Origin: an uncultured Candidatus Saccharibacteria bacterium
Lineage (GTDB): Bacteria > Patescibacteriota > WWE3 > UBA101185 > UBA10185
Assembly: GCA_964643995.1 (NCBI GenBank)
Contig: CAZXUJ010000001.1
Location: 5,622 to 69,621 of the forward strand
Length of the DNA stretch: 64,000 bases
Direction of reading: 5' to 3'
The translations under genes and the position numbers were made by a program. The notes below the pieces were generated by a model. The model was not told the DNA's origin. It did no database searches and saw only the letters and a program-made list of their open reading frames with translations. Numbering within the stretch: the stretch's first letter is position 1; each line of letters opens with the position of its first letter. Shown here in pieces: positions 1-64,000 of this stretch.

Positions 1-4
1 ATAA

Positions 5-586
5 ATGACACAGAACTTGCCTAAAGTCTTTATTAAAATAATCGAATGGTCTGTATTTTTGCTCATGCTGATTTTAACAGCTTTGCTTTTGTCCCCTTTA
101 CTACCCACAGACTATGTTGTGTCACCTTATGTGATTGTTTCCAACTCAATGCACCCTGCTGTTTCCAGGGGTGATATGGTGTTTTCATTTCCAATTGATA
201 AGACGTTTCTCGAACTTGGTGACATTATTGCTTTTTCATCGCCATCAGACCCAGGAACTGTAATTGTTCATAGAGTAGTTGCCAAAGAAAGGGATGGTTA
301 CAAAACTAAAGGTGACAACAACAGTGTATCGGATAATTGGACAGTCACTGACTCACAAGTTATAGGTCGAATTGGTTTTACTATTCCCCACTTTGGTCAT
401 CTTGTCTCTAGCATCCAGTCTCCTCGAGGTTTTGCTTTGATAATAGGTCTACCAGCCCTTTTGTTGCTGGTTTTGCAGATCAAGAAAATATTTGAGGGTA
501 TCGAAGAAGAAATTCAAAAACGTGCCCGAATGACTTTAGAAAAAGAACTTGTAACACCTGATAAGTTTGTGAGGACAATACTATAG
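5..586 (+). CDS. sipW: Signal peptidase I, SipW/archaeal-ER type (S26B)
   Basis: Single N-terminal TM anchor; Ser box VSNSMHPAVSRGDMVF (SxSMxP...GDxxF), His box VIVHRVV, GDNN box (KGDNNSVSD). ATG at 5 with plausible anchor; gene could extend upstream of the window. Confidence 0.72.
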   Translation: MTQNLPKVFIKIIEWSVFLLMLILTALLLSPLLPTDYVVSPYVIVSNSMHPAVSRGDMVFSFPIDKTFLELGDIIAFSSPSDPGTVIVHRVVAKERDGYKTKGDNNSVSDNWTVTDSQVIGRIGFTIPHFGHLVSSIQSPRGFALIIGLPALLLLVLQIKKIFEGIEEEIQKRARMTLEKELVTPDKFVRTIL

Positions 587-588
587 AT

Positions 589-1494
589 ATGAGAAAAAAA
601 ATACTTGTTTTATTTCTGATAGGTATTTTCAGTATGCTTGGTGTGAAGTCCGCACAAGCACTCTTTAATGATTCCGCAAAGTTAGTTTTAGGCTTATCTA
701 CTGCAATTTATGAAATTCAAGGCTTTTTGCTTCTTATTGAGAATAAACCAATAGACTCTTCAGATATGATTCCAGGACAATGGTCCGAGTACGGAAAACT
801 CAAAGTTACCAATGATATTGTGCCTAGCTCGGATTTTTACATGTACATTTCTCACACTGACGGTAACATTTGTCCTGATCTTATAATCAGTCTTGAGGTA
901 GCTGAGGACGAACAGTCTGAATGGGTTGAAGTGTATACAGGTGATCTTGAGGAAATAAGAGGAAACAATGACAGTATCCTGCTGCGTATGGGAGATTCTG
1001 GCACAGAAAGTATCTTTGTGCGACAACGTGTTCAATTCAAAGAGTCTGCTAATAAAAATAAGGCAGGTAAGCAATGTTTATGGAATGAGGTTTTTAGATT
1101 ACAAGGTTTTCCTAAGGAGATTTATAAGGAACAGGTTTTAACTAGAAATGTGATGGGGGCGGGTTATTGGATTCCACCTTCTGTAGAAATCAAAGAACCC
1201 AAAGCCAACAAGTCGTATGAGTTGAGTTCAGTCATGAGTATAAAATGGAAGGTCAAGAGTCATACTCATGACAAAAGTGAAAGCATTAAAATAAAGCTTG
1301 ACTTGTATGATTTCTCAGGTAAAACCCTAGTTCTAAACATCGCACAAGATTTAAGCAACTCCGGTTCATACAAATGGCTTTTGCCTTCCGATCTTTCAGA
1401 AGGTGCTTACAGAATTAAAATTGAGGCTGTAGATGGAGAAAGTTTATCAAATGCAGCCTTTAGTGATACTTTCACTATCATGCTAGAAGACTAA
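589..1494 (+). CDS. Secreted protein with SipW-cognate-like signal peptide (TasA/camelysin-like N-terminus), function unknown
   Basis: Starts 3 nt after sipW stop. Hydrophobic signal peptide followed by AQALFNDSAKL, resembling the A-x-F-[SN]-D SipW-cognate signal class (TasA AFNDIKS). Confidence 0.5.
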   Translation: MRKKILVLFLIGIFSMLGVKSAQALFNDSAKLVLGLSTAIYEIQGFLLLIENKPIDSSDMIPGQWSEYGKLKVTNDIVPSSDFYMYISHTDGNICPDLIISLEVAEDEQSEWVEVYTGDLEEIRGNNDSILLRMGDSGTESIFVRQRVQFKESANKNKAGKQCLWNEVFRLQGFPKEIYKEQVLTRNVMGAGYWIPPSVEIKEPKANKSYELSSVMSIKWKVKSHTHDKSESIKIKLDLYDFSGKTLVLNIAQDLSNSGSYKWLLPSDLSEGAYRIKIEAVDGESLSNAAFSDTFTIMLED

Positions 1495-1571
1495 TGGTGG
1501 GAGGTAAGGGATTTGAACCCCTGACCCTTCGGATGTAAGCCGAATGCTCTGACCAGCTGAGCTAACCTCCC
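1495..1571 (-). tRNA. tRNA-Val (anticodon TAC)
   Basis: Reverse complement GGGAGGTTAGCTCAGCTGGTCAGAGCATTCGGCTTACATCCGAAGGGTCAGGGGTTCAAATCCCTTACCTCCCACCA; 7-bp acceptor, anticodon stem TTCGG/CCGAA, loop CTTACAT, T-loop GGTTCAAATCC, encoded CCA. Confidence 0.85.
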
Positions 1572-1612
1572 AAGTGAAAACATTTTATCATATTATTGGT
1601 AGAATAACCTAG

Positions 1613-2551
1613 ATGTATCATAACTTAAAACCCATATTGCTTGGTATTATCTCTGCTCTTTTGTTATTCGTATTAGCAGGGCATATCAAGAAAGTTAATT
1701 TCGTAAACCGCAGTATAGCCTTTAATTTGCATGAAAAGGATCTACCTGTAGGTTTAGTTCGTAACGCTAGTCAATTAGACAAACCCACTGAAAGCAATGC
1801 CGCTAGTGATTTTAGTGCCTTGGTTAATAGCATATCTCAAAAAAGTGGAACGTACTCAGTTTACATAAAAAATCTTTCAACAAATGAGATCCTCCTGCAC
1901 AATCCCAATGAAATCTACTATGGGGCTTCTTTATATAAAGTGCCGATTGCTCTAGCTGTTTTGCATGAAATTTATGTTGGCGCCATTGACGCTGATAAAA
2001 CGATTGAATATCTCCCCGAGGATTTTTCTGATGGTAGTGGTACGATTCCCAGAGATCAGTATAACGTGGAATATAGTGTTTCAGATTTACTCAGTAAATT
2101 GCTTAAAGATTCAGACAACTCTGCTCAATTAATGTTAACTCGCTCTATATCAAGTTCCAGTATAAATCAGTCATTCTCAGTAGCTTCCCCTTCAACAAAC
2201 ACAAAACTTTACGAACTTAACGAAGGTACTGCAGAAGACTATGCGTATGTTTACAATTATCTTTTTCTTACTGCACTTAATCGCAATGAGGACAGCTTTA
2301 TAGGTCAAAAAAATGCGTTGCATATCCTTGGATTAATGAAAAACACCTCATTTGAGGATCGTATCAGCACAGGGTTTGTTGATTCAGACTTTTCTCATAA
2401 AATTGGCAATTGGGGTGATACGGGTTCTTGGCATGATTGTGGGCTAGCGTATACTAAAGATCTTCACATCGTATGCATGATGAGTAAAAATACCACTTAT
2501 GAAGATGTTGTTGAGGTTGGGCGCTTGGTAGGTGAATTTATAGAAAATTAG
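1613..2551 (+). CDS. Class A beta-lactamase-like serine hydrolase (secreted)
   Basis: N-terminal TM/signal segment; SxxK motif in GASLYKVPIALAVL. Family-level call only. Confidence 0.55.
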   Translation: MYHNLKPILLGIISALLLFVLAGHIKKVNFVNRSIAFNLHEKDLPVGLVRNASQLDKPTESNAASDFSALVNSISQKSGTYSVYIKNLSTNEILLHNPNEIYYGASLYKVPIALAVLHEIYVGAIDADKTIEYLPEDFSDGSGTIPRDQYNVEYSVSDLLSKLLKDSDNSAQLMLTRSISSSSINQSFSVASPSTNTKLYELNEGTAEDYAYVYNYLFLTALNRNEDSFIGQKNALHILGLMKNTSFEDRISTGFVDSDFSHKIGNWGDTGSWHDCGLAYTKDLHIVCMMSKNTTYEDVVEVGRLVGEFIEN

Positions 2552-3632
2552 TCATATTTTGTTTTTCAAGCTCTTTTTGGATGTCTTTTACTTTATCGGC
2601 TTTATCTCGGGGCACAATCAGTAAAATATCTTCTGTATCAACTACCACCATATTATCTAGCCCTAAAATAGCTATCAATTTTTCTTTGTTACTACTCTTT
2701 ACTAGGGACCCCTGTGATTCAATGGCTATCACTTGCCCATCAGAATAGTTGCCAGATTCATCCGACATGTATTCGTAAAGTGAGTTCCATGTTCCTATGT
2801 CAATCCACTTGAAAGGTAAAACAACGGCATATCCATAATCAAAAACATGCTTAGTAACCTCTTCTGTTGGGCCTTCTGCCATAGTTTCGTATATCATCTC
2901 TATCTTGTGATCCTCGTCAGCAGTACCTATAACATCCTTTATATCCATCAGTGCTTTATGCCAGTCAGGGCGATACTTTTGGTACGCTTCAAGCATCAAA
3001 TCTGGAAACCAACAGGCATGATTGCAATGCATAACAACATTGTTCTCTTTTATTAACTTCTCTGTTGCATGATAATCGTCAGTCCTACCTAGAAACTCCT
3101 TAATTTCGTATGTAACAATATCGTCTTCACTAGCTACCTTTTTTCCAAGTAAGAAGTAATCTACTCCCAAAACCGGATACGTAGTCTCAATTCCTCCTGT
3201 CAAAAACTTCTTGTCTCTCCTAACTATTTTTTCCATAGTCTTGATCATTTTGAGATATTTTTTTGCAGGCAGTCTTATATCGTCAGTTTGTATAATCATA
3301 AAGGGTTCATCGGGATGTGCTAAAGATAATTTTAGAAAAGCTAACCCCTCACCGGGGCCTCGATTTTTGGCAACATCTGGCTCTATAATATAGTTTTTTA
3401 AAGGAATCCTTGGTGCTTGATCCAAAGCGATCTTCAAGTATTTTCTTTTTGTTGAAATAAATATATCTTCAGCGGGATGTTCTTCTAATAAAAGGTTGAT
3501 ATTGTACGTAAACAATGACTCATCACCAACAATCTTCTGAAACTGCTTTGGGTAGTCCTTACGACTATACGGCCAAATTTTCGTGCCTTGGCCACCTGCG
3601 GTAACTATAAATTTCATAGGTGTATTAATCAT
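2538..3632 (-). CDS. Sugar-phosphate nucleotidyltransferase (mannose-1-phosphate guanylyltransferase-like)
   Basis: N-terminus MKFIVTAGGQGTKIWPYS (nucleotidyltransferase G-loop, GGxGTRLxP-like). Start placed at MINTPMKF; the longer ORF upstream would overlap the divergent dus gene. Confidence 0.62.
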   Translation of the reverse strand: MINTPMKFIVTAGGQGTKIWPYSRKDYPKQFQKIVGDESLFTYNINLLLEEHPAEDIFISTKRKYLKIALDQAPRIPLKNYIIEPDVAKNRGPGEGLAFLKLSLAHPDEPFMIIQTDDIRLPAKKYLKMIKTMEKIVRRDKKFLTGGIETTYPVLGVDYFLLGKKVASEDDIVTYEIKEFLGRTDDYHATEKLIKENNVVMHCNHACWFPDLMLEAYQKYRPDWHKALMDIKDVIGTADEDHKIEMIYETMAEGPTEEVTKHVFDYGYAVVLPFKWIDIGTWNSLYEYMSDESGNYSDGQVIAIESQGSLVKSSNKEKLIAILGLDNMVVVDTEDILLIVPRDKADKVKDIQKELEKQNMTNFL

Positions 3633-3654
3633 AACATGGGGTACAATAGGCTTT

Positions 3655-4596
3655 ATGAGTTTCTGGCATAATCTAGAAAAACCAATTTCATGTCTCGCAC
3701 CAATGTATGACGTCACCGACGTAGTATTTAGGCAGATAATTGCCGAAACTGCAAAACCAGCTGTTATGTTTACGGAGTTTGTCAACACCGACGCATTTAT
3801 TTCTGCGGGAAGATCTAAAATCGAATCAAAGCTTTGGCATACTCCACCTCAAACACCCGTTGTTGCGCAGATTTGGGGAATAAACCCTGATTCATACCGC
3901 AAGACTGCCCAAGAGTTAGCACAAATGGGATTCGCAGGAATTGATATAAACATGGGCTGTCCCCAAAAGTCAGAAATGAAAATAGGTGCATGTGCTGCCC
4001 TAATAAGTAACCCAGATTTAGTGAAGGAAATAATCGCCGCTACAAAACAAGGAGCTGGAGATTTACCAGTAAGCGTAAAAACTCGTATTGGGCTAAAAAA
4101 AGTGAATACAGAAGAATGGATTTCATTTCTATTGAAGCAAGATATTTCCGCCTTAACTATTCATGCGCGTACAGCATCACAAATGTCAGACGTGCCTGCA
4201 GATTGGTCGCAAATTGCCAAAGCCGTTAAGTTGAAGAATATTATAAATCCAAAAACTATTATTATTGGAAATGGAGATGTAAAAGATTGTGTTCATGGAA
4301 AAAGCTTGTGTAATGAAACCGGTGCAGATGGATACATGATTGGTCGAGGAATATTTGAAAACCCATGGGCATTCACACACCCGGTCAGAGAGATCGAAAA
4401 CCGCCGTGAGAAGCTGTTACGATTAGCTGTCAAACACTTAGAACTTTATAAGGACACGTATAAAGGTGAACGAAACTACAACATTATGAAAAAATTTTTT
4501 AAAATCTATGCTCGTGATTTTGAAGGTGCCGGAGAATTAAGAGCAAAGCTTATGGATACTAACAGTGAGGAAGCAGCTATTTCAATTTTGTCTTAA
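3655..4596 (+). CDS. dus: tRNA-dihydrouridine synthase
   Basis: LAPMYDVTDVVFR (Dus LAPMAGVTD motif), FMN/TIM-barrel motifs GIDINMGCPQK and VSVKTRIG. Start chosen at an internal Met upstream of LAPM. Confidence 0.8.
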   Translation: MSFWHNLEKPISCLAPMYDVTDVVFRQIIAETAKPAVMFTEFVNTDAFISAGRSKIESKLWHTPPQTPVVAQIWGINPDSYRKTAQELAQMGFAGIDINMGCPQKSEMKIGACAALISNPDLVKEIIAATKQGAGDLPVSVKTRIGLKKVNTEEWISFLLKQDISALTIHARTASQMSDVPADWSQIAKAVKLKNIINPKTIIIGNGDVKDCVHGKSLCNETGADGYMIGRGIFENPWAFTHPVREIENRREKLLRLAVKHLELYKDTYKGERNYNIMKKFFKIYARDFEGAGELRAKLMDTNSEEAAISILS

Positions 4597-4702
4597 TTTA
4601 TACTGGAATTTTATTTAGTGAATTTAAAAAAGTTAAGCAAGATATGGGATGACTATTCAATGAAGAATATGTCATGGGTCAACCCATATCTTGCTCATAA
4701 TG

Positions 4703-5074
4703 TCAGATGCTAATTGAAGTAATCAAAACTACAATTGTACTGACTAGTTGAACCGACTTGTTGCCAGTTCTGATGGAGCTTGCCAAAAACAACAAACCAA
4801 ACGTGCGTAGCCCATAGACTACAACCCCAAGGATTGTTATTGTTAAGGCATAGCCATCTAGTAAATCCCGCAACAAAAAAGTTAGTGCATCCTGTGGAGA
4901 ATGCTCCAACATATATATTCCAGCCCCATAGGACAGGGTAAACAAGGATACTAATACCCCATAAATTCCCCCATGGATGAAGAAAACGATACGTACGAAA
5001 CGCTCAGTGGTTTGCTCCTTGCTAAGCAAAATTAAAACCAGAGAAATTACACCAATAACTGGCAAACTTATCAT
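4703..5074 (-). CDS. Small multi-pass membrane protein, unknown
   Basis: ORF with 3-4 hydrophobic helices; no recognisable motif. Confidence 0.4.
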   Translation of the reverse strand: MISLPVIGVISLVLILLSKEQTTERFVRIVFFIHGGIYGVLVSLFTLSYGAGIYMLEHSPQDALTFLLRDLLDGYALTITILGVVVYGLRTFGLLFLASSIRTGNKSVQLVSTIVVLITSISI

Positions 5075-5160
5075 TCAGTACAGTCTCCTATGTGTTGTGT
5101 AACAGGATGTGGGTCTTCATTTGTAATGAAAACTTGTGGAAGAATCCACATCCTGAAATC

Positions 5161-5592
5161 CTATAAACTCACCATCCAAAAAAGTATGTCGATTGCTATG
5201 CCGACATAATTGGAGTAAGCCAATAATAAGATTACTACCCCGAGCAGAAGAGTAGCTGGGCTTTCCACCCGGTCATCCTTGAATGCTTTTCCAAGAAAAT
5301 GAAAAGCGACCATTCTGGTAAATAGCAGAGCAATATTGGTCAAAAGTCCAGAAAAAATCGCTGTCAAACCTTGGAAAATGGCTCCATCCTCTAGTTCAGG
5401 GTACTTCAGCAAGGAACACCCCATCATAAAGAGTGTTCCAACGTAGAGGATAATCGCCCACTTAAACCCCCCTCTTATAGAAAACAATACAGCATTGGCT
5501 GTAAGAGAAAGGCGATAGGTTTTCAGCCAGACAAGCAGGCTGAGCAGAATAACTACGAGATGTACAAGCAGTTCGAACGGTAAACGGTCCAT
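5161..5592 (-). CDS. Membrane protein, unknown
   Basis: ORF of 143 aa with 4 predicted TM helices. Confidence 0.4.
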   Translation of the reverse strand: MDRLPFELLVHLVVILLSLLVWLKTYRLSLTANAVLFSIRGGFKWAIILYVGTLFMMGCSLLKYPELEDGAIFQGLTAIFSGLLTNIALLFTRMVAFHFLGKAFKDDRVESPATLLLGVVILLLAYSNYVGIAIDILFWMVSL

Positions 5593-5723
5593 TTGTGTCT
5601 CCTTTTTATCACATATGATTTAAACCAAGTTATATAACTCTATTATACACCACTACTATAGGTCCTAATTAATGCGTGTCAGGAAATAGTTGCCATAACA
5701 AGCAAAGAAGTGTCTATTTAATG

Positions 5724-6743
5724 CTATTGTTTAAGGAAATTCAAGCGGCTGCTAAATGTTGTTATATCAGTAAAGTTTGAAAGATCTAGCAGTTTTATGT
5801 CGATTTTCTCCCCAGAAGACTTGCTGGAATCCCATTGTTTTGGAGATAGAATCCTTTCATAAAGCTTACCACCGTCCTGTTCTAGCACGCCTACACCAGC
5901 CCAAAACTTAGCTTTAGAGGTTGATATAGAACCAATATCAATTCCATTTGGAATTGGGTTTGAGAATAGAACTATTTTGTCCTCGCCACGTACAAATTCT
6001 TTTCGTTTACTTAGTTTCAAGTATGCGTCACTCCAATACAGCAAGTTATCATATAATGTATCGAAACTAACTTTATCTGCATCGGTATAGTCTACGGCCC
6101 CTTTCATCATAAAGTTGAAATCAGCAAATTTCTTGATTCGTTCTTTACGTTCTAATGTTAGTCCGGTTTCCTTCAATTCCTCAAATAATGCACGGTATTC
6201 ATTTCTATATTCTAGTTCGGAATACATATCTGGGACTACCTGCTTGAGCTCCATTTTCATGTTCTTAGGGAAATATTTCTGAAATTCTGTGATCAAACTT
6301 TTGAATGATTCCACATATTTATCTAGTGATTCACGTGGATAATTGTCTATTAACTCAATGCATACGTCATCGGATGAAAAGTAGAATTCCACGCCCGGTT
6401 CATATGAGGCCAAGATTGGGGCAACATATCGGCTAACATACGAGATGACGAAAAACTCGGCCCAGTCGACATATGGGTACGATTCAACCCGCCAAATTTT
6501 GTAACCGCCAAATGGATAGGTGAATTTTATTGGCTCATTCTTTGCAACATTTAAAGCTATCGCTTCTTGTACCCTTTTTTGAGAATCTTCATCAACCTTG
6601 GTTTTGCGAAATTTCTTGGAGGTTACTTTGCTGTAGATAAACTTTTCAATACCTTCGAATTGTATAGTTTTTTTCTCCTCGTCAGACAACGTATATTTTG
6701 TTGGATTTTTTAGTCTGTCTTCTAGATGTTCTTGTGCTGTCAT
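5724..6743 (-). CDS. Hypothetical protein (339 aa), downstream of LmbE-Nudix gene in same orientation
   Basis: Long ORF with protein-like composition; no family recognised. Confidence 0.45.
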   Translation of the reverse strand: MTAQEHLEDRLKNPTKYTLSDEEKKTIQFEGIEKFIYSKVTSKKFRKTKVDEDSQKRVQEAIALNVAKNEPIKFTYPFGGYKIWRVESYPYVDWAEFFVISYVSRYVAPILASYEPGVEFYFSSDDVCIELIDNYPRESLDKYVESFKSLITEFQKYFPKNMKMELKQVVPDMYSELEYRNEYRALFEELKETGLTLERKERIKKFADFNFMMKGAVDYTDADKVSFDTLYDNLLYWSDAYLKLSKRKEFVRGEDKIVLFSNPIPNGIDIGSISTSKAKFWAGVGVLEQDGGKLYERILSPKQWDSSKSSGEKIDIKLLDLSNFTDITTFSSRLNFLKQ

Positions 6744-6803
6744 TTCATTCGGGGATGGAGAATGGATTTAGCCATTGTCTTCCATACGAGATGGACATTT
6801 TGA

Positions 6804-7910
6804 TCAAACTACCCCGTCCATGTTCTTTGATTCTATCACTTCTTGTATATATTCTTTGAATGTCTGTGCGGCAGACTTGGGTTGAATAGTTAGTTCAAGC
6901 GAGTCTTTTAACGATACCCACATTGGTTCGTAAAAGTTACTCGGGTTTCTTTCCATTTCTTCCTTTTCTGGCGCATTAACCAAACTTGGTTCTCCAGAAA
7001 CATACTCACAAACATATATGAAACTGCATTTGTTAGTATCTTCAAAAAAACCCAGTTGTTCATTTACTTTGATTCTAATGGTTGTTTCTTCGAAAATCTC
7101 CCTCTCAACAGCTTGTTGGTTGTTTTCGCTATCCTCGACCTTACCTCCCGGAATCGAATAATACTCCTGCCCATTGTTACGCCTGTGAATTAAAAGAACA
7201 CTAGTATCTCTTGTTACAATTCCTCTACTTGCAACACGTTTTTTCTCAACAAGATGATAATACTCATTACGCACGAGGTACAAAAATTTTAGGGTCTGTA
7301 TAAAATTTGCAGTAGCGCTAACTTGGCTTCTATGGAGTTTAAGCGCGTGAAGTTTTGTAAAATATGCCTTTAAAGATAGCTTATACGTAAAATTAGGTTC
7401 AATAGGTTTAACCTTTTCTGGTTCCTTTGCCATTTTAAGTGAATCTTTCGATGGTTTATACCCTTTAGCCACTGTTGCGTAAATAAGCCTCCATGATGAC
7501 TGAAGTGCTAATTCTGAAATAACCCTACTTAAATGTATGTGGTCTGGATGCCCATATATTCCACATGGTTCATAAGTTATTACGGTAGTTGGCTGAAATT
7601 TTTCTATATGGTCCGCGACTGTGGTGCCAACAATAGGATTTGTATCAAGTTGCCCGTCACCAAGGTCTAGAATTGTATAGTTGCTAACCCCAAGGTAGCT
7701 CATTACCTCGATAAACTCTTTTTCACGTACAGTAGCTAGAGCTTCATCTGTTCCGTGATATTTTAGTGTTGAAGCCTCTCCTTTTGTTAGGCACAAGACG
7801 CAAACTTCTTTAGTAGATTTTACTAAATCATAAATGAGCCCCCCACTGGCGAATGCCTCATCATCTGGATGTGGAAATATAAACATTACTCTTGAGCCAA
7901 GCTTTTTCAT
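6804..7910 (-). CDS. Fusion protein: N-terminal PIG-L/LmbE-family deacetylase + C-terminal Nudix hydrolase
   Basis: N-term MFIFPHPDDEAFASGG (LmbE HPDDE zinc motif); C-term Nudix box GGKVEDSENNQQAVEREIFEETTI (Gx5Ex7REUxEExGU). Confidence 0.7.
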   Translation of the reverse strand: MKKLGSRVMFIFPHPDDEAFASGGLIYDLVKSTKEVCVLCLTKGEASTLKYHGTDEALATVREKEFIEVMSYLGVSNYTILDLGDGQLDTNPIVGTTVADHIEKFQPTTVITYEPCGIYGHPDHIHLSRVISELALQSSWRLIYATVAKGYKPSKDSLKMAKEPEKVKPIEPNFTYKLSLKAYFTKLHALKLHRSQVSATANFIQTLKFLYLVRNEYYHLVEKKRVASRGIVTRDTSVLLIHRRNNGQEYYSIPGGKVEDSENNQQAVEREIFEETTIRIKVNEQLGFFEDTNKCSFIYVCEYVSGEPSLVNAPEKEEMERNPSNFYEPMWVSLKDSLELTIQPKSAAQTFKEYIQEVIESKNMDGVV

Positions 7911-7948
7911 CTGTTCATTATAACCAAGAAACGGCTATAATTTAACTA

Positions 7949-8512
7949 ATGTCTAGAAACATGTTTACATTTCTTGTAATTTTTATACTTTCGTTAACAA
8001 TTGTTAGTCTGTTGTATTTGAAAAGAAACCCAATTTGCCAATGTGGTTACGTTAAGATCTGGCATGGTGTGACAAAAAGTTCTGAGCAATCGCAACACTT
8101 GTTCGACCCTTATACTTTCACACACTTTGGGCATGGCATAGCTTTGTATTTTGTTCTTTGGCTGCTCGCAAGGAAGCTACATGTCACTGTAAAATTTGTT
8201 ATAGCCCTTGGACTTGAAAGCCTGTGGGAGGTTATAGAAAACACTAGTTTTGTTATTGAGCGTTATAGAACCGCAACTATATCGTTGGATTATTATGGAG
8301 ATAGTATTGTAAATTCATTAGGAGATATTTTCACGATGGCTGGAGGTTTTGCATTTGCATACTACCTACCTGTGATAGTTACTATATGTGTGTTAGTTAC
8401 TATAGAGATTGCGCTAGGTTATTTTATAAAAGACAACCTCACACTTAACGTTTTTATGCTTTTAAACCCATCGACTCATGTTAAAGAGTGGCAAAGTTCA
8501 CGCTCGCTCTAG
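7949..8512 (+). CDS. Integral membrane protein, unknown
   Basis: 187-aa ORF with about 5 TM helices and an FTHFGHG motif. Confidence 0.4.
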   Translation: MSRNMFTFLVIFILSLTIVSLLYLKRNPICQCGYVKIWHGVTKSSEQSQHLFDPYTFTHFGHGIALYFVLWLLARKLHVTVKFVIALGLESLWEVIENTSFVIERYRTATISLDYYGDSIVNSLGDIFTMAGGFAFAYYLPVIVTICVLVTIEIALGYFIKDNLTLNVFMLLNPSTHVKEWQSSRSL

Positions 8513-9889
8513 GATTTCAATCACCCCGTTCTTTGCATCAACCCTTATGCGATCACCATCGTGTATTGAGTGAGTAGCATTCCCGGTTGCTACTACACAT
8601 GGTGTGTTGAGCTCCCGACTTACGATTGCCGCATGCGAGGTGATACCCCCAATATCTGTAACGATAGCAATGGCTTTTCGCATAGCGAGGATGTAACTAG
8701 GCTGTGTCTTCTCAGCAACTAAGATGTGCCCGCTTGGGAAGTTTTCAAGATCCTTTTGTGTACGTACAATTTTTGCTACGCCTTCCACGAGGCCAGAACT
8801 TGCTGATTTTCCGATGAGCTTTATATTAGATTCATCGTAAATCTCAACTATAATCCATGAGCGTATCTCCGAATATGTGGTGTCCCCAAACCAAAGTACA
8901 TGAGTTTTTCCTTCATCAGCAAATACTAAACTGTGTTGATACAAGCGATTCCTATATATGTTTAACTGCTGGCCTCCAAGAACATCTTTTAACTCAGACA
9001 ATGTAAGTTTTTCGATGATTCTTTCGTTGTATAAATCGCGCAATACACCTTGTAAATACTTCTGAAAATGAAAGTCTAGCTCAATTTGTAAATCAGCTGC
9101 GATGTTATCGTTTATGTTTAGTTCAATTAATGGTTGTATAACTTTAGTATCTTTGTCAGACAACGTAATATGTTGTATGGGTTCAGTAAGCCTAAGATCT
9201 CGCAATTGATTCAAAAAATCATTGTAGTCCCATGCTGGCCGCCCTTTTTCACCCGTGTTTATCCATCCATAATCCTCTGCATGCTTGTCTAGTTGCTCAA
9301 TGACATTTTTGGGTAGTTTGGTATTTTTAACAAAGTAATCCTCAAAAAGTGATTCATTTAAGTGATAAAGCTCAAGTAGCGACTTGTTACTTTTGTTTAG
9401 CGCAGTGACAGATGACATCTGCACAACATACTTGTTGAGCTCCTCGGGTGTTACATTCATTTTCTTACTCAAATACTTAAGGTGCTGTACTAAAAGTGGA
9501 TCAAATACAACTGAAACCGAAGCCATCAAGAGGGATAAATCAGATTGAATCCTTCGATATAAATCAAAGTCAAATACACCCAAATCCGATTTCATATTTC
9601 CTAGTAGTTCCGCTGCTTCAGTGACAATAGCCCTCTGTTTCTTTAACAAGTCTGATACTTTTTCTGTTGAGTTGAAAAAACCATGGTAGGGCTCTTTAAC
9701 CTTGTCATTCGTGGCCATATTTAGAAATTCGTCATCAAAGACCGGTTGAAAGTAGTTGATAGCTACTGGATAATCACCGTATGCCATTGCACCAACAAAT
9801 AGTTCAACAATGTACATGTCAAATTCCCACGTTGAACCTTTGCGCCATTTTTGTTTTTGCGCTAACTGCTTGAGATAAGAAACGTCCAT
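8498..9889 (-). CDS. Protein with C-terminal PEP-utilising-enzyme mobile (swivelling phosphohistidine) domain; N-terminal ~370 aa unknown
   Basis: C-term AIVTDIGGITSHAAIVSRELNTPCVVATG matches the PEP-utilizers domain of PEP synthase, PPDK and rifampin phosphotransferase (conserved His in GGxTSHAAI). Confidence 0.6.
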   Translation of the reverse strand: MDVSYLKQLAQKQKWRKGSTWEFDMYIVELFVGAMAYGDYPVAINYFQPVFDDEFLNMATNDKVKEPYHGFFNSTEKVSDLLKKQRAIVTEAAELLGNMKSDLGVFDFDLYRRIQSDLSLLMASVSVVFDPLLVQHLKYLSKKMNVTPEELNKYVVQMSSVTALNKSNKSLLELYHLNESLFEDYFVKNTKLPKNVIEQLDKHAEDYGWINTGEKGRPAWDYNDFLNQLRDLRLTEPIQHITLSDKDTKVIQPLIELNINDNIAADLQIELDFHFQKYLQGVLRDLYNERIIEKLTLSELKDVLGGQQLNIYRNRLYQHSLVFADEGKTHVLWFGDTTYSEIRSWIIVEIYDESNIKLIGKSASSGLVEGVAKIVRTQKDLENFPSGHILVAEKTQPSYILAMRKAIAIVTDIGGITSHAAIVSRELNTPCVVATGNATHSIHDGDRIRVDAKNGVIEILERA

Positions 9890-9898
9890 ACTTATAGT

Positions 9899-11533
9899 TT
9901 AACCTAATAATGATTTATAGTATGCATCACGGTTGCTGGGATCTACCTGCATAAGTGAGAGTTTTTTGTTTCGAATGAGGTATGAACCTTTAATTTTTAT
10001 TTTGCTTAAGAAATCTATGTTATGTGATATTACAATGACTGCGCCTCTAAAGTTGTTTAATGATTTTATAAGAACCTCTACCGTTTCCACGTCTAGATTA
10101 TTGGTTGGTTCATCTAGCACAACTAGGTCGACTGGAAAAGTTGTTATCATAGACATTATTAATCTAACCATTTCTCCACCACTAAGATTCTTACCTAGTT
10201 TATTCATGTCAATTTCGGTTTTGAATTGAAACTTGCCTAACTGCTCTTTGGCTTTGGACTCAGTGATTAATTTGTTGTAATTCATCAAATTTTCCAAAAG
10301 GCTAAGGTCAGGTTTAATTAAGCTATAATGTTGGTCTACATAAACCCATGCTAGATCGCTTCCGACATATACTTCTCCAGATAGTTCAATATTTGCGGAA
10401 CTTGGTGCATTTACAGTGTTAGTTCCCTTGTTAATAAGGGCTTTTATCAAACTGGTCTTTCCTGAACCATTGTTTCCCGCTAAAACTATTCTATCTCCAT
10501 AGGTCAACGTTAAGTTAAAATCTGAAATTAGTACTTTATCTCCAACTTTTAGAAAGCCTTTTGTAACCTCAAATATCTTTTTATTAAGATGTTCCTTGGT
10601 GTTTTTAATATTTATAAATGCTAGGTGTCTATCTTCAGTCTCATTTTCATCGAGCTTTTCTTCAGCGCTTTCTACTAATCTTTCTAGCATGATGCTGCTA
10701 CCACGCTCTTTTGCTGATGCAGCATTTTTTCCTTCATTGTAGGCCCTCTTGTCAATACTGCCTTTTATAAAAGCTCTTTTTGCTTCATTAGCCTTTTTGG
10801 CGTTCTTTTCGAGTTCTCTTTGTGCAAGTTGTCTTGCTCTTTCGAGTTTCTCCTTTGCTAATTCATATTGCTTTTGAATGCCGCGTAAGTGTAGAGCTTT
10901 TTGTTCTTTATAAAATGTATAATTTCCACCGTATGTTGTGATCGTTTTGCCCTCTAGTTCCCATATGTTGTTTACTACTTGATCCAAAAAGTAGATGTCA
11001 TGTGACACAATCACATACGTATAGTTTGAGTGATTATTAATGAACTCAATCAAGTTGCTTGTTGAAGCTACATCTAGGTGATTTGTTGGCTCATCTAATA
11101 TTAATACGTCAGGATTATGCTTAAGTGCTATTGCTATATTTAGTTTCATCAACTCCCCCCCACTTAAAGTCTTTACCTCAGATTCTACATCTAAAACTAA
11201 TTTAAAAAGATTTTCGGTGTGACTTACAACATCCCACCACTCTTCATAAAACTGAGCTATATATTCAAAAATTTTCATATTTCCCTGTGGAATTGTAAGA
11301 TCAATTTGTGGAACATAGTAAGGCGAGCAGTTAATCTCTTGATTGCCACTTTCAAGTTTCAATTCACCAGTGAGAAGTTTAAGTAATGTACTCTTACCGC
11401 TGCCGTTGGCACCGACTATTGCTGTTTTATCGCCAGCTTTTACGGTAAGTTTGACCTTTTCAAACAAGTACTCTTCCCCAGAATACTTAAATGAGGCATT
11501 ATTCAGCTGTATTAGAACTTTTGCTATATCCAT
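9899..11533 (-). CDS. ABC-F family ATPase (tandem ABC domains, no TM)
   Basis: Two Walker A sites (GANGSGKST; GNNGSGKTS), two signature motifs (LSGGE x2), Walker B DEPTNHLD/DEPTNNLD, and a charged coiled-coil linker (KEKLERARQLAQRELEKNAKKANE). Confidence 0.85.
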   Translation of the reverse strand: MDIAKVLIQLNNASFKYSGEEYLFEKVKLTVKAGDKTAIVGANGSGKSTLLKLLTGELKLESGNQEINCSPYYVPQIDLTIPQGNMKIFEYIAQFYEEWWDVVSHTENLFKLVLDVESEVKTLSGGELMKLNIAIALKHNPDVLILDEPTNHLDVASTSNLIEFINNHSNYTYVIVSHDIYFLDQVVNNIWELEGKTITTYGGNYTFYKEQKALHLRGIQKQYELAKEKLERARQLAQRELEKNAKKANEAKRAFIKGSIDKRAYNEGKNAASAKERGSSIMLERLVESAEEKLDENETEDRHLAFINIKNTKEHLNKKIFEVTKGFLKVGDKVLISDFNLTLTYGDRIVLAGNNGSGKTSLIKALINKGTNTVNAPSSANIELSGEVYVGSDLAWVYVDQHYSLIKPDLSLLENLMNYNKLITESKAKEQLGKFQFKTEIDMNKLGKNLSGGEMVRLIMSMITTFPVDLVVLDEPTNNLDVETVEVLIKSLNNFRGAVIVISHNIDFLSKIKIKGSYLIRNKKLSLMQVDPSNRDAYYKSLLG

Positions 11534-11582
11534 ATAAGTGCAAGATACATTATAGCATTGTAGTTACAATGAAAACAAAGGG

Positions 11583-12190
11583 TTAAATATTCTGTGCACA
11601 ACGTGTAATAGTATCTGACCACTTTTGATAAATTTCCTTCATTTCATGTATAAACCGCGCGCGCTCACCATATTCATCGCCATATTTGCTTAATAGATCT
11701 AGATAAAACAAAATCGCCTGCCATTTCGAAACTGTGTAGTAATAAAAAAATGCGTAATTGGTGACATTTTTCTCCAAAGCAAATATGATCCCAGTCAATA
11801 AGCGAAATCACATCACGATCTTTGTGATCAATTAAAATGTTTCTTGGATTGATATTGTTATGAATTAGTGATTTAAGAGTGCTCTGCTCTAGATATTTAG
11901 AGTAACCCGCCATAATTGACGCATACAGATCCTCAATGTCATGTCCATTAAAAATTTCTAGTGTCTGCAATTTTGGAATTTCGCCAAGGAATCTTTCTAG
12001 CACACCCGTGGGGTTGGGTTTTGTTGGGATATTATGCTTAAGCAATGCTGCGCAAACAGTGACCTCATTATCGTAACCGGTTACCTGATCAGGCGATGCA
12101 GAAACAATCAAGTAAAGATGTTTAGAGCTCCAGCCTTGGAGTTTTTCTAAGTTGATTATTTCATAATCATCAATGCTACCTCGGTTATTT
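11583..12190 (-). pseudogene. Disrupted aminoglycoside/macrolide phosphotransferase (APH)-family kinase gene
   Basis: ORF 11674-12111 carries the APH catalytic-loop region IHNNINPRNILIDHKDRDVISLIDWDH. The C-terminal remainder continues in another frame (ORF 11583-11798) across an A7 homopolymer at ~11744-11750; upstream N-terminal region is also broken by stops. Confidence 0.5.
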
Positions 12191-12415
12191 TTTCCTGACG
12201 TGAGCCCTTATTACCCAAAGTCATTTTCACAATAACGACATCTTTTCCCTATTAGATAAGACGCGCGATTGTACCACCTGCATATATCTCGGCATTGTCT
12301 GGATGTGAAAAAATTAATAGAATCTTGTTTTTATTGTCAAAAATTTTGTTAAAGCTATCTCCAAACATAACTTTATTATAAACGACCTTAAAGCTATGAC
12401 AATTGCAAATTCAAT

Positions 12416-12491
12416 TGGTGGGAAGAGTGGGAATCGAACCCACATAGCCGGTTTTTCAGACCGGTGCCGTGACCGACTTGGCTATCTTCCC
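12416..12491 (-). tRNA. tRNA-Phe (anticodon GAA)
   Basis: Reverse complement GGGAAGATAGCCAAGTCGGTCACGGCACCGGTCTGAAAAACCGGCTATGTGGGTTCGATTCCCACTCTTCCCACCA; anticodon stem CCGGT/ACCGG, loop CTGAAAA. Confidence 0.85.
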
Positions 12492-12545
12492 TAATGCAGT
12501 GCAAAATATCAAGTTGATTGTATCAGATTATTTTGTGGTGTCATA

Positions 12546-14117
12546 CTAAAGTGGTTGTTTATATCTATAGATGACATAGTTTTCTCCTTCAGCCAAGACG
12601 TCTTGCGTGGGTCGAGGTTGTCTATCAAAACTCTGAGGTTTATCAACCCAAACAAAAGCTTCAAACTCAAAATCATCCCACGCAATACCTTGAACGTAAT
12701 ATTTGGAAAGTCGGTACTTTTCATTAGATTTATACTTCGATATCGCAAGTTCATGCAACTTGCTGCCTATTTCCTCCCAGTTGCGGTTGTAAGGAAAGCC
12801 AAACACACCTAACACACCTTGATTTTTTGCTAGGGAGGTGTCCATCGTGCCAGTAAGATATTTTTTTTCATTCCAAGGGTACTCTGGTGTTGTATTAATA
12901 AATGCCTGATGATTAAAGCTGATACTTATGAGTCCTACGAGAGCTGTAATAATGGCAAATATCCTTTTAGTTGATTGCATAGAGTTCGCGTATACTATTC
13001 CAAAAAGTATCAAAACCGGTGTTAAAAAGTTATAGATATGTGTGAGCGGTTTTTGAAACAAGAGGCCATATGTTATGAATGTAAATAAAAACCATATAGT
13101 GACAAAAAACTCAGACGTACTTTCCTTTCTGTCAGATCTCTTCCAAAACAGCAGGGCTAAGTAAACAAATCCGAAAATAACCGAAATGTAGATGAGCGCA
13201 GTGTTTGCAAATACATTGCAAAATCTAGCTACGATTGCAAACACGCCCAATACTAAAACTGACTTTTGGATAATAGTAGTGCTGTTTCTAAGCAAATGAA
13301 ACATCAAAAGAGCTGTAAAGGCTAAAAAAACCATGAGATATTCTTTTGGGTGATAAATGCTCATTAGTTTCACACTATAGTACAAAGAATCGTAGTTGAA
13401 TTCTGAACGTATGCGCTCGTTAGCTAAGTAAAGAAGTGTAGATCTGAAGTTTGGTTGTAGAAAAAATGGCAAATAGAACACACTAACTAGCGCAACAAAG
13501 GGGGTTGTGAGGTAACTAAGGTCAGTGACCTTCTTTTTTATAGTGCTATCTTGAAGAAACATTACAATATAAATTGGCAGTACAAAACTTAAGCTGTCAT
13601 AATGAAATAACAAGCCAATTCCAGCAAATAATCCAATGTATATAAGTTTCTTTCTGTTGTGATCTTGCAGATAACTTAAAAACGCATATACGGTAATCAG
13701 CGAAAATAAAATCACAAATGATTGGTATTGAACTATTCTTGAAAAAGCGATGTAAAGTCCCGAAATAGATATAAGTGTAGTTGAAATTAGTGCTGTTTCT
13801 TCGAAGAAAAATTTTCTACACAACTTGTACTGTACAAAAATTGAAAGTATTCCAGCTACAGCAAAAGGCAAGCGTACGAAGAATTCTTCGTTAGTGTCAG
13901 TTACCACAGCCACAGCATTTGCCATGTAAGAAATGATGTACTGCATAGGTCCAATTGTTCTTGAAAGCAAAAATGGGATAAGTCGTTCTTCACCAAAAAG
14001 GTAGTTTTGTGCCGAAACTTCGTCGCCTTGAAAATCTGAGTACCCCAAATTTATAAAACGGGCGGAGGTGGCTATTAATATTGAACAAATCAACACAAAT
14101 CTTAGGTGCCACGCCAT
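12546..14117 (-). CDS. GT-C fold membrane glycosyltransferase (ArnT/PMT, GT39/GT83-like), paralog 1
   Basis: ~11 TM helices; first extracytoplasmic loop RFINLGYSDFQGDE (DE motif of GT-C enzymes); soluble C-terminal domain. Paralog of 56717-58429. Confidence 0.62.
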   Translation of the reverse strand: MAWHLRFVLICSILIATSARFINLGYSDFQGDEVSAQNYLFGEERLIPFLLSRTIGPMQYIISYMANAVAVVTDTNEEFFVRLPFAVAGILSIFVQYKLCRKFFFEETALISTTLISISGLYIAFSRIVQYQSFVILFSLITVYAFLSYLQDHNRKKLIYIGLFAGIGLLFHYDSLSFVLPIYIVMFLQDSTIKKKVTDLSYLTTPFVALVSVFYLPFFLQPNFRSTLLYLANERIRSEFNYDSLYYSVKLMSIYHPKEYLMVFLAFTALLMFHLLRNSTTIIQKSVLVLGVFAIVARFCNVFANTALIYISVIFGFVYLALLFWKRSDRKESTSEFFVTIWFLFTFITYGLLFQKPLTHIYNFLTPVLILFGIVYANSMQSTKRIFAIITALVGLISISFNHQAFINTTPEYPWNEKKYLTGTMDTSLAKNQGVLGVFGFPYNRNWEEIGSKLHELAISKYKSNEKYRLSKYYVQGIAWDDFEFEAFVWVDKPQSFDRQPRPTQDVLAEGENYVIYRYKQPL

Positions 14118-14120
14118 AGG

Positions 14121-14894
14121 TTATGTGACCCCCTTAACTTTGGAAGCCATAATATCTGCGATGTCTATCACATTTAAGCCCTCGAGATCGTTTTTATCAA
14201 GTTTTTCAAACGCCATAGGTAGCTCGGTGCATCCAAGAAAGACATCCTTAATACTATATTCCTTAAGCTTTTTGACAAGTTCTTTGGTTCTAAGAACTAA
14301 CATATTAGGATCTTCAATGTTTTCTATATCTTTGTTAGCGCTAGAGTAATCAGCAGGTGTTTCGGAGGAAGCTTTGGTGCGCCATATAATCTCCTGAACA
14401 TGCTCCTGAATTTCATCTAGTCCTTTGTTTGTGGGGGTATCAAAATCAGTTGGATTTAGCAGTTTTGAAGTTACAGACGTTCCCAGCCATAATGGTCTTT
14501 TATCGCGTTCTGGGAAAGCTTCTTTTGCAATCTTAAAACTTGAAAATATTTCAAGCCCAGGCATATCCTCGTAAAATTCCCGGTGTTGCTCTAGGTCCTG
14601 AGCCCAAAACTGCAGGGTATTGCAGGCAATTATAATTTTGGTATGGCCTTTTTGCCATTCCTTTCTGATTGCATCTAAAAGATCAGCGTAGACACCTGGA
14701 TTTGTACTTCGAGTATTTTCTACAACTCGAGGTCTAATGCTAACTTCCTGATAGGCAATATCAAGCCCTTGAGCTTTAAATTTACTTTCGAAAGCCCGGC
14801 CAGAAGGCTCATCCGGGGCAATTATTACATACTGTCCTTCAGTTACCTTTTCAAAATTTTCGGTGTGTTCAATACTGTGGACTTCGTTGATCAT
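14121..14894 (-). CDS. Asp/Glu/hydantoin racemase superfamily protein (aspartate racemase-like)
   Basis: Two catalytic-Cys motifs: KIIIACNTLQF and VFLGCTELPM. Confidence 0.68.
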   Translation of the reverse strand: MINEVHSIEHTENFEKVTEGQYVIIAPDEPSGRAFESKFKAQGLDIAYQEVSIRPRVVENTRSTNPGVYADLLDAIRKEWQKGHTKIIIACNTLQFWAQDLEQHREFYEDMPGLEIFSSFKIAKEAFPERDKRPLWLGTSVTSKLLNPTDFDTPTNKGLDEIQEHVQEIIWRTKASSETPADYSSANKDIENIEDPNMLVLRTKELVKKLKEYSIKDVFLGCTELPMAFEKLDKNDLEGLNVIDIADIMASKVKGVT

Positions 14895-14915
14895 AAATAT
14901 ATCAGTTACATATTA

Positions 14916-14990
14916 TGGAGCGAGAGACGGGGATCGAACCCGCGACCTCTTCCTTGGCAAGGAAGCGTTCTACCACTGAACTACTCTCGC
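14916..14990 (-). tRNA. tRNA-Gly (anticodon GCC)
   Basis: Reverse complement GCGAGAGTAGTTCAGTGGTAGAACGCTTCCTTGCCAAGGAAGAGGTCGCGGGTTCGATCCCCGTCTCTCGCTCCA; anticodon stem CTTCC/GGAAG, loop TTGCCAA. Confidence 0.85.
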
Positions 14991-15047
14991 GAGCAAAGCG
15001 AGTGAGAGGTAGTGATGTACTCATCACGTCACTCTCGCAATCAAGCT
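14991..15047 (-). promoter_or_regulatory. Conserved structured leader/upstream element of tRNA-Gly(GCC) (hairpin GTGATG-TACT-CATCAC)
   Basis: Immediately 5' of the tRNA on the minus strand. Homologous element at 39809-39868 upstream of tRNA-Gly(CCC) with a compensatory T:A to C:G change. Confidence 0.45.
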
Positions 15048-15753
15048 AACGTCTAATATACATTACCTTTAATCCACTATCAATCGCTTGACGGACTCTG
15101 CTACAATGCCAACTAATGGATTGTCCATGCCTGTAAGGTCTACAACAGTCATGTTCATCGAGACCTCTATTGGGAACTGCGCACGGCCACACCACCATTC
15201 AAACTTGATATATCAGAATCTGTCTACAACCCATCTCTTGAGCTTTTGTGTGAACTAGACTTAAAACAAAATATGGAGATATTACGTATTCTGACTACCT
15301 ACGAATGCATAACCAAAGTGTTTTAGTGCGTACTCTGTTTGTGCACCATGACTATGAAATTTTTCAAACTGCGGTTATGGAGCTACAACTAGATGCTTAT
15401 GTAAGCGAGGACATACAAGTGCAGCTCGGCTTTTTTCATGATGCGTAGCGTAGAGAGGATATTTTAACTCTCGATGATCCTGATACGATTCAGTAGCTGC
15501 TTGATGAATACACTAGTTTAGAGGATCCCTTATCTATCAATGAATTCAAAACCAAATATAGTAACCATATGTCATCTATAAGATTTATGCAAATATGTGC
15601 AACGAGGTATCCTAAGGAAAAATATCGTTCGCGAGATCCGAACTCTGGCGAGACTCTTGAATACTCACATGAACATCACCAGAACACACCAATATCCATG
15701 TCTGAAATGCTTGCGATATTTGCTTTCCCCTACATTTTAAATACAATTAATTC

Positions 15754-17028
15754 GTGAGTGTAAACTTCCATCCCATTAGTGAAAAGATAAAAAAATCCTT
15801 ACTTGATGAAATTTTTATGAAGAGTCTTAAGAATCTTCACGTTTCACTTTTTACCTTTAGGGGGGCAGGAAAACCCTATGAACTACAATATATCCTAGAA
15901 AAGGAAAAAGAGTTTTTTAAACCTGATAGAGTATTTGTTTGGATTGATTTACGTTATATTTTTAATCAAGCTTTTCTTAGTCAAGCCTGCCATGTATATA
16001 CCTTTTCTAGCGAGATTAAGCTACCTGGTAAATTCGATGCATGGGAACAATATCTAGCATTCTTTCACGATGAGTATGTTGCAAAAGGCTACAACATTAC
16101 ATTTGTATTTCAAGGTATGCGTTTATGCTATTCATTAGGGTATGATCCTGTACCATATGTCAGTGTTATCTCAACATTGTTGAGACTAAATCCTGATAAA
16201 TGCTCTGGAATATTTCTAGTTGATAAAGAACTTGATAACAAAACAAAAAACACATTGCTAGATATTTATCAAAGCATGCTTCACGATATTGTATGGGGTG
16301 GGACAGTTCTGTTTGACATTGAGTCAGCCAAGTATTTGTTTGATCAAAACTCTAGTATTGTAACTGAGGTAAGATTCACTGAAGAGTTTAAAACAGCGCT
16401 TACAGAAATGTGCATAGGTGATCCTAATGCTACCAAACATTTTATAATGAAAGTTTATGCGGAGCCGACCTTACAAGAAAAATTTGTAGCGGGGGACAGC
16501 AGTGCTAGATTTGATTTGTTTGATTCTGTATGGCTAAACACAAGGTTTGAGGATATCCTAGACAATCTCACATTTGCATCAAAACATTTCCTTCTGACAC
16601 AAGAGGGCACACCATCTGAATTCTTACTTAAAACAGGCTTGGTATCTGAAATGCCCATAGCGCACGGATATAAAGTTATGAGTAAGCTTTTTGAGCTATG
16701 GCTCAATCACAACAAGAGCAGGTTACTCGCTCCTGTAGAACAAACAATCACTCAAATAACTTCAAATGATAATAAGGCAATTGGAACAAAAATTAATGAT
16801 GCATTAACTGCACAAGAACTACTTGTCTTTGAATATCTACAAAAACACTATAGTGAACTTGTGACGAAGGATAGTTTAGCACAAGTGATATGGGGTAATG
16901 ATTGGGAAGAAAACTATAGTGACTGGGCACTAGATAAATTGACATCTAATCTTAGAAAAAAGCTGAAGGAAACTAATGCTCCATTTAACTTAAAGTCTTC
17001 AAAAGGTAAAGGCGTTGTACTGATATAA
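15754..17028 (+). CDS. Putative transcriptional regulator: C-terminal OmpR/PhoB-type winged-helix DNA-binding domain, novel N-terminal domain
   Basis: C-terminus LLVFEYLQKHYSELVTKDSLAQVIWGNDW...LDKLTSNLRKKLKE...KGKGVVLI matches the Trans_reg_C pattern. No receiver domain. N-terminal ~300 aa unassigned (FTFRGAGKPYE is a possible P-loop-like segment). Confidence 0.5.
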   Translation: MSVNFHPISEKIKKSLLDEIFMKSLKNLHVSLFTFRGAGKPYELQYILEKEKEFFKPDRVFVWIDLRYIFNQAFLSQACHVYTFSSEIKLPGKFDAWEQYLAFFHDEYVAKGYNITFVFQGMRLCYSLGYDPVPYVSVISTLLRLNPDKCSGIFLVDKELDNKTKNTLLDIYQSMLHDIVWGGTVLFDIESAKYLFDQNSSIVTEVRFTEEFKTALTEMCIGDPNATKHFIMKVYAEPTLQEKFVAGDSSARFDLFDSVWLNTRFEDILDNLTFASKHFLLTQEGTPSEFLLKTGLVSEMPIAHGYKVMSKLFELWLNHNKSRLLAPVEQTITQITSNDNKAIGTKINDALTAQELLVFEYLQKHYSELVTKDSLAQVIWGNDWEENYSDWALDKLTSNLRKKLKETNAPFNLKSSKGKGVVLI

Positions 17029-17140
17029 ATGAAAACAGGCTAGTCAACATCTCAAAATAAATAATATCCTGGCGGGGATAGAATGATATTTTGGTTAGTC
17101 TTCTAGCCTGTAAGTTCTCGTTAAACGAGTCTACTGTTAG

Positions 17141-18085
17141 CTACCTACTTACAACGTCTTCCGGGAGAGGTACATAGGTTGTACCAATGCTTCCAATACC
17201 CTCAATTGCGATGTAAGCGTTTTCACGTGGAATTGTCATGTAGCGCCCGGAATCACCTTCGCTGACAATTGAAATTCCCTCACGATGAGTCGCTACATCT
17301 AAGCAACTGGCGCCTTCGCCACATCCTGAGGAACCTACATAAAAACTTACCCCTGCGCGCTCAAAACTTGCAAAACCCGATTTGTAGTTCGCGCTTTCAA
17401 GCCAAAGCCAATCACCGGTGTAGGTGATGGTGAAGAAGTACCTCTCTTGGTTTCTTTCTCCCTCACTTGGGAATGTTTCAACCAAAAGCTCTATGATCGA
17501 GAAAACCGGCAATTCAACGAAGAATCTTCTGCCTGATGCAACCACGTAATTGTCAATGGTCGCATCATAGAGCGTTAAGTCAGCATTAGCAGTCAAGGTC
17601 ACATCGAGTAAAAAGGTCCCCTCGTCGAGGCCAAACTCCAAACCAGCGGGCAACCAGTTTTGCCCGATTTTGTTATCCAGATGGGCGTAAACTTCGATTT
17701 CACCCCACCGATAACCCCCATTAGGTAAACCGTTATGCAAGTACTGCTCCCAGCTGACTCTGATAGTTTCCTCGTCTAGGCTGGACAAGCGCAAACCATT
17801 TTGCGTCTCCTCCCACTGTGTGTAAACTTCAACATCACAGGTTTGGTGCTCGTAAGGAACTTGATCCCCATCACCCTTAATTTGAACTACACAGGGTGTG
17901 CTGGTAGGCGTTTCGGTTGGGGTATTGGTTGGCGTGCTTGTCGGCGTTTCGGTAGGGGTATTGGTTGGTGTGCTTGTCGGCGTTTCGGTTGGGGTATTGG
18001 TTGGTGTTTGAACACTCTCAGGACAGCCGCAGGCACTGAAAAACAATACCATAAATACAAAACTAATAACCAATTTCTTAGACAT
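17141..18085 (-). CDS. Lipoprotein/secreted protein with Thr-Pro tandem-repeat linker
   Basis: Signal peptide plus Cys (LFFSACGC); PTNTPTETPTSTP x3 encoded by a 36-bp tandem repeat; globular C-terminal domain unknown. Confidence 0.6.
   Translation of the reverse strand: MSKKLVISFVFMVLFFSACGCPESVQTPTNTPTETPTSTPTNTPTETPTSTPTNTPTETPTSTPCVVQIKGDGDQVPYEHQTCDVEVYTQWEETQNGLRLSSLDEETIRVSWEQYLHNGLPNGGYRWGEIEVYAHLDNKIGQNWLPAGLEFGLDEGTFLLDVTLTANADLTLYDATIDNYVVASGRRFFVELPVFSIIELLVETFPSEGERNQERYFFTITYTGDWLWLESANYKSGFASFERAGVSFYVGSSGCGEGASCLDVATHREGISIVSEGDSGRYMTIPRENAYIAIEGIGSIGTTYVPLPEDVVSR
17895..18010. repeat. 36-bp tandem repeat x ~3.2 (ggtgtgcttgtcggcgtttcggttggggtattggtt), in-frame within CDS 17141-18085
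   Basis: Three near-identical consecutive 36-mers seen directly; encode TPTSTPTNTPTE units on the minus strand. Confidence 0.85.
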
Positions 18086-18581
18086 GTTTTTGTCCTCCGT
18101 ATTGACTGTTGATAAGGATTAGTATTAGCTTCTCCGCCAAGAAGCTAAAGTAACCGCGCTGAATACAAATTATGTATTGTACTCAAAACGGTTACTTCAA
18201 CATAGCGGAACAGCTTAGCTAACAGTAGGTTTTCAATGTTCAGAAACCTTGTTTGCAACAAAATTTCTGACCCCATTTTATACTATAGGTTGTCTGTAGC
18301 TTGAAGTATCTTGAGCCAACCTGACATATTCTGACTAGCGTTTTTTGCTTTAGTTATAAATGAAATTTAAGGTTTATGGAGCACCAGTCGAGTCTGGAAA
18401 CCCACAAGCAAATTATACTCTCCAGGCTAGAAATGAGACAAATAAGACACTATAAAAAAGGGAATGGTTCTATAATTCTCTAGGTTATGCAATTTTGCCG
18501 AGAATCGTTTGGTTAATAGTTTTGTATATAGTATTTAAGCCTCGTCAGTACGTTGTAGCCAGTGATATAATCGCAATTGAA

Positions 18582-20402
18582 ATGAAGTTAACTACCGTTA
18601 AAATAGAAAATTTTAGATCCATAAAAGATCCCATAGAGGTTTACATCGAGGACACTACCACTATTTTTTTAGGTGCTAACGACCACGGCAAAAGCAACTT
18701 GCTCTATGCGATTCAGAAATTAAACGCTGACAAGCCTATTTTAGAAGAAGAACGAAATTGGGATGTGCCTCAAAGTGTAGGTGAGCCACGAATTGAGTGG
18801 TCATTTTCTTTGTCGAATGAAGATAAGGATAGTTTAACAAAGATGTGTGTTCCTGCCGTTGTTAAAGTAGCTGAGAATAAAGATGGTGTGGAGGCTCAGT
18901 CTGCAGAAGTATTGGATGCCACGGTTTATTTAAAAACTAATTCTTTAGGGACACTGACTTTTGAACGTTTGGGAGTCAATACTCCGATTAAGGTGATAAG
19001 CGTTCCTGATGAGTTTGAAATACCCAATTTAGAAGAAAATGAGAGCAAGTTAGTTGCAATGATACCGAATGTGGAGCTTTTTGAATCTCCAGAAATTAAG
19101 GTTATCGATAGTATAACTAGGGAAGAATTGGATAAAAGTGACTTTATGCAGGGTATATTCATGTTGGCAGGAATTTGGGACCAAAAGGATGAGGTGTTTA
19201 ATCAAAATCCCAAAACTGAAAAAATGCTATCCCAAGCTTCTGATAAATTAACCAAGGAGTTAAGGAATACCTGGCAACAAGGATCCAAACTAGAATGGAG
19301 GTTTTCCCACCTTAGAGAGGAAAACCGTATTGGAATAACCATTGGGGATCCTGCTGTTAGCACTACTTTTGTCAAGCCTTCGTTAAGATCGTCTGGTTTT
19401 AAAACATTCTTTTACATTTCAATGACGATTGATGCCCGTTCCAGAAAAAATAATAATGGTCATTTTATATTTATGTTTGATGAGCCAGGTACATATCTTC
19501 ATCCAGCCGCGCAAATAGATTTACAACGTAGCTTTGAAAAGATTGCGGAAAAAAATCAAATTATATATACAACTCACTCCATATTTCTGATAAGTAAAAA
19601 CTACCCGAAGCGAAATAGAGTGGTCTTAAAAACTGATAATGGCACCAAAGTTGATCAGAAGCCTTTTAGAAAGAATTGGAAAGCCGTTAGAGAGTCCCTA
19701 GGTGTTTTATTAAGCAATAACTTTTTAATAGCAGACAAGACTTTATTAGTAGAGGGACCTTCGGACATCGTTTATATTTGGTTAGCGTTGCGAAAACTTA
19801 AAGATGCTGGAAAGGTAGATATAGATTTAAACGATATAAATATGGTAGATGCTAATGATAAAAGAAATTATATCTTAATGGCGAAGTTGATGTTAACCGA
19901 GGGTAGAAAGGTTACTGCATTAGTGGATGGTGACGATGGAGGTAAAAGTATTCAGGATGATTTAAAGAAGCTATGTGGTGGAGAGTTGAAAAGTAAAGAC
20001 CTCAAGCCGTTCATTTTGGAAAGCAATAAATCTATAGAAAATGTTTTGGCGGATGTAGACACATTAAAGATTGCGGCAAAACAAGTCGCTACAGAGCTTG
20101 TGGGCGCTGGGTTACTTGCATATAAATCTGGTGTGGCTATTGATACTGCGGTTAACGATATTAAGGAGGATTCCAGTGTGACGTTAGGTAAGACCCTAGA
20201 AAATGTTACAGGTACATGGTTTGAAAACGAGCAATCTTTATCAAAATTGCAGGTAGCAATGAAGTATGAGGACATTGTTCTTAGTGGTGGCGGAAACATA
20301 AACGAACGTTCCGCGGAAACATGGTTTAAGAGACTTCAAAAAGAGATGGAACTACGTAGTGAAAAAGAGCCAGAAAGCGGAGTTATAGATCAAATAGATT
20401 AG
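18582..20402 (+). CDS. OLD-family (overcoming lysogenization defect) ATP-dependent nuclease: N-terminal ABC-type ATPase + C-terminal TOPRIM
   Basis: MKLTTVKIENFRSIKDP...FLGANDHGKSNLLYAI (OLD N-terminus/Walker A); FMFDEPGTYLHPAAQ...IIYTTHS (Walker B, H-loop); C-term LLVEGPSDIVYIW (TOPRIM). Start set to Met at 18582; ORF extends to 18495. Confidence 0.8.
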   Translation: MKLTTVKIENFRSIKDPIEVYIEDTTTIFLGANDHGKSNLLYAIQKLNADKPILEEERNWDVPQSVGEPRIEWSFSLSNEDKDSLTKMCVPAVVKVAENKDGVEAQSAEVLDATVYLKTNSLGTLTFERLGVNTPIKVISVPDEFEIPNLEENESKLVAMIPNVELFESPEIKVIDSITREELDKSDFMQGIFMLAGIWDQKDEVFNQNPKTEKMLSQASDKLTKELRNTWQQGSKLEWRFSHLREENRIGITIGDPAVSTTFVKPSLRSSGFKTFFYISMTIDARSRKNNNGHFIFMFDEPGTYLHPAAQIDLQRSFEKIAEKNQIIYTTHSIFLISKNYPKRNRVVLKTDNGTKVDQKPFRKNWKAVRESLGVLLSNNFLIADKTLLVEGPSDIVYIWLALRKLKDAGKVDIDLNDINMVDANDKRNYILMAKLMLTEGRKVTALVDGDDGGKSIQDDLKKLCGGELKSKDLKPFILESNKSIENVLADVDTLKIAAKQVATELVGAGLLAYKSGVAIDTAVNDIKEDSSVTLGKTLENVTGTWFENEQSLSKLQVAMKYEDIVLSGGGNINERSAETWFKRLQKEMELRSEKEPESGVIDQID

Positions 20403-20449
20403 ACATTCATAGTCGTTTAACTATTCATCTTTACTCGTATACTCTAAAT

Positions 20450-22231
20450 TTACTTTCTATTTTCCTCATTTTTCTTTACACTCAACATTAAACTTTTCTT
20501 TTCATCTGACCAGTACAGTTTTATATCCTTCTCTTTTTTAGGCGGATACTTTTCTAAAAAATCTTTGTTCTCGGCTACCATAAAAACCTTACAATATATG
20601 GAACCTTTAATATCTTTCAGCTGCCTTGCTTTTAAAAACCCTTGTCTAACAAGTTTATCCCTAGTAGATGGATGTACACTATAGTCCGACTGTATCTGCC
20701 AATCTGATATCCACTGGCCTTCATTACTATAAACATGTTTTAGATCATGCGGTATAACGCCTTCCTTAATATTTCTCCAACAATCAGCACATCTAATACC
20801 GTCAAGATTCCACCACATTTTGTCGCCTGCGAAGGATCTTCCGCATATTCCACAGGTATAGCTTCCACCATCAGATACCTCAAGGAAGAAACCCTCGGGC
20901 TCTTTTTCCAATCTTCGCTTACGAATATTTTCTATGGCATCAAACTTTCCCATATGCCTTGCCAGTTGCACAATATTGTTTAGTTCCAAATGTGATCTTT
21001 TATTAGGGTCGCTAATTGGGTTTGGTTCTTCCTTAATTTTCCCAGTTATCGTTATTAAATCTTCCTCACGCTCGTAGCCTTTAAGTTTTCCGGATATAAA
21101 TCCAAGCCTATTTGATAAACCCTCTGGCATTAACCGCCAATTAGTTTTTTCAAGTGTATCTTTAATGAGTTTTTGAAGATCATACATGCTTACACGCTTA
21201 TTCCTCTGAGTTTCAGTTTCCTGAAATGAAAACGGAACAATTACAAACTGACCCATCTCAGGTTTATCGAGTGAAAATTTAACATAGCCTTGTTTTTCAA
21301 AAAGGGGAGTTAGGAGCTTTTCAAGTTCTCCGATTCCAAGCTTTTTAATTTTGGAAACCTGCTCATAAACTGGATTATCGTATTTACGCATCTCATCGTC
21401 ATGCGCAAACTTGGAATATTCCAATGCTTCTAATATTTCGAGGTTTTCTTGACCCTGTTTATCATCAAGGCAGTATTCCGCACGGTATTTTTCCAAAAGC
21501 GCTTTGTTTTCAGCTTCTTCTTTCGCCCGTTCTTCATCTTTTTTACTAAAATCATCTACGTCAATATCTTTATAACCGCAGGAAGCACATTTGGTAGTCC
21601 ATGTAATGACTTTATCCTTAACTTTAGTTGTGACTTTTACTTCTTTACCGCATTTAGGGCAAAGATTTGGTTTTGGAACATAAACTTCTCCGTTATCATA
21701 AATAGCTTGGCGTTTCTTACAGGCAGAACAGTCAAACATGAAACAAACCCGCATCGGGGTATCCGTATAATCCTCAAGGACTTTAGAACTGTAGCTCATT
21801 TGAGTGTTGCATTTTGGGCATATAACATTTTTTGGTTCTGTCGCGTTATCGTAATAATCCTGCTTGGCTTTATCCTCAGCCATTATTTTCTCAATAAAAT
21901 CCTTTTTTCTTTTATATTCGTTTGTTTTAACTACAAATAAATGCCTGCCTAAAATAAGGCCAAAATCATGTTCTTTTTTCTCATCTGTTAAGGATTTAAG
22001 TTCGGGATCGTTAAAGTGTTCTTTGTATGCTTTTCGCCAAAATTCTATTGTGCGTAGACATTCGCGTATGGTTGAGAGGTCGTATATATCTATGTAGTAT
22101 TGCTCGGGTTTTAGATATTCCACTAAAAACAATATACTACTTTCTAATGTGAGTAGAATATTCACGATTTTCTTATAAAAAACTCGTGTTATTCTGGTAA
22201 TATAAGTTAAGATGACAAAATCAGAAGACAT
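20450..22231 (-). CDS. Large multi-zinc-ribbon protein, unknown function (start uncertain)
   Basis: At least three C-x2-C...C-x2-C pairs (CPKCNTQM...CSACKK; CPKCGKE...CASCGY; CGICGRS...CADCWRN). Convergent with OLD gene, divergent from MTase. First ATG would overlap the MTase start by 20 bp, so the true start may be an internal Met (e.g. ~21883) or a non-ATG start. Confidence 0.45.
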   Translation of the reverse strand: MSSDFVILTYITRITRVFYKKIVNILLTLESSILFLVEYLKPEQYYIDIYDLSTIRECLRTIEFWRKAYKEHFNDPELKSLTDEKKEHDFGLILGRHLFVVKTNEYKRKKDFIEKIMAEDKAKQDYYDNATEPKNVICPKCNTQMSYSSKVLEDYTDTPMRVCFMFDCSACKKRQAIYDNGEVYVPKPNLCPKCGKEVKVTTKVKDKVITWTTKCASCGYKDIDVDDFSKKDEERAKEEAENKALLEKYRAEYCLDDKQGQENLEILEALEYSKFAHDDEMRKYDNPVYEQVSKIKKLGIGELEKLLTPLFEKQGYVKFSLDKPEMGQFVIVPFSFQETETQRNKRVSMYDLQKLIKDTLEKTNWRLMPEGLSNRLGFISGKLKGYEREEDLITITGKIKEEPNPISDPNKRSHLELNNIVQLARHMGKFDAIENIRKRRLEKEPEGFFLEVSDGGSYTCGICGRSFAGDKMWWNLDGIRCADCWRNIKEGVIPHDLKHVYSNEGQWISDWQIQSDYSVHPSTRDKLVRQGFLKARQLKDIKGSIYCKVFMVAENKDFLEKYPPKKEKDIKLYWSDEKKSLMLSVKKNEENRK

Positions 22232-23057
22232 TAAAATTAATCAAATAATTCTTGGGGATTGCATAACAGGTATGGAAAAACTACCTGATAGGTCAGTTGA
22301 CTTAGTGATTGCTGATCCCCCTTACAATGTATCAAAAGGTAACAAATGGAAGTGGGATAACAGCGTTAAATTACAGGGATTTGGTGGAAATTGGAATAAA
22401 ACCATGGAAGATTGGGACAACATGTCACTTCAAGATTATTGGAGTTTCACTGAAGCTTGGTTAAATCAGGTTTGTAGAGTGTTGAAACCCTCGGGGTCTC
22501 TTTGGGTATATGGAACTTATCACAATATTGGAATAATTAATGTAATTATGCAGAAGCTGGGGGTCGAAATGTTAAATGAAATAATATGGTTTAAACGAAA
22601 TTCATTTCCTAATTTATCGGGCAGACGATTTACTGCCAGTCATGAAAATTTGATTTGGGCCCACGTCGGTGGAAAAAAGCGACAGTACTATTTTGATTAC
22701 AAGAAAATAAAGGAAATGCAATTTCCTGAAGACAAGATAAAAACTCCAGGAAAACAGATGAGAACTGTATGGGACATACCAAATAACAAGGAGGCTTCGG
22801 AATTGAAATTTGGAAAACATCCTACCCAGAAGCCGTTGCGTTTATGTAGAAGAATTTTATTAGCAACAAGCAGGCCATCAGACTTGATATTGGTCCCATT
22901 CTGCGGTTCTGGAAGTGAATGTGTTGCCGCAAAAATGCTTGATAGGAACTTTATAAGCTTCGAAGTAGATCAGAAATATGTTGATATCGCTAATAAGCGT
23001 ATTGAGAATACTGATGTTAAAGCAAATTTATTTAATCTTTCTTTGGATACTCTATGA
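22212..23057 (+). CDS. DNA amino-methyltransferase, beta-class (N4-cytosine or N6-adenine)
   Basis: Motif IV LVIADPPYNV precedes motif I ILVPFCGSGSECVAAK (beta-class order). Confidence 0.8.
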   Translation: MTKSEDIKINQIILGDCITGMEKLPDRSVDLVIADPPYNVSKGNKWKWDNSVKLQGFGGNWNKTMEDWDNMSLQDYWSFTEAWLNQVCRVLKPSGSLWVYGTYHNIGIINVIMQKLGVEMLNEIIWFKRNSFPNLSGRRFTASHENLIWAHVGGKKRQYYFDYKKIKEMQFPEDKIKTPGKQMRTVWDIPNNKEASELKFGKHPTQKPLRLCRRILLATSRPSDLILVPFCGSGSECVAAKMLDRNFISFEVDQKYVDIANKRIENTDVKANLFNLSLDTL

Positions 23058-23911
23058 ATGAAGTCGGTAAAAAATTAATTCCACCTGTTATTAAGTGGAG
23101 CGGTAGCAAGAGACCTGTTGCTTATCAGTTATCACAGTATTTTCCAGAGACTAAAAGGTTCTTTGATCCATTCGTTGGAGGTGGTTCTATATTACCGTTT
23201 TTCTTTGGTAAAAAGGCTTTTGTTGGTGACGTAATTCCAGAGTTAATATTTCTTTGGGAATCGATTAAAACGGATCCAGACAAAGTTATTAATGAATATA
23301 GAACTAGATGGGAATCACTTAAGAATAATGGATACACTGAGTATTACTCCATTCGGGACACATTTAACGTAACAAGAAATCCTATGGATTTCTTGTTTTT
23401 AAGTAGAACCTGCGTGAACGGTTTGATTAGGTATAACAAAATAGGGGAATTTAATAATTCATTACATCATACACGCTCAGGTATAGATCCCGAACGTTTT
23501 GCCCCTATAATTAAAATGTGGAGCAAATGGATTCAACAAGTGTCGTTTCTCAATCAGGATTATCGATTAACATTAAAGGAAGTTACTAAAGGAGACACGG
23601 TATTTTTAGATCCCCCATATGTGGGTACAAAATCCAGATACATACCTCAAAAATTCGACTATGCAATTTTCTTTGATGAACTTGAGAGGCTAAACAGCAC
23701 TGGTGTTAACTGGATTCTCACCTTAGACGGTAATGCAGGGGATAGATATTATGATAGCAAGATTCCAAAAGAATTATATAAGGCCAGTATTAAGGTAAAT
23801 ACAGGAAAGTCACCGTTTTCAAAAGTAATGAATAATAAACAAGACAGTATTAGCGAATCAGTGTACTTCAACTTTCAACCAATTGCCAAAATGCCTAACG
23901 CGGTTTTGTAA
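23054..23911 (+). CDS. Dam-family (D12 class, alpha) N6-adenine DNA methyltransferase
   Basis: N-term IKWSGSKRP...FDPFVGGGS (motif I) then LDPPYVGTKSRY (motif IV); start overlaps previous MTase stop (ATGA). Confidence 0.8.
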   Translation: MNEVGKKLIPPVIKWSGSKRPVAYQLSQYFPETKRFFDPFVGGGSILPFFFGKKAFVGDVIPELIFLWESIKTDPDKVINEYRTRWESLKNNGYTEYYSIRDTFNVTRNPMDFLFLSRTCVNGLIRYNKIGEFNNSLHHTRSGIDPERFAPIIKMWSKWIQQVSFLNQDYRLTLKEVTKGDTVFLDPPYVGTKSRYIPQKFDYAIFFDELERLNSTGVNWILTLDGNAGDRYYDSKIPKELYKASIKVNTGKSPFSKVMNNKQDSISESVYFNFQPIAKMPNAVL

Positions 23912-25855
23912 AAATGATTCCAACCATTTAGCAGATTCCTTAGTTTTTATATGCAGATGTACCTGTCCATTTTCTATAAACTCCACGCCAACTATTACAT
24001 CAGAGTTACTTTTTGAGTTTGCAATATTCATATCCTCGTATTTTGTATATCTAAAAGCAGCTACCGAGAAAATCTTTTGCTCCTTTTCCTTGTACTCTTT
24101 ATCGAATACTCTCCATGAGACTTCATCTTTTTCTCTATATACATTAGGCCCAGTTCTGGTTAATTCCTTAACATATTTGATAAGTCGGGATCCAATATCC
24201 GTTTCTAACGATACGCTCGTATCTTTAGATTCGATGCTTAAAATATATACTTGGTTATTTGAGTGTTTTATTTGAAAAATATGGTCAGGTCTTTTAGAGA
24301 GTGTACCAGATACACGTGGTAAGGATACCCATCTATACTCGGTACCATCTTCAAAATTAAAGATTGATATACCACTCCAATTACCTCCTGGAGGGTTACA
24401 AAGACCTTCGAAGAAAGTCTCATCTTTATGTAAGTAAAATATTTCATGTAATACCGAATCTACATCGTGTTCGCCAAACTTTTTTGGCATAAAGGTATTA
24501 ATTGGTTTGTCTAATCCTGCTTGTAAGTGTTTCTCATATTTAGTTGGTATAACATACATTACTTTGTCAGATCGTTCTGTTGTTTTAGTGTCCACAATTA
24601 TTGCGTTGCTATAATTTAATACCGCTTGCCAGAGTCCATTTGTTTGAGCCAATTTCCAAATGTTACCAGTAACTTCTTTTAATGTTGTAGTAGGACAAGG
24701 ACCGTAAATTATTGTTAAAACATCGACATCATTTTCTCCTGTTACCATGCGCAAAAGTGGTACTAGTCCTCTGTCCGGTCGTGAGTCATCCCCTCTAGGC
24801 TTGAATCCAGCAACCCACGCTATGAACAATGGTTTCTCTCCATTTTTTATCCAATTTATAGATTCTGCGTCTACCTTTGATCTGTATATTGTTGCTACAA
24901 GCTGACCAAGTTTATGTCGTTCAGTAGTACTTAGCAAGCAAAACGGAAGATCTCCCGAACACACAGCTACAGCCTTGTTATTTGAAACACTTGAAAGCAA
25001 CTTCTTAAATGAATTAGATGTTGGAATTGAAACGCGCTTATTCCATGGTATTCTCTTATCAATAAGTAAATCGGCTATTTGAGATCCTTTGTCAAAGTTC
25101 AACAATTTTTTCCATTCGTTGTCTTGTAATATGCCACCTTTGTTTTTCCTTTGGCTGGCAAGAAACAAAGTGAGTTCCAACGCTTTATTAGCTAAACTTT
25201 CTGCATAGCTGCTGTAATTGTCATTTTCTAGGATAGCTTTGATAAATAGCTGTAGTTCTTTACCAGCAAAGAAACGAGAATATTTTTTGTATAAGTCTGC
25301 AGAAATGGATGGGCTGGGAGAATAAATTGGAAGTGTAATAGTGCTATATCTTTTACCAAGGGATAGGTATGAAAACGGAATGATTGGGTTTGGAAATCTA
25401 GCGGCCTTAGTATTTCTATCTGAATCTAACTCTATACCGCCTAATTCTGCAAAATATAAATACGGTATTTTAGCCTGAGCACTACTAATAGCCCTGCCAC
25501 TTCTTTGCCATGCATTATTACCTGCGGGTAAGGCACCACAAAATTCCATTGATAGGATTGGCTTTTCGATTTGTAACCCATTTTTTTCATATTGCTTCGT
25601 AACTATTGCATCTGTAGCCTCTCTAAGTTTTGCCCCGTTTACTTCTAAAACTGTTTTAATGTCATAATCCCATCTATCGTACCCTGGAAATAGCTGTATC
25701 TCATATCTTATTTCAGAGTTGGAAAGTGAAAATTTTGGAACATAAAGTGGACCATCGATAGGTACAAGTTCAAGCTCCAATGATGAGGAAATAAGCCTTA
25801 GTGCTTCTTCACATTCAAGAATATTATCACCGTAGATATTTAGTTTTGTTACCAT
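23858..25855 (-). CDS. Putative restriction endonuclease (candidate Type IIS-like partner of the two MTases)
   Basis: 665-aa ORF convergent with and overlapping the 3' end of the Dam-like MTase gene. C-terminal PD-x17-ExK-like arrangement: RPDHIFQIKHSNNQVYILSIESKD. No other family signal. Confidence 0.4.
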   Translation of the reverse strand: MVTKLNIYGDNILECEEALRLISSSLELELVPIDGPLYVPKFSLSNSEIRYEIQLFPGYDRWDYDIKTVLEVNGAKLREATDAIVTKQYEKNGLQIEKPILSMEFCGALPAGNNAWQRSGRAISSAQAKIPYLYFAELGGIELDSDRNTKAARFPNPIIPFSYLSLGKRYSTITLPIYSPSPSISADLYKKYSRFFAGKELQLFIKAILENDNYSSYAESLANKALELTLFLASQRKNKGGILQDNEWKKLLNFDKGSQIADLLIDKRIPWNKRVSIPTSNSFKKLLSSVSNNKAVAVCSGDLPFCLLSTTERHKLGQLVATIYRSKVDAESINWIKNGEKPLFIAWVAGFKPRGDDSRPDRGLVPLLRMVTGENDVDVLTIIYGPCPTTTLKEVTGNIWKLAQTNGLWQAVLNYSNAIIVDTKTTERSDKVMYVIPTKYEKHLQAGLDKPINTFMPKKFGEHDVDSVLHEIFYLHKDETFFEGLCNPPGGNWSGISIFNFEDGTEYRWVSLPRVSGTLSKRPDHIFQIKHSNNQVYILSIESKDTSVSLETDIGSRLIKYVKELTRTGPNVYREKDEVSWRVFDKEYKEKEQKIFSVAAFRYTKYEDMNIANSKSNSDVIVGVEFIENGQVHLHIKTKESAKWLESFLQNRVRHFGNWLKVEVH

Positions 25856-26141
25856 ACAAGTCTATCCAATTTAATTGATATCCCAAAAATTTATCAAGAA
25901 ATATTAATTTCACTTTATAGGATATTGCAATATGGCCTTTTTATCAAGGAACTTAGGAAATTTTAAGCGGGATACTAATCTTGCACACTTTTTCGCTAAA
26001 ATAGAATTAATAAGCTTAAAAACTTATTTAAGAAATCTGAACAAAGGCACTTGTCACTTTAGACTTTAGCCATTGAACACGCCAAATGACCAAAAAGCAT
26101 ATGTAAAGTATGTAGTTATTTTTGTGCCTAAAAGGAGGCTT

Positions 26142-27470
26142 ATGGAAGAAAAATTAAATATAGTTTACGTACAAGTTAATAAATTAAACCCTGCCCCATA
26201 TAACCCCAGAAAGTGGGATGAGGACGCGTGTACAAAGTTAAAAGAAAGCCTAACAAAATTTGGCTTTGTTGACCCGCTGATAGTTAACTCGGCTCCAAAT
26301 AGAGAAAACGTGGTCATCGGAGGACACTTCAGGCTCAAAATGGGTATAGAGCTTGGTTTCAAAGAAGTTCCCGTTGTCTACGTTAATATTCCTGAGCTTG
26401 AAAAAGAAAAGGAATTAAACCTAAGACTTAACAAAAACGTTGGTACTTGGGATTTTAAACTATTGGCAGAGTTTGATGCATCGTTACTTGGTGATATTGG
26501 CTTTTCGAGCGAGGAGTTGGACGATATATTTGGAATCGACGATACACCTGAAGAATTCGACCTTCAAAAAGAACTTCAGAAGCTAAATATTCAAAATATT
26601 AATATCAAAAAAGGCGATGTGTATAAGCTTGGTGATAGTAGGCTAATGTGTGGCGACTCTACCGTCGACACAGATGTTCTAAAGCTATTTGGTGATGAAA
26701 AAGCCGATATGTGCTTTACCGACCCACCCTATATTCTTGATTACTTAAAAGGTAAGAAAAAAGCTGGTAATGCAATTACTGGCTTTGGTGCGAAACGTGA
26801 TCGTAGGTACCTTGAAACCGATGTTTTGCCCGATGATTTTACTGAAAAATGGATGGCAAATATTGCAAAGATCCAAAAGGAAAGCTTTTCAATTATTGTT
26901 TATGAAAATTGGAAAAACATACGAACCATTTGGGGCGAAATGGAAAAGTATTGGAAAGTTAAAAATATGATTGTGTGGCATTTACCAAATCGTACCCAAG
27001 GGTTTGCAGGCAAGTATAGATTCTTTTCCAAGCACGATATTGCAATGGTCGGAGCTTCTCCGAATGCCAATATCGATTATAACTTAGAACCCGAAGAAGA
27101 CGGTCTTCAAAACGAATATGAAACAGCACTTTATGCGATTTCAGGTAAACCTCAATGGGAAAGCTATAAGCATGGTAAAAAGTACCAGCCAACGGACTTT
27201 ATTGAGTATGTTGCCTCGGATGAAAAAAGCTCAGGCCAAGGCATCATATTTGGCACGAAACCACTTGAAATACTAATTCCATACATCAAAGTACTTACAA
27301 AACGCGGAGATCTAATTGTTGAACCTTTCGGTGGAAGTGGTTCAACTCTAATTGCGGCTACAAAAATGAACCGCAGATGTTACTTAATGGAAAAGTCGCC
27401 TGTTTATGCTGAAGTTATTAAAAACCGTTGGGAAAAACTTACGGGTCTTAAAGGGGAGCGATTATTATGA
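26142..27470 (+). CDS. ParB-like nuclease domain fused to beta-class DNA amino-methyltransferase (phage-type)
   Basis: N-term ParB/Srx fold (LNPAPYNPRKW...VIGGHFRL); MTase motif IV FTDPPYILDY then motif I VEPFGGSGSTLIAA. Start set to ATG at 26142, which has AGGAGG 6 nt upstream; ORF extends to 26073. Confidence 0.75.
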   Translation: MEEKLNIVYVQVNKLNPAPYNPRKWDEDACTKLKESLTKFGFVDPLIVNSAPNRENVVIGGHFRLKMGIELGFKEVPVVYVNIPELEKEKELNLRLNKNVGTWDFKLLAEFDASLLGDIGFSSEELDDIFGIDDTPEEFDLQKELQKLNIQNINIKKGDVYKLGDSRLMCGDSTVDTDVLKLFGDEKADMCFTDPPYILDYLKGKKKAGNAITGFGAKRDRRYLETDVLPDDFTEKWMANIAKIQKESFSIIVYENWKNIRTIWGEMEKYWKVKNMIVWHLPNRTQGFAGKYRFFSKHDIAMVGASPNANIDYNLEPEEDGLQNEYETALYAISGKPQWESYKHGKKYQPTDFIEYVASDEKSSGQGIIFGTKPLEILIPYIKVLTKRGDLIVEPFGGSGSTLIAATKMNRRCYLMEKSPVYAEVIKNRWEKLTGLKGERLL

Positions 27471-27886
27471 GTAAAGCAATTGAAGATAGGCAGAAAAAAG
27501 AACGCGCGCTACTTCTTGAAACGTTTAAGAAGACTCCAATTATTCAACTGGCTTGCGAAAAGTCTGGTGTTGGCAGAGCAACATACTATCGATGGCGACA
27601 TGAAGATTCCGAATTTGCACTTCAAGCAGATTTGGCTTTAGAGGAAAGCGTGGGGCTTATGAATGACCTTGCCGAATCTCAGCTTTTATCTGCGATAAAA
27701 GAAAAAAACATTACAGCTATTATATTTTGGCTTAAGAATAGACATAAGGCTTATACAAACAGGGTTGAAATAAATGCAAAAGTAGAATCAAAAAATGCGG
27801 AACTTAGCCCAGAACAAGAAGATCTAATAAAAAAAGCGCTTGGCTTATCAAGCATTGTTGCAAGCGGAGGTACGAAGGATGATTAA
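27467..27886 (+). CDS. Phage terminase small subunit-like HTH protein
   Basis: 139 aa, HTH IQLACEKSGVGRATYYRWRHEDSEF, immediately upstream of and overlapping terL; ATGA overlap with previous gene. Confidence 0.5.
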   Translation: MSKAIEDRQKKERALLLETFKKTPIIQLACEKSGVGRATYYRWRHEDSEFALQADLALEESVGLMNDLAESQLLSAIKEKNITAIIFWLKNRHKAYTNRVEINAKVESKNAELSPEQEDLIKKALGLSSIVASGGTKDD

Positions 27887-29396
27887 CTCCAGTTTATGCA
27901 CGGATGATATTGATAAGATAGTAAAAGACCCTAAGGTCAGAAAAGAACTAACCCGCAAAAGTCATTATTTGTTTTTCCATATTTACTTTGCTAGGTACGT
28001 CAAATATCCAACAGCTGATTTTCAAAAAGAAATATTTGAGCTGACTGAAAAGCCAGACGCGATGCTGTATGAAATCATTGCTTTTAGGGGTTCTGCTAAG
28101 TCTACAATAATGTCGTTATCACTCCCGATTTGGTCACTTATTAATGAGTCACAGAAGAAATATATTTTGCTTTTGAGCCAAACTCAGCAACAGGCTAGGC
28201 AAGCGTTAATCAATATAAAACGAGAGCTTGAAAGTAATGCATTACTTATTAATGACTTTGGACCATTTGATGAGGATAGTGATGAGTGGCGCACTAATTC
28301 ATTAGTTATTCCTAAATTTGATGCTCGAATTTCCGCGGCTTCTACTGGTGAAAGTATTCGAGGTGTAAAGCACGGTGAGTATCGACCTGATTTAATAATC
28401 GCGGACGATGTGGAGGATTTATCATCAGTTAAAACAAAAGAAGGTCGGGATAAAACGTACGATTGGTTTACTGGTGAAATCGTTCCCGCAGGTGATGTAA
28501 ATACTCGAATATTTTTAATTGGTAACCTTCTACATGATGGCTCTTTAATGGTTCAAATTAAAGAACAAATTCTTAGTAAAAAATTACGGGGTATATTCCG
28601 CGAGTACCCATTGGTAAGTGAAGACAAACAAATATTGTGGGCTGGCAAGTTCCCAAACAATGAGGCCATTGAGGCGTTAAAAGCTACAGTACCTAGTGAA
28701 TCAGCCTGGTCACGGGAATATTTGCTTAAAATAATCTACGACGACGATCGAGTCATAAAACCTGAGTGGATTCATAGATACTCCGATTTACCTCAAATAT
28801 CATGGGAAGGTTACCAATATACTGCCGTTGGTGTTGATATTGCAGTTTCTGAAAAAGAGCATGCGGATTATAGTGCAATTGTTGCAGGTATGGTTTTTAA
28901 AAAGAACGGTAATACATCCATTTATATATTGCCCTATCCAGTTAATAAGCATTTAACTTTTCCCGAACTGGAAGAAGCAATCCGTGATTTAGCTAGGTCA
29001 TTACCTACAAAAAGAAAAGTTAAATTATTCATTGAGGACGTTGGGGCTCAAAAAGCATTGGTTCAAAGGCTACAAATGTATGGGTACGATGTAGAAGGCA
29101 TAGTACCTAGGGCTGATAAACGAACTAGACTTGGTTACACGGCACAACCGTTAAAATACAAGACCGTGCAGTTGTGTAAATATGGCTGTGATGAATTAGT
29201 AGACCAGCTAAGCAATTTTGATTATGTAAGGCATGATGATCTTGCTGATGCCTTTTCACTGCTTGTAAATAAGGTTTTAGACGACGCTACAATAAAAAAG
29301 ATACAACCAAATATCCGTGTTCTATCTTCCACTAATAGTTTTAGAACGGTAGGTGGTGGAAGTGCCAACGACGTTGCAAGTTTCTTAAGAAGCTGA
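27879..29396 (+). CDS. Phage terminase large subunit (ATPase + RNase H-like nuclease)
   Basis: Walker A FRGSAKST, Walker B DLIIADDVED, C-terminal nuclease motif GVDIAVSEKEHADYSAIV. Start set at ATG 27879, preceded by GGAGGT. Confidence 0.75.
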   Translation: MINSSLCTDDIDKIVKDPKVRKELTRKSHYLFFHIYFARYVKYPTADFQKEIFELTEKPDAMLYEIIAFRGSAKSTIMSLSLPIWSLINESQKKYILLLSQTQQQARQALINIKRELESNALLINDFGPFDEDSDEWRTNSLVIPKFDARISAASTGESIRGVKHGEYRPDLIIADDVEDLSSVKTKEGRDKTYDWFTGEIVPAGDVNTRIFLIGNLLHDGSLMVQIKEQILSKKLRGIFREYPLVSEDKQILWAGKFPNNEAIEALKATVPSESAWSREYLLKIIYDDDRVIKPEWIHRYSDLPQISWEGYQYTAVGVDIAVSEKEHADYSAIVAGMVFKKNGNTSIYILPYPVNKHLTFPELEEAIRDLARSLPTKRKVKLFIEDVGAQKALVQRLQMYGYDVEGIVPRADKRTRLGYTAQPLKYKTVQLCKYGCDELVDQLSNFDYVRHDDLADAFSLLVNKVLDDATIKKIQPNIRVLSSTNSFRTVGGGSANDVASFLRS

Positions 29397-29427
29397 CTGA
29401 TTTTATAGTATAATTCCTTTATAAAAC

Positions 29428-29560
29428 TAAATCTCAGCGGCGAAACTGAAAATCCTTAAGTCTTTGACTTGAGGTCATCGAACCTAAAAAGGGGCTACCC
29501 TCTAGGGTTCGATGCTTCGCCGCTGAGATACTACAAGGGTAGTCCCTTTTTGTTTGTAGT
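29428..29560 (+). terminator. Multi-stem structured element ending in a rho-independent-terminator-like hairpin + T-tract
   Basis: 14-bp long-range stem ATCTCAGCGGCGAA(29431-44)/TTCGCCGCTGAGAT(29516-29) enclosing hairpins AAGTC-TTT-GACTT and CATCGAACC...GGTTCGATG; then AGGGTAGTCCCTTTTTG. Confidence 0.5.
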
Positions 29561-29657
29561 GTCTTAACATAGCTTAAGATCAAATAAAAGACTTGCCTTT
29601 GATTAGTTTTTGCGTCATCCATTGGCGCTAGTAAAAACTTATTTCAAAGGAGGTCTT

Positions 29658-30557
29658 ATGGATCAAGCTAAACAGGTTGAAACTGCTACGCCACAGTATA
29701 AAAACCTAGTTAAAAACTTATGGCGTAAAAGCTGGCTTCTAAAGCTTGTACTTATTGCACTTTATCCGCTATCTCTTACTTATTTAATTTGGAAATCTCA
29801 TAGACTGCCGAAAGTTGTAAAAGGCATACTTCTTTTAGTAATGTGGTTTTTTGTTATTGTATTTACTGCTGCTTTTTCAAGTCCAACAAGTCAGCAAGCA
29901 TATCAAGAAGGTCAAAAAGCAGGGCAAGAAGCCATTCAGAAGAAAGAAACTACTGAAAAGACAGCCACAACACAAGTTGCTGAGAACAACCAGCTAGTTC
30001 AAATACCTACTGAGCAACCTCAACCGACCGCAGCAGCAACACCGACTCCTACACCCACACCCACGCCAACAGCGCAGGTAGCCGAAAAGCCCGCGGAGCA
30101 AAAACCATATAACATTTACGACGATTTATGGAAAGCTCTGGATACTAGCTTAAAGACTCGAAAAAACATTGATATTAAATATGACGCGACTACAAAGATG
30201 GCAACGCTTTTGGTAAACGAAAACGAAACTTATTGGGATGAAACCGCTATGTTAAACAGTGCATATGCAAGACTCGTTAAATATGGCAAATCTGCCTTTG
30301 AAATAAACGGAGTAGATCAGGTAGGTGTAAACATAAGCACGAAAATGATGGATTCACATGGTAAAGAAAGCGTAGAGGAAGTAATCAGAGTAGCAATTAC
30401 CAAAACAAGCTACAAAGACTATAACTGGGATAACATGCAATACGTCGACGATTTCTACAACAAGATGGTGGATGCGGTAAGCGTTAATTACATAAATCCT
30501 GGGATTTTTAGAAAGCTGAATCTAGATAAGGTTCACCTTAACTTACTTTTGAATTGA
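29658..30557 (+). CDS. Membrane-anchored protein with Pro/Thr/Ala-rich linker (PTPTPTPTPT), unknown
   Basis: Start at ATG 29658, preceded by AGGAGG; two TM helices; low-complexity linker; C-terminal globular domain. Confidence 0.5.
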   Translation: MDQAKQVETATPQYKNLVKNLWRKSWLLKLVLIALYPLSLTYLIWKSHRLPKVVKGILLLVMWFFVIVFTAAFSSPTSQQAYQEGQKAGQEAIQKKETTEKTATTQVAENNQLVQIPTEQPQPTAAATPTPTPTPTPTAQVAEKPAEQKPYNIYDDLWKALDTSLKTRKNIDIKYDATTKMATLLVNENETYWDETAMLNSAYARLVKYGKSAFEINGVDQVGVNISTKMMDSHGKESVEEVIRVAITKTSYKDYNWDNMQYVDDFYNKMVDAVSVNYINPGIFRKLNLDKVHLNLLLN

Positions 30558-30607
30558 GAGAACTGGTGCGTAAGTATATACTTACGCACTATCTTAAGAT
30601 ATTTTAA

Positions 30608-30931
30608 TCAGCAACAAATCTTAAGTAGATTAATGTATCTTGTTAAACCGTCGGATTTCTTTCCGTAAGTTCGGAATAACTGCATCACGTTTTTTAGTAT
30701 TTCCTGTAAGTATTTCTTTTCCTCATTAGTAATATCGGAATTATTGAAAAGTTTAGTTCTTAGCGATATTAATTGCTCATTGCTATCTTGTTTCATACTC
30801 AAGATATGGTCTAGGTATGTCGCTACGTCAGTATTCGTAACAGTATCTTTTAAAAATAACATATCTATCTGATCTAGTTGTGTGTTCATATGCCTATTAT
30901 AACGTAAGTCAGCTATATGTGTTGTAACCAC
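30608..30931 (-). CDS. Hypothetical small protein (107 aa)
   Basis: ORF only. Confidence 0.3.
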   Translation of the reverse strand: MVTTHIADLRYNRHMNTQLDQIDMLFLKDTVTNTDVATYLDHILSMKQDSNEQLISLRTKLFNNSDITNEEKKYLQEILKNVMQLFRTYGKKSDGLTRYINLLKICC

Positions 30932-30978
30932 GCCACTCTTACTCTAACAAGATTCTTACCTTTTGGTATAATACCTCT

Positions 30979-32322
30979 ATGCGTATTGCGTTAATAACAG
31001 CCAGAATCGATCCTTTTATATCACCAATTGATATGGATGGTGGCTGTGTTATGGTGCGTAACTATATAAAATCCCTATATGATTTTGGACATGATATTCA
31101 TGTTTTTACTAGACTTGTAGAAGAATCTCCCATTAATAGTGAGCAGTTAAACACTAAAGCACGTATGCAAAAACAAGCAGGTGTTGGTAAGGTCAAAGTA
31201 AACTCCCGACTTACTGTTTATCGATTACCCTATACGTCCTTAAACTCAGAGGAGAAAGTATGGGAAAAACAACTTCAGGAGTCTTCATCGTTTCTAAGCA
31301 ATGTGAAGGTTTATCTTGATGCACAAAGTTTCGATGTATACCACTATTTTCATTTGCTATCTATAGCTGGATGGTACTTGCTTGATTCTGAAATTCCATT
31401 TATTGAAAAGACAACTTTTAGTCCTTTATTCTTGAGCATTGGACGGCAATTTGAATACCTGCCCGATGCGAGAATTGATATGGAAAGAAAAATCTTGGAA
31501 AGAGTACCTGCTGTAAGTGGCCAATCAAATGGTGAACTTAAAACTATACGTAAATCATACGGAATAGAAGATGAGAAGTTAGTAAAGGTACCTTTGGGGG
31601 TTGATACGAGTATTTTTTACCCTAAAGAGGAATTCGATTCTGTAACAACTAATAAAAAGGTAATTTTGATAAGTCCAAATTCAATAAAACCTCAAAAAAG
31701 ACAGTTGGAAGTTGTAAACATTGCAGGTGAACTCAGAAATCGTGGACATAATGTTTTAACAATAGTAATGGGCAGAATAAAAGATCCTGACTATTACGCA
31801 CAAATTCAAAAACGTATTGAGGAACTTAATCTAAGTCAGGCTTCTAGGGAGGATATTCCAACAAGATCAGAGTTATTAGCACTAAACTCGGATATATTAT
31901 TTTTACCGGGTAAAAAAGAAAAGGAGCTTTCTGACTTATTACGAACAGCTGATATAGCCGTTTTTCCCTCCACAGATGAAGGTTTTGGTTTGTTAAATCT
32001 AGATTGTATGGCATGTGGTACTTTAACTGTGTGCTCTAATCTAAAAGAATATGGTGACTATCTTATTCCAGGAGAAAATGCCATTGCAGTTGATGTTGAA
32101 AGAGGAATAAATGGTTTCATAGAGGAACTGGATGGTTTACTTAAAAATAAAGAAAAGATCGTGAAAATGTCAAAAATTGCAGTGAACAGTTCTCAGAATT
32201 TCTCGTGGGATAAACTTATAAAAAAACAACTGTTTGTTTATAACACCTTGTTTAATAATGAACCTGTTAATTACACAAAATTTCATACTTCAAATTGGGT
32301 AAATTTGAATGAGCAGGATTAG
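30979..32322 (+). CDS. GT4-family (GT-B fold) glycosyltransferase
   Basis: C-terminal GT4 signature region FPSTDEGFGLLNLDCMACGTLTV (ExFG...E motif). Confidence 0.68.
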   Translation: MRIALITARIDPFISPIDMDGGCVMVRNYIKSLYDFGHDIHVFTRLVEESPINSEQLNTKARMQKQAGVGKVKVNSRLTVYRLPYTSLNSEEKVWEKQLQESSSFLSNVKVYLDAQSFDVYHYFHLLSIAGWYLLDSEIPFIEKTTFSPLFLSIGRQFEYLPDARIDMERKILERVPAVSGQSNGELKTIRKSYGIEDEKLVKVPLGVDTSIFYPKEEFDSVTTNKKVILISPNSIKPQKRQLEVVNIAGELRNRGHNVLTIVMGRIKDPDYYAQIQKRIEELNLSQASREDIPTRSELLALNSDILFLPGKKEKELSDLLRTADIAVFPSTDEGFGLLNLDCMACGTLTVCSNLKEYGDYLIPGENAIAVDVERGINGFIEELDGLLKNKEKIVKMSKIAVNSSQNFSWDKLIKKQLFVYNTLFNNEPVNYTKFHTSNWVNLNEQD

Positions 32323-32327
32323 TTACT

Positions 32328-33194
32328 ATGAGAAAAGTAGTCAAAACAGACGCTGAACTAATTTTTGACACTGACAAGGTGTATAAACGGTTTACCACGT
32401 CCTCTGTAGATACAAACGTATTAAACGATCTAATTAGACTAGATAAACAGGCAAATCCAATTCCACATTTTTTGGGAATTTTACCTTATTTGGATACACC
32501 TTTTTGTAGTGAGGCTCTACCCGATGATACTCAAATATTAGTAATGGCTTATTTGCCTGAGCAGTACTTTCTAACAAAAATTACTGAAAGGGGTGAGTTG
32601 ACAGATACGATCTTGCAAAAAATGGCGCACGCCCTCTATAGCTTTCACTCAAAAATGACCATTGTTTCAGAATCTTTTGGAGGAAATTATCTTCTAAATA
32701 GATTTACAAAAGATAGGGAGTTAGTTGCAGACAAAGTAATATTGAATGCTGATGTAGCTTCATATCACAAAGGATTTACGAAAACACTTGATAGTAGCGT
32801 AGAAATTATCCAAAAAAGGTATCAAAATAACCGCTTAGTCGAAGGACATGGGGACTTGAATTTGGATCATATACATCTACAAAAAGACACTCTTACGTTT
32901 ATAGACTTTTCACACAATACAAAATATAGATTTGATGACGTTTCCCGAGATATCGCGGGCATTTATCTACATTTTATAGAACTTGGAAAAAAAGATTTTG
33001 CAACTGCTTTTCTGAGTGAGTATCGTAAGCTTAGTAACGACGCCGATCTTAATTTAATGGTAAATCTTCAAGTTGCTAAAAAGGTGTTAGTTAAGTATTT
33101 CATATACATAGGTGGATTTGATCCCAAACACTACGATGAAAAGATGCTTCAATCTGTTATTAACACTATAATCGACTTAGGAAACGTATACTAA
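32328..33194 (+). CDS. APH/choline-kinase-fold small-molecule kinase (candidate sugar or antibiotic kinase), paralog A
   Basis: Catalytic loop HGDLNLDHIHL and metal-binding FIDFSHN (HGDxxxxN...D motifs of the APH/ePK-like fold). Confidence 0.55.
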   Translation: MRKVVKTDAELIFDTDKVYKRFTTSSVDTNVLNDLIRLDKQANPIPHFLGILPYLDTPFCSEALPDDTQILVMAYLPEQYFLTKITERGELTDTILQKMAHALYSFHSKMTIVSESFGGNYLLNRFTKDRELVADKVILNADVASYHKGFTKTLDSSVEIIQKRYQNNRLVEGHGDLNLDHIHLQKDTLTFIDFSHNTKYRFDDVSRDIAGIYLHFIELGKKDFATAFLSEYRKLSNDADLNLMVNLQVAKKVLVKYFIYIGGFDPKHYDEKMLQSVINTIIDLGNVY

Positions 33195-33197
33195 ACT

Positions 33198-34253
33198 ATG
33201 CATATTTTAGAAATATCATCTTTACAGGAATTAACACCCCCAGAGGGTTATGGAGGTACAGAAAGATTTGTTCACTGGCTTTCAGAAGCTTTTGTAGAAA
33301 ATGGTAACCAGGTTAGTGTAATCTGCAAACAGGGATCCAAAGGTGGTACCTACCAAACAGTTTTCACAGAACAAGAGCAACTGACAGAAACTGTTAGGAA
33401 CTTTATTAAAAACAATGAGGTACAAATTATTCATGTAAATACTAAAGATAAATTCTTACTAAATTATTTAAAAACAACAAAGATTAAAGTAGTTATAACC
33501 CTTCACAATAATTTTAGGCGAACAAGTAGTTGGGTGGATTTAATAAAAGAAAACAATCCAAATTTTTACGTCACAACTATTAGTGAAAACTTAAAAAAGC
33601 GAGTTTTAGAAGCCCTTGAATTTAATTCTGTAACAATACCCACAAATGGAATTACTAATCTTGGCTTTGGTATGCCTATTACGAAAATAGTTAATAACGA
33701 AGATCCACAGTATTATTTATACCTAGGAGTGATGGCTAGATATAAAGGAGTTTTGGATATAGTAAAAGCTTTTTCTAATACAACCAAACAATTACTATTA
33801 GTTGGACCCTGTAACGACCCAAAGGAGAATGAGTATTTCAAGGAAATATTAGAATATACAAAACGTTATACAAATATTAAGTATTACGATGCTACAAAAG
33901 ATAATTCCGAAAAAGTGAATCTTATTAAAAGGGCAAAAGCTTTGATAGTGGCTACTGGATACGATCCTCTAGAAAGTGATTGCCACGAAGCTTTTGGACT
34001 TGTAATGCTTGAGGCAAATAATTTGGGTGTGCCCGTTATTGGTTTCGCAAAAGGGAATATAGAGGATTACATAGTAAACGGTGTTAACGGATATAAGTTT
34101 CAAGATATCAACCAGTTGCCTGAATTAGCCGATAAAGTTGAACAGAGTGACCTTAGTGAAAAGTGCATTGCTACTGCTGAAAAATATGATATCAATAAAA
34201 TCGCTACACAATATCTAAATTTCTTTACAAATATTCTTCAACAAAAGTATTAA
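33198..34253 (+). CDS. GT4-family glycosyltransferase
   Basis: EAFGLVMLEANNLGVPVIG (GT4 E-x7-E region). Confidence 0.68.
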   Translation: MHILEISSLQELTPPEGYGGTERFVHWLSEAFVENGNQVSVICKQGSKGGTYQTVFTEQEQLTETVRNFIKNNEVQIIHVNTKDKFLLNYLKTTKIKVVITLHNNFRRTSSWVDLIKENNPNFYVTTISENLKKRVLEALEFNSVTIPTNGITNLGFGMPITKIVNNEDPQYYLYLGVMARYKGVLDIVKAFSNTTKQLLLVGPCNDPKENEYFKEILEYTKRYTNIKYYDATKDNSEKVNLIKRAKALIVATGYDPLESDCHEAFGLVMLEANNLGVPVIGFAKGNIEDYIVNGVNGYKFQDINQLPELADKVEQSDLSEKCIATAEKYDINKIATQYLNFFTNILQQKY

Positions 34254-35079
34254 GCATACTCACGCTATTAGTTAATTTATCCTTATCGTAATGTACAACA
34301 TTGTACCCACCAGAATAGACAAAATATTTCATTAATACTCGTTTAGCTACTTGTAGTATTATAAGTTTTCTAATTAATTCATCAGACGTATATGCGAATA
34401 GTAATAAGTTGGAAAGCTTTTTAGAACCGCGCTGATACAAATCGAGGAAAAGAGTAGCGATATCCCTAGTCGGATCATCAGTTCGATATTTTTTTCTTAA
34501 GTAAAAGTCTATTAAACAAAAATTATCCCCTTCTTTAAAAAGATGTTCTAAGTTTACATCACCATGTATTTGTTTTATGTAACCCTTATTTGCTCTCTCA
34601 AGTATAAAGTCTCGAAGACTATTAAGTTCTTTGTCTATCTTTTCTAATATAGAGACTATGTTCTCATGCATATGAGGTAAGGTTCTAATACGAACGATAT
34701 CCTCCTTCATACGACTGTATAAATAGTCATTAGGTTGCTTATTATCAGTTGGGCATTTTGAATGAAAATTGTTTAGATACATACCTAATGGTTTTATTAT
34801 CTGTTCTAAATCATTTGTCTGTATAAGACAATCATCCTCATTTAATTTTCTCATAACCATAACGGGAGTGTTTGTGATATTAGGCCAAAAACCCTCAAAT
34901 TCTTTTGAAGTTTGCATTCTTAAAATAATAGGCTTTATGTTTGCTAAAGAGTCTAATAGGGGAATGTCAGTAAGGTCATCTTTCGTTACTTTGCCGTCTA
35001 AAATAAGCTTATAAACCTTATCTTTAGTAAAGACAATATCGACATCATCTTTGGTAATTCTTTTTAAAATTTCCTGCAT
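34225..35079 (-). CDS. APH-fold kinase, paralog B (inverted orientation relative to paralog A)
   Basis: IHGDVNLEHLF and LIDFY motifs; N- and C-termini alignable with 32328-33194 (DKVYK..., VAKRVLMKYFVYSGG vs VAKKVLVKYFIYIGG). Confidence 0.55.
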   Translation of the reverse strand: MQEILKRITKDDVDIVFTKDKVYKLILDGKVTKDDLTDIPLLDSLANIKPIILRMQTSKEFEGFWPNITNTPVMVMRKLNEDDCLIQTNDLEQIIKPLGMYLNNFHSKCPTDNKQPNDYLYSRMKEDIVRIRTLPHMHENIVSILEKIDKELNSLRDFILERANKGYIKQIHGDVNLEHLFKEGDNFCLIDFYLRKKYRTDDPTRDIATLFLDLYQRGSKKLSNLLLFAYTSDELIRKLIILQVAKRVLMKYFVYSGGYNVVHYDKDKLTNSVSMLNTFVEEYL

Positions 35080-36479
35080 TATCTAGGGTAATATGTACTA
35101 AAAATACGTTTCTTATCAAACTGTAAAACACTATTTCTGTTTTGTTCTTCATTAAATTGTTTTGGTAATTCTGTATAGTTAATTGAATTATTCTTATTAC
35201 AGTAGGAAAGATGTCCTCCTCTTTCAAACTGAGTAATCACTGTACAACCACAAGCTAGTGCTTCAAGTGGTGCTAACCCAAAAGGTTCTGTCCATTCGGG
35301 TTTTTCTAATCCAGCAAGGAAAATAAAGTATTTGTAGTCGTTTAGCACCTTAACTTTTTCTTGATCCCCTATTTCTCCCATTAATCTAGCCTTAGGATAG
35401 TTTTTCACTGCTGTCAGAAACGTATCTCCATACTCTTTTTCATTCTCACTAAAAATTATTGGACCGTAAAAATCTATTCCTAGATTGTATTTCTTTGCAT
35501 ATTCCAAGCAGGCTAGTGGGGATTTATGTTGTCCGATAGCTCCTATATACACGATATCTTTATCTCTATTGGTTTTATTTAGTGAGTATAAAGAAAAATC
35601 TATGCAGTTAGGTTTTATTTCATACCCAATACCTAAATTATTGAAATATTGTGTCTGCTGATCCCCTGATAACACAAAACATTCGCATCTTTTCAAATCC
35701 TTCAAATAAGCTAACTTTTCAGAGTAGTTGTTTTCAAGTATTACAAATACACGTCTCCCACATTTATCGAGTCTTTGGATTAAATCTTTCCCATAAGTAT
35801 ATGTGATGATCAGTCTGTAGTTTCCTAAATCAACATCCGCTAAATCTTCCAGACTAAAAGTGTGGTAATCAGAACCAACTTTTGATGCTATATCAACTTC
35901 ATAACCTAAATCCTTATAGTACTCGTACGCTAGTGCAGCCATACGTTCTCTACCACCATATAACTTAGGTGGTACACATATCGAATCGGGGGCTATTATC
36001 AAAACCTTCTTACTTAATGATTTTATATTTGTATCAAAAAAAGCAGGTATTTCTTTGTTTTCAAAATACTTTAATAGAGCGTTTTTGGATTCTACAGGTG
36101 TGATATTCAGATCTTTTAATTGGCTTATATCCACCCACATTGGAAAATATTGCTCATTTTCATTCATGTGTTCCTTTTCGGGGCCACCAAGCTCTAATTC
36201 GCCAGAGATATAGTTACATGAAAATACAAAATTTAAACGGGATTCCGTATCCAAATAGTAAATTAAGCGGTCTACAACAGCTTCTACATTAAATTCTTCT
36301 TTTATTTCACGCTTACAGGTTTCTTCTAGTGTTTCGCCATCTTCCCAATGTCCACCGGGAAGGGTATAGAAGACTTCTCCTTTAAGCACTTGCTTCATAA
36401 GAAGAAGTCTTCCATTGTCTATTACAACACCCGTTGACCTGAAACCGCGAGGTCTGTTTTTTAGAATAACTTTTTTCAT
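35079..36479 (-). CDS. Fusion: N-terminal Nudix hydrolase + C-terminal GT4 glycosyltransferase
   Basis: Nudix box GGHWEDGETLEETCKREIKEEFNVE; GT4 region EPFGLAPLEALACGCTVIT. Confidence 0.65.
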   Translation of the reverse strand: MKKVILKNRPRGFRSTGVVIDNGRLLLMKQVLKGEVFYTLPGGHWEDGETLEETCKREIKEEFNVEAVVDRLIYYLDTESRLNFVFSCNYISGELELGGPEKEHMNENEQYFPMWVDISQLKDLNITPVESKNALLKYFENKEIPAFFDTNIKSLSKKVLIIAPDSICVPPKLYGGRERMAALAYEYYKDLGYEVDIASKVGSDYHTFSLEDLADVDLGNYRLIITYTYGKDLIQRLDKCGRRVFVILENNYSEKLAYLKDLKRCECFVLSGDQQTQYFNNLGIGYEIKPNCIDFSLYSLNKTNRDKDIVYIGAIGQHKSPLACLEYAKKYNLGIDFYGPIIFSENEKEYGDTFLTAVKNYPKARLMGEIGDQEKVKVLNDYKYFIFLAGLEKPEWTEPFGLAPLEALACGCTVITQFERGGHLSYCNKNNSINYTELPKQFNEEQNRNSVLQFDKKRIFSTYYPR

Positions 36480-36480
36480 A

Positions 36481-37176
36481 CTAAATCATCCGTTGAGCAA
36501 ACAGTAAACCGTGACTTTCCAGCTCAGCTATGCTCTCAGGACTATGTACAAGGTTATCACGTACAGTGCCTTTTTTAAAGGGAATGTAGGTTTTAGCTGC
36601 AAATCTAAATACCCTTTTCAGATACGCAACTTGGCGCATTAAAATCTCCTCACTGACTTTGTGATTCCTTACAGTGAGCACTGTATATAACCCTGAGTTA
36701 TTCCTGCGAACTCCCTCGAGGAATGAAACTTGGTCAGGTGCCGTTTTTCTTGGTTCATCAAAGAAACCTACGAAGTCGGGATACACGACTTCAAAGAATA
36801 CTTGATCGTCGTGTGCTACCTTGGCTACAGCTTTTTGATGCTGAGTTACTCCGTAGCTTTGAAGGTATGCGATGAATACACCACCAAGAATAGTGCATCC
36901 ATATTTCCACGCCATCCCTTCCGCATCTCGTAACGGTACTGTTCCGTAGCGAACAGGTGGGCAATGTACAGGATATTTGGAATCAACAGAGTTGGTTCCT
37001 GTAACAGTGCCAGGTATGAAATTGTTCAAGAAAACCAGCATTTCAGAGATCGTGCTCTTGCTGGGCTCAAACATACCATCCCTGATGCGATAAATGCTTA
37101 AACCGCAACGCTCTGCAGCGTAGGGCTTAAGCACAACAAATGGTGCCTTTCCGCTTGCCAGCGTTTTTCGGTTCAT
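36481..37176 (-). CDS. Hypothetical protein with noticeably higher GC and different codon usage than neighbours
   Basis: 231-aa ORF. GC-ending codons are frequent (estimated by eye as mid-40s % GC against a mid-30s background). No family recognised. Confidence 0.4.
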   Translation of the reverse strand: MNRKTLASGKAPFVVLKPYAAERCGLSIYRIRDGMFEPSKSTISEMLVFLNNFIPGTVTGTNSVDSKYPVHCPPVRYGTVPLRDAEGMAWKYGCTILGGVFIAYLQSYGVTQHQKAVAKVAHDDQVFFEVVYPDFVGFFDEPRKTAPDQVSFLEGVRRNNSGLYTVLTVRNHKVSEEILMRQVAYLKRVFRFAAKTYIPFKKGTVRDNLVHSPESIAELESHGLLFAQRMI

Positions 37177-37259
37177 CTTTCTCTCCTTAGCTTAGATTTG
37201 GCGTCATTATAGCATTTATGTGGATATAAGGTATGATTTTGACTTTATAACTTGGATGC

Positions 37260-37279
37260 GTCATCAATGTGTTGATGAC
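37260..37279. promoter_or_regulatory. Perfect 8-4-8 palindrome GTCATCAA-TGTG-TTGATGAC overlapping the serine recombinase start codon
   Basis: Seen directly; position suggests an operator or recombinase-binding site. Confidence 0.4.
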
Positions 37280-38579
37280 AGAACAAGAAAATAAAAATCT
37301 AAAGTATTGTCTCTATGCTAGAAAATCTACTGAAAGTGATGAACGACAAGCAATGTCAATAGATTCCCAAATCAAAGAAATGATGGAACAGGCTAACAAA
37401 GAAGGTCTGAATATTGTTGAAATTCGCCAAGAAAGCCATTCCGCTAAACTTTCAGGGGCTAGGCCAGTGTTTAAACAATTGATCTATGACATAGATAAAG
37501 GATTATTCAATGCAATTCTTACTTGGGCACCAGACAGACTAAGTAGAAACGCAGGAGATTTGGGGGCTTTAGTTGATTTAATGGATCGTAAACAACTTTT
37601 GCACATCAAAACCTATTCCCAGACATTTTCCAACAATCCAAACGAAAAGTTTCTTCTTATGATTCTTTGTTCTCAGGCTAAGCTTGAAAATGATCACAGA
37701 GGTGAAAATGTTAAACGGGGTATTAGAGCAAAATGTGAACGAGGTTGGAGACCCTGCATGTCTCCACTTGGTTATCATAATAGAACGATAAATGGAGTTA
37801 ACGATCTTGTATTAGATGAGGTTAAAGCTCCCATCTTACGGGAAATGTTTGAATTGGTTGCATACTGTGGGTTTAGCGGGCGCTCTGTTAAAAGATATTT
37901 AGATAAGGAAAAGAACTTTCTATCAAGACGGGGCAAAAAGTTAGCGCTTGGGAGACTTTACGAAATTCTTAAAAATCCATTTTACTGTGGGGATTTTGAA
38001 TATCCTGTTGGAAGTGGAAACTGGTACAAAGGAAAACACGAACCCCTAATAACCAGAGAACTATTCAACAAAGTACAAGAAAAGCTGGCCACTTCTGATA
38101 AACCAAATTCAGAAAAACATGACTTTCCGTTCACACGAACAATAAGATGTTCAACCTGCGGATCGCACCTTACGGGAGAGGAAAGAACAAAGCAATTAAA
38201 GAATGGAAACAGAGTTAAGTATGTTTATTATCACTGTCTGCGTGGCAAGGACAAAGACTTTGACTGCAAGGAACCCTATATCCGTGAGGATGACCTGGTA
38301 ACACAATTAGTTGAAATTATTAACGAGGTGGAAATCGATAAGGATGCTTTTACTAAACTTTTACAGGAGGAATATACAAGGTTTGCAAAATTTAAAGCTA
38401 TTTTAAACGAAGATTCTCAAAATAATGAAGAAAAGCAAAGGCTAAAAGAAATTGATATTAAAACTTTTGCAAAACACATTTTAAGATTCGGATCTAATCA
38501 GGAAAGAAGGGAAATCTTTACATTAATTAAGCAACCACTTTATCTTAAGAACATGAAACTGTATGTACACATTAACTAG
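37269..38579 (+). CDS. Large serine recombinase (resolvase/invertase catalytic domain + recombinase domain + zinc ribbon)
   Basis: YARKSTESDERQAMSIDSQ (catalytic Ser region), RLSRN, Cys cluster CSTCGSH...YYHC. Annotated start is GTG; alternative ATG at 37275. Confidence 0.8.
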   Translation: MLMTEQENKNLKYCLYARKSTESDERQAMSIDSQIKEMMEQANKEGLNIVEIRQESHSAKLSGARPVFKQLIYDIDKGLFNAILTWAPDRLSRNAGDLGALVDLMDRKQLLHIKTYSQTFSNNPNEKFLLMILCSQAKLENDHRGENVKRGIRAKCERGWRPCMSPLGYHNRTINGVNDLVLDEVKAPILREMFELVAYCGFSGRSVKRYLDKEKNFLSRRGKKLALGRLYEILKNPFYCGDFEYPVGSGNWYKGKHEPLITRELFNKVQEKLATSDKPNSEKHDFPFTRTIRCSTCGSHLTGEERTKQLKNGNRVKYVYYHCLRGKDKDFDCKEPYIREDDLVTQLVEIINEVEIDKDAFTKLLQEEYTRFAKFKAILNEDSQNNEEKQRLKEIDIKTFAKHILRFGSNQERREIFTLIKQPLYLKNMKLYVHIN

Positions 38580-39513
38580 TTTTTAACTCTTTTAATAGGA
38601 ATTTTACCCAATCATGATACCAGTACCAATTTTTACCTACATAATTTCCGTAACCTTTTACAGGATCTTTAGCGTTATGTTTTCTCCATAAGTCCGTATG
38701 TGTACTAATCGATATGTTTATTCCTTTTATTTTAAGTTCGTTTATAACCTCTCTAGCTAAAAATAACTTTTCTTTTTTTTCTTTTATAACCACATATTCT
38801 TTACTAATGTTTTTAGCTAACGGTGAGTTAGGGTCAATAAATTCGATAACTCTATCTGCTTGACCCGATCTGTTCGCTGATACCTTTGTAAATAACAGTC
38901 TATATGCGAATCTCTCGTTTTTTAATTCTTCTGACTCCAGTTTGTCGTCAAATGCAGCTACATATGTTCTTATATTCTTGGATATCAATTTATCTTTGTT
39001 TTTGATTACTTGCATTTGGTCAAAATCTAATTCCGCGAATTGTAGGCTCAGCGCAAGATTATTATCCAGACCCTTTTTATCTCCATGAAGAAGCTTAAGA
39101 TAGAAGTTGTAGTTTAACGCGCATGCCTGATATCGTGCGGACATATAAGAATCAAGACCTTGCGCTTTTCTATGTTCAATCTGATTTCGTAATCCTATCA
39201 AAAACTGTAAATTATTTTTTGTATTTTTGTCCAATGGGCTCGCTGTATTGGAAACGCACTCCTGTAGATCCCAGTATTTTATACTTCCATCAGGATTCTT
39301 AATGTACCTTTTTCTATTTCCTTTTCCAGTATGGTATCTATATTCAATAGCGTGTTCTTTGTAGTAAGCGTGAAGTAAATAAGTCCATGCAATCATAGCT
39401 AAAACAATGAATGATTCAGACTTAAACATTATTAATGGGTTATTATATATCTGCACTGCAGATAACATAGCTTCCCGTGATTTATCAATTAGGTCAATTT
39501 TTTCTGCACGCAT
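38572..39513 (-). CDS. Hypothetical protein (313 aa), convergent with serine recombinase
   Basis: ORF only; its 3' end overlaps the recombinase 3' end by 8 bp. Confidence 0.4.
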   Translation of the reverse strand: MRAEKIDLIDKSREAMLSAVQIYNNPLIMFKSESFIVLAMIAWTYLLHAYYKEHAIEYRYHTGKGNRKRYIKNPDGSIKYWDLQECVSNTASPLDKNTKNNLQFLIGLRNQIEHRKAQGLDSYMSARYQACALNYNFYLKLLHGDKKGLDNNLALSLQFAELDFDQMQVIKNKDKLISKNIRTYVAAFDDKLESEELKNERFAYRLLFTKVSANRSGQADRVIEFIDPNSPLAKNISKEYVVIKEKKEKLFLAREVINELKIKGINISISTHTDLWRKHNAKDPVKGYGNYVGKNWYWYHDWVKFLLKELKTS

Positions 39514-39733
39514 ATTTTATATAAACCCCTAGTATGGATTATATCAAGCAACAACAAGTATTTTGGAACGGTCGGAACTTTGGACATAACCTAGGGTCAG
39601 ACGAGTCTGTAAATAGCAAATATTTTTGCTAAAAACGGCAGTAAAAGTATGATAATTTATGGTAACCCAAACGAGTCAGTTGGAACTTCAAGCAAAAACC
39701 TAGGGAGACGGAACGGTCGGAACTTCAAACATC

Positions 39734-39808
39734 TGGAGCGAGGAACGGGGTTCGAACCCGCGACCTCTTCCTTGGGAAGGAAGCATTCTACCACTGAACT
39801 ATCCTCGC
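39734..39808 (-). tRNA. tRNA-Gly (anticodon CCC)
   Basis: Reverse complement GCGAGGATAGTTCAGTGGTAGAATGCTTCCTTCCCAAGGAAGAGGTCGCGGGTTCGAACCCCGTTCCTCGCTCCA; loop TTCCCAA; differs from tRNA-Gly(GCC) at a handful of positions. Confidence 0.85.
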
Positions 39809-39868
39809 AACAAAGTGAAGAGGAGTAGCGATGTACTCATCGCGTCATCCTCGCAACAAAGTGAAATC
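39809..39868 (-). promoter_or_regulatory. Conserved structured leader of tRNA-Gly(CCC) (hairpin GCGATG-TACT-CATCGC) with flanking ~20-nt direct repeat
   Basis: Homolog of 14991-15047. Direct repeat (c/t)atcctcgcaacaaagtgaa at 39802-39821 and 39849-39868. Confidence 0.45.
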
Positions 39869-41315
39869 ATTCTGCTGCAAATACTGGCAGTGCACTTGAA
39901 TATAGCAGATACATAGATTTTGTAATATAGGCAGGTTTAAGTTTGTTAATTTCTTCAAGCTTCTCGGTTTTTTCCTCTGGTGACATATTGCGAGCACCTA
40001 AACCGTTTATTGAGTAGTACAGATCATCATATCTGGTCAAGATCTGTTCCTCTACGGGCAAATCCATCTCTCGGGTTTTCTCATCCTGAAGAGCAATAGA
40101 TAAGTTGTCATTGACCTCACCCATTCTACGCAGTGCCCTTTGTCCATAACTTTGAGCTATAACCGCCATAGTCCAAGCCGACTCCATACGTGCATTGTAC
40201 CTCTCGATTTCTAAGGCGCTCTCTTGTTCTTCAACATTTTTTACTTCATTTGCTAACTCCAAAACATTGTTTCGAAGTGACATGTATGCACTTTGAAATG
40301 AATCCGTAAGTGGTTTGCTCCAACGCAAGTTCAATAAAACATATCTATCAAATGAACCTGCTGCTACAGTTTTGACTTCAAACTCAGTTCCTTGTTCTTC
40401 CAGATACTCCTTAAGACTGTCACTATCAGACTCTTTAAATTTTTGTAAAAATTCTGCATCGAATATCTCTGAAGGAGATAACAGATCAGCACAATACAAA
40501 ACTGCTGCGGCCCTACTCGTTGGTCTTTCATATTTACCTGCATGCCAGGTATCAAAAAGCTTTTTCTGATATTCCGTTAGATTACCAGATGCATAATCAT
40601 TCTCAGAAGGAACCGCGATTTTAGCCTTGGCCCATTTGTGCCCAGGATCCTCTACTGCCGAAGTGAGTGCAGATGCAACGAAGGGCATAGCTTGGTGTTC
40701 AATTATCATATTTGATACTTGATTAATGTCCTCTTTCTTTAGTCCGGCAACACTTAGTATATTTGAGGCCTCTTCGGCTGACCAAATATGATGCCACAAC
40801 AGACGTTCTTCTTCACTTGTAAAAATTCTATTTTTTTGAACATCATGCAACATAGCACCAAGTTCAGTCAATCTGCGATCTTTAGTCGATAAGGGTAGTA
40901 GGCGCTCCCCCTCTATAAGGTCAGCCTCCGAGTGCGCAACAAGTGCAGATGATAACTCCTTGTAACCAATTATTCTCCCTGTAGCTGGGTTGATCTTTAC
41001 TGTTCTAGTCGACGCTAAGCCTCCAAACTCAGCAGCCATAGAGGCTACCAAAGCCACATGCTTATTGTTCATTTCTATCGCTTCTTTTGAGAAAGTGGGT
41101 GATTCCATAGTTGCCTCGTACCATTGTTCTATACCGAGGAACGCATAGGCAATTGTGTTTACCTCTTCTTTAAGCATATTGAACTCATCGTCAGTAAGCT
41201 CATCAATTTCTTTTGATAATTTACCCTTTTCATTAAAGGGCAAATCTATTTTTGTACCTTCAGGAATATAATGTGCAGAATATTCGGGCAAAATAGTATT
41301 TACTGGAGAACTCAT
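39867..41315 (-). CDS. Hypothetical protein, possible HD-domain phosphohydrolase
   Basis: GAMLHDVQK resembles the HD-domain LLHDIGK motif; otherwise unassigned. Confidence 0.35.
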   Translation of the reverse strand: MSSPVNTILPEYSAHYIPEGTKIDLPFNEKGKLSKEIDELTDDEFNMLKEEVNTIAYAFLGIEQWYEATMESPTFSKEAIEMNNKHVALVASMAAEFGGLASTRTVKINPATGRIIGYKELSSALVAHSEADLIEGERLLPLSTKDRRLTELGAMLHDVQKNRIFTSEEERLLWHHIWSAEEASNILSVAGLKKEDINQVSNMIIEHQAMPFVASALTSAVEDPGHKWAKAKIAVPSENDYASGNLTEYQKKLFDTWHAGKYERPTSRAAAVLYCADLLSPSEIFDAEFLQKFKESDSDSLKEYLEEQGTEFEVKTVAAGSFDRYVLLNLRWSKPLTDSFQSAYMSLRNNVLELANEVKNVEEQESALEIERYNARMESAWTMAVIAQSYGQRALRRMGEVNDNLSIALQDEKTREMDLPVEEQILTRYDDLYYSINGLGARNMSPEEKTEKLEEINKLKPAYITKSMYLLYSSALPVFAAE

Positions 41316-42713
41316 TTACTTAAGTATATCTAAAGCAGGGCTGTTTTGTCTCGGGAAACCTATAAAAGACTCCAACATAAGAAATTTGTCTCTCACTAAC
41401 TCTTTTGAAGCCCCTTCAACATTTAGTCTGATCAATGGCTGCGTGTTAGATCCACGCAGATTAAATCGCCAATCATCGAATTCAACAGATATCCCATCAA
41501 ACTTTGATATTTTTCCACCCAAAGACAAGAAGTGATTCTCAAACTTAGTGAATATCTCTGACGAACTAACTACTTCATAATTTACCTCCCCCGAATTAGG
41601 ATAAGTAGCATAAAGATAATCAAGTTCCTTACTCAAATCTAAATCATCAAACAACATATCTAACATTGTAGCGATAGTAGCCATTCCAGAGTCAGCATTA
41701 TAAAAGCTTCTGTAGAAATAGTGGGCACTCATTTCGGCACCGAAAATAGCATGGTTTTCTGCCATTGCTTTCTTAAAATATGAATGCCCTGCTAAGGATT
41801 CGATAGCTTTTGCATTGTAATTATTAGATTCTTTTACGAACGGCCAGGTAATTCTTGGATCATGAATAATAGCCTCTCCATGGGTACCCTTTAGCAGATG
41901 CTTAGCAAATAAAACGCCAGTATAGACACCATCAGGCCTCCTACCAAGTTTGTCTATAAACATAGATCTATCGGCATCACCATCAATAGCAACGCCTAAG
42001 TCCGCCTGTAGTTCAACAACCCGCCTTTTAATTTCTGCAACATTTTCTTCCTCAATAGGATTCGGAATATGATTTGGATAGGTCCCATCAGGCTCAAAGT
42101 ACATTTTTGTTATAGAAAGTTCTGGCATATCACCAAAAACATAATCAAAAACTTTTCCTCCAATACCATTACCTGCATCAACAACTATTTTTAGACTTTT
42201 TCGTTTTGGAGTCTTTATAAAGCTCCTAATCTTTTCTTTAAATTCCGGAAAAATATTTCTGGAGCTCAATTCACCCTTTTGTACGGGAGTTACATACTCT
42301 TTGCTTAACATCAAGTCTCGTAATTCCAAGGCACCTGTGCCGGCACCTATGGCCATTACGTGCTTATCTACCATTTTGCAGCCGTTCCAACCGGCAGGAT
42401 TATGCGATGCTGTAACAACTAAACCCCCGTCATAAACCGCATTAAATTCACCAACTGCAAAATAAATCATTTCGGTGGCAATTTCTCCTAGATCAACAAC
42501 ATCACATCCTGAATCTAAAAGCCCATTTATTAAACTTGCTTTTAGCCCGGCACTCTCTGGTCTAATATCATGTCCGACTACTACTATTCCAGGTTTATAT
42601 TTAGTTGCATAGGCCCGCCCCAAATTATAGAAAAGCTCATTACTTAGTTGCTCAGGATACAACCCTCTAATATCATATGCTTTAAAAATTTTGTTTAGAA
42701 TTTCTTTGTTCAT
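41316..42713 (-). CDS. Phosphoglucomutase/phosphomannomutase (alpha-D-phosphohexomutase)
   Basis: Active-site TASHNPAGWNG (SHNP phosphoserine loop), metal-binding DGDADR. Confidence 0.8.
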   Translation of the reverse strand: MNKEILNKIFKAYDIRGLYPEQLSNELFYNLGRAYATKYKPGIVVVGHDIRPESAGLKASLINGLLDSGCDVVDLGEIATEMIYFAVGEFNAVYDGGLVVTASHNPAGWNGCKMVDKHVMAIGAGTGALELRDLMLSKEYVTPVQKGELSSRNIFPEFKEKIRSFIKTPKRKSLKIVVDAGNGIGGKVFDYVFGDMPELSITKMYFEPDGTYPNHIPNPIEEENVAEIKRRVVELQADLGVAIDGDADRSMFIDKLGRRPDGVYTGVLFAKHLLKGTHGEAIIHDPRITWPFVKESNNYNAKAIESLAGHSYFKKAMAENHAIFGAEMSAHYFYRSFYNADSGMATIATMLDMLFDDLDLSKELDYLYATYPNSGEVNYEVVSSSEIFTKFENHFLSLGGKISKFDGISVEFDDWRFNLRGSNTQPLIRLNVEGASKELVRDKFLMLESFIGFPRQNSPALDILK

Positions 42714-42747
42714 AGGTTTAAGCTGGAATGAAAATGATTATAGCAGA

Positions 42748-44439
42748 TTACCAACTACCCCCACCACCACCGCCACCACCCCCTCCAGAGGATCCACCTG
42801 AAAAACCACTAGAAAAACCCGAAGAGCTTCTTGTAGGAGTCATAGCCAATTGTACGGTTGAATTCATCTTAGTTGTCAGAGCATTAAGCATTACTAGATC
42901 ACTAGTACCCTCAACCCAAGTAGCCTCGCTTAGATTAAGGTCAGGGAATCTTTTTATCCAAACATCTTCAACACCGAAGGCAGTTGCATAAGGTAAAAGT
43001 TTTTCAAAATACATCTGTCTCTCAGCTTGAAAATCATACTGGGCATCTTGTGTGACAATAAAATTTTTTAATGATTGCGCATAGGAATACTGCTCTATAC
43101 CTTTTTCCGTAAGTTGTTGATTCTTTTTAACTACAATCAGCGCAACCAACAAAAGAGGCAAATTTAGTAACATGAACATCGGAATACTTAATAAACCTAC
43201 GAGATTATTTATTTCATCAAGGGATCTTTTTGAGTCACCCCGCTTTTTTAAACTTTGCCCTAGGCTTTTTTTGCACTTATTTATCGCAGTTATAAACTTC
43301 GAATTGTTTTTTAATGACGCTAGTTCGATTTTATTATCTTCCAAAGTTCCAGTGCTAAAGAACGCATCGAAAAGCTCAATTTCAAAATGAAGCAGTTCTG
43401 AATCGGGCTCCTTCAATTTTTGTAGGTAAATCTTATCTTTTGAAAATAGTCCCTTGTTATCTTCATAGATTATTTTAAGATATCCTTTTTGCGCCAGTTG
43501 GATAATAGTTGCTGTAATGTGTTTATTTGTAATGGCTGGATTTACCAATAAAGCGGTTTCAGCTGGCGCATATAGCTTACCTTCTGTCGTTTTGGGTGGA
43601 TCAAACCAAGCTGCTACAATACGTGCAGTCTTCTTTACTTTTTGTAAATCGCGAAAGTTTCGTATAAAAACATAAAAAGGTAATAATATATAAAACGCAA
43701 AAGCAAACATCCAGAGCAAAACTTGAACTACTGGATTAATTAAATGATATTCAACAGGTTCGATTACTTGAACGTAACCTTTTGGTATACCAATAACAAC
43801 TGTTACGCCCTCATTAGGTAACAAGGGTCTAGTTGTAGAAATTTTTAACATACCGCTCTCAAATCTAGACGTACAGTCAGACTCGGTTGACCCGGAATAT
43901 CCCGTGAAACAGTTAAATTTAACGTCAGCATCAGATATACCCTCAGGTAACAATACAACTGCACTAAACTCATTAACAGGTACGTCCCATCCATTTCCTA
44001 AAACATTCCAATATAACTCATCGTGATCAGAAAAATACGTTAGTGCCCCGGTAACAGAATATCTAATGTTGTAGTTGTTAATACCAGTCACATAAATATC
44101 AGGATGTCCAATCTTTAACACAATCTGTTCGGTTTCCTGGCTAAGTGAATATGTTTCGTCTCTATTGGTTTGATTTTCTACAGAAAAATTCTCAAAGGAC
44201 ATGCGAAACTTTTTATTGGCACTGTTAGTTTTTACAAATGGTATTTCACGAAAAATGCCATGTTTTTGAAGAATACCAAAATCATACAAGATATTTTCCT
44301 GAAAATTTACAACGCCTGATTCTGTAATATGTACGACTACATCGTACTCAGTTATGGATTCTTGAGCCAGAGCATGTTGTGCGGCGAAAAAAGTAACAAA
44401 AAGCAAAACAGGTAAAACAAAAAGTTTAGTTTTATACAT
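42748..44439 (-). CDS. DUF2207-like membrane protein with C-terminal poly-Gly tail
   Basis: Signal/TM, extracellular domain, TM helices, C-terminus SGFSGGSSGGGGGGGGGGSW. Start trimmed to Met 44439 because the longer ORF overlaps tRNA-Leu on the same strand. Confidence 0.55.
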   Translation of the reverse strand: MYKTKLFVLPVLLFVTFFAAQHALAQESITEYDVVVHITESGVVNFQENILYDFGILQKHGIFREIPFVKTNSANKKFRMSFENFSVENQTNRDETYSLSQETEQIVLKIGHPDIYVTGINNYNIRYSVTGALTYFSDHDELYWNVLGNGWDVPVNEFSAVVLLPEGISDADVKFNCFTGYSGSTESDCTSRFESGMLKISTTRPLLPNEGVTVVIGIPKGYVQVIEPVEYHLINPVVQVLLWMFAFAFYILLPFYVFIRNFRDLQKVKKTARIVAAWFDPPKTTEGKLYAPAETALLVNPAITNKHITATIIQLAQKGYLKIIYEDNKGLFSKDKIYLQKLKEPDSELLHFEIELFDAFFSTGTLEDNKIELASLKNNSKFITAINKCKKSLGQSLKKRGDSKRSLDEINNLVGLLSIPMFMLLNLPLLLVALIVVKKNQQLTEKGIEQYSYAQSLKNFIVTQDAQYDFQAERQMYFEKLLPYATAFGVEDVWIKRFPDLNLSEATWVEGTSDLVMLNALTTKMNSTVQLAMTPTRSSSGFSSGFSGGSSGGGGGGGGGGSW

Positions 44440-44455
44440 ATATAAATTTTTCTTA

Positions 44456-44541
44456 TGGTGGGCAGAGGGGGACTCGAACCCCCACAGGATTTCTCCCACT
44501 AACACCTCAAGCTAGCGCGTCTACCATTCCGCCACCTGCCC
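44456..44541 (-). tRNA. tRNA-Leu (anticodon GAG)
   Basis: Reverse complement GGGCAGGTGGCGGAATGGTAGACGCGCTAGCTTGAGGTGTTAGTGGGAGAAATCCTGTGGGGGTTCGAGTCCCCCTCTGCCCACCA; long variable arm, anticodon stem CTAGC/GTTAG, loop TTGAGGT. Confidence 0.8.
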
Positions 44542-44599
44542 ATAAGAAAAGAAATTACCAGGATTATATCATCACATATGATTACCTGGTGAAGTAATC

Positions 44600-44686
44600 T
44601 GGTGCCAGAGGAGGGACTCGAACCCTCACTCTCTTTCGAGAACAGCCTTCTGAAGACTGCGAGTCTACCGGTTTCTCCACTCTGGC
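44600..44686 (-). tRNA. tRNA-Leu (anticodon CAG)
   Basis: Reverse complement GCCAGAGTGGAGAAACCGGTAGACTCGCAGTCTTCAGAAGGCTGTTCTCGAAAGAGAGTGAGGGTTCGAGTCCCTCCTCTGGCACCA; anticodon loop TTCAGAA, long variable arm. Confidence 0.8.
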
Positions 44687-44758
44687 TAACAAAATCATTT
44701 TACAACAAAAAAGCTCGCCAGTTATGACGAGCCTTAATGTTCAAGGACTAATCGAAAA

Positions 44759-45514
44759 TTACTCGGTAACTTCTTCGGTTACTACCAAGTCACCACTTAC
44801 TGAGAAGTTAACAACTATTTCATCATCAACTGTAAACACACCTGCCAATGATGGAGGGGTAATTCCAAAGTCGCTCATTAGAATAGTGAAAGTACCTGTA
44901 GCATCAAAATCCTCTTCTACTACAGTACCTTCTACTGCAACAGTAACTTCCTTCTCAAACCCGTTTATAATTAATGTTGCTGGTGTTTCAAGTGAAAACT
45001 CTTCTCCATCAACGATATTGCTAGATGCAAGCTCAATATCTAATGTTGCAGAAGTTTCTTCAAACATACCTAAAACGTCTTTATCTCTTTGAGGTGAATC
45101 AGTAGCCAAAGCAACAAGATCAACATCAGCATGTAGGTTTAAAGCACCTGTCTCCTTTACAATCCAGCCATATCCGGAAACATCCTCAGTAGAACCAGTA
45201 ACTACAGAATCTTCCTTTTGTAAAAATCTCTTTTGAGCAACGTATTCGGTTGAGCCTGTGGTAATTTCATAAACCATAGCTCCTTCAGGAGCACGTTCAA
45301 TGAACAAGGTAAGTTCTGGACTCATTACTTTTTCTTCAACTACTGGTGCTGTATCTACAACGGTTGTGGACTCACGTGTTGAATCAACCGCAGTGTTTTC
45401 AGGCTCTAAAGGATCTGATTCAGAATTTGATGTAACAAAGTAGAAGCCTAAGCCTCCTAAAACTAATAACGCTATGAGAATAAGTAAGTATTGTTTATTT
45501 TGCATATTGGGCAT
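44759..45514 (-). CDS. Membrane-anchored/secreted acidic protein, unknown
   Basis: Start at MPNMQNKQ; single N-terminal TM; rest acidic, Thr/Val/Glu-rich. Confidence 0.45.
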   Translation of the reverse strand: MPNMQNKQYLLILIALLVLGGLGFYFVTSNSESDPLEPENTAVDSTRESTTVVDTAPVVEEKVMSPELTLFIERAPEGAMVYEITTGSTEYVAQKRFLQKEDSVVTGSTEDVSGYGWIVKETGALNLHADVDLVALATDSPQRDKDVLGMFEETSATLDIELASSNIVDGEEFSLETPATLIINGFEKEVTVAVEGTVVEEDFDATGTFTILMSDFGITPPSLAGVFTVDDEIVVNFSVSGDLVVTEEVTE

Positions 45515-45546
45515 TATAACATTTAAATTTTTGATAGAATACCTTA

Positions 45547-46758
45547 ATGATAAAAAAACATTTAGTAATCGTAGGCGGTGGTTTTGGTGGAATTTATACC
45601 GCACGTAAACTCGAAGCATGTGTTTCCAAGGATGTTCTTGAGGTAACTCTAGTCAGTAAAAACAATTATTTTTTGTTCACACCAATGATTCATGAAGTTG
45701 CCACCGGCGGGCTTGATAAAAACAATGTTGTTGATGCAATACGCGAAGTACTCTCAGATAAAATCAACTTTCTTATGGGGGAAGTCACGGAAATCAACCT
45801 CAAGGAAAAATATGTAAAACATAACGACTGCAAGTTGAATTTTGATTATCTGGTCATAGCCACAGGGGCTGTGACAAATTACTATGATATTACAGGTGCG
45901 CAACAATACACATTACCTCTAAAGACTATAAATGATGCACTAAAGATTAAAAATGAAGTTTTAGAATCTTTTGAGAAAGCTGCGTGCACTAAAGATACTG
46001 AGTTACGAAAACAATTGCTTACGTTTGCAATTGTAGGAGGAGGTCCAACTGGCTTGGAATTAACTGCAGAGCTTGTGGAGTTAATACAAGAAAACGCTGG
46101 TAATAATTTCCCTAACCTCTCACTAGATGAAGTTAAAATAGATTTGATTTGTGGGCCATGTATCATTCAATACTTTGATAAAACCTCCCAAGAAAAAACA
46201 ATGAACTATTTGAAAGGACTCGGTGTTTCGATGATTATGGAGAACGTGACTGAGGTTGGGGAAGGATACATCAAATTGACCAGTGGACAAACTATCAAGT
46301 CCAAAAATATTTTCTGGACAGCAGGGGTGAAACCAAACGTACCTGCCATATTCCCTAATCCAGAACTAGATAAAACGGGGCGAATAGTTGTTAATGAATT
46401 CTTTCAAATATCAGGCTACGATAACATTTTTGCGATTGGAGACGTGGCAGCAGGTTGGCCTATGCTTGCATATACAGCCTCAGAACAAGCAAATCATCTG
46501 GCTAGCAACATAATGAATTTAATGTCAAACAAATCTATGAAACCATTCAAATTTAAACCAGCAGTCAAGTTGATGTCACTGGGACAAAAAAATGCAATTG
46601 GAGAGTTTTTCGGGTTAAAATTATCTGGTCGCCCACTTTGGTTTGTATGGCGTACTGTTTATCTTTATCGTATTCCATCCTTCAAAAAGAAAGTTAAAAT
46701 TGCAATAAACTGGACATTCAACCTATTCACAAATAGAGATATTTCAAAAACCAGTTAA
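45547..46758 (+). CDS. ndh: Type II NADH dehydrogenase (NDH-2)/pyridine nucleotide-disulfide oxidoreductase
   Basis: Two Rossmann motifs: LVIVGGGFGGIYTA (FAD) and FAIVGGGPTGLELTAEL (NADH); GD motif AIGDVAAG. Confidence 0.75.
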   Translation: MIKKHLVIVGGGFGGIYTARKLEACVSKDVLEVTLVSKNNYFLFTPMIHEVATGGLDKNNVVDAIREVLSDKINFLMGEVTEINLKEKYVKHNDCKLNFDYLVIATGAVTNYYDITGAQQYTLPLKTINDALKIKNEVLESFEKAACTKDTELRKQLLTFAIVGGGPTGLELTAELVELIQENAGNNFPNLSLDEVKIDLICGPCIIQYFDKTSQEKTMNYLKGLGVSMIMENVTEVGEGYIKLTSGQTIKSKNIFWTAGVKPNVPAIFPNPELDKTGRIVVNEFFQISGYDNIFAIGDVAAGWPMLAYTASEQANHLASNIMNLMSNKSMKPFKFKPAVKLMSLGQKNAIGEFFGLKLSGRPLWFVWRTVYLYRIPSFKKKVKIAINWTFNLFTNRDISKTS

Positions 46759-47285
46759 CTAAGAAACTTAAATCTTCTAAACTCAATAATTCCCTTTTTG
46801 ATGTAAGTATTCCAATCAGTAGCAATCTGAGGTTTATAACTAAAGTTTGGCCCTGAATCTTGCAACACAACTTCCGAGAGTGAAACTCCATTTGGTATTG
46901 AATCAAGATTTGACTGTGCTAACATTAATTTCCCCTCAACCTCAACAATCATCGCAATATGGTTGTAATCAGTTTTACCCTTAATCAAAACTAAATCCAG
47001 TGGTCGCAACTCGTTTGGAGATATCTTACAAATCATCTCTGATGCAAACGTAAATGCTCCAGCATAGTTAACGCCTTGCTTTTCGGGGTTAGGCCAAGCC
47101 AAAGAGTCCATAAATTCTTTACGTAAGCCAGATTTTTCAAAAGCAAAAGAAAGAGTATTGAATACAAAACCTGAACAATCGACACCCAAGCCATAAAGCT
47201 TCATAAATTCTTCAATGCCATAAGAAGTAGCGTTTTTTAGGCTGATGCCAACCTGTTCAGAAATGTGTAAACACATACATCCCAA
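46755..47285 (-). CDS. NlpC/P60-like (Cys-His) hydrolase
   Basis: GVDCSGFVFNTL (NlpC/P60 catalytic Cys context) and downstream His (YNHIAMIV). Confidence 0.45.
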   Translation of the reverse strand: MGCMCLHISEQVGISLKNATSYGIEEFMKLYGLGVDCSGFVFNTLSFAFEKSGLRKEFMDSLAWPNPEKQGVNYAGAFTFASEMICKISPNELRPLDLVLIKGKTDYNHIAMIVEVEGKLMLAQSNLDSIPNGVSLSEVVLQDSGPNFSYKPQIATDWNTYIKKGIIEFRRFKFLS

Positions 47286-47386
47286 GATTATTTATGTAAT
47301 AAGGAGTATTTACTTTTTGCCCATAGATATCGAGATTTTGATAGTGTTTTATGTAACCAACAGCGTGTTTGTTAATTGAAGTTAAA

Positions 47387-47920
47387 TCATGCATATAAGT
47401 CGGGGTTCTTAAAGGGTATCAGCGCCAATATCACTGCTGGTTCATAAAATGTAGTTCTGGTTAGGACATCGCCAGTAAGAATACCTACAGAACCAGTACT
47501 TTGCTTAGAATTTTCCTTTTTAAAGACAAGATCATCTGCTGTACCAAGCTCCATACCCTGCCTAATTAATTCAGCAACCTTCTCAGGTAAAAAGAATGAT
47601 CCCGTTCTGCCCTTACCAACCTTGCCATCGTTACCTATGACAACTATCCATGCGAATGCCTCTAGGCTACCGGAAACTTCTTCAAGACCACCCTCAATAC
47701 CAACCCAAAAATCTCCAGAAGTAGCGATCTTTCGAACATTTTGTGCTCTGTTAAAAGCCCCCTGCAAAGTTTCCTCTTCAGTCATAGGCTGATCCGCCAC
47801 ATCAGAATCTGCTGACACACCTTCAACCTCAAACTGCTCGTCAGGAAACATCTGAAGAAAACCCGCCAGAGTTGTATTAATTTTCACTGGATTTTTTGAA
47901 GCTACAATAATCTTTTTCAT
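47387..47920 (-). CDS. yjjX: Inosine/xanthosine triphosphatase, YjjX family (non-canonical NTP pyrophosphatase)
   Basis: MKKIIVASKNPVKINTTLAGF...SDVADQPMTEEETLQGAFNRAQN...DFWVGIEGG closely parallels E. coli YjjX. Confidence 0.72.
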   Translation of the reverse strand: MKKIIVASKNPVKINTTLAGFLQMFPDEQFEVEGVSADSDVADQPMTEEETLQGAFNRAQNVRKIATSGDFWVGIEGGLEEVSGSLEAFAWIVVIGNDGKVGKGRTGSFFLPEKVAELIRQGMELGTADDLVFKKENSKQSTGSVGILTGDVLTRTTFYEPAVILALIPFKNPDLYA

Positions 47921-48307
47921 TTAGAAATTATAACAAATAATGTTGTCGAAAATTTTGTTAAACAAGAAGTAAGAAATAAAGTCCTAAAGACCCTTAACAG
48001 AATCTTTAGGACATAATATCTACTTCAAATTACACTAGACCAACAAACAACAGCACAACACCAAAAAAGAAAAGCACTAAAGCACATATTAACTTTAGGG
48101 TGTATATTGCCTCTTTTGCCGGTCCCCTCTCTGATTGTAAACTTTGGGTCAAGTAACGCATCCTGCGAAAAAACAAAAATGCAACGATCCCCAAAGTGCT
48201 TACAAGTGCACCAGTCCCGATGCACAATACCTGTACCTGAGCAGGACTAAAAATGGATACAACCACAGAAAGTATACAGTACTATGGGATAGAGATCAAA
48301 AATAATT

Positions 48308-48382
48308 TGGTGAGGGCGGTGGGTATCGAACCCACGACCTACTGGTTAAGAGCCAGTTGCTCTACCACTGAGCTACACCCCC
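48308..48382 (-). tRNA. tRNA-Lys (anticodon CTT)
   Basis: Reverse complement GGGGGTGTAGCTCAGTGGTAGAGCAACTGGCTCTTAACCAGTAGGTCGTGGGTTCGATACCCACCGCCCTCACCA; anticodon stem ACTGG/CCAGT, loop CTCTTAA. Confidence 0.8.
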
Positions 48383-48450
48383 ACACATGAAATCCGCTAA
48401 AGTATACCAAAATTAGTTGTTAAATACCTCTATTTTCATATAATTAACAT

Positions 48451-49293
48451 ATGACCTCAGAAATTCCTTCTGACACTACTGAACAAAGAGCACTTGATGA
48501 GAAACCGCAATACAAAACTCGAACAAGATTCAGAGTATCAGAGGATCCAAATTATGGTTCTAAACATCCAAGAGACGAAATCGTGACTGCGATTGATTTT
48601 CATAGTAGTGACCCAATTACAGTCAAACAAGTGGAAATTGAAGGAGCTCCTGTTTACATTGCTTATACTTGCCCAGTAAAACATCAATATAGAGGCGGAC
48701 AACCAATGCTGATAGACGCACTTGTTACTGGGGATTCTTTGGCGGGTGTGGAATTGGAAATTGCCAAAGTTGTAGAGGACTCCGAGAGTATAAAAACATT
48801 TTACAAAAGTTTTATGGCTGAAAAGATACTTCCACAGATAAAGGGTATTTCTCATCTCATAGGAGCAATGGGTCGCGGAGATGTATTTGATCCTGGAAGG
48901 GTCAGTACCAAACAATCCGATTTAGACATTATGTTGTTTGTTGATTTTCCACTTAGCAATATTGGTATACAAGAACAATTTATCGAACAATTAGGCACAC
49001 TAGATCTACAGTCCGAATATGGGGAACTTGGATTATCTTACAGCGCACATAAAATCACAGGAAGATCAGTTGAAGGTGGAGAGCAAGATCTTATAACACC
49101 AACAAAACGTATAGGGCAGGTCACCTTTGATTTGATATCTTTGCCCGAGATATATAATCTACTAGAAAGGTACCCGGACAGATTTAGGCAGTTGGGAGAT
49201 TACTCAGTCAAGGCTTTTACACAGGGCCCAATAGTAATGGATTCGGAGAATGGAATGATACACAAACTTCAAGAAAGGCTTAAAGCCCTCTAG
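48451..49293 (+). CDS. Hypothetical protein, possible polymerase-beta-superfamily nucleotidyltransferase
   Basis: IGAMGRGDVFDPGRVSTKQSDLDIMLFV fits hG[GS/A]x9-13Dh[DE]h (Gly-rich loop then DxD). Confidence 0.35.
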   Translation: MTSEIPSDTTEQRALDEKPQYKTRTRFRVSEDPNYGSKHPRDEIVTAIDFHSSDPITVKQVEIEGAPVYIAYTCPVKHQYRGGQPMLIDALVTGDSLAGVELEIAKVVEDSESIKTFYKSFMAEKILPQIKGISHLIGAMGRGDVFDPGRVSTKQSDLDIMLFVDFPLSNIGIQEQFIEQLGTLDLQSEYGELGLSYSAHKITGRSVEGGEQDLITPTKRIGQVTFDLISLPEIYNLLERYPDRFRQLGDYSVKAFTQGPIVMDSENGMIHKLQERLKAL

Positions 49294-50147
49294 TTTTCTT
49301 TTTTCAAGAAATTAATGGCGTTAACATACTCTTGCCTCACTTTTAAAACTTGGTCGGGAGAGTTATAGACTGCATGCTCATTACCTACAGTCCTACCCTT
49401 CTCATCTTTTCCAAGCAAATATAATCTACCAAAATTTAATAAAAATGCTGCTTGCATAGCTTGAAAACTTTTTTCTGGGTCTTGCGAATTGTTTAATGAC
49501 GCAACTCTCTGATGATGAGCAAACAAACTATCACCACCAATTTTTGCATCAACCTGAATTTCTCGTGTTTTTGTATTGTGCATGTCAAGTCGCCACGAAT
49601 CTATCTCCCCCATATCACCATCAAGAAACCTTACGTTAAATTGCATTGGAGTATAAGCCTTAGAATCAGAATTTACCTTACTGCCATTACGCAGAACAAT
49701 TTGAACAGTTTCTACAGGCTGTCCTCCAAGTTCTCCCCATGGAATATCTTCCTTTGGAGACATGTTTATTACTAGTCCTCCCAACTCGTCGTCTTGGACA
49801 GCCACTTCATAGCTCTCAATACCATTGAGGTTTTCACAAAAATTATTAAAAAACGTAAGCGCATGTACACCTTCTGCAAATTGCCTTTCATACATACTTT
49901 TTATCGACGAGGATGTAGAAGTTTCGATAAAGTGTGAGGCATTTTGCAATTGGCCAGACATTATTTGAACAACCTCATGTGGAGCCTGACGCAAAGGTTC
50001 TACATATTCGGGTTTTAGCACAGCCTCGTTCACCTCAAACAATGCTCGGAATGATTCCAAAGTTTTAACTTCAGGCTTAATTGCCTCATATGAGAATTGA
50101 TTTTCTTGCGAATAAACAACCTCATCGGGTGTAATTGTATTAATCAT
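49290..50147 (-). CDS. Hypothetical protein (285 aa), 4-bp overlap with upstream ParB-like gene (operon)
   Basis: ORF only. Confidence 0.4.
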   Translation of the reverse strand: MINTITPDEVVYSQENQFSYEAIKPEVKTLESFRALFEVNEAVLKPEYVEPLRQAPHEVVQIMSGQLQNASHFIETSTSSSIKSMYERQFAEGVHALTFFNNFCENLNGIESYEVAVQDDELGGLVINMSPKEDIPWGELGGQPVETVQIVLRNGSKVNSDSKAYTPMQFNVRFLDGDMGEIDSWRLDMHNTKTREIQVDAKIGGDSLFAHHQRVASLNNSQDPEKSFQAMQAAFLLNFGRLYLLGKDEKGRTVGNEHAVYNSPDQVLKVRQEYVNAINFLKKEN

Positions 50148-50935
50148 GCTCCCAAAAGCAACCTCCCAGCTTCTTTGATTTCGTTGTCTTGCTGTCTATC
50201 TACCCAATATTTTTGCACAGCTTCTTTACCATCTGTGCTTCTGTTCATTAACTGCCTTGTAACTGTAATGACTGCTTTGCGTTCCTCCGCGGTACCTTGC
50301 TTGTAAGCAATTGTTAATAAGATAAATGTGCTAGAACCTATTTTTGTTTTCTGCTTTTCATCGGGTATTTGAGTTACAGGATGACCAGCATAAACATGTA
50401 CTTCAGAAACACCGTTTAAAAGCATTTCAGTTAAGCGATGTGAACCGTCTAGCATTCGTAACTTTCCCTCTCTAACTTTTGCTATAAGTTTTGGAAAATT
50501 TATCGGTTTATTAGAGGGTTTAAAAGAAAACAACCCTTGAGGATCGTTATCGACATTTTTTTCAAAATAATCTAGCAAGTAACTCTTAAACTTCGTAACA
50601 TCACCATTAACCTCCTCAGAGAATATAACTTTGTTTACATTTGGATCCATGCCCGTCATAACTAGTTTGTTAATATCCCAAATTTCTTCCTTCCAGTCAT
50701 AGCCTTCCCGTGTAATGTTGTAATACACGCCATTCAAATGATAGGTAAAGGACATAGCTTCTAACAATGAGAAAACATTCTTATCTTTTAGACTATCAAT
50801 GCTGTCCCTAATTAACTCAAAAGGCACTGACGGAAAGAGTTTTGTGAACTCAACCTTTAAGTAATACCTTGCCACTTCAAGGGTAGAAACGTTTTCGTTA
50901 ATAGTTTTTATTGGTTCAGGTTTTTGAGTCTCCAT
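50144..50935 (-). CDS. ParB/sulfiredoxin-fold (DGxHR-type) domain protein
   Basis: C-terminal RMLDGSHRLTEMLLNGVSEVHV resembles the ParB-N/DGQHR core. Start trimmed to METQKPEP (50935) because the longer ORF runs into tRNA-Arg. Confidence 0.45.
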   Translation of the reverse strand: METQKPEPIKTINENVSTLEVARYYLKVEFTKLFPSVPFELIRDSIDSLKDKNVFSLLEAMSFTYHLNGVYYNITREGYDWKEEIWDINKLVMTGMDPNVNKVIFSEEVNGDVTKFKSYLLDYFEKNVDNDPQGLFSFKPSNKPINFPKLIAKVREGKLRMLDGSHRLTEMLLNGVSEVHVYAGHPVTQIPDEKQKTKIGSSTFILLTIAYKQGTAEERKAVITVTRQLMNRSTDGKEAVQKYWVDRQQDNEIKEAGRLLLGA

Positions 50936-50941
50936 GACAAA

Positions 50942-51017
50942 ATTATAACACTGGCGCGCCTGGAGGGAATCGAACCCCCAATCCCTTGTTCCGAAGACAA
51001 GTGCCTTATCCGTTAGG
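50942..51017 (-). tRNA. tRNA-Arg (anticodon TCG)
   Basis: Reverse complement GCGCCTGTGGCCTAACGGATAAGGCACTTGTCTTCGGAACAAGGGATTGGGGGTTCGATTCCCTCCAGGCGCGCCA; anticodon stem CTTGT/ACAAG, loop CTTCGGA. Confidence 0.82.
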
Positions 51018-51080
51018 CCACAGGCGCACAAAGTAGCTACAGTATACCAAATACCCAAACAATGGGAAATTGGCTTAACA

Positions 51081-51464
51081 GTGCTACCAAAACCATGGAT
51101 TAAGTGCCCCATACAAGGCCCTAAAGTACCCCATAGCACAGGCACGAAACGATTTGTAGAGGTAATATTATCTCATTACCCAAAAGGTAAGTTTTATCCA
51201 CAATTCACAAGTTTAAGGAGTACCACAATGTTGATTTTACTGCTTACCCTGTTTTTAGCCTTAGCCTTGATCGCTTTCATCGTCGTTCTGGCCTTGAGTA
51301 TGGCATTAGCTGTTGTTCTGGGCATCGCTATTTCTGCCTTTATCGCATGGGCCGTCGGCTCAGCAACTGGATCTTCAAAAACACTGCGCTATGCTATCTC
51401 AGGTCTTGTATTTGCTTTTGAAGGAATCATTGCATATATTGCCTACTTGAATTACCTCGCGTAA
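51081..51464 (+). CDS. Small hydrophobic membrane protein (true start probably internal)
   Basis: C-terminal two-thirds is three TM helices; followed by a strong terminator. Confidence 0.35.
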   Translation: MLPKPWIKCPIQGPKVPHSTGTKRFVEVILSHYPKGKFYPQFTSLRSTTMLILLLTLFLALALIAFIVVLALSMALAVVLGIAISAFIAWAVGSATGSSKTLRYAISGLVFAFEGIIAYIAYLNYLA

Positions 51465-51476
51465 TCTTTTAGGCTT

Positions 51477-51550
51477 GCGGGTCATCCTCAGACATTCAAA
51501 TTTTTGTAATAACATACAACCATTTGTCTGAGAACGACCCGCTTTTTTTT
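51477..51550 (+). terminator. Rho-independent terminator
   Basis: GCGGGTCATCCTCAGACA...TGTCTGAGAACGACCCGC stem followed by TTTTTTTT. Confidence 0.7.
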
Positions 51551-51576
51551 CCTCAAAATCCTATATAATAATACCC

Positions 51577-52098
51577 GTGAAGAAAATATTAATTGGCATA
51601 TACATATTCACTCTTTTAGGTGGTTATTTGTTCGTTAATGATGCTTTAAAGGGCAATGAGGTTGAGATTAAATCCGACAAAACAGATGAAAAGCACGAAC
51701 CACAAGAAAAGCCAGTTGATGTCACATTTGTATTGGACAATGGAAAAACAGTTAAACAATATTCGAGGAATGTTCAAAATAATGAGACAGTTCTAGATCT
51801 AATAGATTTGCTACGAGCTGAGAGTGAAATTTCGTACTCAAAAACTGCATATACTTACGGAACCGAAATTGCTACCGTAAACAATTTACAGGCAAATGAA
51901 AACTACAAATGGAGAGTCTATATGAGAAACACTGAAAAATCAGTCACTGACCAATTTAAAAATTTGAATCCTTCAGAGTATGATCGGGGGTTATTTCTAA
52001 AAACAGTTGACACCGATTTTGATATAACTTTTGAAATTGCGGAACTAACCTTGCCAGAAAACACTGTTGTAACTCTGAAATACACTAAGGTTAAATAA
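51577..52098 (+). CDS. Secreted protein, unknown
   Basis: N-terminal signal/TM (ILIGIYIFTLLGGYLFV); 173 aa. Confidence 0.45.
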   Translation: MKKILIGIYIFTLLGGYLFVNDALKGNEVEIKSDKTDEKHEPQEKPVDVTFVLDNGKTVKQYSRNVQNNETVLDLIDLLRAESEISYSKTAYTYGTEIATVNNLQANENYKWRVYMRNTEKSVTDQFKNLNPSEYDRGLFLKTVDTDFDITFEIAELTLPENTVVTLKYTKVK

Positions 52099-52109
52099 TT
52101 ACAACCTTA

Positions 52110-53288
52110 TCATTCGTAGCGCAAAGCTTCAATTGGATCTTTCTTACTTGCCTGTATGGCTGGATAGGTTCCAAACACCAACCCTACTAAACACGAGAAG
52201 CCAATTGCAAGAAACACTGACCAGCCTGTGATAGTAGTTGTTATAAAACTTCTGGCGGCTAATGACCCAAGCCATCCAAGTAACAAACCTATTAAACCTC
52301 CTACCAAACTTATAAATAATGCCTCGAGCAAAAACTGAATAGCAATTGTTCTAGAAGTAGCACCTAAAGCCTTGCGTAAACCTATTTCATGAATTCGTTC
52401 TGTTACTGAAACGAGCATAATGTTCATGATTCCAACGCCACCTACTATTAATGATATTCCGGCAATTGCCCCGATACCCATAGTGAGTATCCTAAGTATA
52501 TTTTGAATAGATGCAAGTACATCCGCCTGGGATAGAACTGAAAAATCATCATCCTTAAGATCACGCATTAGTGCTAACTCCAACTTGCGGGTGGCAAGTG
52601 TAACATCAACACCATCCTTAAGTTTTACTGCAATACCGGAGAAGTTTTTTACACTATAGGCATCCCTTATTGTTGTGTATGGGAAAACTATATTTTCATC
52701 TTGGCTTTGACCTTTGGATACGAGTGTTCCAATGACTAGATATTGATTATCACCAACAGTTATATGTGCACCAAGAGGTTCCTGAGAACCAAACAACTCC
52801 TTTCGTACCAAATCACCTATAATTGCAACCTTTTCTTTGGAACGAACTTCTTGAGCGTCAAAGTAGCGGCCAGTGGCAATTTCATAATTAAATATATTTA
52901 ATCCCTCCTCATTACTACCTATAATTGAAGCTTTGTAGGTCTTTGTTTTGTATTTTACGTTGTCGGACAAACGAATCGATGGAGAAAAGTAAGAAACAAC
53001 ATCTGAAGCGTTTGCCTCGATTAAATCTAGATGTTTTTCGTCCAGTTTGTTTCTGCTAAAGGCCTTTGCGGGGTCATCAGAAAAGTTAGCGGTACCTGGG
53101 GCAACAAATATCAAATTTGAGCCTAGAGCATTAAATTGGCCAACTATGAAACTTTCTATTCCCGAGCCTATTGCTACCAAGACTATAACCGAAAACACGC
53201 CGATAACTATTCCAAGCATAGTGAGTATAGATCTCACTTTATTAACAACAATATTTGATAACGCTAGTTTTATAATCTGACTATTCAT
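52110..53288 (-). CDS. ABC transporter permease, FtsX/MacB-type (with periplasmic MacB_PCD)
   Basis: N-terminal TM, large periplasmic domain, C-terminal 3-TM FtsX module (LRKALGATSRTIAIQFLLEA). Confidence 0.8.
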   Translation of the reverse strand: MNSQIIKLALSNIVVNKVRSILTMLGIVIGVFSVIVLVAIGSGIESFIVGQFNALGSNLIFVAPGTANFSDDPAKAFSRNKLDEKHLDLIEANASDVVSYFSPSIRLSDNVKYKTKTYKASIIGSNEEGLNIFNYEIATGRYFDAQEVRSKEKVAIIGDLVRKELFGSQEPLGAHITVGDNQYLVIGTLVSKGQSQDENIVFPYTTIRDAYSVKNFSGIAVKLKDGVDVTLATRKLELALMRDLKDDDFSVLSQADVLASIQNILRILTMGIGAIAGISLIVGGVGIMNIMLVSVTERIHEIGLRKALGATSRTIAIQFLLEALFISLVGGLIGLLLGWLGSLAARSFITTTITGWSVFLAIGFSCLVGLVFGTYPAIQASKKDPIEALRYE

Positions 53289-54462
53289 AACGCAAAGATT
53301 CTATCGGATCCTTTCTACTTGCTGATAAAGCAGGATAAGTGCCAAAAACCATACCAACCACAGCTGAAAATCCGAATGACAAGAACACCGCGACAACGGG
53401 TATTTCTGCACGTAAAAACTGTTGTGCTATAGCCGTGCCAATATATCCGAGGATAAGACCAATTAAGCCACCTAGCACACTCAACATAATAGATTCGATC
53501 AAAAATTGTAGAGCTATTGTTCTGCTAGTAGCTCCAAGTGCTTTTCGAAGCCCAATTTCTTTTATCCTTTCAGTTACGGAAACAAGCATTATATTCATGA
53601 TACCTATCCCCCCAACAATTAACGAAATGCCCGCAATCAGCCCCAAACCCAAAGTAAGTACACCAAGGGTCTCTTGGATAGTACTTAAGATATCTTGTTG
53701 GGACAGCACTGAAAAATCTTCTTTTTTTAAATCTCTTAGCAAAGCGAGCTCAATATGACGCAATGCTACATCAATGTTTTGTGCGTCATTTATTTTGGCT
53801 ACGATACTAGAATAGTTTTTCAGGTCAAAAGTTTCTTCTGCAGATGTATAAGGCAAAATTATCTGGTCGTCGTAGTTACTGCCCTTTTCGTTAAACACAC
53901 CGATGATAGTGTAGTTGTCACCACCAATACTAATGCGCTTGTTTAGCGGGGATTGGTTGGAAAACAACTCCTCTTGTACTAGAGGCCCAATTATTGCAAC
54001 ACGGGAACTAGAGTTTTCTTGAGACTGCGTAAAGTTTTCACCCTCACTTAAGGAATAGTTGAATACGTCTAAAGATTGATAGTTCACCCCTAAAACCTCC
54101 GCGTAAAAGGTTTTTGTTTTGAATTTAACGTTATCTCCAACAATATGGTACGGGATTACTGCAGTAACATAGTCTGAAGCATAGGTAGATATTAGATTTA
54201 TGTGTTTTTGCTCTAGTTGATTTCTGGAGAATGCCTCCGCCGGATCACCAAAGCCGGCTTGCCCAGGAGATATGAAGATCAGGTTCGATCCTATAGCCTC
54301 AAATTCGTCAGTAATGTAATTTTGTACGCCTTGTCCTAAGGAAATCATCATAACAACAGAAAAAACTCCTATAATAACCCCAAGCGTTGTTAATATCGAA
54401 CGACCTTTGTTTGCCAAAATGGCGTCCGAGGATGTTTTTATGGTTAGAAATAAGCTGATCAT
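53281..54462 (-). CDS. ABC transporter permease, FtsX/MacB-type, paralog
   Basis: Same architecture; LRKALGATSRTIALQFLIES. Confidence 0.8.
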   Translation of the reverse strand: MISLFLTIKTSSDAILANKGRSILTTLGVIIGVFSVVMMISLGQGVQNYITDEFEAIGSNLIFISPGQAGFGDPAEAFSRNQLEQKHINLISTYASDYVTAVIPYHIVGDNVKFKTKTFYAEVLGVNYQSLDVFNYSLSEGENFTQSQENSSSRVAIIGPLVQEELFSNQSPLNKRISIGGDNYTIIGVFNEKGSNYDDQIILPYTSAEETFDLKNYSSIVAKINDAQNIDVALRHIELALLRDLKKEDFSVLSQQDILSTIQETLGVLTLGLGLIAGISLIVGGIGIMNIMLVSVTERIKEIGLRKALGATSRTIALQFLIESIMLSVLGGLIGLILGYIGTAIAQQFLRAEIPVVAVFLSFGFSAVVGMVFGTYPALSASRKDPIESLRYE

Positions 54463-54467
54463 AAGGT

Positions 54468-55145
54468 CTATGAGTCCGAAACTACATTGCCATCTCTCAG
54501 AACGATTTGTCTGTCTGCCTGAGCTGCAATTTCATCGTCATGAGTTACTATGACAATTGTTTTACCTTGGGAATGTAGCTTACGAAGAATTTTAATTATT
54601 TCGTTTTCAGTTTTGGTGTCGAGATTTCCGGTTGGTTCATCTGCCAAAATTATTGAGGGATCATTCACTAATGCCCGCGCAATTGCCACCCTCTGCTTTT
54701 GACCACCAGACAACTCATTAGACTTGTTATTAAGTCGATCGCTGAGTTCTACTAAATCAAGCATTTTTTTGGCACGTACGTCCCATTCAGCTCTTGGAAC
54801 ACTGCTATACATAAGAGGGAGTTTTACATTTTCAATCGCCGAAGTTCTTTTCAGAAGATTAAAAGATTGAAATACAAATCCTATCTCTTTATTTCGTACT
54901 TGGGCTAACTTTGGCTCACTATAACTAACAACGTTTTTATCTTGAAGGATAACCTCACCTGTTGTAGGAGTATCCAAAAGGCCAATGATATGCATTAAGG
55001 TTGATTTTCCCGAACCAGATTTACCAATAATAGAGACAAACTCACCTTCTTGTATTTTAATTGATACACCGTTTAGAGCACTAATCTTCTGAGTACCAAC
55101 CTCATAAACCTTTGTAACATTCTTGGTCTCTAACAAAGTTTTCAT
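54468..55145 (-). CDS. ABC transporter ATP-binding protein (MacB/LolD-type)
   Basis: Walker A GKSGSGKST, signature LSGGQKQR, Walker B ILADEPTGNLD. Confidence 0.85.
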   Translation of the reverse strand: MKTLLETKNVTKVYEVGTQKISALNGVSIKIQEGEFVSIIGKSGSGKSTLMHIIGLLDTPTTGEVILQDKNVVSYSEPKLAQVRNKEIGFVFQSFNLLKRTSAIENVKLPLMYSSVPRAEWDVRAKKMLDLVELSDRLNNKSNELSGGQKQRVAIARALVNDPSIILADEPTGNLDTKTENEIIKILRKLHSQGKTIVIVTHDDEIAAQADRQIVLRDGNVVSDS

Positions 55146-55149
55146 ATTG

Positions 55150-56208
55150 TTATTCTTTAACTTGTGTTTTCAAACCTTCTTTTGCTTCTTGATCTGGGTT
55201 TGATGGAACAACTATTGTTTCAGAAATGTCAGATTTGATGTGTGTATAAATATCGCCCTCTAGTCCGATTTCGATGTATTTCTTAGCTAAGACGCCGTTA
55301 TTGTCTACCCAAACATATGGTTTATCTTCATCATCAAAAAAGACTTGATCAAAGGTTAATGTATTAACCTCCTCATTGGTTGTCGCGATAATAATGGACA
55401 CGTCCCCATCCATATTTAGTAGTATCGGCTTATCCTGAGGACTAAGCGCAATTTTAACCAGAAAACTTTCTTGATCTGCTGAGTCTACAAACAATGGGAC
55501 TTCGACAACCTCCCCCATAAATATGTCGTCAGGATAAGAATCTAAAGTAACCTCTGTTTTTTGTCCTAATCGTACAAAACTGAAATCTTCTTGATCTAGT
55601 TCGACCTCTAATACTAATTTTGTAATATCTGCAATTTTAATTACGGGGCTTGTAGCAGACGCGATCTCTCCCACATCACCTTGTACGTCTAGAATAGTGC
55701 CTGTAAAAGGGGCTGTCAGGTAATAACTAGAGAGTCCCATCATAGCAGCTTGATAGGTAGCTTCAGAAGCAGAAACTAACTCCTCAAGACGTCTAACAGC
55801 TATTTCATAGCTTTCAGTTCCTCCAACAGCTTTATGATTGTCCTGATACGTAGCTCTGTAAAGTTCAAGGTCACGTAAGGCTATATCACGAGCATCTTTT
55901 TTTGCCGTGGTAGAGGAATAGGCACCTGAATCATATATACGGGCTAATAGTGTATCTTTCTCAACAAAATCACCCTTTTTTACGTTTAGTTCAGTAATCC
56001 GGCCGGTACCAAGAAATGCTAGATCAGCTTCATTTTCTGATGTGACGACACCACTACCTGAAACTGTTTTAGTAACAACATTTCTCTCCAGTGTGGCTTT
56101 TTCAACTTCAATAGGCTTTGTCGCAGAGCGCTGGGTATATAAATAAATACCAACAGCTAGAATTATAAGAAGAATTATGACTTTTTTGTTTTTCAGTTTT
56201 TTTAGCAT
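55150..56208 (-). CDS. Periplasmic adaptor (membrane fusion protein, HlyD/MacA-like)
   Basis: N-terminal TM, coiled-coil hairpin, beta-barrel/lipoyl-like segments; immediately upstream of the ABC ATPase. Confidence 0.68.
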   Translation of the reverse strand: MLKKLKNKKVIILLIILAVGIYLYTQRSATKPIEVEKATLERNVVTKTVSGSGVVTSENEADLAFLGTGRITELNVKKGDFVEKDTLLARIYDSGAYSSTTAKKDARDIALRDLELYRATYQDNHKAVGGTESYEIAVRRLEELVSASEATYQAAMMGLSSYYLTAPFTGTILDVQGDVGEIASATSPVIKIADITKLVLEVELDQEDFSFVRLGQKTEVTLDSYPDDIFMGEVVEVPLFVDSADQESFLVKIALSPQDKPILLNMDGDVSIIIATTNEEVNTLTFDQVFFDDEDKPYVWVDNNGVLAKKYIEIGLEGDIYTHIKSDISETIVVPSNPDQEAKEGLKTQVKE

Positions 56209-56262
56209 ACTGACGGATTATACTACATTTTAATAATACAGCATGAGTGGTAGAATTTTAAT

Positions 56263-56715
56263 ATGAAGTCATTGTTTATGAGTCATCATCCTAGAAAGCA
56301 TGCTAGAAGCTTCAAGTTTGCATTCGAAGGTATATTTCATGCATTGTTGCACGAACCAAATTTTAGAGTCCACATCGTTGCGACCATAGCTATCATTTGC
56401 TTAGGCTATTTATTTCAAATTTCAAATGTTGAGTGGGCAATTATTGCAATAATATCAGCTATGGTATTAACAGCAGAAATGATGAACACAGTGGTAGAGC
56501 AAGTTATTGATCATCTGTTTAAAGAACAACATCCAGTGGCAAAAATTACAAAGGATCTGGCGGCAGGTTACGTTCTGATATCAGCTATAGCCGCAGTGAT
56601 AATATTTGTGCTGCTGTTTGGACACAGGTTAAGGGGTATTTATGAAACTACGAACACAGGCGAGAGCGAGATATCACAAACAGTAATTTGGACAGAAAAA
56701 AGATTAAGTAGATAG
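56263..56715 (+). CDS. dgkA: Diacylglycerol/undecaprenol kinase (DgkA family)
   Basis: AFEGIFHALLHEPNFRVH and EMMNTVVEQVIDH motifs; three TM helices. Confidence 0.72.
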   Translation: MKSLFMSHHPRKHARSFKFAFEGIFHALLHEPNFRVHIVATIAIICLGYLFQISNVEWAIIAIISAMVLTAEMMNTVVEQVIDHLFKEQHPVAKITKDLAAGYVLISAIAAVIIFVLLFGHRLRGIYETTNTGESEISQTVIWTEKRLSR

Positions 56716-56716
56716 G

Positions 56717-58429
56717 TTAATACCCTTGTTCCTGAATAGGTACCAAACCCCCCGGAGCCATATAGTAAACTTCTGCGACCTTCTCAGAGATTGATATACA
56801 TTTTCCACTGTGTAGCCCAAGTACATCCGAGAAATTACCAGATAATATATCCTCCTGGCAGTTAGTTAAAGTTAAAACTGCAGGATAATTTGCGGCCCAA
56901 TACTCAACTTTCTCTTGGTTAAGATCATGAGAGTAACTTTGAGGATCGCGAATGTACACAAAGTAACCAGCGTTGTTTGTTTCTTTGGAATAAGGAATAT
57001 GATAACGAGCTATAGAATCACGCTCGTTAGTTGAATAAAAAATAATCTTGTCATTTATCTGCTTGCAGGATTCTATAGGCCTATTCTTTGGACATGGCAA
57101 AACACCAGTATCCGATAAAATGAAGTCTGCTATTTCCTCCCAGTGGCGATAGTAAGGAAATCCAAACATACTTAGGTGATATACAGGGCTCGGAGCTGGT
57201 AAAGTCCAAAACATAAACTTTTCGTTGCGCCAAGGATACTCTTTTGTATGATCAACAAAAACTGCGAACGACTGTATAAATATAAATGTGAAAGCCACCA
57301 CAATTCCTACGGTACTAATCACCATTCCAAAATGCTTAAGTAATTTTTGTAGCAGCTGATCAATCATGACTACCCCAAAACCTAGATAGATAAGCATAGG
57401 CAACAAATATGTGTAGATATGGGTTCCAGGAATACTTACTAAAGCCTCAAAAAACAGAAAGGCAACCAAAAACCATATATTTAGTGCTAAAACTTTATGA
57501 AAATTGTCACTAAATGTTAAAACCAATAAAGTGCCAATCTTTTTAAAACGACTGCGCGCAACAGACATCAGAAGTTCAAATCCTATGAACCTTTTGATAA
57601 ATTGAATAAAACCTAACACAAACAAAATCAGATATATTTCAAAGATATAGATTGGTTGGTAAACCGAAAACAAATAAACTGAGCTTGCTAATTTACCGCC
57701 AGTTCCTTCAAGACGACCAGTCCAATAGCTTTTTGTTGCGTCATCGAGGTTAAAAACGAAAGGGATGTAAAAAATGAGCAGTAGAAACATAAAAAGTGAA
57801 CCGGAAAGTAACAAATGCCTGAAATTTTTGAAAATACTCGAGAAATCAAAAACCTGTTTTTTACTCCACCTAAATATTAGATATACAACATAAGGGAAAA
57901 TAAACACACCGTCATAGTGAGAAAGAATCGAAAAAGCCCAAAGTAAGAAACCCAGATATATACCCTTTACAGACCAAACCTTGTCTCTGCTTGCCAAGCT
58001 AAAAAAGTAAAGAGCTGCAATCATAAACATAACTACAAATGACTGATATTGAACTATTCGAGAAAACGCAACAAAAAACCCGTTAGTGATAAGAAAGAAA
58101 GTGGAATAAGTCGCAATCTTTTTATCAAATTCCAATACTAAAAACTTGTAAAAGAAATAAACAGCTAATACACCAGCAAGGGCAAAAGGTAACCTAGCTA
58201 TAAATTCGTTTGAATAATCAGGCGTTACAAAGGTAAGTAAATATGTAACTATAAATTGAACTGGACCTTTACGTTGAGTTAATAGAAACTCGGAAATACT
58301 TTGGTTTGGCTCCGGGATAAAAAGTGCTTTAATCTCGTCGCCCTGAAAGTCCGAATAACCGAGATTTAGCAAGCGCAAAGCTATGGCCAAAAGCACCAAA
58401 ATAATAAGTAAATAATGTTTTTTTATCAT
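56717..58429 (-). CDS. GT-C fold membrane glycosyltransferase (ArnT/PMT-like), paralog 2
   Basis: RLLNLGYSDFQGDE loop-1 motif matches 12546-14117; ~11 TM helices + C-terminal soluble domain. Confidence 0.62.
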   Translation of the reverse strand: MIKKHYLLIILVLLAIALRLLNLGYSDFQGDEIKALFIPEPNQSISEFLLTQRKGPVQFIVTYLLTFVTPDYSNEFIARLPFALAGVLAVYFFYKFLVLEFDKKIATYSTFFLITNGFFVAFSRIVQYQSFVVMFMIAALYFFSLASRDKVWSVKGIYLGFLLWAFSILSHYDGVFIFPYVVYLIFRWSKKQVFDFSSIFKNFRHLLLSGSLFMFLLLIFYIPFVFNLDDATKSYWTGRLEGTGGKLASSVYLFSVYQPIYIFEIYLILFVLGFIQFIKRFIGFELLMSVARSRFKKIGTLLVLTFSDNFHKVLALNIWFLVAFLFFEALVSIPGTHIYTYLLPMLIYLGFGVVMIDQLLQKLLKHFGMVISTVGIVVAFTFIFIQSFAVFVDHTKEYPWRNEKFMFWTLPAPSPVYHLSMFGFPYYRHWEEIADFILSDTGVLPCPKNRPIESCKQINDKIIFYSTNERDSIARYHIPYSKETNNAGYFVYIRDPQSYSHDLNQEKVEYWAANYPAVLTLTNCQEDILSGNFSDVLGLHSGKCISISEKVAEVYYMAPGGLVPIQEQGY

Positions 58430-60486
58430 TCTCCAATAATTACCAATTCATTCATAGCTCGTGTAACAGCTACAAACGCTTTTTTAGCCTCATCAAAATT
58501 GCTTACTTCACTCAAATGTAAGCCTAAGACATATACTTTGGAAAACTCAAGTCCCTTACAATTTTCAAACTTAGTGACATACAAACCTTTTGGTATATAT
58601 GCAATGCGTGTGTGGTCTTCAAGCTTAATAATTTTCTCCGCAGACACCTTCAACTCTGTTCCAAGAGCATCAATAGAGTTCTGAACATCAATTAGCAAAT
58701 CATCACCAAATACAATTATACCTATACTTTTATCCAATTTCTCTAAATCAGAGCGCAGATGATTTTCTAGAATTGAAATCATAGCAGCGTTGTCTGATGC
58801 CTTTTCCTTAACTATTTCCTGACCCATACGATTTATAGACTTGGGTAAATATGTATGCGTGTAAGGCTTAAGAATATTGTTAGCGAAATCAATGATTTGC
58901 TTAGTGCTTCGATAGTTTGTGTCAAGTTCAAAGGTTTGAGCCTCCTTTGCGTCAGAAACCACATCTCTGATAGCCTCCCAATCATCTATACCATCTACAA
59001 CATAACTTTGATTCAGGTCGCCCAAAATGCAAAATCTCCCATGCTGAACAAGCTGGCTCAGTACAAGGTACTCTAAAACATTTAAATCTTGTCCTTCATC
59101 AACAACACAATACTGGTACTTTAATGAGTTAGGCAAACCAAATAAACGGGAGTGTATATAAAGATATACTAAGATTTCCTTGTACCCCATCTTTTCAGCA
59201 AGATTTAATCCCCACTCGTTACAAACACTTACGAGATACTTAGTCTTTAGGTCTGCTCTGATCGTTTGAAGCTTATTGGTAAGCTTACGAAGGTTCTGAA
59301 TATTCTCCTTGAAAATCCAACTTTTCACAGAATTGGGGTTTTCTTTTAACCTTTCCTTTTGGTAGGCTAATTCTTCGTTTAATTCTGACAGTAGATCTTC
59401 AATATTTTCTTTGATGGACACGTTATCATCATGAGCATAACTTGCCAAACTGGCAAAAATATCGTCCTCTAGCAATTTTTTTATTCTTTCAGTAGCAAGT
59501 TTATGGACCTCTTTAACACTTTTCTGTAAACTTTTTATTTTTTTAAGATCGAAATCAGATAAATCCAAGTTAGTATCCAAATCAAACTGCAACTTAACAT
59601 CCTCACTAAATAACAAGCTATAAACCAACTCTCTTAAGGTTTTATAATTAACATCAAAAATACCTAGTTTTGGAAAAAGAGTAGCCAAGTAACTTATCAA
59701 GATACCGCTTTTCGCAACCAAAATAGAACGCTCAGGTTGTATTATTTTTGGAAAATTGAAAAAAATATGTGAAAGTTTGTGTATAGCTACAGTACTTTTA
59801 CCACTGCCTACACATCCTTGAACAATACATACTTTCCTTGGGTCAGCCTCAATGATATCAAGTTGAGACTCTTGAATAGTCTCGATGATGTCTTCTAATA
59901 CACCACCTGTTCTTTCGTTGAGCTTGCCTGTGATTATTTCATTTTCATCTAGTTGTAGGTCATTGTTAAAATATTTAAGCAAGACACTATTGTCTATTTC
60001 ATAGGTTCTTTTTAAAGTTAAATCTTTGGCAATTCGTCCATCTGGTGCATCATAAAAGACATTTTTTTGAGGATAACGATATCTATAGTAAACAGAAGCG
60101 ATCTTTGCACGCCAATCCGTAATAACAGGCTTATCCTCAGTGTACCCAAATTTACCAATATATAGTTCATGCTTATCTTGTGGATTTTTTGGTTCCTCTA
60201 AATCAATTCGTGCAAAGTATGGTTCTCTTGTTAAGTAAGAAATTTCCTCTAGCCGTTTCACCTTGTCCTTAAGATTAAAAGCTTCATTTTTTTCGTGAAG
60301 CTGTTGAACATACATTAAATAGTCAGTACCACTGGTTTCGGGGTTATCTCGAAGTTCTTTCAGTCGGTCAAGATTCCCTGCCCCAAGCTCCTCCATAGAT
60401 TTATCAAGTGCTTTTTTAGCGTCTTGGAGTTTGGTAACTGTTTTTGAGAGATGTTTTTTTTCTAAATCGAATGTTAAATCTTCCAT
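58426..60486 (-). CDS. helD: HelD-like UvrD-family DNA helicase (helicase IV-like)
   Basis: N-terminal HelD-type domain (LTREPYFARIDLEE), Walker A GCVGSGKST, UvrD_C motif VAVTRAMNELVIIG. Confidence 0.72.
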   Translation of the reverse strand: MEDLTFDLEKKHLSKTVTKLQDAKKALDKSMEELGAGNLDRLKELRDNPETSGTDYLMYVQQLHEKNEAFNLKDKVKRLEEISYLTREPYFARIDLEEPKNPQDKHELYIGKFGYTEDKPVITDWRAKIASVYYRYRYPQKNVFYDAPDGRIAKDLTLKRTYEIDNSVLLKYFNNDLQLDENEIITGKLNERTGGVLEDIIETIQESQLDIIEADPRKVCIVQGCVGSGKSTVAIHKLSHIFFNFPKIIQPERSILVAKSGILISYLATLFPKLGIFDVNYKTLRELVYSLLFSEDVKLQFDLDTNLDLSDFDLKKIKSLQKSVKEVHKLATERIKKLLEDDIFASLASYAHDDNVSIKENIEDLLSELNEELAYQKERLKENPNSVKSWIFKENIQNLRKLTNKLQTIRADLKTKYLVSVCNEWGLNLAEKMGYKEILVYLYIHSRLFGLPNSLKYQYCVVDEGQDLNVLEYLVLSQLVQHGRFCILGDLNQSYVVDGIDDWEAIRDVVSDAKEAQTFELDTNYRSTKQIIDFANNILKPYTHTYLPKSINRMGQEIVKEKASDNAAMISILENHLRSDLEKLDKSIGIIVFGDDLLIDVQNSIDALGTELKVSAEKIIKLEDHTRIAYIPKGLYVTKFENCKGLEFSKVYVLGLHLSEVSNFDEAKKAFVAVTRAMNELVIIGE

Positions 60487-60490
60487 GGAT

Positions 60491-61177
60491 CTAAAAGCTT
60501 AAGCCCTCTTTTCCAACTAAAATTACAAACTCCCCTTTTAAGTTACGAGTTGGCAATATTTCAAGCAATTCCTCTACTTTCCCACAAAAAGTTGTTTCAT
60601 GCAACTTAGTCAATTCCTTCACAACGCTAACATAACGATTGCCCAATACAGCATGGATATCTTCTAAGGTTCTCAGAACTCTAAATGGCGATTCATAAAT
60701 TACAAGTGTTGCATCCAAATTACCAAAAGTTTTAAGTATTTCATTACGTTGGCCACCTTTTTTTGGTAGAAATCCTACGAAAGAAAATTTATCCGTTGGA
60801 AGTCCACTTATGGATAGTGCCGAAATAACTGCTGACGGACCTGGAACAGTAATCACCTGTATACCTTTGTTTAGACACTCCCGAACAATCTTATAACCAG
60901 GGTCTGAAATAAGAGGAGTACCACTATCCGAAGTTAATGCAATGGATAAACCCTCCTCCAAATTAGGTATTAGCTGAGGTATAAGCTTTGTGGCAGTTTC
61001 ATCTCGATAGGCTAAAAGTCTTTTGGCGCTTATCTCGTATTTATTTAGTATTTTTGAAGTTTCAGAAGTGTTTTCGGCTAAGATTATGTCCACATTTTTT
61101 AGTATCTCAACAGCACGAAAAGACATATCACCAAGATTACCTATTGGAGTTGCAACAACGTATAGAATACCTTGCAT
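60491..61177 (-). CDS. rsmI: 16S rRNA (cytidine1402-2'-O)-methyltransferase RsmI
   Basis: LYVVATPIGNLGDMSFRAVEILKNVDIILAE N-terminus typical of RsmI/tetrapyrrole-methylase fold. Confidence 0.8.
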   Translation of the reverse strand: MQGILYVVATPIGNLGDMSFRAVEILKNVDIILAENTSETSKILNKYEISAKRLLAYRDETATKLIPQLIPNLEEGLSIALTSDSGTPLISDPGYKIVRECLNKGIQVITVPGPSAVISALSISGLPTDKFSFVGFLPKKGGQRNEILKTFGNLDATLVIYESPFRVLRTLEDIHAVLGNRYVSVVKELTKLHETTFCGKVEELLEILPTRNLKGEFVILVGKEGLSF

Positions 61178-61241
61178 TAGCTCATTATATGTTATTTGTA
61201 CTAATGTTTCACAATCAATACATAAAATGTAAAATTACAGT

Positions 61242-62321
61242 ATGAGTATAGAATCGAAAATGCAAGGTTATGCGAATTTTGAGTATGACAAAGAACCTCA
61301 GTTACTACCGCTAAAAATAGATTACGAGAAGTTGGATTCACTTGATTGGACAGACTCAAAAATGCACAATGGAACTTTTTCATCTGGTTTTGAATTTGAC
61401 GAAAAAAGGTTTGTTAAACTTACTAGGACGGGGTACATACACGATATGGGAACCACTGGCAACCCAAAGTTAACTTTGCAAGATCGTAAGCACCTTGTAC
61501 CTATTGCAGAAACGATAGCAATACCACCACAAGAAGCTTTGGAATACTCATCTGAACAAATTGAGGCACTTCTGAGCGAAACTGATGTAGAAGAATTTAA
61601 CAAAAAACGCGTGGAGTTGTCCTTGAGGAGATTTGCTCAAGAAAAACTTGAGGTTTATACAAAGATTAAGGGTTATTTAGGGGACAATCTACCGGACTTT
61701 TATGGATCAGCCATCATAGAAAGTCCACGGAAGAAGTTAGAACAAGGTAGAAACAGCAGATATGCCAACTACTGGCCTGCAACAGAAACAACACTTATGG
61801 AGGTCTGGGAAAATATAAATCCAGACACACATATTGAAAGGTATGGATTTGCAGGACAACAGGTCTTAAAACATAGAGAGAGATATGTAAATAAGCTTAA
61901 GATTTTCGGAGAAAAAGCTCTGGCACTATTGGAGGAGGGGAAGATTGCTCTTGATATATATGATACTGCAGGAATCAGAGGATTTTCAAGTGAGGGCAAA
62001 CCACACAATATACAAAGCTTTGCTGAGATGTGTGAGTATTTGGATGGAAAACAAGAACCAAGGCATCTTTACCCACGAAATATTGCTTATGATGGGAAAC
62101 GTGTAATCTGTTTTGATATATACCCCGTGGAAGATTTGAGCAAGGAGATTTCTAAAGACACCCTACGCAAAATCAGGGGTGCGGTAGTTTCAAAAAACAA
62201 ACAACAACTTGAAGAAATATATGCCTTTGAAACTTTTGATAACAAACCTATCAAAGGATATATTCTAGATCATTGCACAAGATACTACATCTTGCTTGAA
62301 AGTATGGGCGTAGAGCTGTAA
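61242..62321 (+). CDS. Hypothetical protein (359 aa)
   Basis: ORF only. Confidence 0.4.
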   Translation: MSIESKMQGYANFEYDKEPQLLPLKIDYEKLDSLDWTDSKMHNGTFSSGFEFDEKRFVKLTRTGYIHDMGTTGNPKLTLQDRKHLVPIAETIAIPPQEALEYSSEQIEALLSETDVEEFNKKRVELSLRRFAQEKLEVYTKIKGYLGDNLPDFYGSAIIESPRKKLEQGRNSRYANYWPATETTLMEVWENINPDTHIERYGFAGQQVLKHRERYVNKLKIFGEKALALLEEGKIALDIYDTAGIRGFSSEGKPHNIQSFAEMCEYLDGKQEPRHLYPRNIAYDGKRVICFDIYPVEDLSKEISKDTLRKIRGAVVSKNKQQLEEIYAFETFDNKPIKGYILDHCTRYYILLESMGVEL

Positions 62322-62326
62322 GAAGT

Positions 62327-63250
62327 TTACTCTTGAGGCATCTTGAAAACACGTCCTGGAGTACCATTTGCAATTTCTTCACCGGAGCGGTCTCCATAAG
62401 GGTAAATGATAATCATGGAACCCTCTTCTTTACTCATTTCACTTAGGATCTGTAGCTCACGCAAACGCATACCATGGCGAGAACCGTCTAAAATTGCACC
62501 AGCTTCTCTAATTTTCTCAGCTACAGCAACCTCAGCATCTGCCTGAATCTGCTTTGCCTCCGAAGATCTACGTGCACGCGCAATTACAGCTAACTCTTCA
62601 ATAAGAGATTGTGGTGTGTCAATATCGGTGATACGAACAGCACGCACATCAACACCGTATATAGCAGCGCCTTGATCAATCTGTACTCGTAAAGAGTCAG
62701 CAATCTGATCACGCTCACTCAAAAGCTCACGTAAATCCAAACTTCCAATGGTATTTTTCAAAGCTTCAGTAGAAAGCCAAATAACCGATGATCTAAAATC
62801 ACGTACATCTATGGTCGCTTTGCGAGGATCCTCGACCTTATATTCAACAGCAGCTGTTACTTTTGTGGGAACGTTATCTTTAGTTAATGTCGCAGTAGCT
62901 TCAACCTGCTGAGTAACAATTCTCATATCAACTATATCAGCCACCGAATATATAAAAGGTGGGATCATGAAAAAACCTGCTCCACGCACACCATTAAATT
63001 TACCTAAACGTAAAACAACCATACTTTGCCACTCAGGCAAAATGTAAAACATTCTTGAAATAATCGAAGAAACCCATGCAGAAATTACTGCGCCAGGTAA
63101 CAACAATACTGTCGCATTACCAAAGATTCCTAAGGAAGCTCCTGACAATGGAATCAATAACAAAAAAGATAAAACTGTAAATGAAATTATAAAAGCTATA
63201 AAACGAACAAAAGACTGAACTTGATTAGTTGTAAGGGTTGTAGGTGTCAT
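62327..63250 (-). CDS. SPFH/band-7 (stomatin/prohibitin-like) membrane protein
   Basis: N-terminal TM helices then SPFH domain (VDMRIVTQQVEATATLTKDNVPTKVTAAVEYKV...), coiled-coil C-terminus. Confidence 0.72.
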   Translation of the reverse strand: MTPTTLTTNQVQSFVRFIAFIISFTVLSFLLLIPLSGASLGIFGNATVLLLPGAVISAWVSSIISRMFYILPEWQSMVVLRLGKFNGVRGAGFFMIPPFIYSVADIVDMRIVTQQVEATATLTKDNVPTKVTAAVEYKVEDPRKATIDVRDFRSSVIWLSTEALKNTIGSLDLRELLSERDQIADSLRVQIDQGAAIYGVDVRAVRITDIDTPQSLIEELAVIARARRSSEAKQIQADAEVAVAEKIREAGAILDGSRHGMRLRELQILSEMSKEEGSMIIIYPYGDRSGEEIANGTPGRVFKMPQE

Positions 63251-63348
63251 GAATATAGTATAACAAAAAAAGGGACCCCCAGAGTGTGTGAAAAGCTTAC
63301 AAATATTTATGTAAATTTATACTTCACACGCACTAGAAGTCCCTAAGC

Positions 63349-63561
63349 CTACCGGCCGTCCCAACCATACGAGAACCCGTGTTCCCAGCTGAAACAATAA
63401 AAGTCCGGCAGATAAACACCAAGGCTGTCAGCCCAGTAAACAAACTTTCCTATGTGGGTACACCCTGGGTTTGATAAAACTGAATACAACGCAAAAGCGA
63501 TACATACCAATACGAGCAAGAGTAAAACTCCGATCAGAACAAACAACAAACGACGAGACAT
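63349..63561 (-). CDS. Small membrane protein (70 aa)
   Basis: Single TM; ORF only; a long imperfect hairpin (63271-63340) lies downstream. Confidence 0.3.
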   Translation of the reverse strand: MSRRLLFVLIGVLLLLVLVCIAFALYSVLSNPGCTHIGKFVYWADSLGVYLPDFYCFSWEHGFSYGWDGR

Positions 63562-63700
63562 GATTTTAACTCCTTGTGAATTGGGGATATGACACTAATT
63601 ATACCGCCGTTATTCAAATCTTTTGCCTCTAGAAGGAGTGATTAGATTGAACTAACAGGAAAAGCTCAAAACGGTATTATATTGGTACAAAGGGATTTAT

Positions 63701-63883
63701 TTACTTTAGCTTCTGTACTTCCTTGTGCAAGGTATGACGTCGCAATTTAGGGTTATATTTCTTAAACTCAAGTTTTTCGGGGTTGTTTATAACGTTTTTT
63801 TCACTAACATATGTTCTTATGCCGGTTTCAACGCATTCGAATGCAATTAGTCTTCTGTTTTTCTTCTTTTTGCTCTTTGCCAT
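63701..63883 (-). CDS. rpmG: 50S ribosomal protein L33
   Basis: MAKSKKKKNRRLIAFECVETGIRTYVSEKNVINNPEKLEFKKYNPKLRRHTLHKE matches the L33 family pattern. Confidence 0.8.
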   Translation of the reverse strand: MAKSKKKKNRRLIAFECVETGIRTYVSEKNVINNPEKLEFKKYNPKLRRHTLHKEVQKLK

Positions 63884-64000
63884 AGCTTAGGTAATATATC
63901 ATTTGTTGACACCAATGACAAGATTCCTTAGTATAACGAAATAATCTATAATTAGACCTATATTATGAGCAAGTACAATCACAAAAAAATTGAAGACAAC

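Follow-up and report, generated by a model that had tools for sequence, protein, structure and literature searches.

A rare and conserved cassette of six genes in Patescibacteria, tentatively read as a cytoplasmic glycosylation pathway

In this work, five clustered genes were found to belong to a rare and conserved six-gene cassette of Patescibacteria, which comprises three predicted soluble glycosyltransferases, a Nudix hydrolase, an NDK-like protein and a small helical protein; kinases are optional additions. We tentatively favour, at somewhat less than even probability, the view that this cassette encodes a Leloir-type pathway of three cytoplasmic glycosylation steps, which brings its own enzymes for handling nucleotides and can include a sugar kinase. 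The window, i.e., the whole stretch of DNA analysed, is 64,000 nucleotides of an uncultured Candidatus Saccharibacteria bacterium, and the following features were assigned in it.

30608..30889, minus strand: small helical protein, ~93 aa if read from the conserved Met (mechanical ORF to 30931)
30979..32322, plus strand: GT4a, GT-B glycosyltransferase of family GT4 (Pfam Glycos_transf_1, 4.9e-21, and Glyco_transf_4)
32328..33194, plus strand: kinA, APH/ELK-fold kinase of small-molecule type (AF2, Foldseek and motifs)
33198..34253, plus strand: GT4b, GT4 glycosyltransferase (Pfam Glyco_transf_4 and Glycos_transf_1)
34225..35079, minus strand: kinB, second APH-fold kinase (paralogy with kinA)
35079..36479, minus strand: Nudix-GT fusion, whole ORF (Pfam NUDIX and Glycos_transf_1)
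35079..36029, minus strand: GTc, glycosyltransferase portion of the fusion, residues ~155-466 (Pfam Glycos_transf_1)
36030..36479, minus strand: Nudix domain of the fusion, residues ~1-150 (Pfam NUDIX, 1.9e-12)
36481..37176, minus strand: NDK-like protein, 231 aa (predicted fold)

The coordinates that an earlier note had given for GT4a (+), kinA (+), GT4b (+), kinB (-) and Nudix-GT (-) were all confirmed. Its list of the cluster was correct for these five genes, but it had overlooked two conserved members, the genes for the NDK-like protein (36481-37176) and the small protein (30608-30889). The true unit therefore spans 30608-37176 and is wider at both ends. It consists of two tight convergent operons, GT4a-kinA-GT4b on one side and NDK-like/Nudix-GTc, with kinB, on the other, and the gene of the small helical protein is divergent from GT4a. 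The second operon is opened by the NDK-like gene, runs on into Nudix-GT and is closed by kinB, whose start shares 1 nt with the Nudix-GT stop. TM segments are absent from every cassette protein, so all of them are expected to be soluble.

The comparison of neighbourhoods in related genomes, which the earlier note had proposed, revealed the same gene order and orientation in >10 independent loci, including those whose kinases share just 22-30% identity, and the recurrence of the cluster thus exceeds chance. Across ~20 related loci, the constant core consists of the three GT-B enzymes, the MutT-type Nudix and the protein of predicted NDK fold, while the kinase is the fastest-evolving member and is missing from four variants. 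All cassette genes are under purifying selection (dN/dS 0.05-0.23). The cassette is rare: of 5.8 billion protein clusters, about 26 represent Nudix-GT/GTc. It is self-contained and horizontally mobile within Patescibacteria; its genomic contexts are diverse and tRNAs are often adjacent. The variant L039 carries an additional GT4b paralog and a GT2, and an SDR adjoins the cassette in L039 and L040. In the window, the surrounding island contains a terminase-like gene, a ParB-methylase, three DNA methylases, an OLD-type nuclease, a serine recombinase and PDC-S19, which bears out its earlier description as rich in phage and defense genes. On the other hand, the suggested phage-derived origin was not borne out: no relative of Nudix-GT or of the NDK-like protein was found in IMG/VR (2.9 million viral contigs), and the carriers are cellular genomes with contigs up to 840 kb.

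Pfam domains were detected in all three GT4-type glycosyltransferases, one of them fused to Nudix as the earlier note had proposed. In GT4a, which is 39-84% identical between loci, the E-x7-D motif reads EGFGLLNLD, and among PDB sequences it is best matched by MshA (3c4q/3c48, E~5e-14, almost full length), 7qsg, SPS-like enzymes and GlgM (6tvp). Its sequence places it in the MshA/sucrose-phosphate-synthase/GlgM-like branch of GT4 as a probably soluble enzyme. GT4b (E-x7-E motif EAFGLVMLE) matches 7fg9/8x3q over its full length (E=1.4e-14), followed by TreT and AviGT4; 7fg9 is the glucosylsucrose synthase TeGSS (PMC9909042). GT4b would accordingly be a soluble member of the glucosylsucrose-synthase/TreT-like branch. 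GTc is a two-domain GT-B enzyme paralogous to GT4b (24% identity over 297 aa, E=7e-8) and the most conserved cassette protein (53-88% identity between loci); its motif reads EPFGLAPLE, with E398 and E406 invariant. The solved enzymes nearest to GT4a and GT4b (MshA, 7qsg, SPS-like, GlgM, TeGSS, TreT, AviGT4) are all cytoplasmic GT4s that act on small molecules or oligosaccharides, although similarity at E~1e-14 leaves the donor and acceptor of both enzymes unfixed, and matches to MshA/SPS are generic to any GT4. The pathways of MshA (mycothiol), SPS with TeGSS, TreT and GlgM are thus the closest in sequence, and their enzymes are all soluble and act stepwise, several with phosphorylated acceptors. 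However, this likeness is at family level only, with all NCBIfam equivalog scores far under the cut-offs, and none of these pathways joins three glycosyltransferases to a Nudix and an NDK-like protein; the cassette lacks a phosphatase, a Cys ligase and a GlgE partner.

In the fusion, Pfam NUDIX covers residues 14-125 (E=1.9e-12) and Glycos_transf_1 residues 300-429. The Nudix box is complete (G43-x5-E49-x7-R57-E58-I-x-E61-E62-x-N-V) and invariant in 16 orthologs; the catalytic glutamates, whose absence would have spoken against the earlier description, are present. The domain is of MutT type: among solved structures it lies nearest to (d)NTP pyrophosphatases of that type (3id9, 2pqv, MutT 5x1x, NUDT15, MTH1, NudB) and not to NDP-sugar hydrolases. 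In L005, L039 and L040 the Nudix is encoded by its own gene. The domain is also paralogous to that of a PIG-L-Nudix fusion at 6804-7910 in the window (32% identity, E=2e-20), and this fusion of the same subfamily to a carbohydrate deacetylase ties it to sugar chemistry. Nudix enzymes occur in glycan clusters, such as the GDP-mannose mannosyl hydrolase WcaH/Gmm of the colanic acid cluster, which is likewise co-encoded with glycosyltransferases and is a presumed tuner of nucleotide-sugar supply. In contrast to WcaH/Gmm, the cassette Nudix is physically fused to a glycosyltransferase in most variants, has the full canonical box and is closer to MutT-type NTPases.

The product of 36481..37176 is predicted to adopt a nucleoside diphosphate kinase fold with an ~80-residue insert after strand 1, and has the invariant motifs L-(K/R)-P and N208-x-x-H211-x-P. 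This assignment is based on a single good AlphaFold model, itself built from a shallow alignment (the four remaining models reached pLDDT 50-76), and on Foldseek E-values of just ~0.01-0.07; no sequence homology to Ndk/NME (Pfam PF00334) was detectable, with an hhalign probability <1%. Compared with Ndk/NME, the insertion is accompanied by a shortened Kpn-loop region, and H-G-S is replaced by H-S-P. The small helical protein has a conserved C-terminal motif, FRTYGKKSxGLxxYI, and homologs at the same position in L001, L006, L010, L011, L012, L044 and L040, but no above-noise match in the Pfam, PHROG or PADLOC families.

The two kinases were described earlier as APH-fold paralogs, and this holds: kinA and kinB are 29% identical (E=9e-35), the quoted motifs are found in the sequences (in kinA the VYK lysine, the HGDLNLDH catalytic loop and the IDF metal-binding Asp), and the kinA AlphaFold model (pLDDT 93) matches APH-type kinases. 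Its top Foldseek matches are glucosamine kinase 6hwj, maltokinase 4u94 and APH(2''), with TM 0.5-0.65 and 11-18% identity, and maltokinase ranks first for the kinase profile against PDB (E=0.023); APH(3'), Cph and Mph are also among the matches. The kinases of the GlgE alpha-glucan pathway, maltokinase Mak/Pep2 and actinobacterial glucosamine kinase, are thus top-ranked both by structure and by profile, and share the APH/ELK fold and the HGD...IDF...RD(I/V)AG catalytic core. However, TIGR02457 reaches 15 bits where the cut-off is 375, the structural match has TM just ~0.6 at 14-17% identity, the N-terminal cap domain is missing from the cassette kinases (288 aa vs ~440 aa), and TreS and GlgE are absent. 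The kinases, which the earlier note had placed at the centre of the cluster, are in fact its least conserved and dispensable part: kinA occurs in 11/15 loci, and the kinases are missing from L039, L040, L043 and L045. The tight family of kinA has about 12 representatives among 1.84e9, and kinA is accessory to the cassette. No DNA similarity between kinA and kinB was found (best blastn E=0.026 over 42 nt), so the proposed dot-plot is negative, and a recent inverted duplication is not supported; the paralogs are old. KinB is roughly equidistant (27-35%) from every kinA ortholog. Its own orthologs are confined to L011 (90%, dN/dS 0.21) and P0016 (92%), and in L006 it is cut down to a 112-aa remnant (P0023). 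It is a second kinase specific to this Saccharibacteria lineage and is undergoing loss in relatives.

Fold matches to APH(2''), APH(3'), Cph and Mph, and a sub-threshold NCBIfam APH_3p match, could indicate an antibiotic-resistance pair of aminoglycoside/macrolide phosphotransferases beside unrelated glycosyltransferases. This is extremely improbable and was rejected: no confident alignment was obtained, APH_3p scoring 19 bits against a cut-off of 205; identity to any APH is 11-18%, not above that to sugar kinases; and the kinase family is extremely rare, confined to the cassette and strictly syntenic between two glycosyltransferases over phyla-level divergence. Rather unlikely, in our estimate, is an envelope or protein glycoconjugate module, in which a membrane lipid, a wall polymer or a protein (pilin, S-layer protein or the co-encoded small protein) would receive a short glycan, with export and attachment provided by genes elsewhere. 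GT4 enzymes often make glycolipids and glycoproteins, and APH-fold kinases are known to decorate glycans, so the kinase could add phosphate like WaaP/KdkA in LPS or CotS beside the GT4 CotSA in spore coats. Variants differ in copy number and GT content, as is seen in strain-variable surface glycans, the cassette is island-borne and tRNA-adjacent, and a PMT_2-type GT-C enzyme is also encoded in the window. Nevertheless, no priming (polyprenyl-phosphate) GT, flippase, polymerase, ligase or transporter was found in or recurrently beside the cassette (15 loci), membrane segments are lacking, the nearest solved relatives are soluble-acceptor GT4s and not WaaG, PimA, GtfA or TarM, and the constant Nudix and NDK-like pair is left unexplained. 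A lipid, protein or cell-wall acceptor may still be served by genes elsewhere in the genome.

The (d)NTP-pyrophosphatase-like Nudix and the NDK-like enzyme would fit equally well a nucleotide-directed role, which we consider quite unlikely overall. Following the logic of phage DNA hypermodification modules, the three glycosyltransferases would sequentially glycosylate a modified DNA/RNA base or a free nucleotide. The Nudix would either clear away the canonical (d)NTP that competes or trim the product, formation of the triphosphate would fall to the NDK-like enzyme, and the kinase would make sugar-1-phosphate for donor synthesis. The same toolkit is employed by phages RB69/DLP3, whose tri-arabinosylated 5-hydroxycytosine clusters unite in one module three sequential GT-B/GT4-like transferases (best structural matches MshA, BshA, SPS, PimA, BGluT and 7fg9), an APH-like sugar kinase domain matching 3ham/6hwl, nucleotide kinases and an NTP pyrophosphatase, dCTPase (PMC13326640). 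The core position of the NDK-fold partner and the terminase and DNA methylases around the window copy point the same way. The cassette differs in lacking a ThyA-like hydroxylase and a sugar isomerase; no thymidylate-synthase-like base-modifying enzyme, dNMP kinase, sugar nucleotidyltransferase or polymerase was found in or recurrently near it (15 loci). Moreover, it resides in cellular genomes and was not found in the viral contigs of IMG/VR, and the shared MshA/SPS matches carry no specificity.

The cytoplasmic three-step pathway agrees with the conserved composition of the cassette, selection on every gene, intact catalytic motifs (Nudix box, E-x7-E, HGD/IDF/VYK, N-x-x-H), absent membrane and export functions, cytoplasmic relatives of GT4a/GT4b, sugar kinases as best kinase matches, the predicted NDK fold, the MutT-type Nudix and its PIG-L-fused subfamily, and donor supply in the genome by PMM and a ManC-like GDP-mannose pyrophosphorylase; against it stands an NDK assignment without sequence-level support. 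We hypothesize that GT4a, nearest to enzymes with phosphorylated small acceptors (MshA, SPS, GlgM), begins a glycoside on an acceptor that is soluble and probably phosphorylated, and that GT4b and its paralog GTc lengthen this glycoside into a short oligosaccharide. The kinase would phosphorylate a free sugar or glycoside and thereby either provide the phospho-acceptor or trap the product, and in variants without it the acceptor may come from central metabolism. The NDK-like protein, probably via a phospho-His211 intermediate, and the Nudix domain would act on the NDP that the three transfers set free, or keep the NDP-sugar/NTP pool in check. In this way product inhibition would be relieved and nucleotides would be recycled in an organism obliged to scavenge them.

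The five genes recognised in the earlier note lie at exactly the coordinates it gave, and its description of them is correct, but the unit is larger than it had assumed, with conserved ORFs on both sides.

Genes of the cassette (window coordinates)
30608-30889, minus strand: small ORF of ~93 aa, divergent from GT4a
30979-32322, plus strand: glycosyltransferase GT4a (447 aa)
32328-33194, plus strand: APH-fold kinase kinA
33198-34253, plus strand: glycosyltransferase GT4b (351 aa)
34225-35079, minus strand: APH-fold kinase kinB
35079-36479, minus strand: Nudix-GT (466 aa), whose glycosyltransferase part is called GTc
36481-37176, minus strand: NDK-like ORF (231 aa), directly upstream of Nudix-GT with a 1-nt gap

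The positions of the outer 231-aa and ~93-aa ORFs are conserved in related loci. The order small protein (-), GT4a (+), kinase (+), GT4b (+), Nudix-GT (-), NDK-like (-) was found in loci L001, L006, L008, L010 and L011 of other contigs, the same succession also in L012/L044, L013, L035, L037 and L041, and it is kept even at a kinase identity of 22-30%. Where a carrier is named, it is Candidatus Saccharibacteria (L011, 98% identical to the window), WWE3 or 'Patescibacteria group'. Compared with its counterpart in the window, Nudix-GT is 53-88% identical, GT4a 39-84%, GT4b 40-71%, NDK-like 30-76% and the kinase 22-68%; the kinase is the fastest-evolving protein of the cassette. Nudix-GT/GTc is represented by 26 clusters and NDK-like by 6. 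By all-against-all clustering of the ORFs of 15 loci, the recurrent families were GT/Nudix (15/15), NDK-like (14/15), the kinase (11/15) and the small protein (7/15); beyond these families of the cassette itself, no flippase/ABC exporter, priming polyprenyl-phosphate transferase, polymerase/ligase or transporter recurs in the 15 loci. No membrane-like (TM) segments occur in the cassette proteins.

Four variants (L039, L040, L043 and L045) have no APH kinase. In L039 and L040 the Nudix is a free protein, GT4b has an additional paralog, NDK-like and GTc are present, and GT4b and GT4a are convergent; L039 also has a GT2; L043 is co-linear, and L045 shows a further arrangement. In L005 the kinase is present, Nudix and GT are split, and the NDK-like gene is missing. 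The flanks of the cassette differ between loci, and its NDK-like side frequently adjoins a tRNA gene. Contigs L035, L037, L038 and L042 are almost exactly cassette-sized, but they have no terminal overlaps, and a circular mini-element was rejected. Protein pI was also discarded as a hint of nucleic-acid binding, being too variable among orthologs. In the WWE3 locus L001, positions 185-6813 upstream of the cassette hold two QueC paralogs, a Ham1-like NTPase, an AAA_18 kinase, Ppx-GppA and several free Nudix genes; among the other carriers, no such nucleotide-metabolism neighbourhood recurs.

GT4a and GT4b each contain Glyco_transf_4 (N-terminal) and Glycos_transf_1 (C-terminal) above the Pfam threshold, whereas GTc passes it for Glycos_transf_1 only (residues 300-429 of Nudix-GT, following NUDIX at 14-125). 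The alignment of GTc with GT4b spans both Rossmann domains (24% identity over 297 aa, E=7e-8), and GT4a belongs to another GT4 branch than these two. Judged by sequence, all three are assigned to the retaining GT-B enzymes of CAZy family GT4, with two Rossmann-like domains and the C-terminal E-x7-E donor-binding motif. This motif reads EAFGLVMLE in GT4b and EPFGLAPLE in GTc, where it is invariant in 16 orthologs, and GT4a has the E-x7-D variant EGFGLLNLD. The matches to Pfam 'GT4-conflict' and 'TCAD9' in the cassette are local and below threshold, and the PHROG matches are to generic GT PHROGs only. The nearest solved relatives of GT4a are MshA (3c4q/3c48, E~5e-14, nearly full length), 7qsg, sucrose-phosphate-synthase-like enzymes and the maltose-1-phosphate synthase GlgM; those of GT4b are 7fg9/8x3q, followed by TreT and AviGT4. 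All of these relatives are cytoplasmic, and their acceptors are soluble and often phosphorylated. The first match of GT4b, 7fg9, is a cyanobacterial glucosylsucrose synthase that uses UDP-glucose for extending sucrose (PMC9909042).

The Nudix domain is fused to GTc as the earlier note had described, and its catalytic glutamates are present. The Nudix box is G43-x5-E49-x7-R57-E58-I-K-E61-E62-F-N-V, with the last Gly replaced by Asn as the sole deviation, and none of G43, E49, R57, E58, E61 and E62 varies among 16 orthologs. The Pfam NUDIX score is 47.8 bits (cut-off 21.1), and PADLOC gave only the generic Nudix match PDC-S07 in the cassette. The closest relatives of the domain are MutT-type (d)NTP pyrophosphatases; ADP-ribose and NDP-sugar hydrolases are more distant. 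Elsewhere in the window (6804-7910, minus strand), a 368-aa protein combines a PIG-L domain (GlcNAc-PI de-N-acetylase family) with another Nudix domain; this one and that of Nudix-GT are clear paralogs, 32% identical over 129 aa (E=2e-20). Thus, the genome has members of one Nudix subfamily joined to two different carbohydrate enzymes, which links this subfamily to sugar chemistry.

The 231-aa protein belongs to no Pfam, NCBIfam, PHROG or PADLOC family and has no PDB sequence match. Eight members gave no Pfam match at E<=10, PF00334 included, an hmmsearch of the family profile against PDB sequences found nothing, and hhalign against one and against five NDK sequences was not significant (probability <1%). 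On the other hand, the best AlphaFold model (pLDDT 87) has the NDK alpha/beta fold; the other four models were poor because only six sequences were available. NDKs make up nearly all of the top 50 Foldseek matches of this model, with weak statistics (E 0.013-0.07), and the predicted order of secondary-structure elements is that of the NDK topology with an insertion of ~80 residues after strand 1. In an alignment of 16 sequences, L16, P18, Y132, P133, K187, R188, R191, N208, H211 and P213 are invariant and position 17 is K/R. By their topological positions, the conserved L16-(K/R)17-P18, as V-L-K-P, would correspond to the I-K-P of NDK with its lysine after strand 1, and the invariant N208-x-x-H211-(S/T/V)-P213 to the catalytic-histidine motif, with (R/K)-(D/C)-N-(L/V/A)-(V/I)-H-(S/T/V)-P-E in place of R-N-x-x-H-G-S-D. 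From the model and these motifs, the protein is probably of NDK fold, with His211 as the candidate catalytic residue.

The two kinases are paralogs of APH fold, as proposed earlier (29% identity, E=9e-35). The AlphaFold (AF2) model of kinA, made from the family alignment, shows a bilobal kinase fold (pLDDT 93); Foldseek against the PDB gave 151 matches at E<=0.001; the 50 listed belong without exception to the APH-type or ELK small-molecule kinases. The best of them are glucosamine kinase 6hwj, maltokinase 4u94/4o7o and APH(2'') (TM ~0.5-0.65, 11-18% identity). The beta3 lysine of VYK, the HGD(L/V)NL(D/E)H loop and the metal-binding IDF aspartate, motifs that the earlier note had pointed out, are conserved; the Asn of the H-x-D-x4-N loop is His in kinA/kinB-type members and Asn in the distant kinase proteins P0018, P0019 and P0021. 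Neither kinA nor kinB matches PF01636 in Pfam at E<=0.01, and a precomputed match exists only for orthologs P0002 and P0005. The sub-threshold family matches of kinA/kinB are to RIO1, APH_3p, LxmK and maltokinase. Confident alignment to antibiotic phosphotransferases, which would make them a resistance pair, was not found: there is no resistance-family equivalog match (NCBIfam APH_3p, 19.3 bits against a cut-off of 205), and Mph reaches only E=0.09 with the kinase family profile. Against PDB sequences this profile places maltokinase first, weakly (E=0.023), and TIGR02457 scores 15 bits against a cut-off of 375; Mak/Pep2 are ~440-450 aa long with an N-terminal cap domain, whereas the cassette kinases have ~288 aa and do not have the cap.

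The inverted duplication of kinA and kinB suggested by the earlier note is not borne out as a recent event. The two genes have no similarity at DNA level, the best blastn match being 42 nt long, at the HGD motif, with E=0.026, and kinB is about equidistant from the kinA orthologs (27-35% identical to every one). Orthologs of kinB occur in the closest relatives only, L011 (90%) and P0016 (92%); in L011 the frame is disrupted near the 3' end, and in L006, whose kinA is 69% identical, kinB is reduced to a 112-aa N-terminal remnant. The window kinB is intact, overlaps Nudix-GT by 1 nt (translationally coupled) and has a dN/dS of 0.21, i.e., it is under purifying selection. The family is rare: kinA has 9 clusters among 5.8 billion, and the profile search found ~12 members among 1.84 billion representatives, with a sharp drop beyond. 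The nearest outgroup (L014-L034, Thermodesulfobacteriota/Desulfobacterales) consists of ~520-aa fusions of an APH-like and a P-loop AAA_33 kinase, a large family (E~1e-18 to the kinase profile) that lacks the cassette context. A separate 145-aa ORF at 11674-12111 (-), beside tRNA-Phe, has a sub-threshold APH match (HNNINPRNILID...LIDWD); it is unrelated to kinA/kinB and probably a truncated kinase remnant.

The cassette is located within a 24.8-kb segment between two tRNA-Gly genes that are 91% identical, and this segment also contains a large serine recombinase and the nuclease, the three methyltransferases, the terminase-like genes and the DUF3644 gene listed below. The nuclease, methyltransferases and DUF3644 gene make up its defence and epigenetic content.

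Features around the cassette (window coordinates)
2538-3788, minus strand: ManC-like NTP_transferase/GMP beta-helix protein (GDP-mannose pyrophosphorylase)
14916-15045 and 39734-39861: tRNA-Gly with a similar 42-nt tail, anticodons GCC and CCC, ~130-nt direct repeat
18495-20402, plus strand: OLD-family AAA_15+TOPRIM nuclease
22212-23911, plus strand: adjacent N6_N4 and Dam-like (D12) methyltransferases
26073-27470, plus strand: ParB-N-fused methyltransferase
27467-29396, plus strand: terminase-like genes, small (HTH_Tnp_1_2) and large (weak Terminase_6C)
38572-39513, minus strand: DUF3644 protein, PADLOC candidate PDC-S19 (E=5e-124)
41316-42713, minus strand: phosphomannomutase/phosphoglucomutase

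The tRNA-Gly direct repeats are possible island boundaries. Genes for capsid, portal or tail were not recognised near the terminase-like genes or elsewhere in the island, and this points to a decayed prophage or a satellite-like element. The sister locus L011 shares 30128-38564 at 96% identity, and other sequence replaces the PDC-S19 gene there. Within the 314-aa ORF 17141-18085, positions 17895-18007 form a tandem repeat of 12-nt period (GGTGTGCTGGTA-like, 7+ copies); the kilobase that contains it has the highest GC content of the window (0.47). The ManC-like protein and phosphomannomutase provide this small genome with a route to GDP-mannose, which may be a donor for the cassette glycosyltransferases; with both in the window, donor supply need not be encoded by the cassette.

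We tentatively favour a cytoplasmic three-step Leloir glycosylation pathway as the function of the cassette. The analysis establishes the gene content, its conservation, the intact motifs and the solubility of the proteins, and we infer the step order, the substrates and the role of the nucleotide enzymes. GT4a would start on a soluble, probably phosphorylated, acceptor, and GT4b and its paralog GTc would extend the product. The optional APH-fold kinase may phosphorylate a free sugar or glycoside, while NDK-like and Nudix could handle the released NDP or control the nucleotide/donor pool. The product of this pathway would be small and soluble, which makes the system amenable to a direct test by heterologous expression.

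Other readings explain part of the same evidence. An envelope or protein glycoconjugate module, which we regard as somewhat unlikely, would fit the variable glycosyltransferase content and the island location, but the cassette has no export or priming genes, and the Nudix/NDK-like pair stays unexplained. Glycosylation directed at nucleotides or nucleic acids is suggested by the clusters for tri-arabinosylated 5-hydroxycytosine in phages RB69/DLP3, which comprise three GT-B enzymes, an APH-like sugar kinase, nucleotide kinases and a dCTPase, and whose three GT-B enzymes have the same structural neighbours as the cassette glycosyltransferases (PMC13326640). A core of MutT-type Nudix and NDK-like protein also fits the logic of phage hypermodification. 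However, neither the cassette nor its recurrent surroundings contain a ThyA-type base-modifying enzyme, dNMP kinase or nucleotidyltransferase, and scans of the IMG/VR viral contigs, run with Nudix-GT, with an alignment of its family and with that of the NDK-like protein, detected no relative; this reading is unlikely, and the phage origin raised as an alternative in the earlier note gains no support from these scans. In a system undescribed in cellular organisms, the NDK-fold orphan and the MutT-type Nudix-GT might make or edit a glycosylated nucleotide, or glycosylate DNA/RNA. We consider such a system in a cellular lineage improbable, and it is not the likeliest of the readings; if true, it could serve, e.g., for self-marking, or could be a weapon or shield of the ultra-small Patescibacteria in the conflict between epibiont, host and phage. 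That the kinases confer antibiotic resistance is hardly credible despite their APH fold, and it was rejected because of the scores (APH_3p, Mph, fold identities) and the strict synteny.

The cassette belongs to a known class, the glycosyltransferase gene clusters, and what is unusual in it is the sequence-orphan NDK-fold partner and a Nudix subfamily that recurs in fusions with carbohydrate enzymes. Searches of a literature library for Nudix with GT, in Patescibacteria/Saccharibacteria as well as in phage hypermodification, turned up no account of this combination. Two annotation-less protein families are defined here, one of NDK fold, in which N-x-x-H is invariant, and one of APH-fold kinases that is specific to the cassette; the former, if active, would widen the known sequence space of the NDK fold. 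Patescibacteria have a minimal metabolism and scavenge nucleotides and sugars. In these bacteria, a tightly conserved mobile cassette of three glycosyltransferases and nucleotide enzymes points to a specialised glycoside or glycoconjugate, which may matter for their epibiotic lifestyle.

Follow-up and report, generated by a model that had tools for sequence, protein, structure and literature searches.

The window analyzed here, a 64,000-nucleotide stretch of DNA, probably comes from a low-GC bacterium of the candidate phyla radiation. An original prediction had flagged positions 36481-39733 as a small mobile module, and all of the features it listed (orphan gene, recombinase, palindrome, convergent 313-aa ORF, repeats, and tRNA-Gly(CCC)) were present. 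Together with those lying farther to the left, the features of the locus are as follows.

18379..18458, + strand: proposed left junction (attL), with the core TGGAGC (18379-84) followed by a sequence that looks like the end of tRNA-Gly on its 3' side (ACCAGTCGAGTCTGGAAACCC...), taken as the P' arm
18495..30596, no strand assigned: left part of the proposed island (Pfam and PHROGs), with an OLD-like AAA_15+TOPRIM ATPase (18495-20402), two DNA methyltransferases (22212-23911), a ParB-methyltransferase (26073-27470), terminase small and large subunits (27467-29396; TerL, phrog_38, E 1.3e-72), and an ORF with a terminator hairpin (29610-30557)
30979..36479, no strand assigned: glycosyltransferase/kinase-like/NUDIX-GT cluster (Pfam; GC 30.5-34.4%)
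36481..37176, - strand: "orphan" ORF, 231 aa, first gene of the NUDIX-glycosyltransferase operon
37238..37259, + strand: left edge of the conserved recombinase module, with a -35-like TTGACT (37238-43) and the motif TGCGTCAT from 37257
37260..37279, + strand: perfect 8+4+8 palindrome, GTCATCAA-TGTG-TTGATGAC, overlapping the recombinase start codon
37275..38579, + strand: large serine recombinase, 434 aa (Pfam Resolvase + Recombinase + Zn_ribbon_recom)
38572..39513, - strand: cargo gene for a 313-aa DUF3644 protein of the HEPN superfamily (Pfam, PADLOC)
39538..39546, - strand: promoter-like extended -10, TGATATAAT, 25 nt upstream of the DUF3644 start codon, read from the sequence
39565..39733, no strand assigned: conserved terminal arm of ~170 bp (proposed P arm), abutting the last bases of tRNA-Gly
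39565-39607, 39679-39711, and 39716-39733: GGAACTT-type direct copies within the arm, the last cut by the junction
39734..39808, - strand: tRNA-Gly(CCC), intact, with encoded CCA (ARAGORN, Rfam)

Recombinase, cargo gene, and repeat-bearing arm

The 434-aa protein is a large serine recombinase (LSR) by domain content. Its catalytic domain (PF00239, E 5.3e-22) contains the serine-nucleophile motif YARKST and DRLSR, and its C-terminal part comprises PF07508 (E 3.2e-14) and then a zinc ribbon (PF13408, E 6.4e-08). As an LSR it would recombine attP with attB by way of a 2-bp staggered double-strand break. The protein also matched the PHROG 95 integrases (E 5e-68) and aligned with SPbeta SprA/YokA (9dxh) from the catalytic Ser region through the zinc ribbon, placing YARKST opposite YLRRS of SprA and CSTCG...YYHC...FDC opposite the SprA zinc ribbon, cysteines included. 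We propose that it is the integrase of the element. No Shine-Dalgarno sequence was visible upstream of the gene, and the 2.5-kb module yielded no candidate for a directionality factor. Flanks that are otherwise unrelated begin to resemble each other at 37238..37259; the nucleotide match between two of the related loci, L008 and L009a, begins at TGCGTCATC, and T(G/A/T)GACT-N15-17-TGCG(T/G) recurs upstream of the recombinase across the family.

The recombinase ATG (37275) falls in the right arm of the palindrome, which the original prediction called a palindromic operator. As an 8-bp inverted repeat alone the palindrome was not significant (32 of 100 shuffles matched it at ≤3 mismatches); as an RNA hairpin it reached -11.9 kcal/mol (z -3.1), and arms of at least 8 bp occur in 13 of 141 family members versus ~1 expected. 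Relatives keep the position with a different sequence: TCATCCATTG/CAATGGATGA in L089, GCGGTAC/GTACCGC in L009c (-20 kcal/mol, z -5.3), and a weak GTCATC/GATGAC in L008. Because the palindrome varies with compensating changes, even among recombinases that are 94 to 97% identical, and lies inside the conserved module, we rejected it as an att site. Differing palindromes at one position are more in keeping with a hairpin or regulatory element than with a binding site for the recombinase, and the hairpin may limit recombinase expression.

The recombinase gene converges with the neighboring gene, and their stop codons overlap. This 313-aa ORF, previously called unknown, proved to encode a DUF3644 protein (PF12358, E 6.8e-53, 179 bits versus a cutoff of 27.6) and matched the PADLOC model PDLC04948 for the defense candidate PDC-S19 (E 5.1e-124). 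DUF3644 has been assigned to HEPN (PMC3710099), and a related DUF3644 protein, HEC-08, has been validated experimentally (bioRxiv 10.1101/2024.01.29.577857). Like PDC-S19, HEC-08, and Ishtar (bioRxiv 10.64898/2026.07.06.735840), the protein has an N-terminal HEPN domain with an Rx4-6H motif, here the Rx4H form R109-NQIE-H114 (RNQIEH, residues 109-114). Unlike HEC-08, which has zinc-finger-like C-terminal domains, it carries no recognized domain in its C-terminal ~120 residues. We regard the gene as a putative PDC-S19-like RNase defense gene, PDC-S19 itself being only a candidate system. The extended -10 upstream of it (39538..39546) may be the cargo promoter; L008, L009, and L089 partly keep the motif ATATCAAGC where the arm borders the cargo, and this outward promoter-like TGnTATAAT would be directed at the cargo.

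Within the spacer beside the tRNA, the 16-bp repeat GGAACGGTCGGAACTT occurs exactly twice; its second copy lies at 39710-39725 as predicted, and the first is shifted by one base (39565-39580 rather than 39566-39581). At ≤3 mismatches there are three copies versus 0.31 expected, a number that no shuffle reached, and the third, partial repeat copy is GTTGGAACTTCAAGC (39679-39693). CCTAGGG (39590-96 and 39699-705) and ACGAGTC (39601-07 and 39671-77) also recur, and these words and the repeats flank a variable, AT-rich center. The spacer is a conserved terminal arm, 84 to 89% identical at the nucleotide level in L008, L009 (3 copies), L010, and L088, in which the tRNA-proximal ~80 nt and the distal ~45 nt are almost invariant and the center varies. 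It stops exactly at the tRNA-Gly 3' end: the module always ends in CAAACATC followed directly by TGGAGC, and this end lies at the CCA end of a tRNA-Gly or, in L009, beside a tRNA-like sequence; 7 of 7 arm copies end in GGTCGGAACTTCAAACATC before TGGAGC. RNA structure gave no signal on either strand of the arm (z 0.16 and 0.56), with no covariation and no Rfam match. We read the 170-bp spacer as the element's own arm, in which the recombinase or an accessory factor most likely binds the three GGAACTT-type repeats.

The last six bases of the tRNA, GCTCCA (39734-39739; reading TGGAGC on the + strand), form the proposed common core at the right junction, attR. The recombinase would have joined the element's site to the 3' end of tRNA-Gly(CCC) through a crossover in or beside this hexamer; a crossover at that point would keep the tRNA intact and replace only its downstream flank.

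Transfer and cargo replacement among relatives

The conserved module, comprising the recombinase (37275-38579), the DUF3644/HEPN slot (38572-39513), and the spacer (39565-39733), has been transferred between divergent hosts. It recurs at 82 to 90% nucleotide identity, with recombinases 94 to 97% identical in amino acids (L008-L010, L087, and L088), whereas host proteins are only 37 to 68% identical (37% for DUF2207 in L009 and 50 to 68% for orthologues in L008). One unit even occupies two contexts, lying at tRNA-Gly(GCC) in L008 but at a tRNA-like site in L009 (L008 2199-5314 matches L009a, at L009 261-3279, with 84 to 86% nucleotide identity). The syntenic relative L182 has the order YceI-DUF2207-PGM-HD-tRNA-Gly(CCC), and past its CCA lies unrelated sequence with neither arm nor recombinase; the arm motif was not found anywhere in the L182 locus. 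This tRNA is empty, an unoccupied target site. The idea of a recombinase-borne mobile element was thereby borne out by the conserved arm and the empty tRNA, and the suggested presence/absence comparison upheld mobility while failing to uphold the limits of the block.

The recombinase adjoins tRNA-Gly in 5 of 5 close relatives, which could resemble conserved synteny, and one might picture a vertically inherited enzyme (e.g., a host DNA invertase or resolvase) beside chance repeats in a tRNA-flanking spacer, with nothing mobile at all. This is highly improbable given the gap between recombinase and host protein identities, the empty tRNA-Gly(CCC) in L182, the module at a non-tRNA site in L009, and repeats that are kept in every copy and not expected by chance. 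Relative L010, from a perhaps related co-assembly, shares 30128-38564 at 96% nucleotide identity, and its flank past the tRNA is unrelated; it may be a chimera joined at the recombinase or arm sequence common to both.

Across the recombinase family, a tRNA gene lies ≤6 kb downstream in 95 of the 139 loci with at least 400 nt of downstream sequence, convergent in 95 of 95, versus ≤6 kb upstream in only 1 of 146. Such islands are ordinary in kind; a limited search of the literature did not find the strict pairing of the recombinase family with tRNA 3' ends described.

Cargo has been replaced between otherwise near-identical modules. In L010 the slot is taken by an unrelated 200-aa ORF, in L009c and L088 by a 256-aa ORF with weak HEPN likeness, in L008 and L009a by HIT+M23+NUDIX, and in L009b by Mrr with a 614-aa ORF; between recombinase and arm lies an exchangeable gene, here DUF3644/HEPN. 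Such variation favors a reading in which the recombinase is a resident platform, a serine-recombinase analogue of the integron that captures single-gene cassettes and shuffles them beside a tRNA promoter, each cassette bringing its own copy of the repeat arm. Consistent with this, L009b consists of cargo and arm without a recombinase, L096 has a duplicated arm sequence, with one copy on each side of the cargo ORF, 72 of 106 cargo ORFs are co-directional with the tRNA, and many cargo genes are of defense type (R-M, Mrr, HEPN, and AbiEii-like ATPases). We nevertheless consider it unlikely. Recombinase and arm move between hosts, so the platform is not resident, and homologous recombination between the conserved recombinase gene and the arm could equally swap cargo. 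A cassette-specific site distinct from the arm was not found, and in the window no arm remnant separates the recombinase from the DUF3644 gene, with its overlapping stop codon.

Extent and contents of the proposed island

In our reading, which we give a probability of about 0.6, a horizontally mobile element of ~21.4 kb has integrated here with its left end most likely at 18379, and the flagged block is its end on the tRNA side. The ~3.3-kb extent first drawn (36481-39733) did not hold at either scale: the module starts at ~37257, and the whole island most likely covers 18379-39739. We arrive at ~21.4 kb because L182 lacks window positions 18337-39733 and a second TGGAGC core lies at 18379. 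The right junction is exact, and the left end has two candidates, 18379 or about 37257.

The core at 18379 lies 43 nt from position 18336, where homology to L182 resumes; the 42 nt to its left did not significantly resemble the sequence flanking the empty L182 tRNA. A homologue of gene 17141-18085 is found ~3.9 kb past the HD gene in L182 versus 21.8 kb in the window. DUF1361, Alr, tRNA-Gly(GCC), and a 466-aa ORF are present in L182 instead, which indicates replacement plus rearrangement and not a clean insertion. The sequence from 18385 onward is ACCAGTCGAG..., and the predicted attP is accordingly the arm, TGGAGC, and ACCAGTCGAG... in that order. Positions 18379-18458 are 90% identical to the sequence directly after spacer copies a and b in L009, and these arm copies with the sequence after them can be read as attP-like P-core-P' junctions between tandem units. 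Alternatively, 18379..18458 may be an unoccupied secondary target site; the L009 copy of this type of site matches the tRNA-Gly 3' end loosely, at 16 of 24 positions, and the two proposed junctions share a core of 6 bp, TGGAGC. The element may be active at present; no excised circle or attP was found for it, and the viral contigs searched contained no close relative.

The C terminus and terminator of ORF 29610-30557 recur as a fragment (~85% nucleotide match over 222 nt by blastn) in the L009 element, and its presence there ties the left part of the island to the right part. Both terminase subunits are encoded in the left part, and a complete prophage was rejected: a PHROG scan of ten ORFs (18495-30931) yielded no structural-protein match, and no portal, capsid, or tail gene was recognized. 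If it was once a prophage, the island is degraded or mosaic, a remnant at best. The AT-rich cluster at 30979..36479, probable island cargo, is 96% identical at the nucleotide level in L010, along with the orphan and the recombinase. Most likely, the island carries the NDK-like orphan and the glycosyltransferase cluster along with the OLD-like ATPase and the phage-derived terminase and methyltransferase genes.

The second candidate for the left end would confine the mobile element to the 2.5-kb module (~37257-39739), a minimal autonomous tRNA-homing element with a recombinase, one slot, and an arm; 18379 would then be an unoccupied pseudo-attB, and 18.4-37.2 kb would hold unrelated, separately acquired islands. 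We find this possible, if doubtful. L008 and L009a become similar abruptly, ~20 nt before the recombinase start, and stay so up to the core; pairwise nucleotide similarity in the family usually ends within ~60 to 110 nt upstream of the start codon, and in 35 of the 95 tRNA-linked loci the recombinase lies 128 to 300 nt from the tRNA with no cargo. (T/A)GC(G/A) occurs at both module junctions as a possible central dinucleotide, and the loose tRNA-Gly likeness of the 18379 site is what a pseudo-site would have. However, the 2.5-kb module leaves unexplained the 18379-type sequence found twice directly after the arm in L009, the proximity of 18379 to resumed L182 synteny, and the ORF 29610-30557 fragment upstream of the L009c recombinase. 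Since known LSR elements usually have the integrase gene at one end of a larger element, the sharp edge may mark only where variable cargo begins.

On the ~21.4-kb reading, the orphan is on the island yet outside the recombinase module. Its homologues (46 to 76% amino acid identity) in L005, L006, and L007 occur in the same NUDIX-GT cluster each time, with no recombinase beside them in L006 and L007 and only a remnant of the recombinase 5' end in L005, contradicting its joint acquisition with the recombinase. The reported excess of G/C-ending codons is real but modest: GC is 44.7% and GC3 is 41.4% (z = 2.5 and 2.0), versus 37.6 ± 2.9% and 32.2 ± 4.5% for 55 long window ORFs. The gene ranks third by GC3 among window ORFs, with immediate neighbors at 26 to 31%, and its anomaly looks larger because the adjoining glycosyltransferase genes are unusually AT rich (30.5 to 34.4% GC). 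The family is rare (only 6 homologues; 31 clusters among 1.84 billion representatives) and had no match in Pfam, NCBIfam, or PHROG. Its AF2 model (pLDDT 86.9) gave weak top Foldseek PDB matches, almost all to nucleoside diphosphate kinases (NDK; E 0.013 to 0.07, TM 0.25 to 0.48), and its invariant motif DNLVHSPE resembles the NDK motif NxxHGSD, weakly suggesting an NDK-like fold.

Comparison with known mobile systems

A bolder and quite tentative proposal is that the recombinase and the ~170-bp, three-repeat arm form a self-contained, tRNA-3'-end-homing cassette platform that is widespread in Patescibacteria, captures, stacks, and swaps single genes, and is a counterpart, among serine recombinases, of integrons or SCC. 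If so, it would land on the tRNA CCA end, and expression would come from tRNA read-through or its own outward promoter. Defense or accessory genes would be stacked or swapped, recombinase-less units such as L009b would be mobilized in trans, and the extra arm repeats would serve the recombinase as accessory sites, which canonical large serine integrases are not known to have.

The element resembles those of the large serine integrases (SPbeta SprA/YokA, A118, TP901-1, phiC31, and Bxb1) in the catalytic Ser, recombinase, and zinc-ribbon domains, the gene at the end of integrated DNA beside a junction, and the short common core, here 6 bp. Unlike those enzymes, this recombinase is short (434 aa), with solved LSRs distant (E 1e-13), and it targets the very 3' ends of tRNA genes; characterized LSRs mostly target protein-coding genes or intergenic sites. 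Sites of only ~50 bp suffice for known large serine integrases (~25 bp per half-site), whereas the arm here spans ~170 bp with three direct repeats, for which the canonical LSR mechanism gives no account, and no directionality factor is evident.

Tyrosine-integrase tRNA islands and prophages (P4-like) share insertion at a tRNA 3' end with the tRNA left intact, an integrase beside the tRNA, defense and accessory cargo, and tandem accretion at a single tRNA. The enzyme here is instead a serine recombinase, and in place of a long direct repeat of the tRNA 3' end there are a 6-nt core and a loosely tRNA-like flank (16/24). Integrons likewise have a recombinase beside a slot exchanging single, mostly promoter-less genes, with cargo reading away from a fixed promoter region. 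IntI, however, is a tyrosine recombinase acting on folded attC, and here the platform itself is mobile; with a serine recombinase and no conserved folded or cassette-specific site in the arm, we rejected an integron proper. Small serine recombinases serve as antiphage defense locus markers in the RADS pipeline (PMC13552941), which similarly links serine recombinases to known and candidate defense genes; here the recombinase is large, its tRNA target is defined, and the arm is conserved.

SCC elements (SCCmec, Ccr) are similar in several respects. The best NCBIfam matches of the recombinase are CcrB, CcrA, and CcrC, although its scores (125 bits for CcrB versus an equivalog cutoff of 900 and 79 for CcrA versus 700) led us to reject it as a Ccr. 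Both kinds of element insert at a conserved housekeeping gene's 3' end, leave that gene functional, and carry variable cargo, and the tandem or composite arrays of L009 include a recombinase-less unit comparable to psi-SCC, the SCC counterpart of such units. Compared with SCC, the element described here has one recombinase rather than a CcrAB pair, targets a tRNA rather than rlmH/orfX, and resides in hosts recorded as Patescibacteria.

The recombinase module beside tRNA-Gly(CCC)

The original prediction was a ~3.3-kb mobile element (36481-39733) in a window that is AT-rich overall (37.2% GC). The features concerned are as follows.

36481-37176, minus strand: "orphan" ORF, 44.7% GC and 41.4% GC3
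37260-37279: perfect palindrome GTCATCAA-TGTG-TTGATGAC, overlapping the recombinase ATG
37275-38579, plus strand: large serine recombinase, with an alternative GTG at 37269
38572-39513, minus strand: 313-aa DUF3644 ORF, convergent with the recombinase (Pfam E = 6.8e-53)
220-bp spacer between the 313-aa ORF (ending at 39513) and the tRNA gene
39734-39808, minus strand: tRNA-Gly(CCC)

The predicted large serine recombinase was confirmed by its Pfam domains (Resolvase, Recombinase, and Zn_ribbon_recom), a PHROG "integrase" match (E = 5e-68), and alignment with SPbeta SprA (9dxh) from the catalytic YARKST through the zinc-ribbon cysteines. Its family returned >8000 matches at E below 1e-30. Copies that are 94 to 97% identical in amino acid sequence occur at five loci in relatives (L008, L009, which is the L087 contig, L010, and L088), and the L089 copy is 87% identical. 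Host proteins at these loci are far more diverged than the module (DUF2207 at 37% amino acid identity in L009; 50 to 68% in L008), from which we conclude that the recombinase, a cargo slot behind it, and the repeat-bearing arm (39565-39733) form a mobile module that has moved horizontally. One unit comprising recombinase, HIT, M23 peptidase, NUDIX, and arm is shared at 84 to 86% nucleotide identity between L008 (2199-5314) and L009 (261-3279); L008 has it at tRNA-Gly(GCC), L009 at a sequence that is not a tRNA. The similarity begins at |TGCGTCATC, ~20 nt upstream of the start codon, and stops at the TGGAGC core. The prediction of a mobile element with att-like sites thus holds insofar as a recombinase-arm module moved between hosts and its arm ends at a tRNA, but its proposed extent does not, as conservation starts ~20 nt upstream of the recombinase.

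The slot between recombinase and arm holds different cargo each time; one boundary of the swap is where the recombinase gene ends (3'), and the other is the distal repeat copy (~39569). L010 has a 200-aa ORF without known function there, despite 96% nucleotide identity to the window over 30128-38564; L009c and L088 have a 256-aa ORF that is weakly HEPN-like, L009b an Mrr nuclease and a 614-aa ORF, and L008 and L009a the HIT, M23 peptidase, and NUDIX genes. The window's own cargo, predicted as a convergent gene of unknown nature, is indeed convergent but is recognizable as a DUF3644/HEPN defense candidate, matching the PADLOC candidate system PDC-S19 (E = 5.1e-124), with RNQIEH at residues 109 to 114. 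DUF3644 is a HEPN domain (PMC3710099). Antiphage defense has been shown for the DUF3644 protein HEC-08, with the HEPN histidine required (bioRxiv 10.1101/2024.01.29.577857), and "Ishtar" DUF3644/DUF4145 proteins are active against plasmids (bioRxiv 10.64898/2026.07.06.735840).

L009 1-12370 is a tandem array at one locus. Its first unit has a frameshifted recombinase, HIT, M23, NUDIX, and arm a; the second lacks a recombinase and carries Mrr, the 614-aa protein, and arm b; the third, which terminates at tRNA-Gly(GCC), carries an HTH_3 regulator, an MA-type peptidase, a radical-SAM/SPASM protein (weak pVip match), recombinase c, the HEPN-like ORF, and arm c.

Both predicted copies of GGAACGGTCGGAACTT are present in the spacer (39565-39580 and 39710-39725), the first one base from where it had been placed. 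With up to 3 mismatches allowed, the count is 3 where 0.31 would be expected, a total that none of the shuffles attained. From GGTCGGAACTTTG... to ...GGTCGGAACTTCAAACATC, the spacer is repeated at 84 to 89% nucleotide identity in all of the relatives' loci listed above, and its end always abuts TGGAGC; the right end of the module is known to the base. Approximately 80 tRNA-proximal nt and ~45 distal nt of the arm are nearly invariant around a freely variable center of ~50 nt, and the constraint acts at the DNA level. A structured RNA was rejected: shuffled sequences fold as well as either strand does (z = 0.16 and 0.56), the seven-copy alignment has no compensatory pairs, and Rfam gave no match at E values up to 1.

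On the far side of this junction, an exact 19-nt direct repeat, ATCCTCGCAACAAAGTGAA, occurs at 39801-39819 and 39847-39865. One copy consists of the first 8 nt of tRNA-Gly(CCC) and 11 nt of 5' leader; the other, 46 nt upstream, directly follows the stop codon of an HD-domain gene, with a GCGATG...CATCGC hairpin between the two. The counterpart in the syntenic contig L182 is weaker (TGCGAGGGATA / TGCGAGGGTAG).

The perfect palindrome over the recombinase start is present as predicted and lies within the conserved module. Its further reading as an att or recombinase-binding site was not borne out: it sits inside the region common to L008 and L009a and differs among near-identical recombinases, so we rejected it as a crossover site. 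The window hairpin has a folding energy of -11.9 kcal/mol (z = -3.1). At the equivalent position L089 has a palindrome with different letters (TCATCCATTG/CAATGGATGA), L009c and L088 have a 14-bp stem around GCGGTAC/GTACCGC (-20 kcal/mol, z = -5.3), and the palindrome of L008 and L009a is weak. Because the letters change while pairing is kept among enzymes that are 94 to 97% identical, this variation argues for a hairpin and against a sequence-specific recombinase site. Arms of at least 8 bp near the start codon occur in 13 of 141 family members, versus ~1 expected from shuffles. Such a hairpin could sequester the recombinase start codon in read-through transcripts. Start-codon-sequestering hairpins of this kind occur in some IS elements. 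No Shine-Dalgarno sequence is visible 5' of the start codon, and a family-wide motif, T(G/A/T)GACT-N15-17-TGCG(T/G), precedes the recombinase.

Short-read assemblies of the source samples (Logan contigs L001 to L004, covering 36207-39772) break at 37276, inside the palindrome, and at 37672, 38455, 39677, and 39772. These breaks could reflect strain heterogeneity, community repeats of recombinase and arm, or just low coverage; since low coverage explains them equally, they were set aside as evidence of population heterogeneity.

The orphan gene and the glycosyltransferase cluster

The compositional anomaly claimed for the orphan is real but modest (z = 2.5 for GC and 2.0 for GC3, ranking third in GC3 among 55 ORFs), as the neighboring glycosyltransferase genes are unusually AT-rich (30.5 to 34.4% GC). 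The proposal that it was acquired separately together with the recombinase did not hold. In three relatives' loci (L005, L006, and L007; 76, 50, and 47% amino acid identity), the homologue adjoins genes like those at 30979-36479 (NUDIX-glycosyltransferase, GT4, and kinase-like): in L007 it lies amid glycosyltransferase genes, and in L006 it has a 797-aa protein upstream and no recombinase. In L005, the promoter region of the orphan survives along with half of the palindrome (the left one) and ~50 nt resembling the 5' end of the recombinase, and an unrelated tRNA follows; this remnant is a deletion scar. Judged by this gene neighborhood, the orphan is a member of the glycosyltransferase cluster.

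The orphan had no family match in Pfam, PHROG, PADLOC, or NCBIfam. Homologues are rare, with 6 among 5.8 billion nonredundant sequences searched and only 31 clusters among 1.84 billion representatives. A Foldseek search of the PDB with its AlphaFold model (pLDDT 86.9) returned almost exclusively nucleoside diphosphate kinases as top matches, all weak (E = 0.013 to 0.07; TM up to 0.48). A DNLVHSPE motif is invariant in the orphan family and resembles the NDK active-site motif. We tentatively suggest, from the model, a divergent NDK-like enzyme of a nucleotide-sugar pathway. The cluster also holds a paralogous pair of ~285 aa each (32328-33194 and 34225-35079); the L005 homologue matches the APH (aminoglycoside/choline kinase-like) family, and the window copies match RIO1/TCAD9 only weakly. 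Together, the paralogues, the NUDIX-GT fusion, and the NDK-like orphan suggest a nucleotide-sugar modification pathway.

An empty site and the probable extent of the island

A search for syntenic relatives via the HD protein in representative genomes found none, and synteny was reached instead via ORF 17141-18085, whose one true homologue (P0161, 66%) lies on L182. This contig is syntenic with the window at 72 to 74% nucleotide identity (tRNA-Leu, DUF2207, PGM, HD protein, and tRNA-Gly(CCC), in that order). There, tRNA-Gly(CCC) directly abuts unrelated DNA (...ctcgctcca|CGATAAAAC), and nowhere in the locus is the arm motif present. The comparison of relatives for presence or absence thus yielded an empty site. 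The distance from the HD gene to the 17141-18085 homologue is ~3.9 kb in L182 versus 21.8 kb in the window, where homology resumes at 18336. Because other genes intervene in L182 (DUF1361, Alr, tRNA-Gly(GCC), and a 466-aa ORF), the locus was rearranged, not simply filled. The window itself has a second, unoccupied tRNA-Gly(GCC) at 14916-14990, whose 3' end (CTCGCTCCA) is identical to that of the occupied L008, L009c, and L088 sites; a racemase-like gene starts 21 nt after it.

At window 18379-18458, TGGAGC is followed by ACCAGTCGAGTCTGGAAACCC..., a sequence loosely like a tRNA-Gly 3' end (16 of 24 positions match for the L009 copy). We first read position 18379 as an unoccupied secondary target, and Rfam gave no match for the region. 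The same stretch is 88 to 90% identical to the sequence directly after L009 arm copies a and b, and we favor, short of proof, the reading that 18379 is the element's own left end, consisting of core and P' arm. It lies 43 nt from resumed L182 synteny; the sequence follows an arm twice in L009, with one flanked unit lacking a recombinase; and L009 carries, between that end and recombinase c, a fragment that matches the C terminus and terminator of window ORF 29610-30557 (222 nt at ~85% nucleotide identity). If 18379 is the left end, the L009 junctions would be attP-like joints of tandem units. B-arm homology between window 18337-18378 and the flank of the empty L182 tRNA scored no better than 46% of shuffles.

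In place of the ~3.3-kb element, the 18379 core and the comparisons with L009 and L182 favor a mosaic island of ~21.4 kb (18379-39739) in which the 2.5-kb module forms the integration end and whose left end is not proven. Excision would yield a 21-kb circle whose attP, or the equivalent tandem junction, is predicted to read ...GGAACTTCAAACATCTGGAGCACCAGTCGAGTCTGG, and would restore an attB of ...CGTTCCTCGCTCCATAAACCTTAAATTTC. Were the module, which is shared between loci as a unit, to circularize alone, ...GGAACTTCAAACATC would run into TGCGTCATCAATGTG, either directly or across a GC/TGGAGC core; the same L009 and L182 comparisons favor the larger island. The arm-core 25-mer has no exact match in IMG/VR, where relatives reach only 22 to 25% identity for TerL and 48 to 54% for the recombinase.

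The interval 18.5-30.6 kb of the favored island resembles a mobile genetic element, with an OLD-like AAA_15/TOPRIM ATPase, two DNA methyltransferases, a ParB-methyltransferase, and small and large terminase subunits (TerL versus phrog_38, E = 1.3e-72). At 18495-25855, a defense-like block comprises the OLD-family ATPase, a 593-aa ORF, N6_N4 and Dam-type methyltransferases, and a 665-aa ORF, the two ORFs being without assigned function; the block is possibly an R-M or Gabija/OLD-like system. A phage-type trio (26073-29396: ParB-N6/N4 methyltransferase fusion, terminase small, and terminase large) is followed by the glycosyltransferase cluster. No portal, capsid, or tail genes were recognized among the ten ORFs scanned there (18495-30931), and the element is not a demonstrable intact prophage. 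L010 shares 8.4 kb with the window at 96% nucleotide identity (glycosyltransferase cluster, orphan, and recombinase); its tRNA-Gly(CCC) differs in sequence, the flank beyond is unrelated, and it may be a chimeric coassembly.

Beyond the proposed left end, ORF 17141-18085 (minus strand) has the highest GC in the window (47.6%, z = 3.5) and no Pfam family. Its leader of ~250 nt (18086-18336) is ~71% conserved in L182, with no Rfam match, and a promoter-like TTGTCT-N18-TATAAT (minus strand, 18408-18437) in the proposed island end faces outward toward it.

tRNA association in the family and known systems

We surveyed the loci returned for the recombinase family (48 to 97% amino acid identity; mostly Patescibacteria by record title, some contigs redundant). 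A tRNA lay within 6 kb downstream at 95 of the 139 loci with at least 400 nt available there, and the nearest tRNA was convergent in 95 of 95, its 3' end facing that of the recombinase; within 6 kb upstream, the count was only 1 of 146. Thirty-five recombinases lie 128 to 300 nt from the tRNA without cargo, 128 nt being the shortest distance. Targets include Gln, Ser, Glu, Asp, Pro, Gly, Lys, and Trp tRNAs. Arms are conserved within subfamilies, with GTTCY-N4-6-GACC and GCTTGCTAA among their shared motifs. Cargo is diverse (type IIG and type I R-M components, Mrr, HNH, AbiEii-like ATPases, arsenic resistance genes, and NUDIX). Family members in IMG/VR at 48 to 54% identity mostly lack a downstream tRNA. 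A search of 72 loci for long direct repeats of the tRNA 3' end on the 5' side of the recombinase gave the same result as the reverse-complement control with few exceptions; such repeats are not general, and the left-end motif GTCTGGAA showed no enrichment (17 plus-strand versus 16 minus-strand matches). In L096, a tRNA-Gln-targeting member, arm sequence flanks a cargo ORF on both sides (11038-11268 and 12049-12235), which suggests that cargo comes as its own arm-bearing unit.

To our knowledge, the mobile elements of CPR genomes are poorly charted. What had read as "hypothetical, recombinase, hypothetical" becomes a defined mobile module with an exact right end, a swappable slot, and a HEPN defense candidate. 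Should the tRNA association be due to integration specificity, the family would offer a rich natural source of LSR/att pairs with short, conserved, predictable targets and a practical marker for variable islands and defense genes in CPR genomes. A limited search of the full-text literature on serine recombinases, tRNA targets, and CPR, which is not proof of novelty, found no description of the family; the closest work concerns small serine recombinases that mark defense loci (PMC13552941).

Our working interpretation is that the element is an LSR-integrated island. An integron was rejected, as the enzyme is a serine recombinase by its Pfam domains. The top NCBIfam matches are Ccr recombinases and XisF, all with scores far under the cutoffs, and Ccr identity was rejected on that basis. 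Unusual features are a serine recombinase targeting the CCA end of a tRNA, a 170-bp three-repeat arm, and a strict, family-wide tRNA association. SCC/Ccr elements are closest in organization, with the 3' end of a housekeeping gene as the site, composite arrays, and units without a recombinase, and tyrosine-integrase tRNA islands are closest in target choice.
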